Assembly (NCBI GenBank): GCA_021735045.1 | Contig: JAIPHU010000001.1 | Coordinates: 75,890-107,889, forward strand | Direction: 5' to 3' | Origin: Candidatus Omnitrophota bacterium | GTDB lineage: Bacteria; Omnitrophota; Gorgyraeia; Duberdicusellales; 4484-171 | DNA length: 32,000 nucleotides | Part shown: one piece after another, positions 1 through 32,000 of the stretch | Numbering within the stretch: position 1 is the stretch's first letter | Layout of the letters: the number at the start of each line of letters is the position of its first letter | Notes under the pieces: model-generated | Told to the model about the DNA's origin: nothing | Database searches by the model: none | Seen by the model: only the letters and a program-made list of their open reading frames with translations | Translations under genes and position numbers: made by a program

Positions 1-2
1 CT

Positions 3-1388
3 TTAGTATCTAGATTTTCTTTAAATTATAATGTTGAATTTATTGGTTTTAATCAAGATATTGAAAATATTTTAGCTAAAGCAAAACTATTGGTTGCACC
101 TTCTTTAATTGAAGAAGCTTTTGGACGAGTGGTTGTTGAAGCTGCTGCTTGCGGAACACCGGTTGTTGCAACTAAGGTAGGAGGGTTTCAGGAGATAATT
201 AATGACAAAAAAGATGGGTTGTTGGTTCCTCCCGCGGATCCAGATTCATTGTCTGAGGCTATTTTAAGTTTAATTAATGATTCGGAGATGGCAGAAAAAC
301 TCGCAGTAAACGCAAGAAATAAAGTGGAAACAAAATACACTATGGATAAAATTTTAGATTCTTTAGGAATGGTTTATAAAAAAATAGTAAAAGAAAAGAG
401 GATACTAGTCACAAAATTTTCTTCTTTGGGAGATATAATTTTAACCATACCATCTTTAGCTCGTTTACGCCAAGAGTTCCCAGATGCGAAAATATATTTA
501 CTTACTTTAAAAAAATATGCTAACTTTTTTTATGATTGCCCTTATATAGATAAGACTATGGCTTTATCTTCGGACTATAAAAAGATAAAAAGAATTTTTC
601 AAATGAGTAAAAGGCTAAGAAGATTGTCTTTTGATTATATAATTGATCTTCAAAATAATCGGGTTAGTCAATGGATCAATTTTTTAAGTTTTGCCCGTAA
701 AAGTTTTGGTTTTAGAAGAAAGTTCGGGTTTTTGCTAAATTATACAACTGACTACAAAAGTGGTGAAAAAATTGGCCCGCTTGAGTCACAAGAAAGGATA
801 CTAAAGCTTTTAGGGATAACTTTTAAGACTAGAAAGTTACTGTTTTGGCAAACCAAGCCGCTTGATCTATCGCATTTTAACCTGGGAGAAGATAAGTTAA
901 TTGGAATTAATGTTTCTGCGTCAAAAAAATGGAAAACAAAAAACTGGCCCTTAGAAAATATTAATAGTTTTATTAAGTTGTTTGGTAAAAAATATCCAAA
1001 CTATAAAATTGTGCTTTTAGGCGATAAGGCTAGTTTGTCCCAGGCTGATATAATAAAGAGTTTTGATAAGAATAAAAAGGTTATCAATCTTTGCGGTAAA
1101 ACTAAAATCGTTGAACTCATTGAACTGCTAAAACGGCTAAAGCTTTTTATTACTCCCGATACTGCTACTTTGCATCTAGCTCAGTGCCTAGAGGTTGAAA
1201 CTATCGGCCTTTTTGGCCCAACTAATCCTAAGCTGCACAGTGTAGAGTCTTCTACTCTTAAGATTATCGACAAAGGCCTACCTTGCCAATATTGTTATAA
1301 AGATAAATGCAAAACTAATCGATGTATGAAGGCTATCTCGGCAAAAGAAGTGACGCTATTGGTAGGTAGTATTTTAGAAAAAACTTAA
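3..1388 (+). CDS. Bifunctional glycosyltransferase, 5' partial: C-terminal half of a GT4 (GT-B) domain fused in frame to a complete GT9 heptosyltransferase-like domain
   Basis: The frame is open from nt 3 to the window edge, so the TTG at 90 in the ORF track is not the true start. nt 3-390 read ...VEFIGFNQDIENILAKAKLLVAPSLIEEAFGRVVVEAAACGTPVVATKVGG..., a GT4 C-terminal sugar-nucleotide binding region. From ~nt 400, RILVTKFSSLGDIILTIPSLARLRQEFPDAKIYLLT is the GT9 N-terminal signature. There is no stop between the two parts. Confidence 0.8.
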   Translation, partial: LVSRFSLNYNVEFIGFNQDIENILAKAKLLVAPSLIEEAFGRVVVEAAACGTPVVATKVGGFQEIINDKKDGLLVPPADPDSLSEAILSLINDSEMAEKLAVNARNKVETKYTMDKILDSLGMVYKKIVKEKRILVTKFSSLGDIILTIPSLARLRQEFPDAKIYLLTLKKYANFFYDCPYIDKTMALSSDYKKIKRIFQMSKRLRRLSFDYIIDLQNNRVSQWINFLSFARKSFGFRRKFGFLLNYTTDYKSGEKIGPLESQERILKLLGITFKTRKLLFWQTKPLDLSHFNLGEDKLIGINVSASKKWKTKNWPLENINSFIKLFGKKYPNYKIVLLGDKASLSQADIIKSFDKNKKVINLCGKTKIVELIELLKRLKLFITPDTATLHLAQCLEVETIGLFGPTNPKLHSVESSTLKIIDKGLPCQYCYKDKCKTNRCMKAISAKEVTLLVGSILEKT

Positions 1389-1411
1389 CCCTTCTTCCCC
1401 TGCAGCTCTTT

Positions 1412-1559
1412 GGGGACGGTCCTTACCCTTATAACTCTTTTTAAATTAAGTACTTATGAATTAAAATATTTCAATTATGCTTTCTTTTTCAGTTGTTTAG
1501 AGATAATATTTATATAAGTTTCTGGCAATCAACAACTTATAATTAGAAGGACCGTCCCC
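1412..1559. repeat. ~148-bp AT-rich unit bounded by a perfect 13-bp inverted repeat GGGGACGGTCCTT / AAGGACCGTCCCC (MITE-like or bidirectional 3'-end element)
   Basis: Arms at 1412-1424 and 1547-1559 are exact reverse complements. The unit sits between two convergent GT genes. The right arm supplies the last 5 codons and the stop of the minus-strand gene. Confidence 0.6.
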
Positions 1560-2586
1560 GTTTAGTTAAGAGGGCTAGGGTGGTTTTTGCGACTGTTTGG
1601 GGGGTAATTTTAAGCATGCATTGGTGGTTTTTTGGACAGTTTTTTTGATAGCAGGGTACCGGACAAATATCATTTTCAAATAATAGATATCCTTTTGTAC
1701 GGTTTATAGGTTTGGTGCAGCTAGGGCTAGTAGGCCCAAATATTGCGATAAATTTTGTACCGACTGCTCCAGCTAGATGGAGTGGGCCGGAGTCTCCGGA
1801 TATAACTAGATCTAGCTGACTGTATAAACAGGCTAGTTGGCGCAAATTAGTCTTTCCGCTTAAATCTATAACTTTTTTACCAAATTGAGTAAAAATAGCG
1901 GGAATATTTTTTTGTTTATTTTTTGAAGTTATAAAAAAAGTTGAATTGGGATATTTGTTTAAAATTTTTTTAATTAGTTTTTGGTAGTTGGATAAGGGCC
2001 AATCTTTAGGGGGCCAGTTACTATGTGGGTTTATGCCAATTAAATAGTTGCCATTTAAGTGATTAGCTTGGGGGAGGATTTTTTCTAAATTTTTTTCTTC
2101 TGCTTTTCCTAGATAAACCTGGCAGTTTTTATTATCGATATTTATTCCTGATATTTTTAAAATATTAAGATAGTAGTCTTGTTTGTGGACAGAATCTTTA
2201 TTGATTACGGGTATTTTTTTACTGAGAAGTAGGGATCGTTTTTTATAGTTATAGCCGATTATCTCTTTTGTTTTTGCAAGAAAAACGAGTAAAGTTTTGG
2301 TAAAGGAACGATGGAGGAGGAAAGCTTTATCAAATTGATAAGTTCTGATTTTTTTTATAAATTTAATTTTAGAAAATATTGTTCTTTCTTCTTTTTTTTC
2401 ATCTAATTTAAATATTTTATCAATATGAGGATTATTTTCTAAAATCGGTGCCGCTTTTCTTGCTACTACAACAGCTAAAAAACTTTTTGGATAAACCTCT
2501 TTGATCGCCTTAAAAGCAGGAGTAGTAAGAATTACATCTCCTAGCCAGTTAGGTTCAACTAGTAGTATTTTTAATTGCTTTTTCAT
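1543..2586 (-). CDS. GT9 family glycosyltransferase (ADP-heptose:LPS heptosyltransferase-like)
   Basis: KILLVEPNWLGDVILTTPAFKAIKEVYP N-terminal GT9 signature; DSGPLHLAGAVGTKFIAIFGPT C-terminal motif. Start moved to ATG 2586 (MKKQLKILL), because the 16 upstream codons of the track ORF overlap the neighbouring gene. Confidence 0.8.
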   Translation of the reverse strand: MKKQLKILLVEPNWLGDVILTTPAFKAIKEVYPKSFLAVVVARKAAPILENNPHIDKIFKLDEKKEERTIFSKIKFIKKIRTYQFDKAFLLHRSFTKTLLVFLAKTKEIIGYNYKKRSLLLSKKIPVINKDSVHKQDYYLNILKISGINIDNKNCQVYLGKAEEKNLEKILPQANHLNGNYLIGINPHSNWPPKDWPLSNYQKLIKKILNKYPNSTFFITSKNKQKNIPAIFTQFGKKVIDLSGKTNLRQLACLYSQLDLVISGDSGPLHLAGAVGTKFIAIFGPTSPSCTKPINRTKGYLLFENDICPVPCYQKNCPKNHQCMLKITPQTVAKTTLALLTKRGRSF

Positions 2587-3643
2587 AAATTTTAATAAAA
2601 CTATTAATTTTTTTGCTAATATCAAACTTATCAATTACTTGTTTGTGAGCATTTATAGATATTTGGCGATACAAAACTTTATCAGTTGTTAGTTTGATAA
2701 TTGCTTGGCTGATACTTTTTGGATTAACTGGTTTTGACTTTAAACCAGTTTTTTCATGATCCACTAATAAATTTAGGCCATCGACTCCAGATACCACAGG
2801 CGGTATGCCTAAGTATTGAGCTTCAACTACCGAAAGGCCCAAAGGTTCTTCTAGTGAAGGAAGGCAGAATATATCTAATGCGTTTAAAAAGGCAGCCAGT
2901 GATCTTTGTTTTAAGAAAATGAGGTGGTTGCTAATGTTTAATTTTTTTGAAATATTTAGTAAGGTTTTGTGATAGTTGCCTTCTCCTAAGATGTAAAATT
3001 TTGCTTGGGGGTATTTTTTTAAAACTTCAGGGATGCTTTTGATTAAATACTGAAAGCCTTTAACTGGTGATAGTCTTCCGGAGCTACCAATTATTGGGTT
3101 TCCGGTTAATTTTAGTGGGTGTGTGTTTCGATTTAAAGCTTTTAAGTCGATTCCAGAAAGAATTGTTTTTACTTTTTTTGGATTTGCTCCAAAGAATTTT
3201 ATCAAGTCATCTTTTACAAGCGGGGTAATTGCGATTGAATATTTACCCTGGGCTTTTATTATTTTTCGTATTTTTCTGGCTTTATTTTTCTGATAAAAAC
3301 CGTGGAAATTAGCTACATGCGGTATTTTTGTGAAAAAGCTATTTAATTGGCAAGCAACCTGGGTAACTCGAGTATGTGAATGGAGTAGATCATAGGGGAA
3401 ATATTTATGTATCTTCGATAGTTGAACTGCAGTAGCAACAATTTTTGGGGAGAGTTCGTTTTTAGTTTTAATCGGAATTTTATAAATTTCTAGGCCTAAT
3501 TCTTTAAAGCGATATTCTTGATTGCCACCGGAGGAACAAACTGCAACTTTAATGCCTTTTTCTAATAAGTATTTAGCTAAGGTATAGGTATAGGTGGTTA
3601 TTCCACCGATATTAAGATGAGGCAGTACTTGTAAAACTCGCAT
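2555..3643 (-). CDS. GT4 (GT-B fold, group 1) glycosyltransferase
   Basis: MRVLQVLPHLNIGGITTYTYTLAKYLLEKG N-terminus; LPSLEEPLGLSVVEAQYLGIPPVVSGVDG EX7E-type motif; 362 aa. Confidence 0.85.
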   Translation of the reverse strand: MRVLQVLPHLNIGGITTYTYTLAKYLLEKGIKVAVCSSGGNQEYRFKELGLEIYKIPIKTKNELSPKIVATAVQLSKIHKYFPYDLLHSHTRVTQVACQLNSFFTKIPHVANFHGFYQKNKARKIRKIIKAQGKYSIAITPLVKDDLIKFFGANPKKVKTILSGIDLKALNRNTHPLKLTGNPIIGSSGRLSPVKGFQYLIKSIPEVLKKYPQAKFYILGEGNYHKTLLNISKKLNISNHLIFLKQRSLAAFLNALDIFCLPSLEEPLGLSVVEAQYLGIPPVVSGVDGLNLLVDHEKTGLKSKPVNPKSISQAIIKLTTDKVLYRQISINAHKQVIDKFDISKKINSFIKIYEKAIKNTTS

Positions 3644-3740
3644 TTAATTAAGATATCATAGTAACAAGAAGATGAAAAGAAAAAAACTTGCCCTCAAGCC
3701 GGAGAGAAGTTATATTATTAATCTAAGAAAAAACAAGTTT

Positions 3741-4673
3741 ATGAAAAAGATAAAAAAAATTATAGTAAATTTTCCCACTAATATTGGCGATACAATTTTA
3801 GCTTTACCGGCCTTAGACCGAATCAAAGCTAATTTCCCCCAAAGCAAGATTACAGCTATTGTTAGCCCGAAAACAAAAGATTTCCTTTTAAAAAATAATT
3901 TTATCGATATTGTAGTGTTATTTGATAAAAGATGGAAGGTCTTTAGGAAAATAAAATTTTGCTTGAATTTACGAAAAAAATTTGAGGTAATAGTTGATTT
4001 TAAAAATTCGATGTTACCTGTTTTTTTAGGAATAAAGAGACACACCCCCTTCATACGCTTTTTTCCAAAAAATCTTCATATTAAAGATAAATATCTAAAA
4101 ATTATAAAAAAGATTGCTCCGGAACCGGCTCAAGAAAAAAGCCAATTCATAATTTCAGAAGAAAAAAAGAAGAAATGGGATTTATCTAGCCAAAAAAAAT
4201 ATGTATTTTTTGGCTGTTTTTCTCGTTCTCATCGTAAGGATTACAATAAAAATAATTTAATTATTACGATTAATAAGTTACAAGTTGAATATAATTGTGT
4301 TTTGCTGGGTTTGCCGCAGGATAGACAAAAAATTAACCAGAATCAGTTAGGGGCAAGGGTAGTTAATTTGGTGGGTAAAACTGATATTGCTGATATTTAT
4401 TTTCTTCTGGCTAGTTATGCGAAAGTTGTAGTTGCAGTCGATTCTAGCATTATGCATCTATCAAGTTACTTAAATGTACCGGTTGTTAGTTTATTTGGGC
4501 CAACTTTGCCAGAATGTTCGGGCCCTTGGTCAAAAAATTCAGTAATTTTACAAAATACAGATTTAAATTGTGTTCCTTGTGAAGGCCAAAAAGAATGTAA
4601 GGATATAAAATGCATGGATATTGAACCAAAAAGAATAATCAGCGAAGTTAAGAAGATATTAAACAATGGATAA
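3741..4673 (+). CDS. GT9 family glycosyltransferase (heptosyltransferase-like)
   Basis: Start placed at ATG 3741 (MKKIKKIIVNFPTNIGDTILALPALDRIKANFP); DSSIMHLSSYLNVPVVSLFGPT; C-terminal four-Cys motif CVPCEGQKECKDIKCM. Confidence 0.75.
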   Translation: MKKIKKIIVNFPTNIGDTILALPALDRIKANFPQSKITAIVSPKTKDFLLKNNFIDIVVLFDKRWKVFRKIKFCLNLRKKFEVIVDFKNSMLPVFLGIKRHTPFIRFFPKNLHIKDKYLKIIKKIAPEPAQEKSQFIISEEKKKKWDLSSQKKYVFFGCFSRSHRKDYNKNNLIITINKLQVEYNCVLLGLPQDRQKINQNQLGARVVNLVGKTDIADIYFLLASYAKVVVAVDSSIMHLSSYLNVPVVSLFGPTLPECSGPWSKNSVILQNTDLNCVPCEGQKECKDIKCMDIEPKRIISEVKKILNNG

Positions 4674-5688
4674 GCCAAAAAAAATTTTAGTTATCAGGAC
4701 TGACCGGCTCGGGGATGTGATCCTTTCGACCCCGGTAATAAAAAATTTGCGTAAAAATTATCCTGACAGTTATATTGCTTTTACTTGCCGTCCTTATACA
4801 AAAGATATTCTTGAAGGTAATCCTTACTTAGATGAACTATTGATCTATGATAAATATGGCTATCATAAGAATTTCTTAGCGACTTTAAAGTTTGCTCTTT
4901 ATTTAAGAAAGAAAAAGTTTGATTTGGCTTTAGTTCTGCATCCTACCAACAGGGCTCATATCTTGGCTTTTTTTGCCGGAATTGCGAAAAGAGTTGGTTG
5001 GAATAAGAAGCTAAGTTTTCTGTTAACAGATAAGTTGGCTCACACCAAAGACCAAGGGAAAAAACATGAACGGGAATACAATCTAGATCTTTTGCGTTAT
5101 TTAGATATCTCCGCTGAAGATAAGGAAATTTATATTCCGGTACAAGAAAATGTTCAACAAAAAGTGGATCAGATTTTAGCCAAAGAAGGCATAGAGAGTA
5201 AAGACAAATTGATAGTTATTCATCCTTGCGCAAGCTGTCCTTCGAAGCGATGGCCGCAAAGTAAGTTTATCGAATTAGTTAAGATGCTCAAAGCCGAAGA
5301 AGATATAAAAATTGCAGTTATAAGTTCAGCTGATCAAAAAGAATTTGGTAAGGGGATATCGAAAATAGAAGGGGTAATTGATCTATGTGGGGCTTTGTCA
5401 ATCTCAGAAACTATTGCCTTAATTAATCGCGTGCGATTATTTATTTCTTGTGATTCCGGGCCAGTCCATATTGCCGCGGGTTTGAATAAACCAGTTATCT
5501 CAATCTTTGGTAGGTCTCAAGCCGGCCTTTCTCCAAAACGATGGGCACCAACTGGTAAAAACTCTTATTTTTTTCATAAAGATGTTGGTTGCAAAATTTG
5601 TCTTGCTCATAATTGCCAGAAGGGGTTTAAGTGCCTTCAGGCAATCAAACCAGCAGAGGTGTACACTCTCGCCAAAAAACTCATCTAA
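4666..5688 (+). CDS. GT9 family glycosyltransferase (heptosyltransferase-like)
   Basis: ATG 4666 overlaps the previous stop by 8 nt (ATGGATAA). KILVIRTDRLGDVILSTPVIKNLRKNYP; CDSGPVHIAAGLNKPVISIFG; C-terminal CKICLAHNCQKGFKCL. Confidence 0.85.
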   Translation: MDKPKKILVIRTDRLGDVILSTPVIKNLRKNYPDSYIAFTCRPYTKDILEGNPYLDELLIYDKYGYHKNFLATLKFALYLRKKKFDLALVLHPTNRAHILAFFAGIAKRVGWNKKLSFLLTDKLAHTKDQGKKHEREYNLDLLRYLDISAEDKEIYIPVQENVQQKVDQILAKEGIESKDKLIVIHPCASCPSKRWPQSKFIELVKMLKAEEDIKIAVISSADQKEFGKGISKIEGVIDLCGALSISETIALINRVRLFISCDSGPVHIAAGLNKPVISIFGRSQAGLSPKRWAPTGKNSYFFHKDVGCKICLAHNCQKGFKCLQAIKPAEVYTLAKKLI

Positions 5689-5690
5689 CT

Positions 5691-5832
5691 AAGGGGACGT
5701 TTCCCTGCTTTGTAACTTATTGACCGGTAAGATGTTATAGAACCTTGTTTTCTAACCAGTTCTAAAGACGGAAAATGCTTGTTTGTAACTTATTTATAAC
5801 CAAAAGGTTATAAACGAGGGGAACGTCCCCTT
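5691..5832. repeat. ~142-bp unit bounded by inverted termini AAGGGGACGTT / AACGTCCCCTT; same terminus family as 1412-1559
   Basis: 5691-5701 and 5822-5832 are exact reverse complements. Internal 13-bp direct repeat TTTGTAACTTATT at 5709-5721 and 5782-5794. The right end forms AGGGGA-ACG-TCCCCT followed by TTT, a terminator-like hairpin at 5817-5834. Confidence 0.55.
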
Positions 5833-5939
5833 TTGTAAGCTGTTACGCCCAGCGGCGTCTTTCATAGTTAAATGATAGTTCATAGGCGCCACCTCCTTTA
5901 TAATAACTTAAAACAAAAGGTGACGCTTGAAAATAGAAA

Positions 5940-5989
5940 ATTAACATTTCTATTTAGTAATAAGTATTAACATTTCTATATTGTAATAA
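5940..5989. repeat. Tandem direct repeat, 2 x 24 bp (ATTAACATTTCTATWTWGTAATAA) with a 26-bp period, ending 17 bp upstream of the rex -35
   Basis: 5940-5963 and 5966-5989 are 22/24 identical and separated by GT. Confidence 0.7.
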
Positions 5990-6006
5990 CAGATCTAAAT
6001 ATGGGG

Positions 6007-6034
6007 TTGACATCGTTTGTCTGTATAGTATAAT
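6007..6034 (+). promoter_or_regulatory. Sigma-70 type promoter of the rex-hydrogenase operon
   Basis: TTGACA (6007-6012), 16-nt spacer, TATAAT (6029-6034). It lies 30 nt upstream of the rex ATG. Confidence 0.6.
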
Positions 6035-6038
6035 TATT

Positions 6039-6060
6039 AATCGTTACTAATTTCACGATT
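6039..6060. promoter_or_regulatory. Candidate Rex operator (autoregulation)
   Basis: AATCGT-N10-ACGATT inverted repeat directly after the -10. The inner cgTTAC-TAAT-TTCACg resembles the TGTGAA-N4-TTCACA Rex box: right half 5/6, left half only 3/6. Confidence 0.3.
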
Positions 6061-6064
6061 TGCT

Positions 6065-6688
6065 ATGAAATCAATTTCACGTAAAACTATTGACAGAGCT
6101 CTTTTGTATATCAGAGCTTTAGAAAATTTGCTTAAAGAAAAGAGAGATAAAATTTCTTCTTTGGAATTAGCCGATATTACCGGCAGCTCTGACGTCCAAA
6201 TCCGAAAAGATATATCTTTTTTTGGTAAAGTAGGAACACCTCGAATAGGTTATGAAACAAAAAAATTAAAAGATATTCTAGAAAATTTTATTCTCCAAAA
6301 CAATGTTGTTCATATCGCCTTATTTGGTGTAGGTAATTTAGGAAAAGCAATATTAAAATATCCGGGCTTTCAAACTGATAAAATTAAATTAGTTGCTGCT
6401 TTTGATAAAGCAAAAAGCAAGTTATTAAAAGAAATTAATGGAATTAAAATTTATCCGGTTGAGAGGTCTGTTGAATTAATTAAAAAAGTTCATGCTGAAA
6501 TTGGAATCATTGCAGTTCCTCCCAGAAGCAGCCAAGAGGTTGCGGATATTATGGTTAAAGCGGGTTTAAAAGGGATAATAAATTTTGCACCAAGTTGCAT
6601 CTCTGTTCCTAAAAACACATTTGTTAAGAATATAGATTTTTCAATAGAAATATTATCGATTTTTTCTCATACTCAATTTCAGAAATAA
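6065..6688 (+). CDS. rex: Redox-sensing transcriptional repressor Rex
   Basis: Winged-helix N-terminus (SSLELADITGSSDVQIRKDISFFG) plus NAD(H) Rossmann GVGNLGKAIL...IIAVP. 207 aa, typical Rex size. Confidence 0.9.
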   Translation: MKSISRKTIDRALLYIRALENLLKEKRDKISSLELADITGSSDVQIRKDISFFGKVGTPRIGYETKKLKDILENFILQNNVVHIALFGVGNLGKAILKYPGFQTDKIKLVAAFDKAKSKLLKEINGIKIYPVERSVELIKKVHAEIGIIAVPPRSSQEVADIMVKAGLKGIINFAPSCISVPKNTFVKNIDFSIEILSIFSHTQFQK

Positions 6689-6708
6689 ATAATTTTTAGG
6701 AGGTAGGT

Positions 6709-7080
6709 ATGGCAAAAATTTTAATGGTAGATGATGACAGAGAATTTTTAGAAGCATCTAAGGCAGTGCTTTCGGCTGAAGGTTATCAAGTTATATTGAC
6801 TAAAAATGTTTCGCAAGCTGAAAAAAAGATCAAAGAAGAGAAGCCGGATATGATTTTTCTTGATGTGATGATGGAAGCACCTGATGATGGTATTGTTTTT
6901 GCCCATAAATTAAAAAAAGAAAATGTTGGTATTCCAATTGTTATGTTAAGTGCTATAGGTAAAGTTACCGGATATAGCCATAACCGTTGTGATGAGGTTA
7001 TGCCTTGTGATGGGTTTTTAGAAAAACCGGTTAATCCAAAAAGCTTATTAAATAAGGTTAAAAAGATCGTAGGTAAATAA
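6709..7080 (+). CDS. Single-domain response regulator receiver (CheY-like, no output domain)
   Basis: VDDD8-10, phospho-acceptor Asp52 (IFLDVMM), Ser81 (VMLSA), Lys105 (LEKP). 123 aa. RBS AGGAGG 8 nt upstream. Confidence 0.85.
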   Translation: MAKILMVDDDREFLEASKAVLSAEGYQVILTKNVSQAEKKIKEEKPDMIFLDVMMEAPDDGIVFAHKLKKENVGIPIVMLSAIGKVTGYSHNRCDEVMPCDGFLEKPVNPKSLLNKVKKIVGK

Positions 7081-7097
7081 TAGAGGAGAGTGTAGTC

Positions 7098-7577
7098 ATG
7101 GATAAAATGTGTTCAGTATCAAAAACCATAACTCAGGGAAAAAAGAAAATCCAGGTTTGTGATGCAACTCGTAGCCAACTTATTCCGATATTACGGCAAA
7201 TTCAGGAAAAAAAAGGTTATATATCTGATAAGAACATGCAAGAAGTTGCGTCTTCTTTGGGGATACATCCAGTTGAAGTTTATTCTGTTGTTACCTTTTA
7301 TTCTTTTTTAACTACTGAAAAAAAAGGAAAACATATTATCAGAATAAGTAATTGTATATCCTCGGTTATGGCAGGCAGTAAAAGAATTATTAAAATTTTT
7401 GAAAAAGAGTTAGGAATAAAGGTGGGAGAAACTACTAAAGATAAAAAGCTTAGCTTAGAAGAGACTAGTTGCATTGGGATGTGTGATCAAGCCCCAGCTG
7501 CTTTAATTGACGGAAATTTAATCGGCAAGCTAACGGCAAAAAAAGTAAAAAATATAGTTAAAGAATTAAAAAAGTAA
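7098..7577 (+). CDS. NuoE/HydC-like thioredoxin-fold subunit (module 1) with non-canonical [2Fe-2S] Cys pattern
   Basis: IPILRQIQEKKGYISDKNMQEVASSLGIHPVEVYSVVTFYSFL and SCIGMCDQAPA are NuoE-family hallmarks. The first Cys pair is replaced (ISNCISSVMAGS). Confidence 0.8.
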   Translation: MDKMCSVSKTITQGKKKIQVCDATRSQLIPILRQIQEKKGYISDKNMQEVASSLGIHPVEVYSVVTFYSFLTTEKKGKHIIRISNCISSVMAGSKRIIKIFEKELGIKVGETTKDKKLSLEETSCIGMCDQAPAALIDGNLIGKLTAKKVKNIVKELKK

Positions 7578-7592
7578 AATAGGGGAGAAAAT

Positions 7593-8774
7593 ATGACAAA
7601 AACGCGTAAAGGACCAATTATATTTAGTAAAAGCAAGCCTTTTTCTGGATTAAAGAATGCGATAGATATAGGCAGAAGTGAAGTTTTAGATTATGTACGT
7701 AAATCTAATATTAAAGGTAGGGGCGGAGCAGGTTTTCCCACTGGTGTTAAATGGAATCTTACCGCTACTGCTTCTGATAAGAAAAAATATGTTATTTGTA
7801 ATGCCGATGAGGGTGAACCAGGAACTTTTAAAGATAGAGTCCTTTTAGATGAATATGCAAAACTTGTTTTTGAGGGAATGGTTATTTGTGCGTTTGCTGT
7901 AGGTGCTGATGAAGGCATCTTGTATCTACGCGGTGAATATATATCATTTCTTCCTGAGCTGGAAAAAACCTTAAATCAGATGAGAAAGAATAATTTATTA
8001 GGTAAAAATATTTTAGGCAAAAAAGGCTTTAATTTCGATATAAAGATAAGATTAGGTGTCGGGGCCTATGTTTGCGGTGAAGAAACTTCTCTTATTGAAT
8101 CATTAGAAGGATATAGAGGTGAACCCCGCAACAAACCTCCTTTCCCTACCAATACTGGATTTGCAGGTCATCCTACAGTTATAAATAATGTTGAAACTTT
8201 TGCAGCAATAGCTCATATAATTTTAAAAGGGCCAGATTGGTTTAGATCTATTGGAACTGAAAAATCTTCTGGGTCTAAACTAATAAGTGTATCTGGTGAT
8301 TGTAAAAAACCAGGTGTTTATGAAATTCCTTTTGGAACCACTATTAAAAAAATTTTAAAACTAACAGAAGCTAAAGACACTAAAGCTGTTGAAGTAGGGG
8401 GTGCATCAGGAGTTTGTGTGGCTAAATCAGAATTTGGCAGAAAGATTGCTTACGAAGATTTATCTACTGGTGGTTCTATTATAATTTTTAGCAAAAAAAG
8501 GGATTTATTGGAGGTAGCTAAAAATTTTCTTGATTTTTTTGCTGAAGAATCTTGCGGCCAATGCACACCTTGCCGAGAAGGTATTCCGGTGTTACAAGAA
8601 AAATTAGATAAATTACAACAAAAAAAAGCAACAAAGGGTGACCTTGAAGATATTTTTTCTTTAGCTGAGACTATGTACTTAGCTTCAAAGTGTGGCTTAG
8701 GCCAAACTGCTGCTTCAGCTTTTGTTTCGATATTAAGTAATTTTAAAAAAGATTATGTTTTGGTTAAATCATAA
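7593..8774 (+). CDS. NuoF-like FMN/NADH-binding subunit (module 1), core only
   Basis: GRGGAGFPTGVKW, CNADEGEPGTFKDR, GAYVCGEETSLIESLEG, ESCGQCTPCREG...KCGLGQTA (complete CxxCxxC...C). 393 aa. It lacks the N-terminal [2Fe-2S] and C-terminal 2x[4Fe-4S] domains seen in the second copy. Confidence 0.85.
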   Translation: MTKTRKGPIIFSKSKPFSGLKNAIDIGRSEVLDYVRKSNIKGRGGAGFPTGVKWNLTATASDKKKYVICNADEGEPGTFKDRVLLDEYAKLVFEGMVICAFAVGADEGILYLRGEYISFLPELEKTLNQMRKNNLLGKNILGKKGFNFDIKIRLGVGAYVCGEETSLIESLEGYRGEPRNKPPFPTNTGFAGHPTVINNVETFAAIAHIILKGPDWFRSIGTEKSSGSKLISVSGDCKKPGVYEIPFGTTIKKILKLTEAKDTKAVEVGGASGVCVAKSEFGRKIAYEDLSTGGSIIIFSKKRDLLEVAKNFLDFFAEESCGQCTPCREGIPVLQEKLDKLQQKKATKGDLEDIFSLAETMYLASKCGLGQTAASAFVSILSNFKKDYVLVKS

Positions 8775-8789
8775 GGAGGAATCTTATTT

Positions 8790-10706
8790 ATGGCTAAAGA
8801 ACCTTTTACAAAACCTACTTCGCGTGCTCCGGTAAGTCAAAGGTCGCAAACTGTAGGTAAAATTAACAAAAAAGCTTTAGGGGGAAAAGTAACTGCAGTA
8901 ATTGATGGTATTGAAATTAAAGTTCCTATGGGAACAACTATTTTAGAAGCAGCTAAAAAAATAGGTATAAAAATACCGACTCTTTGCCATCATGAGGATT
9001 TATGTTTAGCTGGGGTATGCCGTGTTTGCTTGGTTGAAGTGGAGGGGCAAAAAACCTTACAGGCATCTTGTTCTTATCCGATTATTCATAATGTAGTAGT
9101 TAAAACTTATTCATCACGGGTAAGGCGAGCTAGAAAAAATATTATTCATCTTCTTTTACGCAATCATTATGGTGAATGTTATTCTTGTGAAAAAAATAAT
9201 AATTGTGAACTGCAAGATTTAGCAGAAGAATATGGTGTTACCGAATATAAGTTTGGCCATATTCAGGAGAGGCGTTTTCAGCCTGATCTTTCGAGTTCTG
9301 CTATAACTAAAGATAATGATAAATGTATAAATTGTAAAAGATGTATCAGGACTTGCATTGATTTGCAAGAAGTTGGAGTTTATGAATCAGTTAATCGCGG
9401 GCCAGAAACAAAAGTTTCGACTTATTTAAATAAGCCTTATTCAGATGTAATTTGTATAAATTGCGGACAATGCGTAAATAGATGCCCTACAGGAGCCCTA
9501 AAGGAGAAAAATGATGTTGCAGGTGTATGGAAAGCTATAGATAATCCTAATAAGCATGTTGTGATTCAAACTGCACCAGCACCACGGGCAGCAATTGGAG
9601 AAGAGTTTGGTCTGGCTCCAGGCACCTCAGTTACCAAACAGTTAAATACAGCTATAAAAAGAGTTGGGTTCGATAAGGTTTTTGATACTAACTCGTCAGC
9701 AGATTTAACTATTATGGAAGAAGGTACAGAACTATTGCTTAGGCTTAAGAAATATTTAAAAGAGCAGGATAAAAGCGTTAAATTACCTCAGTTTACTTCT
9801 TGTTCGCCGGGTTGGATCAAATATTTAGAAGATTTTTATCCGGATAAAGTAGATTATTTATCAACTTGTAAAAGCCCCCAACAGATGTTTGGGGCATTAA
9901 TCAAGACATATTATGCAAAAAAAGCAAAAATTGATCCTAAAAACATTGTTAGTGTATCATTGATGCCGTGTGTTGCTAAAAAATATGAAGCTAAAAGACC
10001 AGAGATGAATGATTCAGGTTATCAGGATGTTGATTATGTTTTAACCACCAGAGAACTTGCGAGCATGGTCAAGGAATGCGGATTAGATTTACCTCGGTTA
10101 CCGGAATCTGACTTTGATAAGCCTCTAGCTATAGGAAGCGGTGCAGGATTAATTTTTGGTGCAACCGGTGGTGTTATGGAAGCAGCTTTACGAACTGCTT
10201 ATGAATTAGTTACCGGTGATGAAGCTCCTTTTAAAAAATTAAGAGTTACTCCAGTAAGAGGTATGGAAGGTATCCGTGATGCTCAAATTCCGATAAAAAA
10301 AGCTAAAAAAGAGTGGAAATTTCTTGAGGGTGCCAGCTTAAAGGTTATGGTTGCTCATGGTACAGCTAATGCTAAAAAAGTAATGGAGATGCTTGAGTTG
10401 GGTAAGTTAGATGATTATCATTTTGTTGAAATTATGGCTTGCCCGGGTGGCTGTTTAGGTGGAGGGGGTCAACCTATCCCTACTACCGACGCAATAAGGA
10501 AACAACGGGCAAAAGCAATATATGCTGAGGACGAACAACTCACTATTAGAAAATCTCATCAGAATCCTGTAGTGGAGACTCTTTATAAAGAGTTTTTAAC
10601 TGATGGGCCATGTGGGCACAAGAGCCACAAATTTTTACATACTCATTATTCTCCGGGTAGTAGTTGGATAGGTAAAAAACCGAGAGTAAAAGTTAGGAAA
10701 AAATAA
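8790..10706 (+). CDS. [FeFe]-hydrogenase HydA-like large subunit (module 1, M3 architecture) with variant L1 motif TSCSPGW
   Basis: N-terminal [2Fe-2S] fold (LCHHEDLCLAGVCRVC), HYGECYSCEKNNNCELQ, two 4Fe-4S motifs (CINCKRCIRTC, CINCGQCVNRCP), L2 MPCVAKKYE, L3 EIMACPGGCLGGGGQP. L1 reads FTSCSPGW instead of TSCCPxW. Confidence 0.85.
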   Translation: MAKEPFTKPTSRAPVSQRSQTVGKINKKALGGKVTAVIDGIEIKVPMGTTILEAAKKIGIKIPTLCHHEDLCLAGVCRVCLVEVEGQKTLQASCSYPIIHNVVVKTYSSRVRRARKNIIHLLLRNHYGECYSCEKNNNCELQDLAEEYGVTEYKFGHIQERRFQPDLSSSAITKDNDKCINCKRCIRTCIDLQEVGVYESVNRGPETKVSTYLNKPYSDVICINCGQCVNRCPTGALKEKNDVAGVWKAIDNPNKHVVIQTAPAPRAAIGEEFGLAPGTSVTKQLNTAIKRVGFDKVFDTNSSADLTIMEEGTELLLRLKKYLKEQDKSVKLPQFTSCSPGWIKYLEDFYPDKVDYLSTCKSPQQMFGALIKTYYAKKAKIDPKNIVSVSLMPCVAKKYEAKRPEMNDSGYQDVDYVLTTRELASMVKECGLDLPRLPESDFDKPLAIGSGAGLIFGATGGVMEAALRTAYELVTGDEAPFKKLRVTPVRGMEGIRDAQIPIKKAKKEWKFLEGASLKVMVAHGTANAKKVMEMLELGKLDDYHFVEIMACPGGCLGGGGQPIPTTDAIRKQRAKAIYAEDEQLTIRKSHQNPVVETLYKEFLTDGPCGHKSHKFLHTHYSPGSSWIGKKPRVKVRKK

Positions 10707-10707
10707 C

Positions 10708-11457
10708 GTGAATAGTAAAAAATATAAGAAAAAAGATAAGTTAGATATTTCTAATCAAGAACTTGAGTCTTCTGATAAACAGTATCTTGATTTAGTTGGT
10801 TTTGTCTCGCATGAGCTAAAAGGAATTCTTTCTTCGGTTGTTTTAAATACCTATAATTTGCAAAATGGCCTATTGGGAGATCTAAATCCAGCTCAGAAAA
10901 AAACATTAAAATCTATAAGTAGAAATTTAGATTATTTAACTACAACTGTTCGTAATTTTTTGAATTTTAGCCGGATTGAAAAACAAGAGTTATCTTTGAA
11001 TAAATTTCGTTGTCTATTCAAAGAAGATATAGTTGATGTTTCCATTGATTCATATTCACAAGCAGCTGCAGATAAAGATATAAAAATTATAAATAAAGCA
11101 ATCTCTTCGCTAGAGGTAGAAGTAGATTCAGGATTGTTACAGATAGCATTAAATAATCTTTTATCTAATGCGATAAAATATGGCAAAGAAGGCCGGGAGG
11201 TTGTAATTTCAACTGAATTAGATAACAATAAAGTTATAGTTGAAATATATAATCAGGGTGAATCTATAGATAAGACTGATATTGATAAGTTATTTAAAAA
11301 GTTTAGCCGTCTGCATTATCGCGGTACCGAAAAGATAAAAGGAACCGGAATTGGCCTTTATATTACCAAAGAGATTATCAACCAGCATCATGGAAATATC
11401 TGGGTTGAACCAAAGCCAGAAGGAAATAGTTTTAAGTTCAGTTTAGAGGTGGTATAA
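10708..11457 (+). CDS. Soluble histidine kinase consisting only of DHp (HisKA) and HATPase_c domains
   Basis: H-box FVSHELKGIL (His35), N-box LLSNAIKYG, G2 GTGIGLYITKEII. No TM segment or sensor domain. GTG start 1 nt after the hydA1 stop. Confidence 0.8.
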   Translation: MNSKKYKKKDKLDISNQELESSDKQYLDLVGFVSHELKGILSSVVLNTYNLQNGLLGDLNPAQKKTLKSISRNLDYLTTTVRNFLNFSRIEKQELSLNKFRCLFKEDIVDVSIDSYSQAAADKDIKIINKAISSLEVEVDSGLLQIALNNLLSNAIKYGKEGREVVISTELDNNKVIVEIYNQGESIDKTDIDKLFKKFSRLHYRGTEKIKGTGIGLYITKEIINQHHGNIWVEPKPEGNSFKFSLEVV

Positions 11458-11482
11458 TAACGGCTCGAAAATTTTAAAAAAA

Positions 11483-12352
11483 ATGAAAAATAAAATCTTA
11501 ATTATTGATGATGATGCTGATTTTGTAGAAGCAATCTCTTTACTATTGGAAGCAAACGGTTATAAAACATTGCAAGCTTATAATGGTAAAGAAGGTTTTG
11601 CTCAAGCAAAAGAGCAGGTGCCTGATTTGATAATGTTGGATATGAAGATGGCATATCAAACTGAAGGTGCTGAAACTGCTAAAGCAATGTCAAAAGATGC
11701 AGAAATAAAGGATATCCCAGTCATTTTAGCAACTGGAATCGGTAAAGAGTTGACTAAAAAGTTAAAAGAGATCCTTAGGAATGAAGCAATGTCAGTTAAA
11801 ACTGTTATTGAAAAGCCAATAGAAGCAAAAGAGCTTCTTAAAATAATAAAGAATTATATAGGTGAAAGTGGCGGCAAAGAACATAGAGAATTAATCAAAC
11901 AAATTACCAGTTTTGCTAATAAATGGAAAGGCAAGAAAGGTAATTTAGTTATGATTCTTCATGAAATACAAAATTATTATGGTTATGTACCCAGGGGTAT
12001 TTCGTTTCAATTATCTCGGTTATTAGGTATTCCTTTAGCAAGAATTTATGAAGTTATAACCTTTTATAATTTTTTCAAGCTTTCGCCTCCTGGCAAACAT
12101 GTGATTTCGGTTTGTATGGGGACAGCTTGTTATCTAAAGGGTGCTGCGGAGTTAGTTGATAAGATTAAAAGTCTTCTTAAAATAGAAGAAGGCCAAACTA
12201 CAGAAGACGGTTTGTTTCATCTTCAAGTTGTTAGATGCCTAGGTTGTTGTGGTCTTGCTCCTGTAGTTATGGTTGATCAAAAAATATATTCAAAAGTTGT
12301 GCCAGATAGCATCGAAGGTATTGTTTCTAGATACAGGCAGGATAAAAGTTAA
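11483..12352 (+). CDS. hydC: Receiver domain fused to NuoE/HydC [2Fe-2S] subunit (REC::HydC, module 2)
   Basis: aa 1-~125 form a receiver: DDD9-11, Asp53 (IMLDMKM), Thr84, Lys111. aa ~135-289 form a NuoE-type domain with canonical CMGTAC...CLGCCGLAP. Single uninterrupted 289-aa ORF. Confidence 0.85.
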   Translation: MKNKILIIDDDADFVEAISLLLEANGYKTLQAYNGKEGFAQAKEQVPDLIMLDMKMAYQTEGAETAKAMSKDAEIKDIPVILATGIGKELTKKLKEILRNEAMSVKTVIEKPIEAKELLKIIKNYIGESGGKEHRELIKQITSFANKWKGKKGNLVMILHEIQNYYGYVPRGISFQLSRLLGIPLARIYEVITFYNFFKLSPPGKHVISVCMGTACYLKGAAELVDKIKSLLKIEEGQTTEDGLFHLQVVRCLGCCGLAPVVMVDQKIYSKVVPDSIEGIVSRYRQDKS

Positions 12353-12353
12353 T

Positions 12354-14156
12354 ATGGATAAATTAAATCAAAAAAAAATAGAAGAACTTAGAGAAAAACT
12401 TCAAAAGCAAAGACCGGGTTTTGTTAAGGTTGGAGTAAGTTCTTGTGGAATAGCAGCTGGAGCAAATGATGTATTAGATCGTTTTATAGCTTTAAAAAAG
12501 AAAAATAATTTAGATATTGAAATTAGAAAGTGTGGTTGTGCTGGTATGTGTTATGCAGAGCCATTGGTGGAAGTTTCTTTAGACGGTAGAGATTCTGTAA
12601 CTTATAAAGAAGTTACACCTGAACTAGTAGAAAAAATAGTAAAAAATCATATTATCTCCGGAAAAATCCAAGAGGATTATGTTTATAAAACCGATACTGA
12701 AAAAAAACAGTTTAAGTTAATTCTTTCCAATTGTGGAAAAGTTAACCCAGAAAGTATCAATGATTATATTTCTTTGGGTGGTTACCGAGCTGTAGAAAAA
12801 GTTCTTATTAAAGAAAATAGGCAAGAGGTAATTGATCAGTTGAAAATAAGTGGTTTGAGAGGAAGAGGCGGGGGAGGTTTTCCCACCTGGTTAAAATGGA
12901 ATTTTGCTAAAGGAGTTAACGCAGATAAAAAGTATATAATCTGTAATGGCGACGAGGGTGATCCCGGGGCTTATATGGATAGGAGCCTTCTAGAGGGTAA
13001 TCCTCATGCAATTATTGAGGGGATGATTATTGCTGGTTTTGCTGTAGGGGCAGATGAAGGGTTTTTTTATATTCGAGCCGAATATCCTCTTGCAATTTCT
13101 CGAGTTCAAAAAGCAATTGATGCTGCTATTGATTATGGATTATTGGGAGAAAATATTTTAGATACTGGGTTTAACTTTAATTTACAAATTCGTCTTGGTG
13201 CCGGTGCGTTTGTTTGTGGAGAAGAAACTGCTTTAATTGCATCTATTGAAGGTAAGCGTGGCTATCCTTCTCCGCGTCCTCCCTATCCTTCTGTAAAAGG
13301 CCTTTGGTCGAAACCAACGGTGATCAACAACGTTGAAACTTTAGCTAATATTCCAATTATATTTGATAAAGGAGGAGATTGGTTTTCAAAAATTGGAAGT
13401 CAAAACTCTAAAGGTACCAAGGTATTTGCTCTCACCGGGAAAGTTAAAAATTCTGGTTTAGTTGAAGTTCCGATGGGCACGACTTTAGGTGAAATTGTTT
13501 ATGGTATTGGTGGCGGTGTATCTGGCGGCAAAGTGAAGGCGATTCAGACTGGTGGGCCTTCCGGAGGAGTTATTCCTAAAGAATACTTTGATACTCCTGT
13601 AAATTATGAAAGTTTGCAAAAATTAGGTTCCATAATGGGTTCCGGCGGAATGATTGTTATGGATGAAAAGGATTGTATGGTTGATATCGCTAAATTTTAT
13701 ATGAAATTTTGTGTAGAAGAGGCTTGTGGTAAATGTTCTCCTGGCCGCATTGGAACTTATCAGATGTTACAATATCTTAAAAAGATATCCAAGGGTAAAG
13801 CAAACATGAATGATTTACAGTTATTAGAGGATATTGCTTATGCGGTTCAAAGGACCGCTTTGTGTGGGTTAGGCCAAACTGCACCTAATCCCGTAGTATC
13901 AACTTTAAAGTATTTTCGCGATGAATATATTGCGCATATTAAAGAACAAAGATGTCCAGCGGGAAAATGTAAAGATTTAGCAAAATATAAGATAGTTGAA
14001 GACAAGTGTAAAAAATGTGGTGCTTGTATTAAAGTTTGTCCAGTAGAGGCGATTTCAGGAGATAAAGATAAGGGCTACAAGATAGATCAAAAAAAGTGTA
14101 TCCAGTGTGGTAAATGTTTCCAAGTTTGTAGTTTTGATGCAATAAAAAAAGGTTAA
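12354..14156 (+). CDS. hydB: HydB (NuoF-like NADH/FMN subunit with N-terminal [2Fe-2S] and C-terminal 2x[4Fe-4S] domains), module 2
   Basis: Start at ATG 12354, 1 nt after the previous stop. SSCG...KCGCAGMC; GRGGGGFPTWLKW; CNGDEGDPGAYMDR; CKKCGACIKVCP; CIQCGKCFQVCS. The N3 motif reads ACGKCSPGRIG (third Cys is Gly). Confidence 0.85.
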   Translation: MDKLNQKKIEELREKLQKQRPGFVKVGVSSCGIAAGANDVLDRFIALKKKNNLDIEIRKCGCAGMCYAEPLVEVSLDGRDSVTYKEVTPELVEKIVKNHIISGKIQEDYVYKTDTEKKQFKLILSNCGKVNPESINDYISLGGYRAVEKVLIKENRQEVIDQLKISGLRGRGGGGFPTWLKWNFAKGVNADKKYIICNGDEGDPGAYMDRSLLEGNPHAIIEGMIIAGFAVGADEGFFYIRAEYPLAISRVQKAIDAAIDYGLLGENILDTGFNFNLQIRLGAGAFVCGEETALIASIEGKRGYPSPRPPYPSVKGLWSKPTVINNVETLANIPIIFDKGGDWFSKIGSQNSKGTKVFALTGKVKNSGLVEVPMGTTLGEIVYGIGGGVSGGKVKAIQTGGPSGGVIPKEYFDTPVNYESLQKLGSIMGSGGMIVMDEKDCMVDIAKFYMKFCVEEACGKCSPGRIGTYQMLQYLKKISKGKANMNDLQLLEDIAYAVQRTALCGLGQTAPNPVVSTLKYFRDEYIAHIKEQRCPAGKCKDLAKYKIVEDKCKKCGACIKVCPVEAISGDKDKGYKIDQKKCIQCGKCFQVCSFDAIKKG

Positions 14157-14158
14157 TT

Positions 14159-15904
14159 ATGCCCAAAGCAATAATAAATAACAAAGAAGTCATAGTTGAG
14201 GAAGGTACAACAATTCTTGATGCTGCCAAAAAGATAAATATAGATATTCCTACTTTGTGTAAGCATCCTGACTTAGATGCCAGTGCTGCTTGCGGTATTT
14301 GCGTAGTTAAGGTCAAAGGGTCAAAAAAGATGCTTCGGGCTTGCTGTACTGCGTTAGAAGAAGGTATGAATATAATCACTCATGACAATGAACTTCAGAA
14401 GATAAGAAGGACGGTTATCGAATTAATTTTATCAAATCATCCTAATGATTGCCTTCAATGTGCGCGCAACAATAACTGTGAGCTACAAAAACTAGCTGCT
14501 GATTTTGGAATAAGGGAATTTCCTTTTCCTCAATTTTTAAGAGATGTCCCTGAAGATGAATCTACTAAAACCATTGATCTTGTTCCTTCAAAGTGTATTC
14601 TTTGTGGCAGGTGTGTACAGGTGTGCCAGGATTTACAAGATGTTTGGGCACTTTCTTTTATTGAAAGAGGACACAAAACTAGGATTTCTGCTGCCGGAGA
14701 TATTAATTTGTCAGAAAGTCCTTGTATTCGTTGTGGGCAGTGTTCGGCCCATTGTCCTACCGGTGCTATTGCCGAGCATGATCAAACCGAAGATGTTTGG
14801 AGGGCTTTATATAACGAGAAAAAATATTGTATGGTTCAAATTGCTCCTGCTGTAAGAGTTGCGATCGGAGAAGCATTTAATCTTCCTATTGGCGCGAATT
14901 TAACTGGGAAAATTTATTCGGCTCTCCGGCGTCTAGGTTTTAATGCAGTATTTGATACTTCTTTTGGCGCAGATGTTACTGTTATGGAGGAAGCTACTGA
15001 GTTTGTGGAACGTTTTGTTCATAAAAAGGGTAAATTACCTTTGATAACTACTTGCTGCCCCTCTTGGGTTGATTTTATGGAAAAATTTTATCCGGATATG
15101 ATTGATAATTTTTCTTCCTCAAAATCTCCTCATGAGATGTTAGGGGTATTAGCAAAAACTTATTTTGCCCAAAAAAATAAAATAGATCCAAAAGATATGT
15201 ATATGGTATCAATCATGCCTTGTACATCCAAAAAATATGAAATAAGCCGCAGCAATCAAATGTATGCCTCAGGATATCAAGATGTTGATACATCATTAAC
15301 TACTCGTGAATTAGCAAGAATGATAAAACAGGCCGGAATTGATTTTGCTAATTTAGAAGAAGAGAAGGCTGATAATATTTTAGGTGATTATACCGGGGCG
15401 GGAGTAATTTTTGGCGCAACCGGTGGGGTTATGGAAGCAGCTTTACGAACTGCTTATTTTTTAATTACTGGTAAAAACTTTAAAGAGGTAAAATATAATG
15501 ATGTGCGTGGCCTTGAGGGTGTAAAAGAAACAGTTGTAAATATTGCGGGAGAAAAAGTGAGGATAGCTATAGCTCATGGTATGGGAAATGTTGAAGCTGT
15601 TTTAAATAAAATCCGTCAAGCTTTGGCTGAAGGCAAAAAGCCTCCTTATGATTTTATTGAAGTTATGGCTTGTCCGGGTGGCTGTATCGGTGGGGGCGGC
15701 CAACCTTATGGAGTTACGGATCAGCTTCGTATTGCCAGGGCATCTGGCCTGTATAGTGATGATGATAAAAAAGAGATTCATTTTTCTCATGATAATCCAT
15801 ACATAAAACAATTATATGATAGCTTTTTAGGTAAACCGTCAGGAGAAAAAGCTAAAAAATTATTGCATACGCGCTATGTGCCGCGTCCGCTTTACAAAAA
15901 ATAG
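14159..15904 (+). CDS. hydA: [FeFe]-hydrogenase catalytic subunit HydA (M3 type, canonical H-cluster motifs), module 2
   Basis: L1 TTCCPSW, L2 MPCTSKKYE, L3 EVMACPGGCIGGGGQP. N-terminal [2Fe-2S], HPNDCLQCARNNNCELQ, CILCGRCVQVC, CIRCGQCSAHCP. Confidence 0.9.
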   Translation: MPKAIINNKEVIVEEGTTILDAAKKINIDIPTLCKHPDLDASAACGICVVKVKGSKKMLRACCTALEEGMNIITHDNELQKIRRTVIELILSNHPNDCLQCARNNNCELQKLAADFGIREFPFPQFLRDVPEDESTKTIDLVPSKCILCGRCVQVCQDLQDVWALSFIERGHKTRISAAGDINLSESPCIRCGQCSAHCPTGAIAEHDQTEDVWRALYNEKKYCMVQIAPAVRVAIGEAFNLPIGANLTGKIYSALRRLGFNAVFDTSFGADVTVMEEATEFVERFVHKKGKLPLITTCCPSWVDFMEKFYPDMIDNFSSSKSPHEMLGVLAKTYFAQKNKIDPKDMYMVSIMPCTSKKYEISRSNQMYASGYQDVDTSLTTRELARMIKQAGIDFANLEEEKADNILGDYTGAGVIFGATGGVMEAALRTAYFLITGKNFKEVKYNDVRGLEGVKETVVNIAGEKVRIAIAHGMGNVEAVLNKIRQALAEGKKPPYDFIEVMACPGGCIGGGGQPYGVTDQLRIARASGLYSDDDKKEIHFSHDNPYIKQLYDSFLGKPSGEKAKKLLHTRYVPRPLYKK

Positions 15905-15959
15905 TTATTTGCCCTAAAGCAAGGATTTTTCTAAAACTAAGGGGTATTGGTGTTAATTT

Positions 15960-15990
15960 CCAACCTTCTTAGGTTGGTTTTTTTATTTTT
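15960..15990 (+). terminator. Intrinsic terminator after hydA
   Basis: CCAACCT-TCTT-AGGTTGG (15960-15977) followed by TTTTTTTATTTTT. Confidence 0.7.
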
Positions 15991-16000
15991 AGGAGGTTTT

Positions 16001-16252
16001 ATGGAACAAAGGCTGGGTTTTGTGGGAATTATTATTGAAGAGCGTTTAAAAGTGGCAAAAAAGGTTAATTCTGTTCTTTTTGATTTCGGTGAAATTATCA
16101 TTGGGAGGATAGGGCTTCCTTATAAAGAAAAGTCGTGCAATGTTATTACTCTTATTATAAACGCTAACAGTGATCAACTAGGTGCATTAACTGGTCAATT
16201 GGGAAAAGTAGAAGGGGTTTCGGTAAAGTCAGCTTTGGCTAAGAAAAAATAA
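16001..16252 (+). CDS. TM1266-like ACT-fold protein (putative iron-only hydrogenase system regulator family)
   Basis: Start at ATG 16001 behind AGGAGG (15991-15996). IIGRIGLPYKEK...GQLGKVEGVSVKSAL matches my recollection of the TM1266/TIGR03959 family. Sits directly upstream of hydF. Confidence 0.7.
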   Translation: MEQRLGFVGIIIEERLKVAKKVNSVLFDFGEIIIGRIGLPYKEKSCNVITLIINANSDQLGALTGQLGKVEGVSVKSALAKKK

Positions 16253-16253
16253 T

Positions 16254-17516
16254 ATGAGAAAAACACCTAAATCATTAAGGTTACAATTAGGTCTATTTGG
16301 AAGGACTAATATCGGCAAGTCAACTTTTTTAAATATGGTTGCTGGCCAAGATGTATCGATAACTTCTTCGGTCCCGGGGACTACAACCGATGTTGTCGAA
16401 AAATCAATGGAACTTCTTCCGGTTGGCCCAGTAGTTTTTCTAGATACTGCCGGCGTAGATGATGACTCAGAGTTGGCTTCTCTAAGGCTCATAAAGACAA
16501 GGAAAATTTTTGATCGGGCTGATATTATTATACTTTTAGTAGAGCCTGATATTTGGTCGAGTTTTGAGAGATCAGTTGCTTTTGAGGCGGAAAAGAGAAG
16601 CATTCCTTTAATTATAGTTGTAAATAAGGTTGATCAAAAAAAGCCAAAAGAAGATTTTATTCAAAAGATCAAAAAACATACTAATTTTTATCTATTAGTA
16701 TCTAGTCTGGATATAAAAAATAGGGATAAATATGTCAACTTGTTAAAAAGTTATTTAATAAAATGCTGCCCGGATGATTTTATAAATCCGCCTTCTTTAG
16801 TCGGGGATCTTTTACCGGAAGGTGGCCTAGCGGTTTTAATTGTTCCGATTGATCTTGAAGCTCCCAAAGGAAGGATCATTTTACCTCAAGTACAAACTAT
16901 AAGAGATTGCCTAGACAATAAACAAATGGCTTTAGTTGTTAAAGAAAGTGAATATGTCAGCAGTCTTAGCAAGTTAAATAATAATCCGGATTTGGTTATT
17001 TGTGATTCGCAGGTAGTATCATTTATGGTAAAAAATAGCCCTTCGGGTATAAATTGCACTACATTTTCAATTGTTTTTTCACGCAATAAAGGAGAGCTGG
17101 CCGAAGAGGTAAAGGCTGTTACTGCCATTGATAGACTAAAAAATGGTGATAAGGTTTTAATTGCTGAAGCTTGTTCTCATCATCCGATAGAAGATGATAT
17201 TGGGCGCATAAAGATACCTAAATGGTTAAGGCAATATACAAAAAAAGAGATAAAAATTGATTCTTGTGCTGGAAGGGATTATCCCGACAATTTATCAAAA
17301 TATAAACTAATCATTCATTGTGGCGGATGCATGATAACACGTAGAGAGATGTTGTTTAGAATTCAAAAAGCTAAAGAACAGAAAGTTGCTTTGACCAATT
17401 ATGGTCTGGCGATATCGCATTTGCAAGGAGTACTAGAGAGAGTGTTGTCTCCTTTTCCAGCCGCGTATGATATATACAAACAAGAAAGAAATGGGGGTTA
17501 TAATAATGAAAACTAA
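16254..17516 (+). CDS. hydF: [FeFe]-hydrogenase maturation GTPase HydF
   Basis: G1 GRTNIGKS, G3 DTAG, G4 NKVD. C-terminal FeS motif EACSHHP ... HCGGC. Confidence 0.9.
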   Translation: MRKTPKSLRLQLGLFGRTNIGKSTFLNMVAGQDVSITSSVPGTTTDVVEKSMELLPVGPVVFLDTAGVDDDSELASLRLIKTRKIFDRADIIILLVEPDIWSSFERSVAFEAEKRSIPLIIVVNKVDQKKPKEDFIQKIKKHTNFYLLVSSLDIKNRDKYVNLLKSYLIKCCPDDFINPPSLVGDLLPEGGLAVLIVPIDLEAPKGRIILPQVQTIRDCLDNKQMALVVKESEYVSSLSKLNNNPDLVICDSQVVSFMVKNSPSGINCTTFSIVFSRNKGELAEEVKAVTAIDRLKNGDKVLIAEACSHHPIEDDIGRIKIPKWLRQYTKKEIKIDSCAGRDYPDNLSKYKLIIHCGGCMITRREMLFRIQKAKEQKVALTNYGLAISHLQGVLERVLSPFPAAYDIYKQERNGGYNNEN

Positions 17517-19005
17517 AAAGATAGATTTGGGTCTATGGAAAAAAAATAGGATAAAAGAAGATGAGATCAAAAGATATAAGAAAGAAGGCCAAGGATCCTT
17601 TATTGATCATAAAAAAATAGAATTTCTTTTGGCAAAGAAAAGAAAAATTAGTAAAAAAGAAATCAAAGATATTTTAGCAAAGTCTTTAACAATTGAGGCT
17701 TTAAGTTTAGAAGAAACAGCAGTGCTGCTTTCTGTAGAGGATAAAGAATTACTTTCTTTAATGGAGGAAACCGCTTATAAAATAAAAAGGAATGTTTATG
17801 ACAACAGAATTGTAACCTTTGCTCCGCTGTATTTGGGCAATTTCTGTGTTAATGACTGTCTTTACTGCGGGTTCCGTGAATCAAATAAAAATGCTTGCAG
17901 AAAAGTTTTAAGCAGGGATGAAATTATTTCTGATACAAAAGTTTTAGCAGGAAAAATTGGGCATAAGCGTTTAATTGTTGTCTACGGTGAACATCCAAAA
18001 AATGATGTAGATTATATAGAAAAGAGTATAAAAGCTATTTATTCAGTAAAAGAAAAGACTAAAAATGGTTTTGGCCAGATTAGAAGAGTTAATGTAAATG
18101 CTCCTCCTTTTGCAATTGATGATTTGAAAAAGCTGCATGAAGTAGGTATTGGTACTTATCAGGTTTTTCAAGAGACCTATCATCCTGAAACTTACCGGAA
18201 AGTTCACCCCCAGAACACAATCAAGGGTAACTATGACTGGCGTCTTTATTGTATGCATCGGGCGTTTGAGGCGGGGATCGATGATCTAGGAATTGGTGTT
18301 CTTTTTGGATTGTATGATTGGAAGTTTGAATTGATGGGATTAGTTGCTCATGCTCATGAATTGGAAAATAAATTTGGGGTTGGGCCGCATACCATCTCGT
18401 TTCCAAGGTTAGAACCGGCTGATAGTTCGCCTTATACGCAAAATTCAAAGTTTAAAGTTAGTGATAAAGATTTCCGAAGATTAATTACTGTAATTAGGTT
18501 AGCTGTTCCTTATACGGGAATGATTATTACAGCCAGAGAGACTCCTCAAATACGAGAAGATTCTTTAACATTAGGGGTTACCCAAACCGATGCTTCTTCT
18601 CGGATTGGAATTGGCGGTTATAGTAAAGCTACCCAAACTCAGGAAAGCAATCGGCAGCAATTTTTGTTAGGAGATACAAGAAGTTTAGATGAAGTAGTTA
18701 GAAAGTTTTCGGAAATGGGTTTTATAACCTCATTTTGTACAGCGGGATATCGTTGTGGCAGAACCGGTAAATGCATCATGGATTTGTTAAAAAAGGGCGA
18801 GGAAGGTAAATTCTGTAAGCTTAACGCGGTTTTAACTTTTCGTGAGTGGCTTGATGATTTTGCAACTCCAGAAACTAAAAGGGCCGGGGAGCTAGTTATA
18901 AAAAAGGAAATTCAAGAAGTAAAAACAAGAAATCTAAAAATATACGAGCAATTTATTAATTTTTATGATAGGATAAAAAGGGGTGAAAGGGACTTATACT
19001 TTTAG
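17506..19005 (+). CDS. hydG: Radical SAM HydG-like (ThiH/HydG family) maturase with variant C-terminal Cys motif
   Basis: FAPLYLGNFCVNDCLYCGFR radical-SAM CX3CX2C; GHKRLIVVYGEHP. C-terminal SFCTAGYRCGRTGKC...FCKLNA. Start chosen at ATG 17506 (GGGGG 8 nt upstream), overlapping hydF by 11 nt. Confidence 0.8.
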   Translation: MKTKKIDLGLWKKNRIKEDEIKRYKKEGQGSFIDHKKIEFLLAKKRKISKKEIKDILAKSLTIEALSLEETAVLLSVEDKELLSLMEETAYKIKRNVYDNRIVTFAPLYLGNFCVNDCLYCGFRESNKNACRKVLSRDEIISDTKVLAGKIGHKRLIVVYGEHPKNDVDYIEKSIKAIYSVKEKTKNGFGQIRRVNVNAPPFAIDDLKKLHEVGIGTYQVFQETYHPETYRKVHPQNTIKGNYDWRLYCMHRAFEAGIDDLGIGVLFGLYDWKFELMGLVAHAHELENKFGVGPHTISFPRLEPADSSPYTQNSKFKVSDKDFRRLITVIRLAVPYTGMIITARETPQIREDSLTLGVTQTDASSRIGIGGYSKATQTQESNRQQFLLGDTRSLDEVVRKFSEMGFITSFCTAGYRCGRTGKCIMDLLKKGEEGKFCKLNAVLTFREWLDDFATPETKRAGELVIKKEIQEVKTRNLKIYEQFINFYDRIKRGERDLYF

Positions 19006-19011
19006 TTCAAA

Positions 19012-19054
19012 GTCCAACGTCCAATGTTCAATGTGAATTAGTGAATAGTTGATT
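19012..19054. repeat. Drifting heptamer array GTCCAAC GTCCAAT GTTCAAT GTGAAT(TA) GTGAATA GTTGATT
   Basis: Read directly. Successive units differ by 1-2 substitutions. The array fills the spacer between the hydG stop (19005) and the next ATG (19079). Confidence 0.7.
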
Positions 19055-19078
19055 TAATTAACCAGTTAACCAAACAAG

Positions 19079-19348
19079 ATGGAAGAAAATATAAAAGAAA
19101 AATTTAAACAGGTTTCTAAAAGAGTAGCCAATGAATTTGGAATAGTAATCCATCTAGCTGAAATTCATGGCAAACGCTGGTCTTATATTGGTGGTGACGA
19201 TATACCAGAAGATTTAGCTTTTGATACTCATTGCCTAAAAGTTTCAGATACAATTGGCACAATTGTCTACGGCTGGTCAAAATTGGACCAAAAAAGAGAA
19301 AAAGACCTTCTCGAATATTGCCAAAAAGAGCTTATTTTCTCCCCATAA
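19079..19348 (+). CDS. Hypothetical protein (89 aa)
   Basis: ORF only; no motif recognised (…HGKRWSYIGGDDIPEDL…). Confidence 0.45.
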   Translation: MEENIKEKFKQVSKRVANEFGIVIHLAEIHGKRWSYIGGDDIPEDLAFDTHCLKVSDTIGTIVYGWSKLDQKREKDLLEYCQKELIFSP

Positions 19349-19399
19349 CCATGTAATTTTTAATCTTCATTTTATAATAAAATTTTATTAAAAAATATT

Positions 19400-20374
19400 A
19401 TGGATTATAGAAAAATTAACAATATTGATCTGCCAATTTCAGCCGTAACTTTAGGAACCTGGGCTTTTGGCGGTGATATTTGGTGGGGCTCACAGGAAGA
19501 TAAAAGTTCAGTAGAGGTTATGGATGAAGCTGTAAGGGCCGGTATCACCATGATTGACACAGCACCAGTTTATGGACGCGGGCGTTCAGAAAAAGTAATT
19601 GGTGATTTCTTAAGGAAACATAAAGTAAGGGATAAAGTAGCGGTGGCTACTAAGTTAGGCCTTGATTGGCAAGGGCCTAAAATTTTACATAATTTAACAA
19701 AAAAAAGAATGCTTGAAGAAGTTGATCTATCACGTAGTCGTCTTCAAACCGATTATTTTGACCTTTATCAAGTTCATTGGCCAGACCCAAACACTCCAAT
19801 TGCTGAAACTGCCCAAACTATGTATAAGTTAAAACAAAAAGGAATAATTAAAGCAGTGGGGGTAAGCAACTATTCAGTAAATCAAATATCTGAGTTTATG
19901 AAATATTGCCCGCTTGATTGCTTGCAACCCGAATACAGTATGTTTAAGCGTGATATTGAATCAGAGATTGTCCCAATTTGCCAAAAAAATAATATTGCAA
20001 TTATAAGTTATGCTCCTTTATATAGTGGATTGCTTACCGGTAAGTTTTTTTTAAAAAGTTCAACTATTCCCAATGATAGAAACCGAAAATTAAAATCATT
20101 TCATTTTGCTGAACCTTATTTTTCAATAAATAAAGAAACTTTAGAAAAATTAGAAAAGATTGCTTCTAACTATCAAAAAACTCTTACCCAACTTGTGATA
20201 AATTGGAATTTTTCCCAAACCGGAATTACCTCAAGCATTGTTGGTTCAAGAAAATTAAAACAACTTAAAGAGAATTTAGGTAGTATGGGGTGGAAGCTAT
20301 CCGGGAAAGATCTTATGCAAATAAACGAAATCCTTAAGCAAAGAGTTAAAAAAATCGAAGCGATTAAAGAGTAA
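19400..20374 (+). CDS. Aldo/keto reductase family oxidoreductase
   Basis: LGTWAFGG, IDTAPVYGRGRSEKVIG, LYQVHWPD, VGVSNYS: AKR signatures. Confidence 0.85.
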   Translation: MDYRKINNIDLPISAVTLGTWAFGGDIWWGSQEDKSSVEVMDEAVRAGITMIDTAPVYGRGRSEKVIGDFLRKHKVRDKVAVATKLGLDWQGPKILHNLTKKRMLEEVDLSRSRLQTDYFDLYQVHWPDPNTPIAETAQTMYKLKQKGIIKAVGVSNYSVNQISEFMKYCPLDCLQPEYSMFKRDIESEIVPICQKNNIAIISYAPLYSGLLTGKFFLKSSTIPNDRNRKLKSFHFAEPYFSINKETLEKLEKIASNYQKTLTQLVINWNFSQTGITSSIVGSRKLKQLKENLGSMGWKLSGKDLMQINEILKQRVKKIEAIKE

Positions 20375-20375
20375 A

Positions 20376-21344
20376 ATGGCAAAATTAAGAAAAAAGAAAA
20401 CTATCCTGGTTACGGGGGCAACTGGTTTTATTGGCAGGCATCTTATCGGCCGGCTTATTGGTTTAGGCCAATATTCCATCGTTGCTATTAGTCGTTTTCC
20501 GGAAAAAGCCAATAAAATAAAAAATCAAGAAATAAAACTAATAAAAGCAGATATAACCAAAGAGAAAGATTTAGAAAAATTAACTAAAATCCCTATAGAT
20601 ATAATTATTCATTGTGCCGCGTCTGTAGAAGGCAAAAAGAAAAAAAACCTTGATAAAACCAATATTTTTGGAACTGAAAATATCTGTAAACTTGGAGTTG
20701 AGCTTGGTGTAGAAAAATTTATTTATCTAAGCTCGGTAGCTGTTGTAAGTGGAAATAAACAGTTACCTTTGACCGAAGAGCTACCTCATTCTGCAACTAA
20801 CATTTATGGGGAGTCGAAACTAGAGGCAGAAAAAAAAGTTTTAGTATATCGAAGAAAAGGTCTGCCAGTAGTTATCTTAAGGCCTCCTATGGTTTATGGT
20901 GAAGATGAACCTCATGCTTTTTCGTTTTTGCTCAAATTATTAAAATGGAGAATGATTCCTTTAGTTGAAGGTGGTAAGTATAGGCTTCATCTTGCTTATG
21001 TGGAAAATGTAGTAGAAGCAATAATTTTTGCTTTAGAGAATGATGATATGTTTAAAGGTTCATTTTTTGTAGCTGACGATGAAGTCTTAACTATAGAACA
21101 GGTATTTAAAAAAATGGCTGAAGGGATTGGTGCTAAGCCTCCTTTATTTGTTCCTTCTTTTCTAACTTACTTTTTGTGTCAAATCCCTTTTTTAGGTAAG
21201 CGTTTTAGTTTTTTTCTTAAAGATCGAATTTATAGTACAGAAAAAATTAAGTCTTTGGGATTTATGCCTCCCTATCGAGCCAAAGATGCTTTAGTTAAAA
21301 GTAGTCGAGCTTGTTTTAAGAAAAAAAATAGAACTAGTAACTAA
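20376..21344 (+). CDS. NAD-dependent epimerase/dehydratase (extended SDR)
   Basis: ILVTGATGFIGRHL Rossmann motif; YGESKLEAE (YxxxK). Confidence 0.85.
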   Translation: MAKLRKKKTILVTGATGFIGRHLIGRLIGLGQYSIVAISRFPEKANKIKNQEIKLIKADITKEKDLEKLTKIPIDIIIHCAASVEGKKKKNLDKTNIFGTENICKLGVELGVEKFIYLSSVAVVSGNKQLPLTEELPHSATNIYGESKLEAEKKVLVYRRKGLPVVILRPPMVYGEDEPHAFSFLLKLLKWRMIPLVEGGKYRLHLAYVENVVEAIIFALENDDMFKGSFFVADDEVLTIEQVFKKMAEGIGAKPPLFVPSFLTYFLCQIPFLGKRFSFFLKDRIYSTEKIKSLGFMPPYRAKDALVKSSRACFKKKNRTSN

Positions 21345-21381
21345 AACTTGCAAAATATTTTTTTTTTGGTATATTTATCCT

Positions 21382-21771
21382 GTGATTAGATTAATTAAAG
21401 AAAAGTTAGTTTATCTTGGTTGTATTTTTATTTTATTATCTACTGGTTGTATCCCAGTTTTAATTGGAGCTGGGGCTATAGGAGGATACGCTTTAAGCAA
21501 TGATGCAGCAGAGGGGAAAATATCAGTGGAGTATCGGGTTCTTTGGGATCTTTGTCTGGATACTTTAGAAGAAAAAGAAGCTGAAATTTTAGTTATAAAT
21601 CAAGCCAGAGGTTATATTAAAGCTGTAGTTTCTGAGCATGCAGTGACTTTTAGGATAAATAGTATAGATTCAGATTATCAAAGATTAAAAATAGCAGCCC
21701 GCCGTAACTATATGCCTAAACCTCAATTCGCTCAAAAAATATTTTTTGAAATAGTTGATCAGCTAGAGTGA
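21382..21771 (+). CDS. Small lipoprotein of unknown function
   Basis: Lipobox LLSTGC after a basic/hydrophobic N-terminus. GTG start, so the start is uncertain. Confidence 0.55.
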   Translation: MIRLIKEKLVYLGCIFILLSTGCIPVLIGAGAIGGYALSNDAAEGKISVEYRVLWDLCLDTLEEKEAEILVINQARGYIKAVVSEHAVTFRINSIDSDYQRLKIAARRNYMPKPQFAQKIFFEIVDQLE

Positions 21772-22529
21772 AAAAATTTCTATTAATTTTATTTTTTTTC
21801 TTATCCGCCTGTAGTCCTACCGACTATTCTAAGATAAAAGTAGAAAAAGTAATTGATGGAGATACTATAGTTTTATCAACAGGAGAGTCTCTTCGATATA
21901 TAGGTATTGATACTCCAGAGTCGAGAATTAAAAAGGGAAACCAATTTGTTTATGACCCGCAGCCTTTTGCCATTGAAGCTACTCAACTTAATAAAGAATT
22001 AGTTGAAGGAAAAAGTGTCAGAATCGAGTTTGATATCGATAAAAAGGACCGCTACGGGAGATTATTGGGTTATTGCTTTGTGGGCGATACTTTTGTAAAT
22101 GAAAAGTTGACAGAAGAAGGGTATGCTGTTTTGTATACTTACCCGCCCAATATTAGATATGTAGATTTATTAGTTCAAGCTCAAAAAAAGGCCCGGCAAA
22201 ATAATAGAGGTATTTGGGGCGTGTATAAAACAATAAACCATAAGCAAGCCGGTAACTACATAAATCAAATCCGCACAGTTAGAGGAAGGGTTTTAAATAC
22301 TTATCAATCTAATAACTGCACTTATCTTAATTTTGGCTCAGACTATAAGACCGATTTTACTGTAGTGATTTTTAATAATACCTTAGATTATTTTCATAAT
22401 GAGAAAATAAATCCGGTAAGTTTTTATAAAGGAAAAATGATTGAAGTTTCCGGAAGAATCAGGGAATATAATGGCCCGGAGATAATCGTAAATAGTCCAG
22501 AAGAAATACGGATAATAGACCAAAATTAA
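21768..22529 (+). CDS. Secreted thermonuclease (SNase-like) lipoprotein with C-terminal OB-like domain
   Basis: Signal/lipobox FFFLSAC; VIDGDTIVL...YIGIDTPE...DRYGRLLGY...EEGYA SNase motifs. GTGA start/stop overlap with the upstream gene. Confidence 0.8.
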   Translation: MKKFLLILFFFLSACSPTDYSKIKVEKVIDGDTIVLSTGESLRYIGIDTPESRIKKGNQFVYDPQPFAIEATQLNKELVEGKSVRIEFDIDKKDRYGRLLGYCFVGDTFVNEKLTEEGYAVLYTYPPNIRYVDLLVQAQKKARQNNRGIWGVYKTINHKQAGNYINQIRTVRGRVLNTYQSNNCTYLNFGSDYKTDFTVVIFNNTLDYFHNEKINPVSFYKGKMIEVSGRIREYNGPEIIVNSPEEIRIIDQN

Positions 22530-22600
22530 CCTTTCACCATCTACCAACTATTTTAAAAAAATCCTTAAAAAAACTAATTTTTAAGGTATAATTGTAGCTT

Positions 22601-23932
22601 ATGGCAGCCAACAAATTAACAAAAATTATTTCTTTATGCAAGCGCCGGGGCTTTATCTTTGGTGGTTCTCAGATTTATGGAGGGTTATCCAGCATCTGGG
22701 ATTATGGCCCGCTTGGAGTTAGTTTAAAGAAGAAGATTAAAGATATTTGGTGGAAAGAGTATGTAGAACATAGAAATGATATTGTTGGCCTTGATTCAAG
22801 TATTATTATGGCTGAAGGTGTTTTTTTGGCCTCTGGGCATCTTAAAGGATTCTCAGACCTACTAGTTGATTGTTCTAGCTGTGGCAAGAGATCTCGGCTG
22901 GATATGATTGAAAAAATCAGCGAAAATATTTATAAATGCCCAGAATGTAAAAAAGAGATAGATATTAAAAAAAATCCTCCCCGGCAGTTTAATTTAATGT
23001 TTAAGACAAATATGAGCGCGGCAGAGAATAAACCATACTACGGGTATCTACGTCCGGAAACCGCTCAAGGTATATTTGTTAATTTTTCTAACGTTCTAAA
23101 TACGACTCGTAAAAAACTTCCTCTAGGGATTGCTCAAATCGGTAAAGCATTTCGTAATGAAGTAACAACTGGAAGTTTTATTTTTCGGATGAAAGAGTTT
23201 GAACAAATGGAAATAGAATACTTTGTTCGGCCAGACAATGCAGAAGAGTTTTATAACTATTGGGTAAAACAACGTTATGATTTTTATCTTGATACGATTG
23301 GATTAAATAAGGAAAATCTAAGATTACGTAAACATTCTAAAGAAGAACTGGCTCATTATGCGAAAGCTTGTACCGATATTGAGTTTAACTTTCCCTTTGG
23401 GTGGAGTGAATTAGAAGGCATTGCTAACCGAGGTGATTATGATTTAGCTAAACATGCAGAAGAAAGTAAAAAAGATCTTAGTTATTTTGATCAAAAAACT
23501 AAAGAAAAAATAATCCCTCACGTGATTGAGCCTTCAGCTGGGGTAGATAGAACTTTTTTTGCAGTTATATCGGATGCATTTTGCCAAGAAGAAGTCAAGG
23601 GGAGAAAAAGAACTATTTTAAAACTAAAGCCGCATCTTGCGCCATATCAAGTGGCAATATTTCCTTTATTAAAGAAAAATAAAGATATAGTTAAGCTTGC
23701 AAAAAATATTTTTTATGATATAAAAAACAAAGTACCTGCTACCTATGATGATACAGCTTCAATTGGTAAATTATATCGCCGCCAGGATGAAGTAGGTACA
23801 CCTTTCTGTGTAACTGTCGATGTTGATAGTTTAACCGATAAAAAAGTAACTGTTCGTAGTCGTGATTCTATGGCTCAAGATAGAATTAGCATCGATAAAG
23901 TATTAGATTTTGTTAGTGATAAATTAAGTTAA
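22601..23932 (+). CDS. glyQS: Glycine--tRNA ligase (homodimeric GlyQS type)
   Basis: RGFIFGGSQIYGGLSSIWDYGPLG, YLRPETAQGIF, class II motifs; 443 aa. Confidence 0.9.
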   Translation: MAANKLTKIISLCKRRGFIFGGSQIYGGLSSIWDYGPLGVSLKKKIKDIWWKEYVEHRNDIVGLDSSIIMAEGVFLASGHLKGFSDLLVDCSSCGKRSRLDMIEKISENIYKCPECKKEIDIKKNPPRQFNLMFKTNMSAAENKPYYGYLRPETAQGIFVNFSNVLNTTRKKLPLGIAQIGKAFRNEVTTGSFIFRMKEFEQMEIEYFVRPDNAEEFYNYWVKQRYDFYLDTIGLNKENLRLRKHSKEELAHYAKACTDIEFNFPFGWSELEGIANRGDYDLAKHAEESKKDLSYFDQKTKEKIIPHVIEPSAGVDRTFFAVISDAFCQEEVKGRKRTILKLKPHLAPYQVAIFPLLKKNKDIVKLAKNIFYDIKNKVPATYDDTASIGKLYRRQDEVGTPFCVTVDVDSLTDKKVTVRSRDSMAQDRISIDKVLDFVSDKLS

Positions 23933-23953
23933 TCCATAAGGAGGAGAGGAAGA

Positions 23954-26734
23954 ATGGCTAAAAAATATGTGTATTTTTTCAGTAAGGAAAAGTCAGATGG
24001 CGACAAAAGCATGAAGCAGTTATTAGGGGGCAAAGGTGCAAATTTGGCAGAGATGTCAACTATTGGCCTACCTGTGCCGCCGGGGTTTACTATAACTACA
24101 GAAGTTTGTAAGGATTATTACGAAAATAATCGTAATTATCCTAAAGGTCTTCAGTCGGAAATAGATAAAAATTTAGAACTATTAGAAAAGAACCTCGGTA
24201 AAAAATTAAGTGATAACAATAATCCTTTACTGGTATCAGTAAGAAGTGGTGCTGCAGTATCGATGCCGGGGATGATGGATACCATTTTAAATCTTGGCCT
24301 AAACGACAAAAGTGTAGAGGGGTTAGCAAAACTCACTGATAATCCTCGTTTTGCTTGGGATTCATACCGTCGTTTTATTCAAATGTTTGGAGATGTTGCG
24401 ATGGGTGTACCCCATCATGCCTTTGAACATCAGCTTGAAGAGGTAAAAAGAAAAGTTGCTAAAAAGAAAGGAATAAAAAAAGCTAATTCTTTGGTGCAGG
24501 AGGCTTTAAATAAAGCTGTACCTGATGTTGCATTAGACGTAGACAACTTAAAAGAACTAGTTGATCGTTATAAAAAAGTTTATAAAAAACATAAAAACTC
24601 TAGTTTCCCCCAAGAGCCTAAAAAACAGTTAATGGCAGCAATTGATGCGGTATTTGGTTCATGGAACAATAAAAGAGCTATTGCCTATCGTGAAATAAAC
24701 GGAATCAAAGGCCTTTTAGGTACTGCAGTTAATGTCCAAGCCATGGTATTTGGAAATATGGGCGAGACTTCAGGAACCGGAGTTGGTTTTACCCGTAATC
24801 CTTCAACTGGTGAAGATAAGCTTTACGGAGAATATTTGATGAATGCTCAAGGCGAAGATGTTGTTGCAGGAATTAGGACTCCTCATCCAATTGGTGATAT
24901 GAAAAAAAATGACAAAACAATGTATAATAAGTTGATTGCTGTCAGAAAAAAACTAGAAAATCATTATAAAGATATGCAAGATTTTGAGTTTACCATGGAA
25001 GGCAGTAACCTTTTTATGCTTCAAACCAGAACTGGAAAGCGAACAGCTCAAGCTGCAGTAAAAATTGCAGTAGATATGGTAAAAAGTAAATTTATTTCTC
25101 AAAAAGAAGCTTTATCTAGAGTGACTGCAGAACAGTTAGATCAACTACTTCATCCGATGTTTGACCAAAAGGAAGAGAAGAAAGCTAAGCTTTTTTCAAA
25201 ATCAGGATTACCGGCATCTCCGGGGGCAGCAGTAGGTAAAGCTGTGTTTAATGCTGAAGATGCCCAAAAGCAAAAAGAAGCTGGGGAAAATGTTATTTTG
25301 TGCAGAGTTGAGACTTCACCGGAAGATATAAAAGGAATGCATGCTGCAAAAGGAATATTAACGGCTCGAGGCGGAATGACTTCTCATGCTGCAGTGGTAG
25401 CTAGAGGAATGGGTAAATGTTGTGTGGCTGGAGCAGGGGATATAACTATGGAAGAAAGTAAAAAACAGATGAAAGTTGGTAACAAAACAGTTAAAGAGGG
25501 TGATTTTATCTCTTTAAATGGGACCAAGGGTATAGTTTATCTGGATAAGATTAAAACTATTCCTCCGAAAATGGGCGGCCCGTTTGGAGTATTGATGGGC
25601 TGGGCCAGCAAAATGAAAAAGCTGGGAGTAAGGACTAATGCCGATACTCCCAAAGATACAAAAGTAGCTGTTGAACTAGGAGCAGAAGGTATTGGATTGT
25701 GTAGGACAGAACATATGTTTTTTGAAGGCGAAAGAATTATTTCTTTTCGAAAAATGATTTTAGTAGCTCCGGAGGTAAAAAGCTTAAGAGATAGCTGGGA
25801 AGCAGAAAACGATGAAAAAGAAAAAGCCAAGATTGAAAAACAATTGAAAGGGCCTCTAGATCAATATTTGAAAGCTTTAGGAGAACTACTTCCTTTACAG
25901 AGAAAAGATTTTGAAGGTATTTTTAAAGCTTTAGGTGGTAAACCTTGCACAGTAAGACTACTTGATCCACCCTTACACGAATTTTTACCCCATGACACAG
26001 CAGGACAAAAATCATTAGCGAAAGCTTTAGGGATAAAAGCAGCTCGAGTAAAAAGGACTGTTGAATCCCTGCATGAGATGAATCCGATGCTCGGGCATCG
26101 TGGTTGCCGTCTAGGGATCAGCTATCCGGAAATAACCCAGATGCAAATTAGAGCAATTATTGAAGCGGCCTTAAAAGTATCAGCAAAAAAAACTAAAGTT
26201 AAACCGGAAATAATGGTTCCTTTGGTCGGTAATGTAGAGGAATTTAGATTACAGAAAAAGATAATAGTTGAAACAATTAATCAGGTAAAAAAGAAGAAAA
26301 AATTAAAAAAATTACCTTTTCAGGTAAAGATTGGGACAATGATTGAAGTACCCAGAGCTGCTGTTACTGCAGATAAAATTGCTCAAGAGGCTGATTTCTT
26401 TTCTTTTGGTACCAATGATCTTACTCAGATGGGGTGTGGTTTTTCTCGCGACGATGCAGGAAAATTTTTAGGTGATTATGTTCAATTAGGGATTTATGAA
26501 AAAGATCCTTTTCAAAGCCTAGATTTAGAAGGGGTAGGAGTTTTAGTGGAGACTGCCACTAAATTGGGTAGAAAAGTCAAAAAGAAAATTAAAGTTGGTA
26601 TTTGTGGCGAGCACGGTGGAGATCCAAATTCGGTTAAATTTTGTCATTCTATTGGATTAAACTATGTAAGTTGTTCACCTTTTAGAGTTCCTATTGCACG
26701 TTTAGCTGCGGCTAAAGCAACCTGGCAAAAATAG
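23954..26734 (+). CDS. ppdK: Pyruvate, phosphate dikinase
   Basis: GGKGANLAEMSTIGLPVPPGFTITTE; phospho-His GGMTSHAAVVARGMG; C-terminal PEP/pyruvate domain GICGEHGGDP. 926 aa. Confidence 0.92.
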   Translation: MAKKYVYFFSKEKSDGDKSMKQLLGGKGANLAEMSTIGLPVPPGFTITTEVCKDYYENNRNYPKGLQSEIDKNLELLEKNLGKKLSDNNNPLLVSVRSGAAVSMPGMMDTILNLGLNDKSVEGLAKLTDNPRFAWDSYRRFIQMFGDVAMGVPHHAFEHQLEEVKRKVAKKKGIKKANSLVQEALNKAVPDVALDVDNLKELVDRYKKVYKKHKNSSFPQEPKKQLMAAIDAVFGSWNNKRAIAYREINGIKGLLGTAVNVQAMVFGNMGETSGTGVGFTRNPSTGEDKLYGEYLMNAQGEDVVAGIRTPHPIGDMKKNDKTMYNKLIAVRKKLENHYKDMQDFEFTMEGSNLFMLQTRTGKRTAQAAVKIAVDMVKSKFISQKEALSRVTAEQLDQLLHPMFDQKEEKKAKLFSKSGLPASPGAAVGKAVFNAEDAQKQKEAGENVILCRVETSPEDIKGMHAAKGILTARGGMTSHAAVVARGMGKCCVAGAGDITMEESKKQMKVGNKTVKEGDFISLNGTKGIVYLDKIKTIPPKMGGPFGVLMGWASKMKKLGVRTNADTPKDTKVAVELGAEGIGLCRTEHMFFEGERIISFRKMILVAPEVKSLRDSWEAENDEKEKAKIEKQLKGPLDQYLKALGELLPLQRKDFEGIFKALGGKPCTVRLLDPPLHEFLPHDTAGQKSLAKALGIKAARVKRTVESLHEMNPMLGHRGCRLGISYPEITQMQIRAIIEAALKVSAKKTKVKPEIMVPLVGNVEEFRLQKKIIVETINQVKKKKKLKKLPFQVKIGTMIEVPRAAVTADKIAQEADFFSFGTNDLTQMGCGFSRDDAGKFLGDYVQLGIYEKDPFQSLDLEGVGVLVETATKLGRKVKKKIKVGICGEHGGDPNSVKFCHSIGLNYVSCSPFRVPIARLAAAKATWQK

Positions 26735-26776
26735 CTCATAGTTTATGGCTCATGGCTGGTAGATAAAGAGTAAAGA
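26735..26776. repeat. Heptamer-period word array CTCATAG TTTATGG CTCATGG CTGGTAG ATAAAGA GTAAAGA
   Basis: Starts at the first base after the ppdK stop. 7-bp period read by eye. Confidence 0.5.
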
Positions 26777-26788
26777 AAGCAAAAATGT

Positions 26789-26835
26789 ATCCATTTATTC
26801 GCGAAGCGAATCTTACCCGAAGGGTAATAATGGAT
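26789..26835 (+). other. Compact three-way-junction-like element: outer stem ATCCATT/AATGGAT enclosing two GAA-loop hairpins
   Basis: ATTCGC-GAA-GCGAAT (26797-26811) and TTACCC-GAA-GGGTAA (26813-26827), bracketed by ATCCATTTA (26789-26797) and TAATGGAT (26828-26835). Confidence 0.5.
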
Positions 26836-26916
26836 CCATCAATGTTATAAATAGTAAAAATTGTTTACAAATAAACACATTGTTGTGTTGTCAAAAAAAA
26901 GTAAACAAATAAAGAG

Positions 26917-27735
26917 ATGAATGCGATAAGGGCTTATTTAGAACGGATTAAAGATCTTCCGGTATTAACTAAAGAGGAAGAAGTGGAGCTTATTGAAAAA
27001 GCTAAACAGGGGGATCGACCTGCACGCAGAAGATTAATTAACTGTAACTTAAAACTTGTAGTTAATATTGCAAAGCACTATACCCATCTAACTCTTTCTT
27101 TGATGGATTTAATTGCTGAAGGAAACATTGGCCTGATGCGGGCTATTGATAAATTTGACACTACTCGTGGATTTCGTTTTTCAACTTATGCTGCCTGGTG
27201 GATTAGACAAGCTATAACTAGAGCAATTATCGATCAAGGCAAAACAATTCGTGTTCCGGTCTATGCTAGCGAATTTATTTCTAAATATAAAAAAGCCCAA
27301 GAAATTTTACGCCAAAAATTAAATCGTGAGCCAAACAGGAAAGAAATTGCAAAGCAATTGAAAGTTTCAGAAGATAAAGTTGCTGAGATTGAACTTTGGA
27401 TACAAAAAAAGTCGTCTCTAGAGGCTCCAGTCGGGAAGCAAGGTGACTCAGAGTTTGGTGACTTTATAGTTTCTGATAGAGATTCTGATACAAATAAAGC
27501 AGTTAATAAGATATTTAGACGGGAAAAGATAGATTATTTGTTTGATGCCTTAAGCAAAAGAGAAAGATTAATTTTGGATTTGCGTTTTGGAATAAGCGAT
27601 GGTGCTTCTCACACTTTGGCTGAGATTTCTCAGGAATTGGGTATATCTAGAGAAAGAGTAAGACAGGTTGAGAAAGAAGCCCTTAAAAAATTAAAAAAAT
27701 ATTCGGAAAAAGAGAAAAAAAGAAAAATCAAATAA
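26917..27735 (+). CDS. RNA polymerase sigma-70 family factor (RpoD/RpoS-like regions 2-4, no long region 1)
   Basis: DLIAEGNIGLMRAIDKFD, FSTYAAWWIRQAITRAI (region 2), TLAEISQELGISRERVRQVEKEALKKLK (region 4.2). Confidence 0.85.
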   Translation: MNAIRAYLERIKDLPVLTKEEEVELIEKAKQGDRPARRRLINCNLKLVVNIAKHYTHLTLSLMDLIAEGNIGLMRAIDKFDTTRGFRFSTYAAWWIRQAITRAIIDQGKTIRVPVYASEFISKYKKAQEILRQKLNREPNRKEIAKQLKVSEDKVAEIELWIQKKSSLEAPVGKQGDSEFGDFIVSDRDSDTNKAVNKIFRREKIDYLFDALSKRERLILDLRFGISDGASHTLAEISQELGISRERVRQVEKEALKKLKKYSEKEKKRKIK

Positions 27736-27762
27736 AGTTAATTAACTTAAGGCGGTAGGATA

Positions 27763-28275
27763 ATGAAATTAGAGAATTATATAAGAAGTATTCCTGATTT
27801 TCCGAAAAAAGGTATATTATTTAGAGACATAACCACTTTGCTTAGTGAACAAAAAGCTTTTCGTAAAGCAATAAATGATTTAGCAAAGATGCTAAAGGGT
27901 AAAAAAATTGACTATATTGTGAGTGCCGAAGCTAGGGGTTTTATTTTTGGTGGAGCTCTTGCTTATAAATTAAACTGTGGTTTTATTCCGGTAAGAAAAC
28001 CCGGGAAACTTCCTTATAAAACTTATTGTCATTCTTATGCTCTTGAATATGGTAAAGATAGTTTAGAGATACATAAAGATGCTTTTTCTAAAGGATCAAA
28101 AGTTTTGGTTTTAGATGATCTGTTAGCAACTGGAGGCACTGCTTTAGCTTTGGCTAAGTTAGTGGAAAAGCTGGGTGGGAAAATAGCAGCAATAGCTTTT
28201 CTAATTGAATTAAAAGGGCTGGACGGGCGAAAAAAAATGAAAAAATACCCCACCTACTCTCTAATCAAATTCTAA
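27763..28275 (+). CDS. apt: Adenine phosphoribosyltransferase
   Basis: IRSIPDFPKKGILFRDITTLL; PRPP motif VLVLDDLLATGGTA; 170 aa. Confidence 0.92.
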   Translation: MKLENYIRSIPDFPKKGILFRDITTLLSEQKAFRKAINDLAKMLKGKKIDYIVSAEARGFIFGGALAYKLNCGFIPVRKPGKLPYKTYCHSYALEYGKDSLEIHKDAFSKGSKVLVLDDLLATGGTALALAKLVEKLGGKIAAIAFLIELKGLDGRKKMKKYPTYSLIKF

Positions 28276-28314
28276 ACACAGATAAACACAGATAGATTAC
28301 AGATGCACACAGAT
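28276..28314. repeat. Decamer-period array, 4 units ending in CAGAT (ACACAGAT AAACACAGAT AGATTACAGAT GCACACAGAT)
   Basis: CAGAT at 28279, 28289, 28300 and 28310. Begins at the first base after the apt stop. Paralogous to 28871-28908. Confidence 0.7.
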
Positions 28315-28395
28315 ATTATCGCAAAGTTTTGATAAAATAATTCGTCTTTTCGTCCATCATCTTTTCGTTTATCGGAACAAGGTGTTAGCGAGCAC

Positions 28396-28468
28396 GCCCC
28401 TATAGCTCAAATGGATAGAGCGCGGCCCTCCTAAGGCTGAAATCCCTGTTCGAATCAGGGTGGGGGCA
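28396..28468 (+). tRNA. tRNA-Arg (anticodon CCT)
   Basis: Hand-folded cloverleaf. Acceptor GCCCCTA/TGGGGGC, D arm GCTC/GAGC, anticodon arm CGGCC-CTCCTAA-GGCTG (CCT at 28430-28432, flanked by T33 and A37), T arm CCCTG-TTCGAAT-CAGGG, discriminator A. CCA is not encoded. Confidence 0.9.
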
Positions 28469-28474
28469 TAATAA

Positions 28475-28509
28475 AGTCCATAGTCGATAGTCGATAGTTG
28501 ATAGTGAGT
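28475..28509. repeat. Heptamer array AGTCCAT AGTCGAT AGTCGAT AGTTGAT AGTGAGT
   Basis: Begins 7 nt after the tRNA 3' end. Successive units are 6/7, 7/7, 6/7 and 4/7 identical. Confidence 0.7.
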
Positions 28510-28525
28510 ATCAAGATAATTTTTC

Positions 28526-28553
28526 TTGACAGTTTAAAAAATTAGAATAGAAT
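28526..28553 (+). promoter_or_regulatory. Sigma-70 type promoter for the riboswitch-receptor transcript
   Basis: TTGACA (28526-28531), 16-nt spacer, TAGAAT (28548-28553). Confidence 0.55.
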
Positions 28554-28588
28554 CAAATCAAGTGTTCTTTAAAAAACAAAAAAAATAA

Positions 28589-28763
28589 TTTTTTGGTGCC
28601 GCAAGGCTTAATAGGGAACCCTGTATAAGTCAGGGGCTCTCCCGGAGCTGTAAAGAGGAACGAAAGTTACAACCCCATACAATTGGGTAAAAGCCACTGT
28701 CTATTTTGACTGGAAGGCGTAGCAAGTAGGTTATTATCTCTGAGCCAGAAGACCTGCCAAAAA
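28589..28763 (+). promoter_or_regulatory. Cobalamin (B12) riboswitch aptamer
   Basis: P1 TTTTTGG...CCAAAAA. Conserved blocks AATAGGGAA, GCTCTCCCGGAGCTGTAA, GCCACTG, GGAAGGC, and B12 box AGCCAGAAGACCTGCC. Located upstream of a TonB-dependent receptor. Confidence 0.85.
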
Positions 28764-28832
28764 TGATTTGCTTTAGAGTTACGAGGAATAACGCTAGAGT
28801 TTTTTTAATTTCGGGACAAGAAAATCAGGGTG

Positions 28833-28868
28833 CACCCCGACCATTTACGGTCGGGGTGTTTTTATTTT
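28833..28868 (+). terminator. Intrinsic terminator (probable riboswitch expression platform)
   Basis: CACCCCGACC-ATTTAC-GGTCGGGGTG followed by TTTTTATTTT. Confidence 0.8.
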
Positions 28869-28870
28869 AA

Positions 28871-28908
28871 ACACAGATAGATACAGATAATTTTAGATTC
28901 ACACAGAT
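28871..28908. repeat. Decamer-period array ACACAGAT AGATACAGAT AATTTTAGAT TCACACAGAT
   Basis: AGAT at 28875, 28885, 28895 and 28905, an exact 10-bp phase. Paralogue of 28276-28314. Confidence 0.7.
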
Positions 28909-28964
28909 GATATTTTATCAACGAATGTACGAATCAGTTACGAATATACGAACAAAATAATCTT

Positions 28965-28999
28965 ATGCAACAAAACAGGTTCAAACAAAAATGTTGCAT
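28965..28999 (+). repeat. 35-bp hairpin repeat, copy 1 (ATGCAACA - 19 nt loop - TGTTGCAT), REP-like
   Basis: 34/35 identical to 31875-31909, same orientation. 8-bp perfect stem. Abuts the receptor RBS (AGGAGG 29001-29006). Confidence 0.75.
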
Positions 29000-29012
29000 T
29001 AGGAGGTGTAAG

Positions 29013-31067
29013 ATGAAAAAATTGTTGTTTTTAGGCTTTGGTCTTTTGCTTTTTAGTTTCAATTTTTGTTTAGCCGACAATTCCCACCGCGGAGGTAGGA
29101 ACCAGCAAGAATCAGCAATAAGGCTAGAAGAGATTGTAGTTACTCCGTATCGCTATCCACAAAAAGTGCAAAAAGCACCTGTTTCGATAGGCGTAATTAC
29201 TCAGGAAGATATTAAAAAATCTAATGCTCAAACTATACCGGATGTATTAAGAACTCAAGCTGGTTTAGTGGTGCGTGATTATTATGGTACAGGGACTAGG
29301 GTGGCGGTAGATTTGCGTGGTTTTGGAGAAACGGCAGGGAGTAATACTTTAGTTTTAGTGGATGGAAGAAGGGTTAATGAAATTGATTTAAGCGGAGTTG
29401 ATTGGAACCAGATTCCTTTAGATAGAGTAGAGAAGATTGAGATTGCTAGAGGATCACATTCGGTATTATACGGTGATAATGCTGTAGGGGGTGTAATTAA
29501 TATTATTACCAAAAAAGGAAAAGGTGATTTAAATTTTGAAATTGATACGGTTGGCGGAAGTTACGATATGAACAAGCAAAAAATTTATCTTAGCGGTTCT
29601 CAAAATGAATTCAGTTATTTTTTAGGCGCAAACCGTCATTACACCAAAGGCTATCGAGAAAACAGTTTTTATGAAGGGAATGATTTCTCCGGCAGGTTTA
29701 CTTATAACTTTTCTGATTTTTTATCTCTTGGTTTAAGTGGAGGTTACAATGATTCTGATTTTGGGTTGCCTGGGGCTTTACGGGAAAGTGATTTAGATAA
29801 TAGGTCGCGCCGTGATACAAAATATCCTGATGATGAAGTTAGCCAGACAGATTGGTTTACAGATTTAAATATTGAAATTAACCCCACTAGTGATTTCCAA
29901 ATAAATACTCATTTTTCTTTTCGCCGCAAAAAAGTTGATAATGATCTACGTAGCAGTAGCTATATTTGGAAAAGCAACATTGATACATTTGGGTTTACTC
30001 CATCATTTAAGCTAGAGAAAGAAATATTTGGCAGGGAGTCTGTCTTAACGGGGGGTATAGACTTATACCATTCTGAATCAGAAATGGACGATTATTCTTT
30101 TTATGGTCTGTCCTTTTATGAAGGTTCAAAGATGCGGGAGACGGATATTAATAAGAAAACAATAGGATATTATTTGCAAAATGAGATTTCTTTGTTTGAT
30201 TATTTAATTTTTAACGCGGGTTATCGTTATGAAAAAGCAAAATATAGCTTTAATTCTCAACCTATTTCTGGTGCATGGACGATGGATCCATTTTGGTCGG
30301 ATACTAAAGTGAATGAAAAACTAAGCGTTAGCGAAGAAGCTTTAAATGTTGGTTTGAATTATATTTATAACGATTTTTCGCGCCTTTTTATTCGTTTTTC
30401 CAAAGGATATCGGCTTCCGGCAACTGATGAATATTATAGTATTTGGGCAGCCCCTCCGGTAAATACTGATCTTTGCCCCCAAAGCTTTGATAGTTACGAA
30501 ATAGGTCTGGCTCATGGATTTAGCTCTAATATCAGCATTGAGTTAACCTTATTTAATATGAATATTAAAAATGAGTTGTATTATGATCCTATAAGTTTTG
30601 AAAATCGAAATTATGATAAAACTAGGCACAGAGGTGTTGAATTCGGATTTAGCTGGAAACCTTTAGAGCAGTTGTCTTTTTTGAGTAGTTATACTTATAC
30701 GAGTGCTTCTTTTAGAGGCGGCGATTATAATCGAAATCAGATTCCCATGGTACCTCATCACAAGGCGTCTTTAAGTTCAACTTGGCAGATAAATAAAAAT
30801 TGGCAACTTAGCACCGTATTGAACTATACAGGCAGGCGTTATTTTATCAGCGATCAGTCGAATGAATACCCGAAGATGAAAGATTATTTAACTGTAGACT
30901 TAAAAGGTTCTTATCGATTTGGAAATAATAGAGTATTTGCCGGTATAAATGATGTTTTTGATAAAAAGTACTCGGAATACGGTGCGATATCAACAATGTA
31001 TAACGAAAGAGGTTATTATCCATCGCCTGGGCGTAATTTTATTGCCGGATGTTCGTTTAGGTTTTGA
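29013..31067 (+). CDS. TonB-dependent outer-membrane receptor (BtuB-like by riboswitch context)
   Basis: Start at ATG 29013 behind AGGAGG. Signal peptide MKKLLFLGFGLLLFSFNFCLA, TonB-box-like EEIVVTP, plug motifs (VDGRRVN, IEIARGSHSVLYG), C-terminal ...GCSFRF. Confidence 0.88.
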   Translation: MKKLLFLGFGLLLFSFNFCLADNSHRGGRNQQESAIRLEEIVVTPYRYPQKVQKAPVSIGVITQEDIKKSNAQTIPDVLRTQAGLVVRDYYGTGTRVAVDLRGFGETAGSNTLVLVDGRRVNEIDLSGVDWNQIPLDRVEKIEIARGSHSVLYGDNAVGGVINIITKKGKGDLNFEIDTVGGSYDMNKQKIYLSGSQNEFSYFLGANRHYTKGYRENSFYEGNDFSGRFTYNFSDFLSLGLSGGYNDSDFGLPGALRESDLDNRSRRDTKYPDDEVSQTDWFTDLNIEINPTSDFQINTHFSFRRKKVDNDLRSSSYIWKSNIDTFGFTPSFKLEKEIFGRESVLTGGIDLYHSESEMDDYSFYGLSFYEGSKMRETDINKKTIGYYLQNEISLFDYLIFNAGYRYEKAKYSFNSQPISGAWTMDPFWSDTKVNEKLSVSEEALNVGLNYIYNDFSRLFIRFSKGYRLPATDEYYSIWAAPPVNTDLCPQSFDSYEIGLAHGFSSNISIELTLFNMNIKNELYYDPISFENRNYDKTRHRGVEFGFSWKPLEQLSFLSSYTYTSASFRGGDYNRNQIPMVPHHKASLSSTWQINKNWQLSTVLNYTGRRYFISDQSNEYPKMKDYLTVDLKGSYRFGNNRVFAGINDVFDKKYSEYGAISTMYNERGYYPSPGRNFIAGCSFRF

Positions 31068-31074
31068 TTGTAAT

Positions 31075-31712
31075 ATCTCATCGTAATTAATGTTGTAAGC
31101 CATACTGCAAATTATTTTTTTTAAATTTTTTGAAAGAATTTCGGCGTTTGTTTCGTCTATATAGTAGAGGGGAAACAATGCCGGGTAAACGTAGATCAAT
31201 CAGATTAAAAGAATATGATTATGCCCAACAGGGCGCGTATTTTGTCACCATATGTGTAAATAACCGGAAATGTTTGTTTGGTGATGTATTTAATGGGGAA
31301 ATGATATTAAACGAACGTGGTAGAATTGTTCAACAGGAATGGCATAAAACGGGGAAAATCCGTAAAAATATTGAATTGGATGAATTTGTTATAATGCCGA
31401 ACCATTTGCATGGCATAATAAATATTGTAGGGGCACATTGCAATGTGCCCCTACATGACCGTATTGAACAATTTGGCCGTTCTACGTCAAATTCAATACC
31501 AACAATTGTTAAATTATTTAAATCAACAACAACCAAACAAATAAATATAATTCGAAATACCGCCGGTATTCGTCTTTGGCAACGCAATTATTACGAGCAT
31601 GTTATTCGCAATGAGTTCGAATTAAACTGCATTCGCGAATACATCGCGACTAATCCAGCCAATTGGAAACAGGATCAATATTATTCTGAATAAGGCATCT
31701 CAACCGTAATTA
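31075..31712 (+). mobile_element. RAYT cassette delimited by 15/16-nt direct repeats ATCTCA(T/AC)CGTAATTA
   Basis: Repeats at 31075-31089 and 31697-31712. Each follows a stop codon within 3-7 nt. The downstream copy contains the perfect palindrome CGTAATTACG. Confidence 0.4.
31178..31693 (+). CDS. REP-associated tyrosine transposase (RAYT) / IS200-like Y1 HUH transposase
   Basis: YFVTICVNNRKCLFG N-terminal strand, HUH motif MPNHLHGII, catalytic Tyr region LWQRNYYEHVIRNE, YIATNPANW. Start at ATG 31178 behind GAGGGG. Confidence 0.8.
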   Translation: MPGKRRSIRLKEYDYAQQGAYFVTICVNNRKCLFGDVFNGEMILNERGRIVQQEWHKTGKIRKNIELDEFVIMPNHLHGIINIVGAHCNVPLHDRIEQFGRSTSNSIPTIVKLFKSTTTKQINIIRNTAGIRLWQRNYYEHVIRNEFELNCIREYIATNPANWKQDQYYSE

Positions 31713-31874
31713 CGAGTTAGTGGAGGGCTACCAAACCCCCGAATTTTCCTGGTATTTAGGTGCCAAATACACCTTCTAAGTGTTTTTATAGAGCAGGTGT
31801 TCTACTCCATGCTTGATTGAAGCTAAACTCCAATCAAATTTCCATTATGCAACAATATACCTTCTAAAGTCCTA

Positions 31875-31909
31875 ATGCAACAAAATAGGTTCAAACAAAA
31901 ATGTTGCAT
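31875..31909 (+). repeat. 35-bp hairpin repeat, copy 2
   Basis: ATGCAACAAAATAGGTTCAAACAAAAATGTTGCAT; one mismatch to copy 1. A partial copy (ATGCAACAA) lies at 31847-31855. Confidence 0.75.
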
Positions 31910-31929
31910 AGTGGAAAAACATTGCGTGA

Positions 31930-31971
31930 GACTTTTGACTTTGGACATTGGACTTTGGACGTTGGACTTTT
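31930..31971. repeat. Heptamer array GACTTTT GACTTTG GACATTG GACTTTG GACGTTG GACTTTT, the reverse complement of the GTCCAAN family
   Basis: Six units, each 6/7 identical to its neighbour, followed by a T-run. The reverse complement reads GTCCAAC GTCCAAA GTCCAAT..., the same word as the array at 19012. Confidence 0.75.
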
Positions 31972-32000
31972 TTTCTTCCCGCCTCTTGCCATTCAGCTAA

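Follow-up and report, generated by a model that had tools for sequence, protein, structure and literature searches.

A Rex-headed operon of Omnitrophota that appears to pair two trimeric [FeFe]-hydrogenases with a dedicated two-component system

Within the 32,000-nucleotide stretch of Omnitrophota DNA analyzed here (the window), positions 6007-15977 of the forward strand hold one operon, in which the gene for Rex is followed by those for a receiver-only protein (REC1), HydC1, a short HydB1, HydA1, a histidine kinase, a receiver fused to HydC2 (REC::HydC2), HydB2, and HydA2. The initial annotation had described a single promoter-to-terminator unit, and all nine ORFs were recovered with gaps of 1 to 25 nt, together with signals at both ends; domains were assigned with Pfam and NCBIfam profiles. 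The sigma-70-type promoter TTGACA-16-TATAAT (6007..6034, +) is the sole 12/12 match within positions 5600-20000. At the 3' end, a terminator-like hairpin followed by TTTTTTT (15960..15977, +) falls within the 96 nt that separate hydA2 from a TM1266-like gene; since terminator-like matches generally occur at chance frequency across the operon region, it counts as positional evidence only. Placement of this hairpin inside the TM1266-like gene was rejected, because ATG 16001 is the most likely start of that gene, which leaves the hairpin intergenic. Accessory and maturation genes then span 16001..19005 (+), where NCBIfam TIGR03959 also matched: the TM1266-like putative regulator (16001-16252, Pfam TM1266-like), hydF (16254-17516), and hydG (17467-19005). 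The latter two were identified through their homologs in three related loci (L002, L008, and L010), where HydF matches the Pfam families HydF_dimer/HydF_tetramer and HydG matches Radical_SAM plus BATS.

The first gene, rex (6065..6688, +), specifies a redox-sensing (NADH/NAD+) transcriptional repressor (NCBIfam NF003995, 197.5 bits; cutoff 126) with Put_DNA-bind_N and CoA_binding domains. Its putative operator is the Rex-box-like palindrome TCGTTACTAATTTCACGA (6041..6058), which lies just 3' of the -10 element and matches TTGTGAA-N4-TTCACAA at 10/14 positions. The window contains 26 Rex-box sites at ≤4 mismatches, so the sequence of this site is weak evidence and its conserved position is what argues for a Rex operator. 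The same site occupies position -25 relative to the rex start codon in five related loci (L008, L011, L012, L013, and L015), and three others (L001-L003) have stronger boxes, with 2 mismatches, upstream of rex. Rex would thereby set transcription of the operon according to the NADH/NAD+ ratio.

Module 1 had been credited with altered cofactor motifs. This stands for HydC1 (7098..7577, +), a NuoE-like subunit (Pfam 2Fe-2S_thioredx, 156 bits) whose non-canonical [2Fe-2S] motif, in an alignment with the HydC proteins of T. kivui and T. maritima, reads S84-N-C86-I-S-S89 ... C125-x3-C129. The first two canonical Cys positions are Ser, with one Cys between them, and only three Cys are left at the site in HydC1 of this lineage; the pattern SxCxx[SNAC] is conserved in module-1 HydC copies of Omnitrophota and Elusimicrobiota. 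The same claim does not stand for HydA1 (8790..10706, +), a group A3-type catalytic subunit (FeFe_hydrog_A6, 820.9 bits; cutoff 765). Its L1 motif, TSCSPGW, is a normal variant of the clade, present in nearly all of 81 relatives examined from many phyla and in the best PDB match, A. woodii HydA1 (7q4v_A, 600 bits). We rejected the possibility that this change hits the proton-relay Cys299, as the residue replaced is the [4Fe-4S]H ligand (CpI Cys300); A. woodii HydABC has the same Ser ligand with no apparent effect on H-cluster FTIR and is active (PMC10021017).

HydA1 also keeps the relay Cys, the equivalents of E279, E282, R286, and S319 and of M353, K358, and M497, all cluster Cys, and every F-cluster and H-cluster motif, and no PAS domain was detected in it with Pfam or NCBIfam profiles. 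The putative sensory group C/D HydS proteins of T. maritima, T. mathranii, and R. albus are likewise [FeFe]-hydrogenase homologues encoded near A3 hydrogenases and signaling proteins, but they possess a PAS domain and lack a conserved Cys near the H-cluster (PMC8924675), whereas HydA1 retains that Cys, is PAS-free, and is placed in group A by its profile score. HydB1 (7593..8774, +) is a short NuoF-like flavoprotein of 393 aa, consisting of Complex1_51K and NADH_4Fe-4S only (Pfam), i.e., an FMN/NADH site and one [4Fe-4S] cluster. Four lineages conserve its motifs GRGGAGFPTG, DEGEPGTFKDR, GVGAYVCGEET, GGASG, and CGQCTPC...C, and its FMN/NADH and N3 motifs are intact. Threonine and lysine at T. 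maritima positions 232 and 234, the Tyr of GAGAY, GGASG rather than GGPSG, and the absence of extra Fe-S domains predict a non-bifurcating, NADH-dependent enzyme by the diagnostic features given in the accessible part of Losey et al. 2020 (PMC7311640). HydA1 thus appears catalytically equipped, and module 1 is probably a working enzyme rather than a hydrogen sensor.

An enzyme of the same kind is the "sub-type II BfuABC" of Hydrogenedentota, and genomes that encode A3 hydrogenases of both the non-bifurcating and the bifurcating kind are known (PMC11406978). Compared with the enzymes of these two studies, as far as the accessible text of the former describes them, module 1 differs in the receiver gene at its head, in the shifted or incomplete Cys set of Omnitrophota HydC1, and in the AhpD/CMD-like gene that relatives carry 3' of hydA1.

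Module 2 agrees with its earlier description as a standard NADH/ferredoxin bifurcating enzyme with one altered Cys in HydB2. The hydB2 gene (12354..14156, +; Pfam and PDB alignments) most likely starts at ATG 12354, yielding 600 aa, and a start at the overlapping TTG was rejected. The full-length flavoprotein consists of an N-terminal 2Fe-2S domain, the core, and a C-terminal 2x[4Fe-4S] domain. These extra Fe-S domains, the motifs DEGDPGAYMDR, GAGAF, and GGPSG, and A/M at T. maritima positions 232/234 fit the bifurcating signature, again by what is accessible of the PMC7311640 criteria. Its N3/B1 motif reads CGKCSPG, a Cys-to-Gly change that, among the loci compared, only L008 shares. HydA2 (14159..15904, +) is a canonical group A3-type catalytic subunit with the motif TTCCPSW (NCBIfam A6, 801.7 bits); its best PDB matches are the T. 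kivui and A. woodii HydA proteins, and it is 44% identical to HydA1. The HydABC complexes of these two organisms (PDB 7Q4V and 8A6T; Katsyv et al. 2023, PMC10021017) are the closest solved relatives of HydA1 and HydA2. Module 2 shares their subunit and cofactor architecture apart from the missing N3/B1 Cys, and HydA1 has the Ser-for-Cys ligand of the [4Fe-4S]H subcluster in common with the A. woodii enzyme, whereas HydB1 lacks the N- and C-terminal Fe-S domains. Unlike in the Omnitrophota operon, HydC bears no receiver and the operon no kinase in either organism. The Cys losses in HydC1 and HydB2 might mean that either module is impaired or works differently.

At least 12 diverged Omnitrophota loci repeat this gene order, and loci that share it have kinases 55 to 93% identical to that of the window. 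The arrangement is therefore neither an assembly chimera, for which a synteny check had been proposed, nor a chance juxtaposition. The kinase gene (10708..11457, +) begins with GTG 1 nt past the hydA1 stop. As initially annotated, its product consists of DHp and CA alone (Pfam HisKA and HATPase_c) with His35, and no sensor domain or transmembrane segment was predicted. Such short kinases accompany both modules in six distinct loci (the window, L005, L006/7, L008/9/12, L011, and L014), and a 610-aa sCache+HAMP kinase does so in seven others (L015, L016, L017, L091, L092, L094, and L100). The short kinases align to the C-terminal 225 to 250 aa of the long ones, begin right past their HAMP/S-helix, and conserve the H, N, F, and G2 boxes. 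Since sister genomes of the same layout encode the 610-aa membrane protein, the short kinase is a truncated sensor kinase, with its sensor, transmembrane, and HAMP parts deleted in this lineage. The G1 box reads NxGxS/P rather than DxGxG throughout the family, long sensor kinases included, and ATP binding is putative. An exact match to the kinase, P0121, comes from an NCBI Omnitrophota MAG.

This deletion could mean that the kinase is an input-less leftover, that regulation in this lineage is in effect transcriptional only, through Rex and its positionally conserved operator-like site, and that the receivers obtain their phosphate constitutively, from acetyl phosphate, or from an unlinked kinase. 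Isolated histidine kinase DHp-CA cores are typically constitutively active in vitro. However, the truncated kinase evolves at a dN/dS of 0.04 to 0.08, which denotes strong purifying selection, and its catalytic boxes are intact in six diverged short-kinase loci; it is under selection, not decaying. A constitutive kinase would also remain part of the mechanism that we favor, so this alternative overlaps with it and differs only in denying a regulated input. We regard it as unlikely.

According to the initial annotation, module 1 would be an H2/redox sensor of hydrogenase origin that gates the kinase by binding to it, as in the [NiFe] system HoxBC-HoxJ, and the kinase would in turn tune module 2. 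The lack of an input domain, the kinase start adjoining hydA1, and the non-canonical [2Fe-2S] site of HydC1 are in line with this idea, as is the occurrence of short kinases exclusively downstream of module 1 (6/6 distinct loci), which a sensor model predicts. Yet most long kinases are likewise downstream of module 1, and the association with short kinases is not significant (Fisher p = 0.5); in the seven long-kinase loci, module 1 lies directly upstream of kinases with a sCache sensor of their own. HydA1 proteins of short-kinase lineages differ by 14 mostly conservative diagnostic substitutions, with no distinguishing domain, extension, or obvious interface. Module 1 also exists on its own with TM1266, hydF, and hydG in three loci (L010, L018, and L019). 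One 3.36-Mb genome holds both operons separately, about 730 kb apart: L001 (Rex, long kinase, REC::HydC, HydB, HydA, and REC) and L010 (REC, HydC1, HydB1, HydA1, TM1266, HydF, and HydG). Moreover, module 1 includes the REC-only gene at its head, which makes it look less like the input of the relay than like one of its targets. Together with the clade-typical, active H-cluster variant, the intact proton pathway of a PAS-free HydA1, and the intact NADH/FMN site and non-bifurcating signature of HydB1 (the latter within the accessible part of its source), these observations make a sensory module 1 very improbable. The H2-sensing [NiFe] regulatory hydrogenase systems HoxBC-HoxJ-HoxA and HupUV-HupT-HupR similarly join a hydrogenase operon to a histidine kinase and a receiver. 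Those systems rely on a specialized low-activity sensor hydrogenase, a PAS-input kinase, and a DNA-binding regulator as output. In contrast, the ancestral input to the window kinase came through a periplasmic sCache domain, DNA-binding domains are absent from the receivers, and the hydrogenase adjoining the kinase looks catalytic.

REC1 (6709..7080, +; Pfam Response_reg, 69 bits) has the residues D8-D10, D52, S81, and K106, with Asp52 as phospho-acceptor. It is encoded directly 5' of hydC1 in the Omnitrophota module-1 loci that have it, including the stand-alone L010, and in Kapabacteria, which have HK, REC, HydC, short HydB, and HydA; some stand-alone module-1 loci (L019 and L020) show no REC. 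REC::HydC2 (11483..12352, +; Pfam REC::2Fe-2S_thioredx) joins a receiver (D9-D11, D53, T84, and K111; phospho-acceptor Asp53) to a canonical NuoE-like HydC. D53, T84, and K111 are conserved among its relatives, and all receiver classes retain DD, D, S/T, and K. The receivers of REC1 and HydC2 form separate clades, indicating that the split and fused forms reflect an old relationship rather than recent fission; REC1 could serve a different kinase. In an AF2 model, REC (residues 1-126) is linked from its alpha5 by about 5 residues to the first HydC helix (132-147), with an interdomain orientation that is not confident (pTM 0.52).

The REC::NuoE architecture occurs in at least 120 protein clusters at 90% identity and in several independent 50%-identity clusters, and the conserved REC::HydC2 fusion always adjoins a kinase. 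More distantly, one cluster (L171) combines a sCache-HAMP kinase, an NtrC-type regulator, and REC::NuoE, and another (L172) has two REC::NuoE copies, a NuoF-like subunit, and a formate-dehydrogenase-like molybdopterin subunit. The fusion is thus a recurrent solution in this enzyme family; we found no description of the fusion in the searchable literature. The claim of a phosphorelay without DNA-binding output was borne out, as neither receiver has an HTH or other output domain in Pfam or NCBIfam searches, and the domain calls leave a CheY-like protein and a hydrogenase subunit as its only visible targets.

Alternatively, the relay may be real while its receivers leave enzyme activity alone and act elsewhere by protein-protein contact, for example on Rex, a sigma factor, maturation, or localization. 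REC1 could also serve as a phosphate sink or, like DivK, give allosteric feedback to the kinase, with the HydC2 receiver used for docking or assembly only. Single-domain receivers such as CheY and DivK commonly serve as sinks or allosteric partners, and both receivers have sub-threshold matches to a DVU0259/DivK-type NCBIfam model (REC1, 57.5 bits; REC2, 75.9 bits; cutoff 160). The NtrC-type regulator that accompanies REC::NuoE under the same kind of kinase in L171 indicates that transcriptional output exists in relatives. Against this, neither a DNA-binding receiver nor any other plausible target is encoded in the window, the position of REC1 is tied to hydC1, and the covalent fusion, kept across so many clusters, speaks for the enzyme complex itself being affected. 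We give these alternatives a small chance. Given the conserved fusion, the intact phospho-acceptors, and the kinase adjacency, post-translational tuning of module 2 by the relay, as suggested initially, is a reasonable inference.

On balance, we lean toward a Rex-headed operon of two complete trimeric [FeFe]-hydrogenases, both probably catalytic, with a two-component system of their own; that both enzymes are its outputs, through receivers on HydC, is the reading that we find somewhat better than even. Module 1 (REC1-HydC1-HydB1-HydA1) would couple H2 to NADH alone, and module 2 (REC::HydC2-HydB2-HydA2) would be of the NADH- and ferredoxin-dependent electron-bifurcating type, each with a receiver N-terminal to HydC, as a separate gene in the former and fused in the latter. 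From gene order and domain fusion, we infer that the kinase between them, the conserved cytoplasmic core of a sCache-HAMP sensor kinase found at the same position in sister genomes, would phosphorylate REC1 at Asp52 and REC::HydC2 at Asp53. Once phosphorylated, the receivers would work on the enzymes via HydC, not DNA. The N-terminal helical bundle of HydC lies at the HydA/HydB interface, and the domain swing of HydC is a proposed gate for bifurcation (PMC10021017). By this route, the relay would shift how electrons are divided between the NADH-only hydrogenase and the bifurcating one. The sensor-free kinase core would most likely be constitutive or set by cytoplasmic cues, for instance its own expression under Rex control, ATP/ADP, or a protein partner.

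Receivers that control a fused or bound non-DNA target are familiar from CheB, CheY, DivK, and RssB-type proteins. The output partner here would differ in being the NuoE-like Fe-S subunit of a multisubunit redox enzyme, a pairing undescribed in the searchable literature. The layout suggests that hydrogen metabolism is switched on and off directly, at the level of the enzymes.

Nine co-directional genes on the plus strand make up the hydrogenase operon, a chain that the initial annotation had read from the DNA and that ORF coordinates, Pfam and NCBIfam bear out. A perfect promoter (TTGACA-16-TATAAT, 6007-6034) precedes rex (6065-6688), which is followed by module 1, i.e., a gene for a 123-aa receiver-only protein (REC1; 6709-7080), hydC1 (7098-7577), hydB1 (393 aa; 7593-8774) and hydA1 (8790-10706). 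Then come a 249-aa HisKA + HATPase_c kinase (10708-11457) and module 2, consisting of a receiver::NuoE fusion (REC::hydC2; 11483-12352), hydB2 (from its best start, the ATG at 12354, to 14156) and hydA2 (14159-15904). From rex to hydA2, the intergenic gaps measure 20, 17, 15, 15, 1, 25, 1 and 2 nt, and a hairpin with a run of seven T (15960-15977) occupies the gap preceding a TM1266-like gene, hydF and hydG. The phosphorelay residues are also as first described, namely His35 in the kinase, Asp52 in REC1 and Asp53 in REC::HydC2, and Pfam assigns neither receiver an output domain apart from the NuoE part of the fusion.

Rex itself is a clear NCBIfam family match. A Rex-box-like palindrome, TCGTTACTAATTTCACGA, lies at 6041-6058, just 3' of the -10 element, and matches at 10 of 14 positions. 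Its position is conserved in six loci, in five of which (the relatives) it stands at -25 relative to the rex start codon (ATG); the three loci L001-L003 have better Rex boxes. This suggests that Rex autoregulates the whole operon through a putative operator. No other regulator of the hydrogenase system was found in the remainder of the window.

Upstream of the promoter, two short G+C-rich hairpins at 5690-5860, GGGGACGTTTCCC and GGGGAACGTCCCC, each with a T-rich stretch behind it, stand between a heptosyltransferase gene and the operon and are probably the terminators of that gene. Downstream, within 16001-19400, the TM1266-like gene, hydF and hydG are followed by an aldo/keto reductase gene, and this interval holds no hydE-like radical-SAM gene. 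Also missing from the window are the Lyase_1 gene that separates TM1266 from hydF in loci L008/L009 and L010 and the second radical-SAM gene that follows hydG in L008. Near the window end, an IS200/Y1-transposase-like ORF (31130-31693) gives a weak Pfam match.

The two-module order is not an assembly chimera, since it recurs in full in diverged loci of related genomes (L005, L006/7, L008/9/12, L011 and L014), with kinases 55-93% identical to that of the window, which is itself identical to P0121, encoded in a Candidatus Omnitrophota MAG at NCBI. One Omnitrophota genome of 3.36 Mb carries the two halves as separate operons about 730 kb apart. The first (L001) reads Rex, a 610-aa kinase with two transmembrane segments, sCache_3 and HAMP, REC::HydC, HydB, HydA and a trailing receiver. 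The second (L010) reads REC, HydC1-type, short HydB, HydA1-type, TM1266, HydF and HydG. The receiver-only gene therefore belongs to module 1, as it accompanies the stand-alone module in L010.

The window kinase derives from this membrane sensor kinase. Neither a sensor domain nor a transmembrane segment is predicted on it (HisKA and HATPase_c only), and its orthologues carry two transmembrane segments, sCache_3 and HAMP. Alignment puts the start of the short kinases exactly where the HAMP/S-helix of the long ones ends (...YLDL[VI]GFVSHELKG). Both forms share conserved H, N, F and G2 boxes (SHELKG, NNLLSNAIKYG, LFKKF and GTGIGL in the window); the G1 box is NxGxS/P rather than DxGxG throughout the family, long sensor kinases included. 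Strong purifying selection on the short form (dN/dS 0.04-0.08) rules out a decaying remnant. Seven loci (L015, L016 of Candidatus Gygaella obscura, L017, L091, L092, L094 and L100) combine the window order with the full 610-aa sCache+HAMP membrane kinase, and this distribution indicates that module 1 already stood next to the kinase before the sensor was lost.

An exclusive pairing of short kinase and module 1 seemed perfect in the first six loci, but was abandoned as further loci showed long kinases behind module 1 as well. When distinct loci are tallied, module 1 lies upstream of all six short kinases and of 6-7 long kinases, 2-3 long kinases being without it, which gives no significant association (Fisher p = 0.5). 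Bootstrapped neighbor-joining trees conflict on the number of truncation events: module-1 genes render the short-kinase lineages monophyletic (72% support), module-2 genes join L005/L006 to L015 (96%), and the kinase alone joins the window clade to L016/L017 (68%).

In relatives, a gene for an AhpD/CMD-like protein of 113-115 aa with a CPVC motif lies between hydA1 and the kinase (9661-10008 in L008). The window, L014 and L010 lack it; in the first two it is cleanly absent, the kinase starting 1 nt after hydA1 (window junction 10706/10708), and the comparison indicates that it is deleted in the window. Such a protein could have served the truncated kinase as a replacement sensor, an idea dropped because the gene is found behind hydA1 irrespective of whether the locus has a long kinase, a short one or only the stand-alone module. 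Judging by this distribution, it is an accessory of module 1. Elsewhere, in Kapabacteria, REC, HydC, short HydB and HydA are accompanied by unrelated kinases, and L105, L113 and L126 hold tandem operons of the TSCSP and TTCCPSW types under Rex with no two-component genes.

The two enzymes are of different types. HydB1 (393 aa) consists of Complex1_51K and NADH_4Fe-4S only (Pfam), with no N- or C-terminal extension in four lineages; its FMN/NADH motifs and CxxCxxC...C cluster are intact, and the extra Fe-S domains are absent. According to Losey et al. 2020 (PMC7311640), non-bifurcating HydB proteins lack additional Fe-S domains, have Thr or Ser at the residue equivalent to T. maritima HydB 232 and Lys, Ser or Ala at that equivalent to 234, replace Phe by Tyr near the FMN site and have no GGPSG in the SLBB region. 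By these published features, HydB1 fits the non-bifurcating type, with Thr/Lys in DEGEPG-T-F-K-DR (T. maritima, DEGDPG-A232-F-M234) and with GVGAYVCGEE and GGASG in place of GGPSG, the Tyr/Phe feature being applied at GAGA[F/Y], as the paper's "position 367" differs from the residue count here. HydB2, typed by Pfam, PDB alignment and motifs, has the bifurcating set instead, i.e., an N-terminal [2Fe-2S] domain and a C-terminal 2x[4Fe-4S] domain, DEGDPGAYMDR (Ala/Met), GAGAF (Phe) and GGPSG.

Module 2 had been taken for a standard bifurcating trimer save for one altered HydB2 cysteine. The motifs of its three subunits agree, HydA2 having canonical H-cluster motifs (TTCCPSW, MPCTSKKYE and MACPGGCIGGGGQP) and HydC2 a canonical [2Fe-2S] motif (CMGTAC...CLGCC), and the change is confirmed: Gly464 (13743-13745) replaces the third Cys of the FMN-adjacent [4Fe-4S] motif CxxCxxC. 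The Cys ligand set of this cluster is incomplete, which may affect the main electron path. Since L008 (CGKCFPG) shares the substitution with the window (CGKCSPG), it is a real, lineage-specific trait and not a sequencing error; L001, L002, L005 and L006 read CGKCxPC.

The altered cofactor motifs ascribed to module 1 fared unevenly. HydC1 is truly unusual as a subunit. At 7347-7364 its motif reads S84-N-C86-I-S-S89. As in every module-1 copy from Omnitrophota and Elusimicrobiota, the first canonical [2Fe-2S] Cys is replaced and a Cys stands two residues further on. Four Cys with the second canonical one kept (SxCxxC) are found in L010, L016, L017 and L020, and the window clade has lost this second Cys too and is left with three. 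The HydA1 motif, on the other hand, is ordinary. In TSC-S-PGW, Cys aligns with the retained proton-relay residue C299 of CpI and Ser with C300, a ligand of the [4Fe-4S]H subcluster. This TSCSPGW pattern is conserved across four lineages and is the rule among 81 HydA1 relatives from many phyla, including enzymes with a full-length bifurcating-type HydB. Residue-level alignment places an identical ITSCSPGW in Acetobacterium woodii HydA1, whose HydABC complex carries the same serine as Ser301 (Katsyv et al. 2023, PMC10021017) and whose electron-bifurcating HydA1 (7q4v_A, 600 bits) is the closest solved structure. HydA1 orthologues also conserve the remaining F- and H-cluster motifs, along with the residues of the proton pathway. 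A ligand swap, in which the extra Cys of LS[ST]CKSPQ would compensate for Cys300->Ser, was discarded, as Omnitrophota long-kinase and stand-alone HydA1 proteins are TSCSPGW with Ala at that place.

From HydA1, HydB1 and the wider family, the best reading places module 1 in a widespread, probably NADH-only class of hydrogenases with a short HydB. Bacteroidota and Kapabacteria commonly have short-HydB modules in which HydC is canonical.

These traits bear on the headline proposal of the initial annotation that module 1 is an H2/redox sensor gating the sensorless kinase. Putative sensory [FeFe]-hydrogenases are recognized by having a PAS domain and lacking the Cys close to the H-cluster (PMC8924675). 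Unlike such group C/D (HydS-type) proteins, HydA1 keeps the relay Cys and scores as group A (NCBIfam FeFe_hydrog_A6, 820.9 bits at a cut-off of 765), with no placement outside it. Pfam finds neither PAS nor any other signaling domain at its C terminus, only Fer2_4, NADH-G_4Fe-4S_3, Fer4, Fe_hyd_lg_C and Fe_hyd_SSU. Features specific to the short-kinase lineages amount to 14 mostly conservative substitutions, with no new extension. Together with the NADH-type HydB1 and an alliance with the kinase older than the sensor loss, the missing PAS and the retained relay Cys make a sensory module 1 very improbable. It is more likely that the relay has both modules as its outputs.

How the relay would reach its outputs is suggested by gene arrangement. 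REC1, where encoded, lies directly upstream of hydC1, and the receiver of module 2 is fused to HydC; by Rosetta-stone logic, we therefore infer that both receivers act on or through HydC. The phospho-site residues are conserved across lineages (D8-10, D52, S81 and K106 in REC1; D9-11, D53, T84 and K111 in REC2, the HydC2 receiver), and acidic pocket, acceptor Asp, Thr/Ser and Lys are likewise kept in the trailing receiver of single-module loci. An AF2 monomer model of REC::HydC2, in which the individual domains are good and the interdomain orientation is uncertain (pTM 0.52), places about five residues between receiver alpha5 and the first HydC helix. In solved HydABC, the N-terminal four-helix bundle of HydC lies near the HydA/HydB interface, and one of the key steps proposed for bifurcation is a swing of the HydC [2Fe-2S] domain (HydC-in/out; PMC10021017). 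The second HydC of metagenome contig Ga0208902_1000029 (L110: REC, HydC1, HydB1, HydA1, CMD, Rex, long kinase, HydC, HydB, HydA) is a 160-aa protein with no detectable receiver, which may mean that the fused receiver was lost or that the gene is split.

The comparisons above establish the operon anatomy, the enzyme types and the descent of the kinase; the mechanism is a proposal. With both modules as outputs, transcription would be under Rex, and receiver control of the enzymes would be added on top. The kinase would phosphorylate both receivers, which would in turn modulate both enzymes post-translationally. Our best guess is that the sensor-less kinase is constitutive or would depend on its expression and on ATP/ADP; alternatively, a partner protein, module 1 included, could provide its input. 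In the most elaborate version of the latter, the kinase would read module 1 by H2- or redox-dependent contact and the relay, via the HydC-fused receiver, would switch between NADH-only and bifurcating H2 metabolism. We consider this a long shot; if true, a working [FeFe]-hydrogenase would double as a phosphorelay sensor.

At 90% identity, the REC::NuoE architecture comprises at least 120 clusters, almost all of them named Omnitrophota. Clustering at 50% reduces the main family to one representative, to which four further representatives with 33-34% identity and a tandem (REC::NuoE)x2 protein are added. A metagenome scan anchored on the fusion alignment through NuoE-only peptide patterns returned mostly non-fused HydC, about 12 of 80 loci being fusions. 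One distant fusion (34% identity; L171, 2983-12713) and its NuoF-type module accompany an sCache+HAMP kinase, an NtrC-type sigma-54 regulator and a REC-REC protein, so that a single kinase may feed both transcriptional and enzyme-attached receivers. The tandem protein (578 aa; L172, 8001-9737) is followed, up to 14520, by a NuoF-like subunit and a molybdopterin, formate-dehydrogenase-like subunit. Hence, the fusion is not confined to hydrogenases.

The system is real and conserved, and apparently undescribed: full-text searches of the open-access literature turned up no HydABC/Bfu subunit described with a receiver domain. It represents a two-component system with an enzyme-attached receiver, a principle already known, here applied to [FeFe]-hydrogenases. 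To our knowledge, the hydrogenase regulation described so far acts on transcription (Rex, HoxJ/HoxA-type systems, putative HydS sensors), with essentially no account of post-translational control of electron-bifurcating hydrogenases. The HydC-fused receiver and its adjoining dedicated kinase constitute a testable candidate phospho-switch on flavin-based electron bifurcation, made concrete by the role that structural work proposes for HydC movement. The second receiver may confer reciprocal control of the non-bifurcating NADH-dependent enzyme of the same operon, and the sensor-less kinase provides a natural case of a histidine kinase reduced to its catalytic core and still under selection. Since the receiver-NuoE fusion, common in Omnitrophota, is also present in distant lineages and in L172 has a formate-dehydrogenase-type partner, it may represent a general regulation of NuoEF-type redox modules, and the system offers a testable handle on the post-translational control of electron bifurcation.

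What the first reader, a model, noticed from the sequence alone, without database searches (positions are those of the whole stretch)
11483..12352. Receiver domain fused directly to the HydC (NuoE-like) [2Fe-2S] subunit
The 289-aa ORF has a complete receiver: DDD9-11, Asp53 at nt 11639-11641, Thr84 and Lys111. A short linker follows, then a full NuoE-type domain with all four cluster Cys (CMGTAC ... CLGCC).

A phospho-acceptor domain on a subunit of the NADH-side arm of a bifurcating hydrogenase implies phosphorylation-dependent control of electron flow or complex assembly, not of transcription. I know of no characterised example.

The stand-alone receiver at 6709-7080 looks like a paralogue. 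Both share the D-x-x-M-x5-G loop and the xIGK segment after the Thr/Ser, so both may be partners of the adjacent kinase.
Basis: partly seen in the sequence, partly recalled or inferred. Interest (0 to 1): 0.75.

Follow-up and report, generated by a model that had tools for sequence, protein, structure and literature searches.

The report
Receiver domain fused to hydrogenase HydC subunit
The small iron-sulfur subunit (HydC) of an electron-bifurcating hydrogenase carries a two-component receiver domain and sits next to its likely kinase, so the enzyme itself, not just its genes, may be switched by phosphorylation; this design recurs in hundreds of uncultured bacteria but I found no paper describing it.

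Summary
ORF 11483-12352 (+) is an uninterrupted 289-aa protein: a receiver (REC, aa 5-123) with D9-D11, D53, T84 and K111-P112, then a NuoE/HydC [2Fe-2S] domain (aa 144-284) with all four Cys.

It is not an assembly artefact. The 120 best 90%-identity clusters (51-91% identical, mostly Omnitrophota MAGs) all carry both domains. D53 is kept in 112/121, K111 in 121/121 and the four Cys in 121/121. REC-to-HydC spacing is 36 aa in 117/121, and REC dN/dS is about 0.04.

It is the only HydC gene of the HydB-HydA set it heads. A HisKA kinase lies directly upstream in 11/13 fused loci against 2/71 unfused ones. In relatives that kinase has a periplasmic sCache_3_3 sensor; in this window it is cut down to the catalytic core.

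A second, more canonical REC-NuoE family (at least 120 clusters, Nitrospirota and others) heads formate-dehydrogenase-like, Hdr-linked and hydrogenase Bfu-type clusters.

No solved structure, curated family or paper found covers the fusion. The most likely function is phosphorylation-dependent control of the enzyme through HydC, the subunit proposed to gate bifurcation. That is inferred, not shown.

The parts
6007..6034 (+). Sigma-70-like promoter, TTGACA-16-TATAAT (12/12), 31 nt before rex. Likely start of a long operon.
   Evidence: Consensus match only; the total count of promoter-like sites in the region is not above shuffles.
6065..6688 (+). Rex-type redox-sensing repressor, the transcription-level regulator at the head of the cluster.
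   Evidence: Pfam Put_DNA-bind_N + CoA_binding. Rex heads the cluster in most related loci.
6709..7080 (+). REC1, a stand-alone receiver directly before NuoE1. It is a paralogue of the fused REC.
   Evidence: Pfam Response_reg E 4.2e-19. 33% identity to the fused REC. Separate REC clade with L001, L006 and L047. pN 0.073 / pS 0.534, about 0.08 after correction, against L001.
7098..10706 (+). First hydrogenase set: NuoE1 (7098-7577), short NuoF (7593-8774) and HydA1 (8790-10706).
   Evidence: Pfam and NCBIfam FeFe_hydrog_A6 at 820.9 bits.
10708..11457 (+). Sensor-less histidine kinase (HisKA + HATPase_c, 249 aa with a GTG start). Probable phospho-donor for the fused REC.
   Evidence: Pfam. It aligns to the C-terminal 230 aa of 610-aa sCache_3_3-HAMP kinases of relatives, with the H-box SHELKG, N-box and G2 box kept. 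dN/dS 0.042 against L001. A kinase lies directly upstream of the fused gene in 11/13 loci.
11483..12352 (+). REC-HydC fusion protein, 289 aa. This is the finding.
11495..11851 (+). Receiver domain, aa 5-123. Phospho-acceptor D53 is codon 11639-11641; the other key residues are D9-D11, T84 and K111-P112.
   Evidence: Pfam. The AF2 model shows a (beta-alpha)5 fold. Conservation: D53 112/121, T84 112/121, K111 121/121. dN/dS 0.038.
11852..11911 (+). Junction: the end of REC helix alpha5, a short ESGGK break, then the start of the first HydC helix. Fixed length across the family.
   Evidence: AF2 helices 115-127 and 130-147. K111-to-W148 spacing is 36 aa in 117/121 and 37 aa in 4/121.
11912..12334 (+). 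NuoE/HydC/BfuC domain, aa 144-284, with [2Fe-2S] ligands C211, C216, C252 and C256.
   Evidence: Pfam E 5.3e-47. PDB sequence hits 7t2r_C, 8a6t_C, 7q4v_C and 7p5h_C. Foldseek TM-score normalised to the target 0.81-0.87. The four Cys are kept in 121/121.
12354..14156 (+). HydB/BfuB, 600 aa from the ATG at 12354: FMN/NADH module plus C-terminal 2x[4Fe-4S].
   Evidence: Pfam Complex1_51K, NADH_4Fe-4S and Fer4 x2. The 600-aa length matches orthologues.
14159..15904 (+). HydA2, the catalytic [FeFe]-hydrogenase subunit with canonical TTCCP / MPC / MACPGGC H-cluster motifs.
   Evidence: Pfam. NCBIfam FeFe_hydrog_A6 at 801.7 bits against a cutoff of 765. Motifs.
15960..15977 (+). Terminator-like hairpin followed by a T-run after hydA2. 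Probable operon end.
   Evidence: consensus match only.
15947..19005 (+). TM1266-like regulator (Pfam match from aa 22 of the ORF; real start probably the ATG at 16001), HydF (16254-17516) and HydG (17467-19005) maturases.
   Evidence: Pfam TM1266-like. HydF and HydG are named from sequence inspection, and the same order recurs in related loci when these window proteins are used as queries.

Best explanation
The gene encodes the HydC (BfuC) subunit of a HydABC-type, NADH- and ferredoxin-linked [FeFe]-hydrogenase, with a phosphorylatable receiver domain on its N-terminus.

Proposed mechanism:
1. The HisKA kinase encoded directly upstream autophosphorylates and passes the phosphoryl group to Asp53.
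2. The usual receiver switch (T84, K111, the alpha4-beta5-alpha5 face) changes REC conformation and/or makes it dimerise.
3. REC helix alpha5 runs through a fixed-length junction into the first helix of HydC's four-helix bundle. That bundle sits at the HydB/HydA interface. The change is therefore passed on to the enzyme.
4. The effect is either to bias the 'HydC-in/HydC-out' swing of the [2Fe-2S] C1 domain, which has been proposed to gate bifurcation, or to change assembly of the (HydABC)n oligomer.

The result is post-translational control of hydrogen metabolism, layered on transcriptional control by Rex. In most relatives the input is an extracytoplasmic ligand sensed by an sCache_3_3 kinase. 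In this window's sub-lineage the kinase has lost its sensor, so it is constitutive or controlled by a partner.

Shown: the domain anatomy, its conservation, the kinase linkage, the sole-HydC status and the absence of a DNA-binding output.
Inferred: phosphotransfer, and any effect on activity or assembly.
For: - Both domains are complete.
- All 120 listed homologous clusters carry PF00072 + PF01257.
- Conservation in 121 sequences: D53 93%, T84 93%, K111 100%, four Cys 100%.
- Purifying selection against L001: dN/dS 0.038 for the REC, 0.053 for the HydC part, 0.042 for the short kinase.
- In L002, L004, L005 and L007-L013 the fused gene is the only NuoE-like gene found next to hydB-hydA, so it must serve as HydC.
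- A kinase lies directly upstream in 11/13 fused loci against 2/71 unfused (Fisher p = 3e-10, not corrected for phylogeny).
- The long kinase form is TM-sCache_3_3-HAMP-HisKA-HATPase_c. The window's kinase keeps the catalytic boxes.
- The junction length is invariant although its sequence varies. AF2 gives a standard REC whose alpha5 nearly continues into the first HydC helix.
- No DNA-binding domain is present in this protein, and none was found in the window proteins that were scanned.
- REC and HydC also occur as adjacent separate genes in L045, L054 and L057, and as REC1-NuoE1 in this window. The link therefore exists without fusion.
- A second REC-BfuC family has D, T/S, Y/F and K each in 120/120. 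It heads FDH-like, Hdr-linked and hydrogenase Bfu clusters. This points to the shared BfuBC core as the target.
Against: - There is no experimental evidence of phosphorylation or of any effect on activity.
- The AF2 inter-domain geometry is uncertain (pTM 0.58). No complex model could be made, so steric compatibility with HydB/HydA is untested.
- The usual aromatic switch residue on beta5 is V108 here.
- 9 of 121 family members have H, N or E in place of D53. The domain can evidently persist without a phospho-acceptor.
- In this window the kinase has no sensor, and its G1 box reads NQGES where the long kinases of relatives have NDGxP (canonical DxGxG is from my own knowledge). Signalling here may be degenerate.
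- In L081 an NtrC-type regulator lies between the kinase and the REC-HydC gene. There the main output of the kinase could be transcription.
Confidence: 0.55

Rival explanations
1. Signal flows the other way, or sideways. The REC on HydC is a phosphate sink or feedback node of a two-component pathway whose real output is transcription through another regulator. The redox or assembly state of HydC would modulate how fast the REC takes or loses phosphate, so the hydrogenase reports its state to the pathway instead of being controlled by it.
For: In L081 the same kind of sCache_3_3 kinase is followed by an NtrC-type sigma-54 activator and a REC-REC protein before REC-HydC. Many relatives carry an extra solo REC after hydA, from the clade nearest the fused RECs; this is typical of branched pathways with sinks. 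Single-domain receivers acting as phosphate sinks are established in chemotaxis (own knowledge).
Against: In the main Omnitrophota family no DNA-binding response regulator was detected beside the kinase with the queries used. The order there is Rex-kinase-REC-HydC. The strictly fixed REC-HydC junction length suggests mechanical coupling and not a loosely tethered sink.
Confidence: 0.2
2. The REC is a structural, phosphorylation-independent module (a pseudo-receiver in function). It would help dimerise or dock HydC in the complex. The neighbouring kinase would serve the solo receivers only.
For: 9/121 members have lost D53 (H x5, N x2, E x2) yet keep the fusion and K111. The window's kinase is truncated. 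The aromatic switch position is aliphatic.
Against: D53, the acidic pair, T84 and K111 are kept in over 90% of members, and all are present here. In the second family D, T/S, Y/F and K are each kept in 120/120. Kinase adjacency tracks the fusion, not the solo RECs.
Confidence: 0.15
3. Artefact: a missed stop or frameshift, or a chimeric assembly, joins a stand-alone receiver gene to hydC.
For: REC and NuoE do occur as adjacent separate genes in L045, L054 and L057 and at 6709-7577 in this window.
Against: The same continuous frame, with the same junction length, is found in at least 120 independent 90% clusters from many assemblies and in 13 species-representative genomes. Both halves have dN/dS of about 0.04-0.05. 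The linker offers no start codon for a full HydC domain.
Confidence: 0.02

Closest known systems
HydC / BfuC subunit of electron-bifurcating HydABC and related Bfu enzymes (PDB 7P5H T. maritima, 7Q4V A. woodii, 8A6T T. kivui, 7T2R NiFe-HydABCSL, 9N5U NfnABC)
   Same: aa 137-287 align to these chains at E 1e-32 to 1e-43. The model superposes with a TM-score normalised to the target of 0.81-0.87. The four [2Fe-2S] Cys match, the gene order hydC-hydB-hydA is the same, and HydB carries the FMN module plus extra clusters.
   Different: All solved HydC/BfuC chains begin where residue 137-154 of this protein aligns. None has a receiver domain, and no solved chain covers more than half of the model (TM-score normalised to the query at most 0.49).
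Response regulators with non-DNA-binding outputs (CheB REC-methylesterase, PleD REC-GGDEF, RssB adaptor, single-domain CheY/DivK)
   Same: A receiver with the full phospho-acceptor pocket, next to a HisKA kinase, controlling a protein activity and not a promoter. The best PDB and NCBIfam REC matches are RpaA, DivK, CheY and the DVU0259/DivK-like family.
   Different: Here the output is a redox-cofactor subunit of a multi-subunit electron-bifurcating oxidoreductase. I found no described case of that. The beta3-alpha3 loop is one residue longer and lacks the usual Pro. The T-to-K segment is 27 aa; CheY's is about 22 aa by my recollection. The aromatic switch residue is Val.
Regulatory modules already noted in [FeFe]-hydrogenase/Bfu gene clusters (sensory group C HydS with PAS or histidine-kinase domains, HATPase_c/DRTGG/PHP genes, Rex)
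   Same: Signalling proteins are encoded inside hydrogenase operons (PMC11406978; PMC8542988). Rex heads this cluster. The DRTGG/HATPase_c/HydS-like/PHP sets occur beside second-family REC-BfuC genes.
   Different: Those modules are separate proteins or are fused to a sensory hydrogenase, and are thought to act on gene expression or to have unknown targets. Here the signalling domain is covalently part of a core catalytic-complex subunit.

Membership tests
Response regulator receiver (REC, CheY-like; PF00072) | (beta-alpha)5 fold | tested here: met
   Pfam covers model positions 1-111 of 111. AF2 DSSP gives E3-8 H12-24 E27-32 H35-45 E49-53 H61-71 E80-84 H88-101 E105-110 H115-127.
Response regulator receiver (REC, CheY-like; PF00072) | Acidic pair after beta1 and phospho-acceptor Asp at the end of beta3 | tested here: met
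   D9-D10-D11 and D53 are present. In the family D9 is kept in 118, D10 in 109, D11 in 114 and D53 in 112 of 121.
Response regulator receiver (REC, CheY-like; PF00072) | Thr/Ser at the end of beta4 and Lys (usually Lys-Pro) after beta5 | tested here: met
   T84 (112/121), K111 (121/121) and P112 (119/121).
Response regulator receiver (REC, CheY-like; PF00072) | Aromatic switch residue on beta5 (Tyr/Phe three residues before the Lys). Common but not universal. | tested here: not met
   The position is V108. The second REC-BfuC family has Y/F in 120/120.
Response regulator receiver (REC, CheY-like; PF00072) | Actual phosphorylation by a cognate histidine kinase | not testable with these tools
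   Only genomic linkage is available: a HisKA kinase directly upstream in 11/13 fused loci against 2/71 unfused.
NuoE / HydC / BfuC thioredoxin-like [2Fe-2S] subunit (PF01257, IPR002023) | Four cluster-binding Cys (C-x4-C ... C-x3-C) | tested here: met
   C211, C216, C252 and C256, each kept in 121/121.
NuoE / HydC / BfuC thioredoxin-like [2Fe-2S] subunit (PF01257, IPR002023) | N-terminal helical bundle plus C-terminal thioredoxin-like fold | tested here: met
   Foldseek to 7q4v_C, 8a6t_C, 7p5h_C and 7t2r_C: TM-score normalised to the target 0.81-0.87, rmsd 2.0-2.4 A.
BfuABC / group A3-type electron-bifurcating [FeFe]-hydrogenase (HydABC) | Adjacent BfuB/HydB with the FMN-NADH module plus extra clusters: C-terminal 2x[4Fe-4S] and an N-terminal Cys-rich thioredoxin-like domain | tested here: met
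   HydB 12354-14156 has Complex1_51K, NADH_4Fe-4S and two Fer4. The N-terminal ~110 aa carry four Cys (SSCG...KCGCAGMC, read), but Pfam gives no hit there at E <= 0.01. The N-terminal cluster therefore rests on inspection and on 'weak' PF01257 hits in orthologues.
BfuABC / group A3-type electron-bifurcating [FeFe]-hydrogenase (HydABC) | BfuA = HydA with H-cluster motifs and N-terminal Fer2/NuoG-type clusters | tested here: met
   HydA2 has TTCCP, MPC..K and MACPGGC. Pfam finds Fer2_4, NADH-G_4Fe-4S_3, Fe_hyd_lg_C and Fe_hyd_SSU. NCBIfam FeFe_hydrog_A6 scores above its cutoff.
BfuABC / group A3-type electron-bifurcating [FeFe]-hydrogenase (HydABC) | Ferredoxin- and NAD(H)-coupled bifurcating activity | not testable with these tools
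   Biochemical property.
Classical transcription-factor response regulator (OmpR/NarL/NtrC types) | DNA-binding or sigma-54-activating output domain | tested here: not met
   Only Response_reg and 2Fe-2S_thioredx are found. All NCBIfam regulator matches cover the REC part only and lie far below their cutoffs.

The most novel reading that the evidence does not exclude
Receiver phosphorylation directly sets the position or mobility of HydC's C1 [2Fe-2S] domain. It would thereby switch a Bfu-type enzyme on or off, or between bifurcating and non-bifurcating modes, in response to an external ligand sensed by a Cache kinase. This would be a general two-component control of electron bifurcation, shared by the hydrogenase, formate-dehydrogenase-like and Hdr-linked Bfu enzymes that carry REC-BfuC.
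Probability: 0.25. Interest if true: 0.85.

Novelty: new variant of a known kind. Interest (0 to 1): 0.62.

Why it matters
How HydABC/Bfu enzymes bifurcate electrons is still debated, and the mobile HydC/BfuC C1 domain is the proposed gate (PMC10021017, PMC9304861). A natural regulatory domain wired through a fixed-length helix junction into that subunit would be the first sign that cells tune a bifurcating enzyme after translation. It would also give experimenters a handle on the gate, through D53 mutants, BeF3- and the kinase.

It would extend two-component signalling to direct control of a redox enzyme complex. It would also give a function to the kinases and receivers that sit unexplained in many hydrogenase operons. 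The architecture recurs in at least 240 protein clusters across Omnitrophota, Nitrospirota and other uncultured lineages, so it bears on how H2 and formate metabolism is regulated in anoxic environments.

Tried and rejected
- Assembly or frameshift artefact: rejected.
- Internal start giving a free HydC: rejected. There is no start codon between the REC and M157.
- Sensor remnants of the long kinase upstream of the short kinase, by tblastn on the window, L001 and L002: none found. L001 and L002 instead carry a small CxxC ORF there, which this window lacks.
- Canonical Rex operator (TTGTGAA-N4-TTCACAA, up to 3 mismatches): only 3 hits, none near the promoter, and no more than chance.
- Literature searches: response regulator + NuoE + hydrogenase + fused; Omnitrophica + hydrogenase + response regulator; bifurcating + FeFe hydrogenase + histidine kinase + receiver domain; HydC + response regulator; receiver domain + NuoE + hydrogenase; PF01257 + PF00072; response regulator + output domain + 24 kDa subunit. 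None describes the fusion. The 2022 Bfu family survey never mentions receiver, kinase or response regulator.
- Foldseek against AFDB50 was unavailable. Foldseek against PDB found only half-length matches.
- A model of REC-HydC with HydB and HydA could not be made, because the structure tool takes one chain and accepts only unmodified sequences.
Full report
**1. Observation**

ORF 11483-12352 (+) is real and uninterrupted, and encodes 289 aa. Pfam places a Response_reg domain at aa 5-123 (E 2.3e-16, 60.4 bits against a cutoff of 30.2). It places a 2Fe-2S_thioredx (NuoE/HydC) domain at aa 144-284 (E 5.3e-47).

- D9-D10-D11
- D53, codon GAT at 11639-11641
- T84
- K111-P112
- the cluster ligands C211/C216 (CMGTAC) and C252/C256 (CLGCC)

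The AF2 model (117-sequence alignment, mean pLDDT 83.8, pTM 0.58) shows a standard five-stranded receiver. Its last helix (115-127) is separated by only two residues from the first helix of the HydC part (130-147).

**2. Surroundings**

All genes from 6065 to 19005 are on the + strand:

| Coordinates | Gene |
|---|---|
| 6065-6688 | Rex |
| 6709-7080 | solo receiver REC1 |
| 7098-7577 | NuoE1 |
| 7593-8774 | short NuoF (393 aa) |
| 8790-10706 | HydA1 |
| 10708-11457 | histidine kinase (HisKA + HATPase_c, 249 aa, no sensor) |
| 11483-12352 | REC-HydC |
| 12354-14156 | HydB (600 aa) |
| 14159-15904 | HydA2 |
| 15947-16252 | TM1266-like protein |
| 16254-17516 | HydF |
| 17467-19005 | HydG |

- A perfect TTGACA-16-TATAAT match lies at 6007-6034. 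A hairpin followed by a T-run lies at 15960-15977. Together they fit one operon from rex to hydA2, but these are consensus matches only.
- No DNA-binding response regulator was found among the window ORFs that were scanned.

**3. The fusion is not an artefact, and it is conserved**

A search of 5.8 billion protein clusters listed the 120 best hits, 51-91% identical and 274-317 aa long. Every one carries PF00072 + PF01257. Those with names are mostly Candidatus Omnitrophota MAGs, plus one Aureabacteria.

Conservation in the 121-sequence alignment:

| Feature | Kept in |
|---|---|
| D53 | 112/121 (H in 5, N in 2, E in 2) |
| T84 | 112/121 |
| K111 | 121/121 |
| P112 | 119/121 |
| each of the four Cys | 121/121 |
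| K111-to-W148 spacing of 36 aa | 117/121 (37 aa in the other 4) |

The junction sequence varies although its length does not. That argues for a geometric constraint on how the REC is joined to HydC.

Against the closest relative (L001, 91% aa identity), dN/dS is 0.038 for the REC, 0.053 for the HydC part and 0.042 for the short kinase. dS is about 1, near saturation.

**4. Gene context in relatives**

A scan of 185,579 species-representative genomes returned 80 loci, and 13 of them hold the fused gene (L001-L013). I annotated all loci by phmmer with the window's proteins.

- The recurrent order is Rex - kinase - REC-HydC - HydB - HydA - (solo REC) - TM1266-like - HydF/G/E.
- In most fused loci (L002, L004, L005, L007-L013) the fused gene is the only NuoE-like gene found beside hydB-hydA. 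It must therefore be the HydC of that enzyme.
- The kinase is about 610 aa. Pfam finds sCache_3_3, HAMP, HisKA and HATPase_c, and the hydrophobic segments flanking the Cache domain suggest a transmembrane sensor with a periplasmic Cache domain.
- The window, L001 and L002 keep only the C-terminal ~230 aa. The H-box SHELKG, the N-box and the G2 box are intact.
- No sensor remnants remain. L001 and L002 have a small CxxC ORF in that position, and the window has neither.
- A kinase lies directly upstream in 11/13 fused loci against 2/71 unfused hydC genes (Fisher p = 3e-10, not corrected for shared ancestry).
- Unfused orthologues in other Omnitrophota, Fibrobacterota, Elusimicrobiota and so on read Rex - HydC - HydB - HydA.

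**5. Evolution**

- In NJ trees the fused RECs form one clade. The fused HydC domains fall in one clade, which also holds three HydC genes called unfused: L014 (cut by the contig end), L021 and L048.
- The nearest REC relatives are solo receivers that follow hydA in the same operons. The next nearest are solo receivers directly before an unfused hydC in L045, L054 and L057. There the REC is 127 aa and HydC 160-162 aa, in separate ORFs in three independent MAGs.
- REC1 of this window (33% identical) belongs to a different clade that always precedes NuoE1 of the first hydrogenase set.
- Receiver-next-to-NuoE is therefore a recurring association, and the fusion is one outcome of it.

**6. A second family**

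An exhaustive search of 1.84 billion representatives showed that the Omnitrophota family collapses to one 50% cluster. It also showed further full-length REC-NuoE proteins at about 34% identity.

A profile of five of these found at least 120 more 90% clusters, all with PF00072 + PF01257. Names include Nitrospirae/Nitrospiraceae, Dissulfurispiraceae and Zhuqueibacterota. One of the five query clusters also holds a Pseudomonadota MAG protein.

Their REC is canonical, with D-x-x-MP-x-MDG, TGY and KPF motifs. D, T/S, Y/F and K are each kept in 120/120.

Contexts seen for this family:
- L081: a hydrogenase cluster with an sCache_3_3 kinase, an NtrC-type activator and a REC-REC protein.
- L083 and L085: BfuB plus a molybdopterin, formate-dehydrogenase-like BfuA.
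- L084: BfuB plus a small BfuA with HdrA-like, FlpD and CCG genes.

The common denominator is the BfuBC core, not the catalytic subunit.

**7. What is known**

- The closest solved chains are the HydC/BfuC subunits of 7T2R, 9N5U, 8A6T, 7Q4V and 7P5H. All begin where residue 137-154 of this protein aligns, and none has a receiver.
- Foldseek against the PDB finds no chain covering more than half of the model.
- No NCBIfam model reaches its cutoff for the fused protein.
- Seven full-text searches found no paper describing the fusion.
- The survey that defined the Bfu family does not mention receivers or kinases.
- Genome papers on Omnitrophota report the group A3 hydrogenase in genera that carry the fusion (Ca. 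Gygaella, P0010). The passages I searched say nothing about its subunits.
- Public annotations call these proteins 'NAD(P)H-dependent oxidoreductase subunit E' or 'response regulator'.

**8. Mechanism**

Published cryo-EM work places HydC's N-terminal four-helix bundle at the HydB/HydA interface. It shows the C-terminal C1 domain swinging between 'in' and 'out' positions, which is proposed as the gate between the FMN branch and the ferredoxin branch (PMC10021017; PMC9304861).

The REC is joined to that bundle by a fixed-length, nearly continuous helix. My best reading (confidence 0.55) has three steps:
1. The upstream kinase phosphorylates D53.
2. The receiver switch or dimerisation is transmitted through this junction.
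3. The activity, coupling or oligomeric state of HydABC changes. This adds a post-translational layer to Rex-dependent transcription.

Shown: the anatomy, the conservation, the kinase linkage, the sole-HydC status and the lack of a DNA-binding output. Inferred: phosphotransfer and its consequence.

Rival explanations:
- A phosphate-sink or feedback role in a pathway whose main output is transcription (0.2). The NtrC-type regulator in L081 and the extra solo RECs support it.
- A phosphorylation-independent structural role (0.15). The 9/121 members without D53, the aliphatic switch residue and the truncated kinase here support it.
- Artefact (0.02).

**9. Verdict**

The thing is a new variant of known kinds, namely a HydC/BfuC subunit and a receiver domain. 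It is widespread in uncultured anaerobes and apparently undescribed. Interest is 0.62, moderately high for people working on electron bifurcation and on two-component signalling, and limited by the absence of any functional evidence.

Noticed in passing
window 8790-10706 (motif at about 9795-9809): HydA1 of the first hydrogenase set has TSCSPGW where HydA2 has TTCCPSW. By my recollection this is the proton-relay Cys of the canonical TSCCP motif, replaced here by Ser. The same TSCSP is present in its orthologues in L001, L003, L006 and L071.
   Followed up: partly
window 7098-7577: NuoE1 lacks two of the four canonical [2Fe-2S] Cys: it reads ISNCISSV against VCMGTACY, and CIGMC is kept. L001 has the same pattern; L006 has STCITC. 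Cluster binding may be altered or lost.
   Followed up: partly
window 7593-8774: The NuoF of the first set is only 393 aa: FMN module plus one [4Fe-4S], with no C-terminal 2x[4Fe-4S] domain and no room for the ~110-aa N-terminal domain that HydB carries. It resembles the 'sub-type II', presumed non-bifurcating BfuB described in PMC11406978. One operon therefore encodes two different trimeric hydrogenases, each with its own receiver.
   Followed up: partly
window 10706-10770; L001 8950-9290; L002 130-470: The kinase has lost about 380 N-terminal residues (Cache sensor and HAMP). L001 and L002 carry a ~110-aa ORF with a CPVC motif between hydA1 and the short kinase; I take it to be AhpD/CMD-like but ran no family search. 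The window lacks it, and the kinase ORF starts 2 nt after hydA1.
   Followed up: partly
window 5940-5963 and 5966-5989: Near-perfect 24-bp direct repeat ATTAACATTTCTAT(T/A)T(A/T)GTAATAA, period 26, immediately upstream of the -35 of the perfect promoter at 6007-6034. Possible regulator binding sites. No canonical Rex box was found.
   Followed up: no
L004 14458-14856; L007 14857-15243; L008 14827-15210; L011 7529-7912; L013 14728-15111; L054 15007-15399: Many relatives carry an extra solo receiver right after hydA, from the clade nearest the fused RECs. The window has none at that position.
   Followed up: partly
L045 10001-10877; L054 10001-10916; L057 10001-10878: REC (127 aa) and HydC (160-162 aa) are adjacent separate genes. 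These MAGs also have a second cluster with the order HydB(~1067 aa)-HydA-NuoE-REC, headed by a kinase.
   Followed up: partly
L082 4572-5342; L085 7201-7968: Directly before second-family REC-BfuC genes lies a REC fused to a glycine-cleavage H-protein (lipoyl-carrier) domain. This is another receiver on a metabolic-enzyme subunit.
   Followed up: no
P0150 (578 aa): One protein cluster has two tandem REC-NuoE units in a single 578-aa product, seen on 3 contigs. It may be a true duplication-fusion or a gene-call merge.
   Followed up: no
L021 1-2535 (Ca. Susulua stagnicola): A long kinase is followed by a hydC whose match starts at residue ~105 of the fused protein, with only ~240 nt between the genes. 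The REC seems mostly deleted there.
   Followed up: no
P0060, P0069, P0070, P0112, P0116-P0120: Nine family members replace the phospho-acceptor Asp with N, E or H while keeping K111. Six of the nine are among the members most distant from the window. They may be constitutive or pseudo-receiver forms.
   Followed up: partly
window 31130-31693; window 17467-20374: A weak IS200-like (Y1 transposase) ORF lies near the window's end. No HydE-like radical-SAM gene follows hydG here, although most related loci have one.
   Followed up: no
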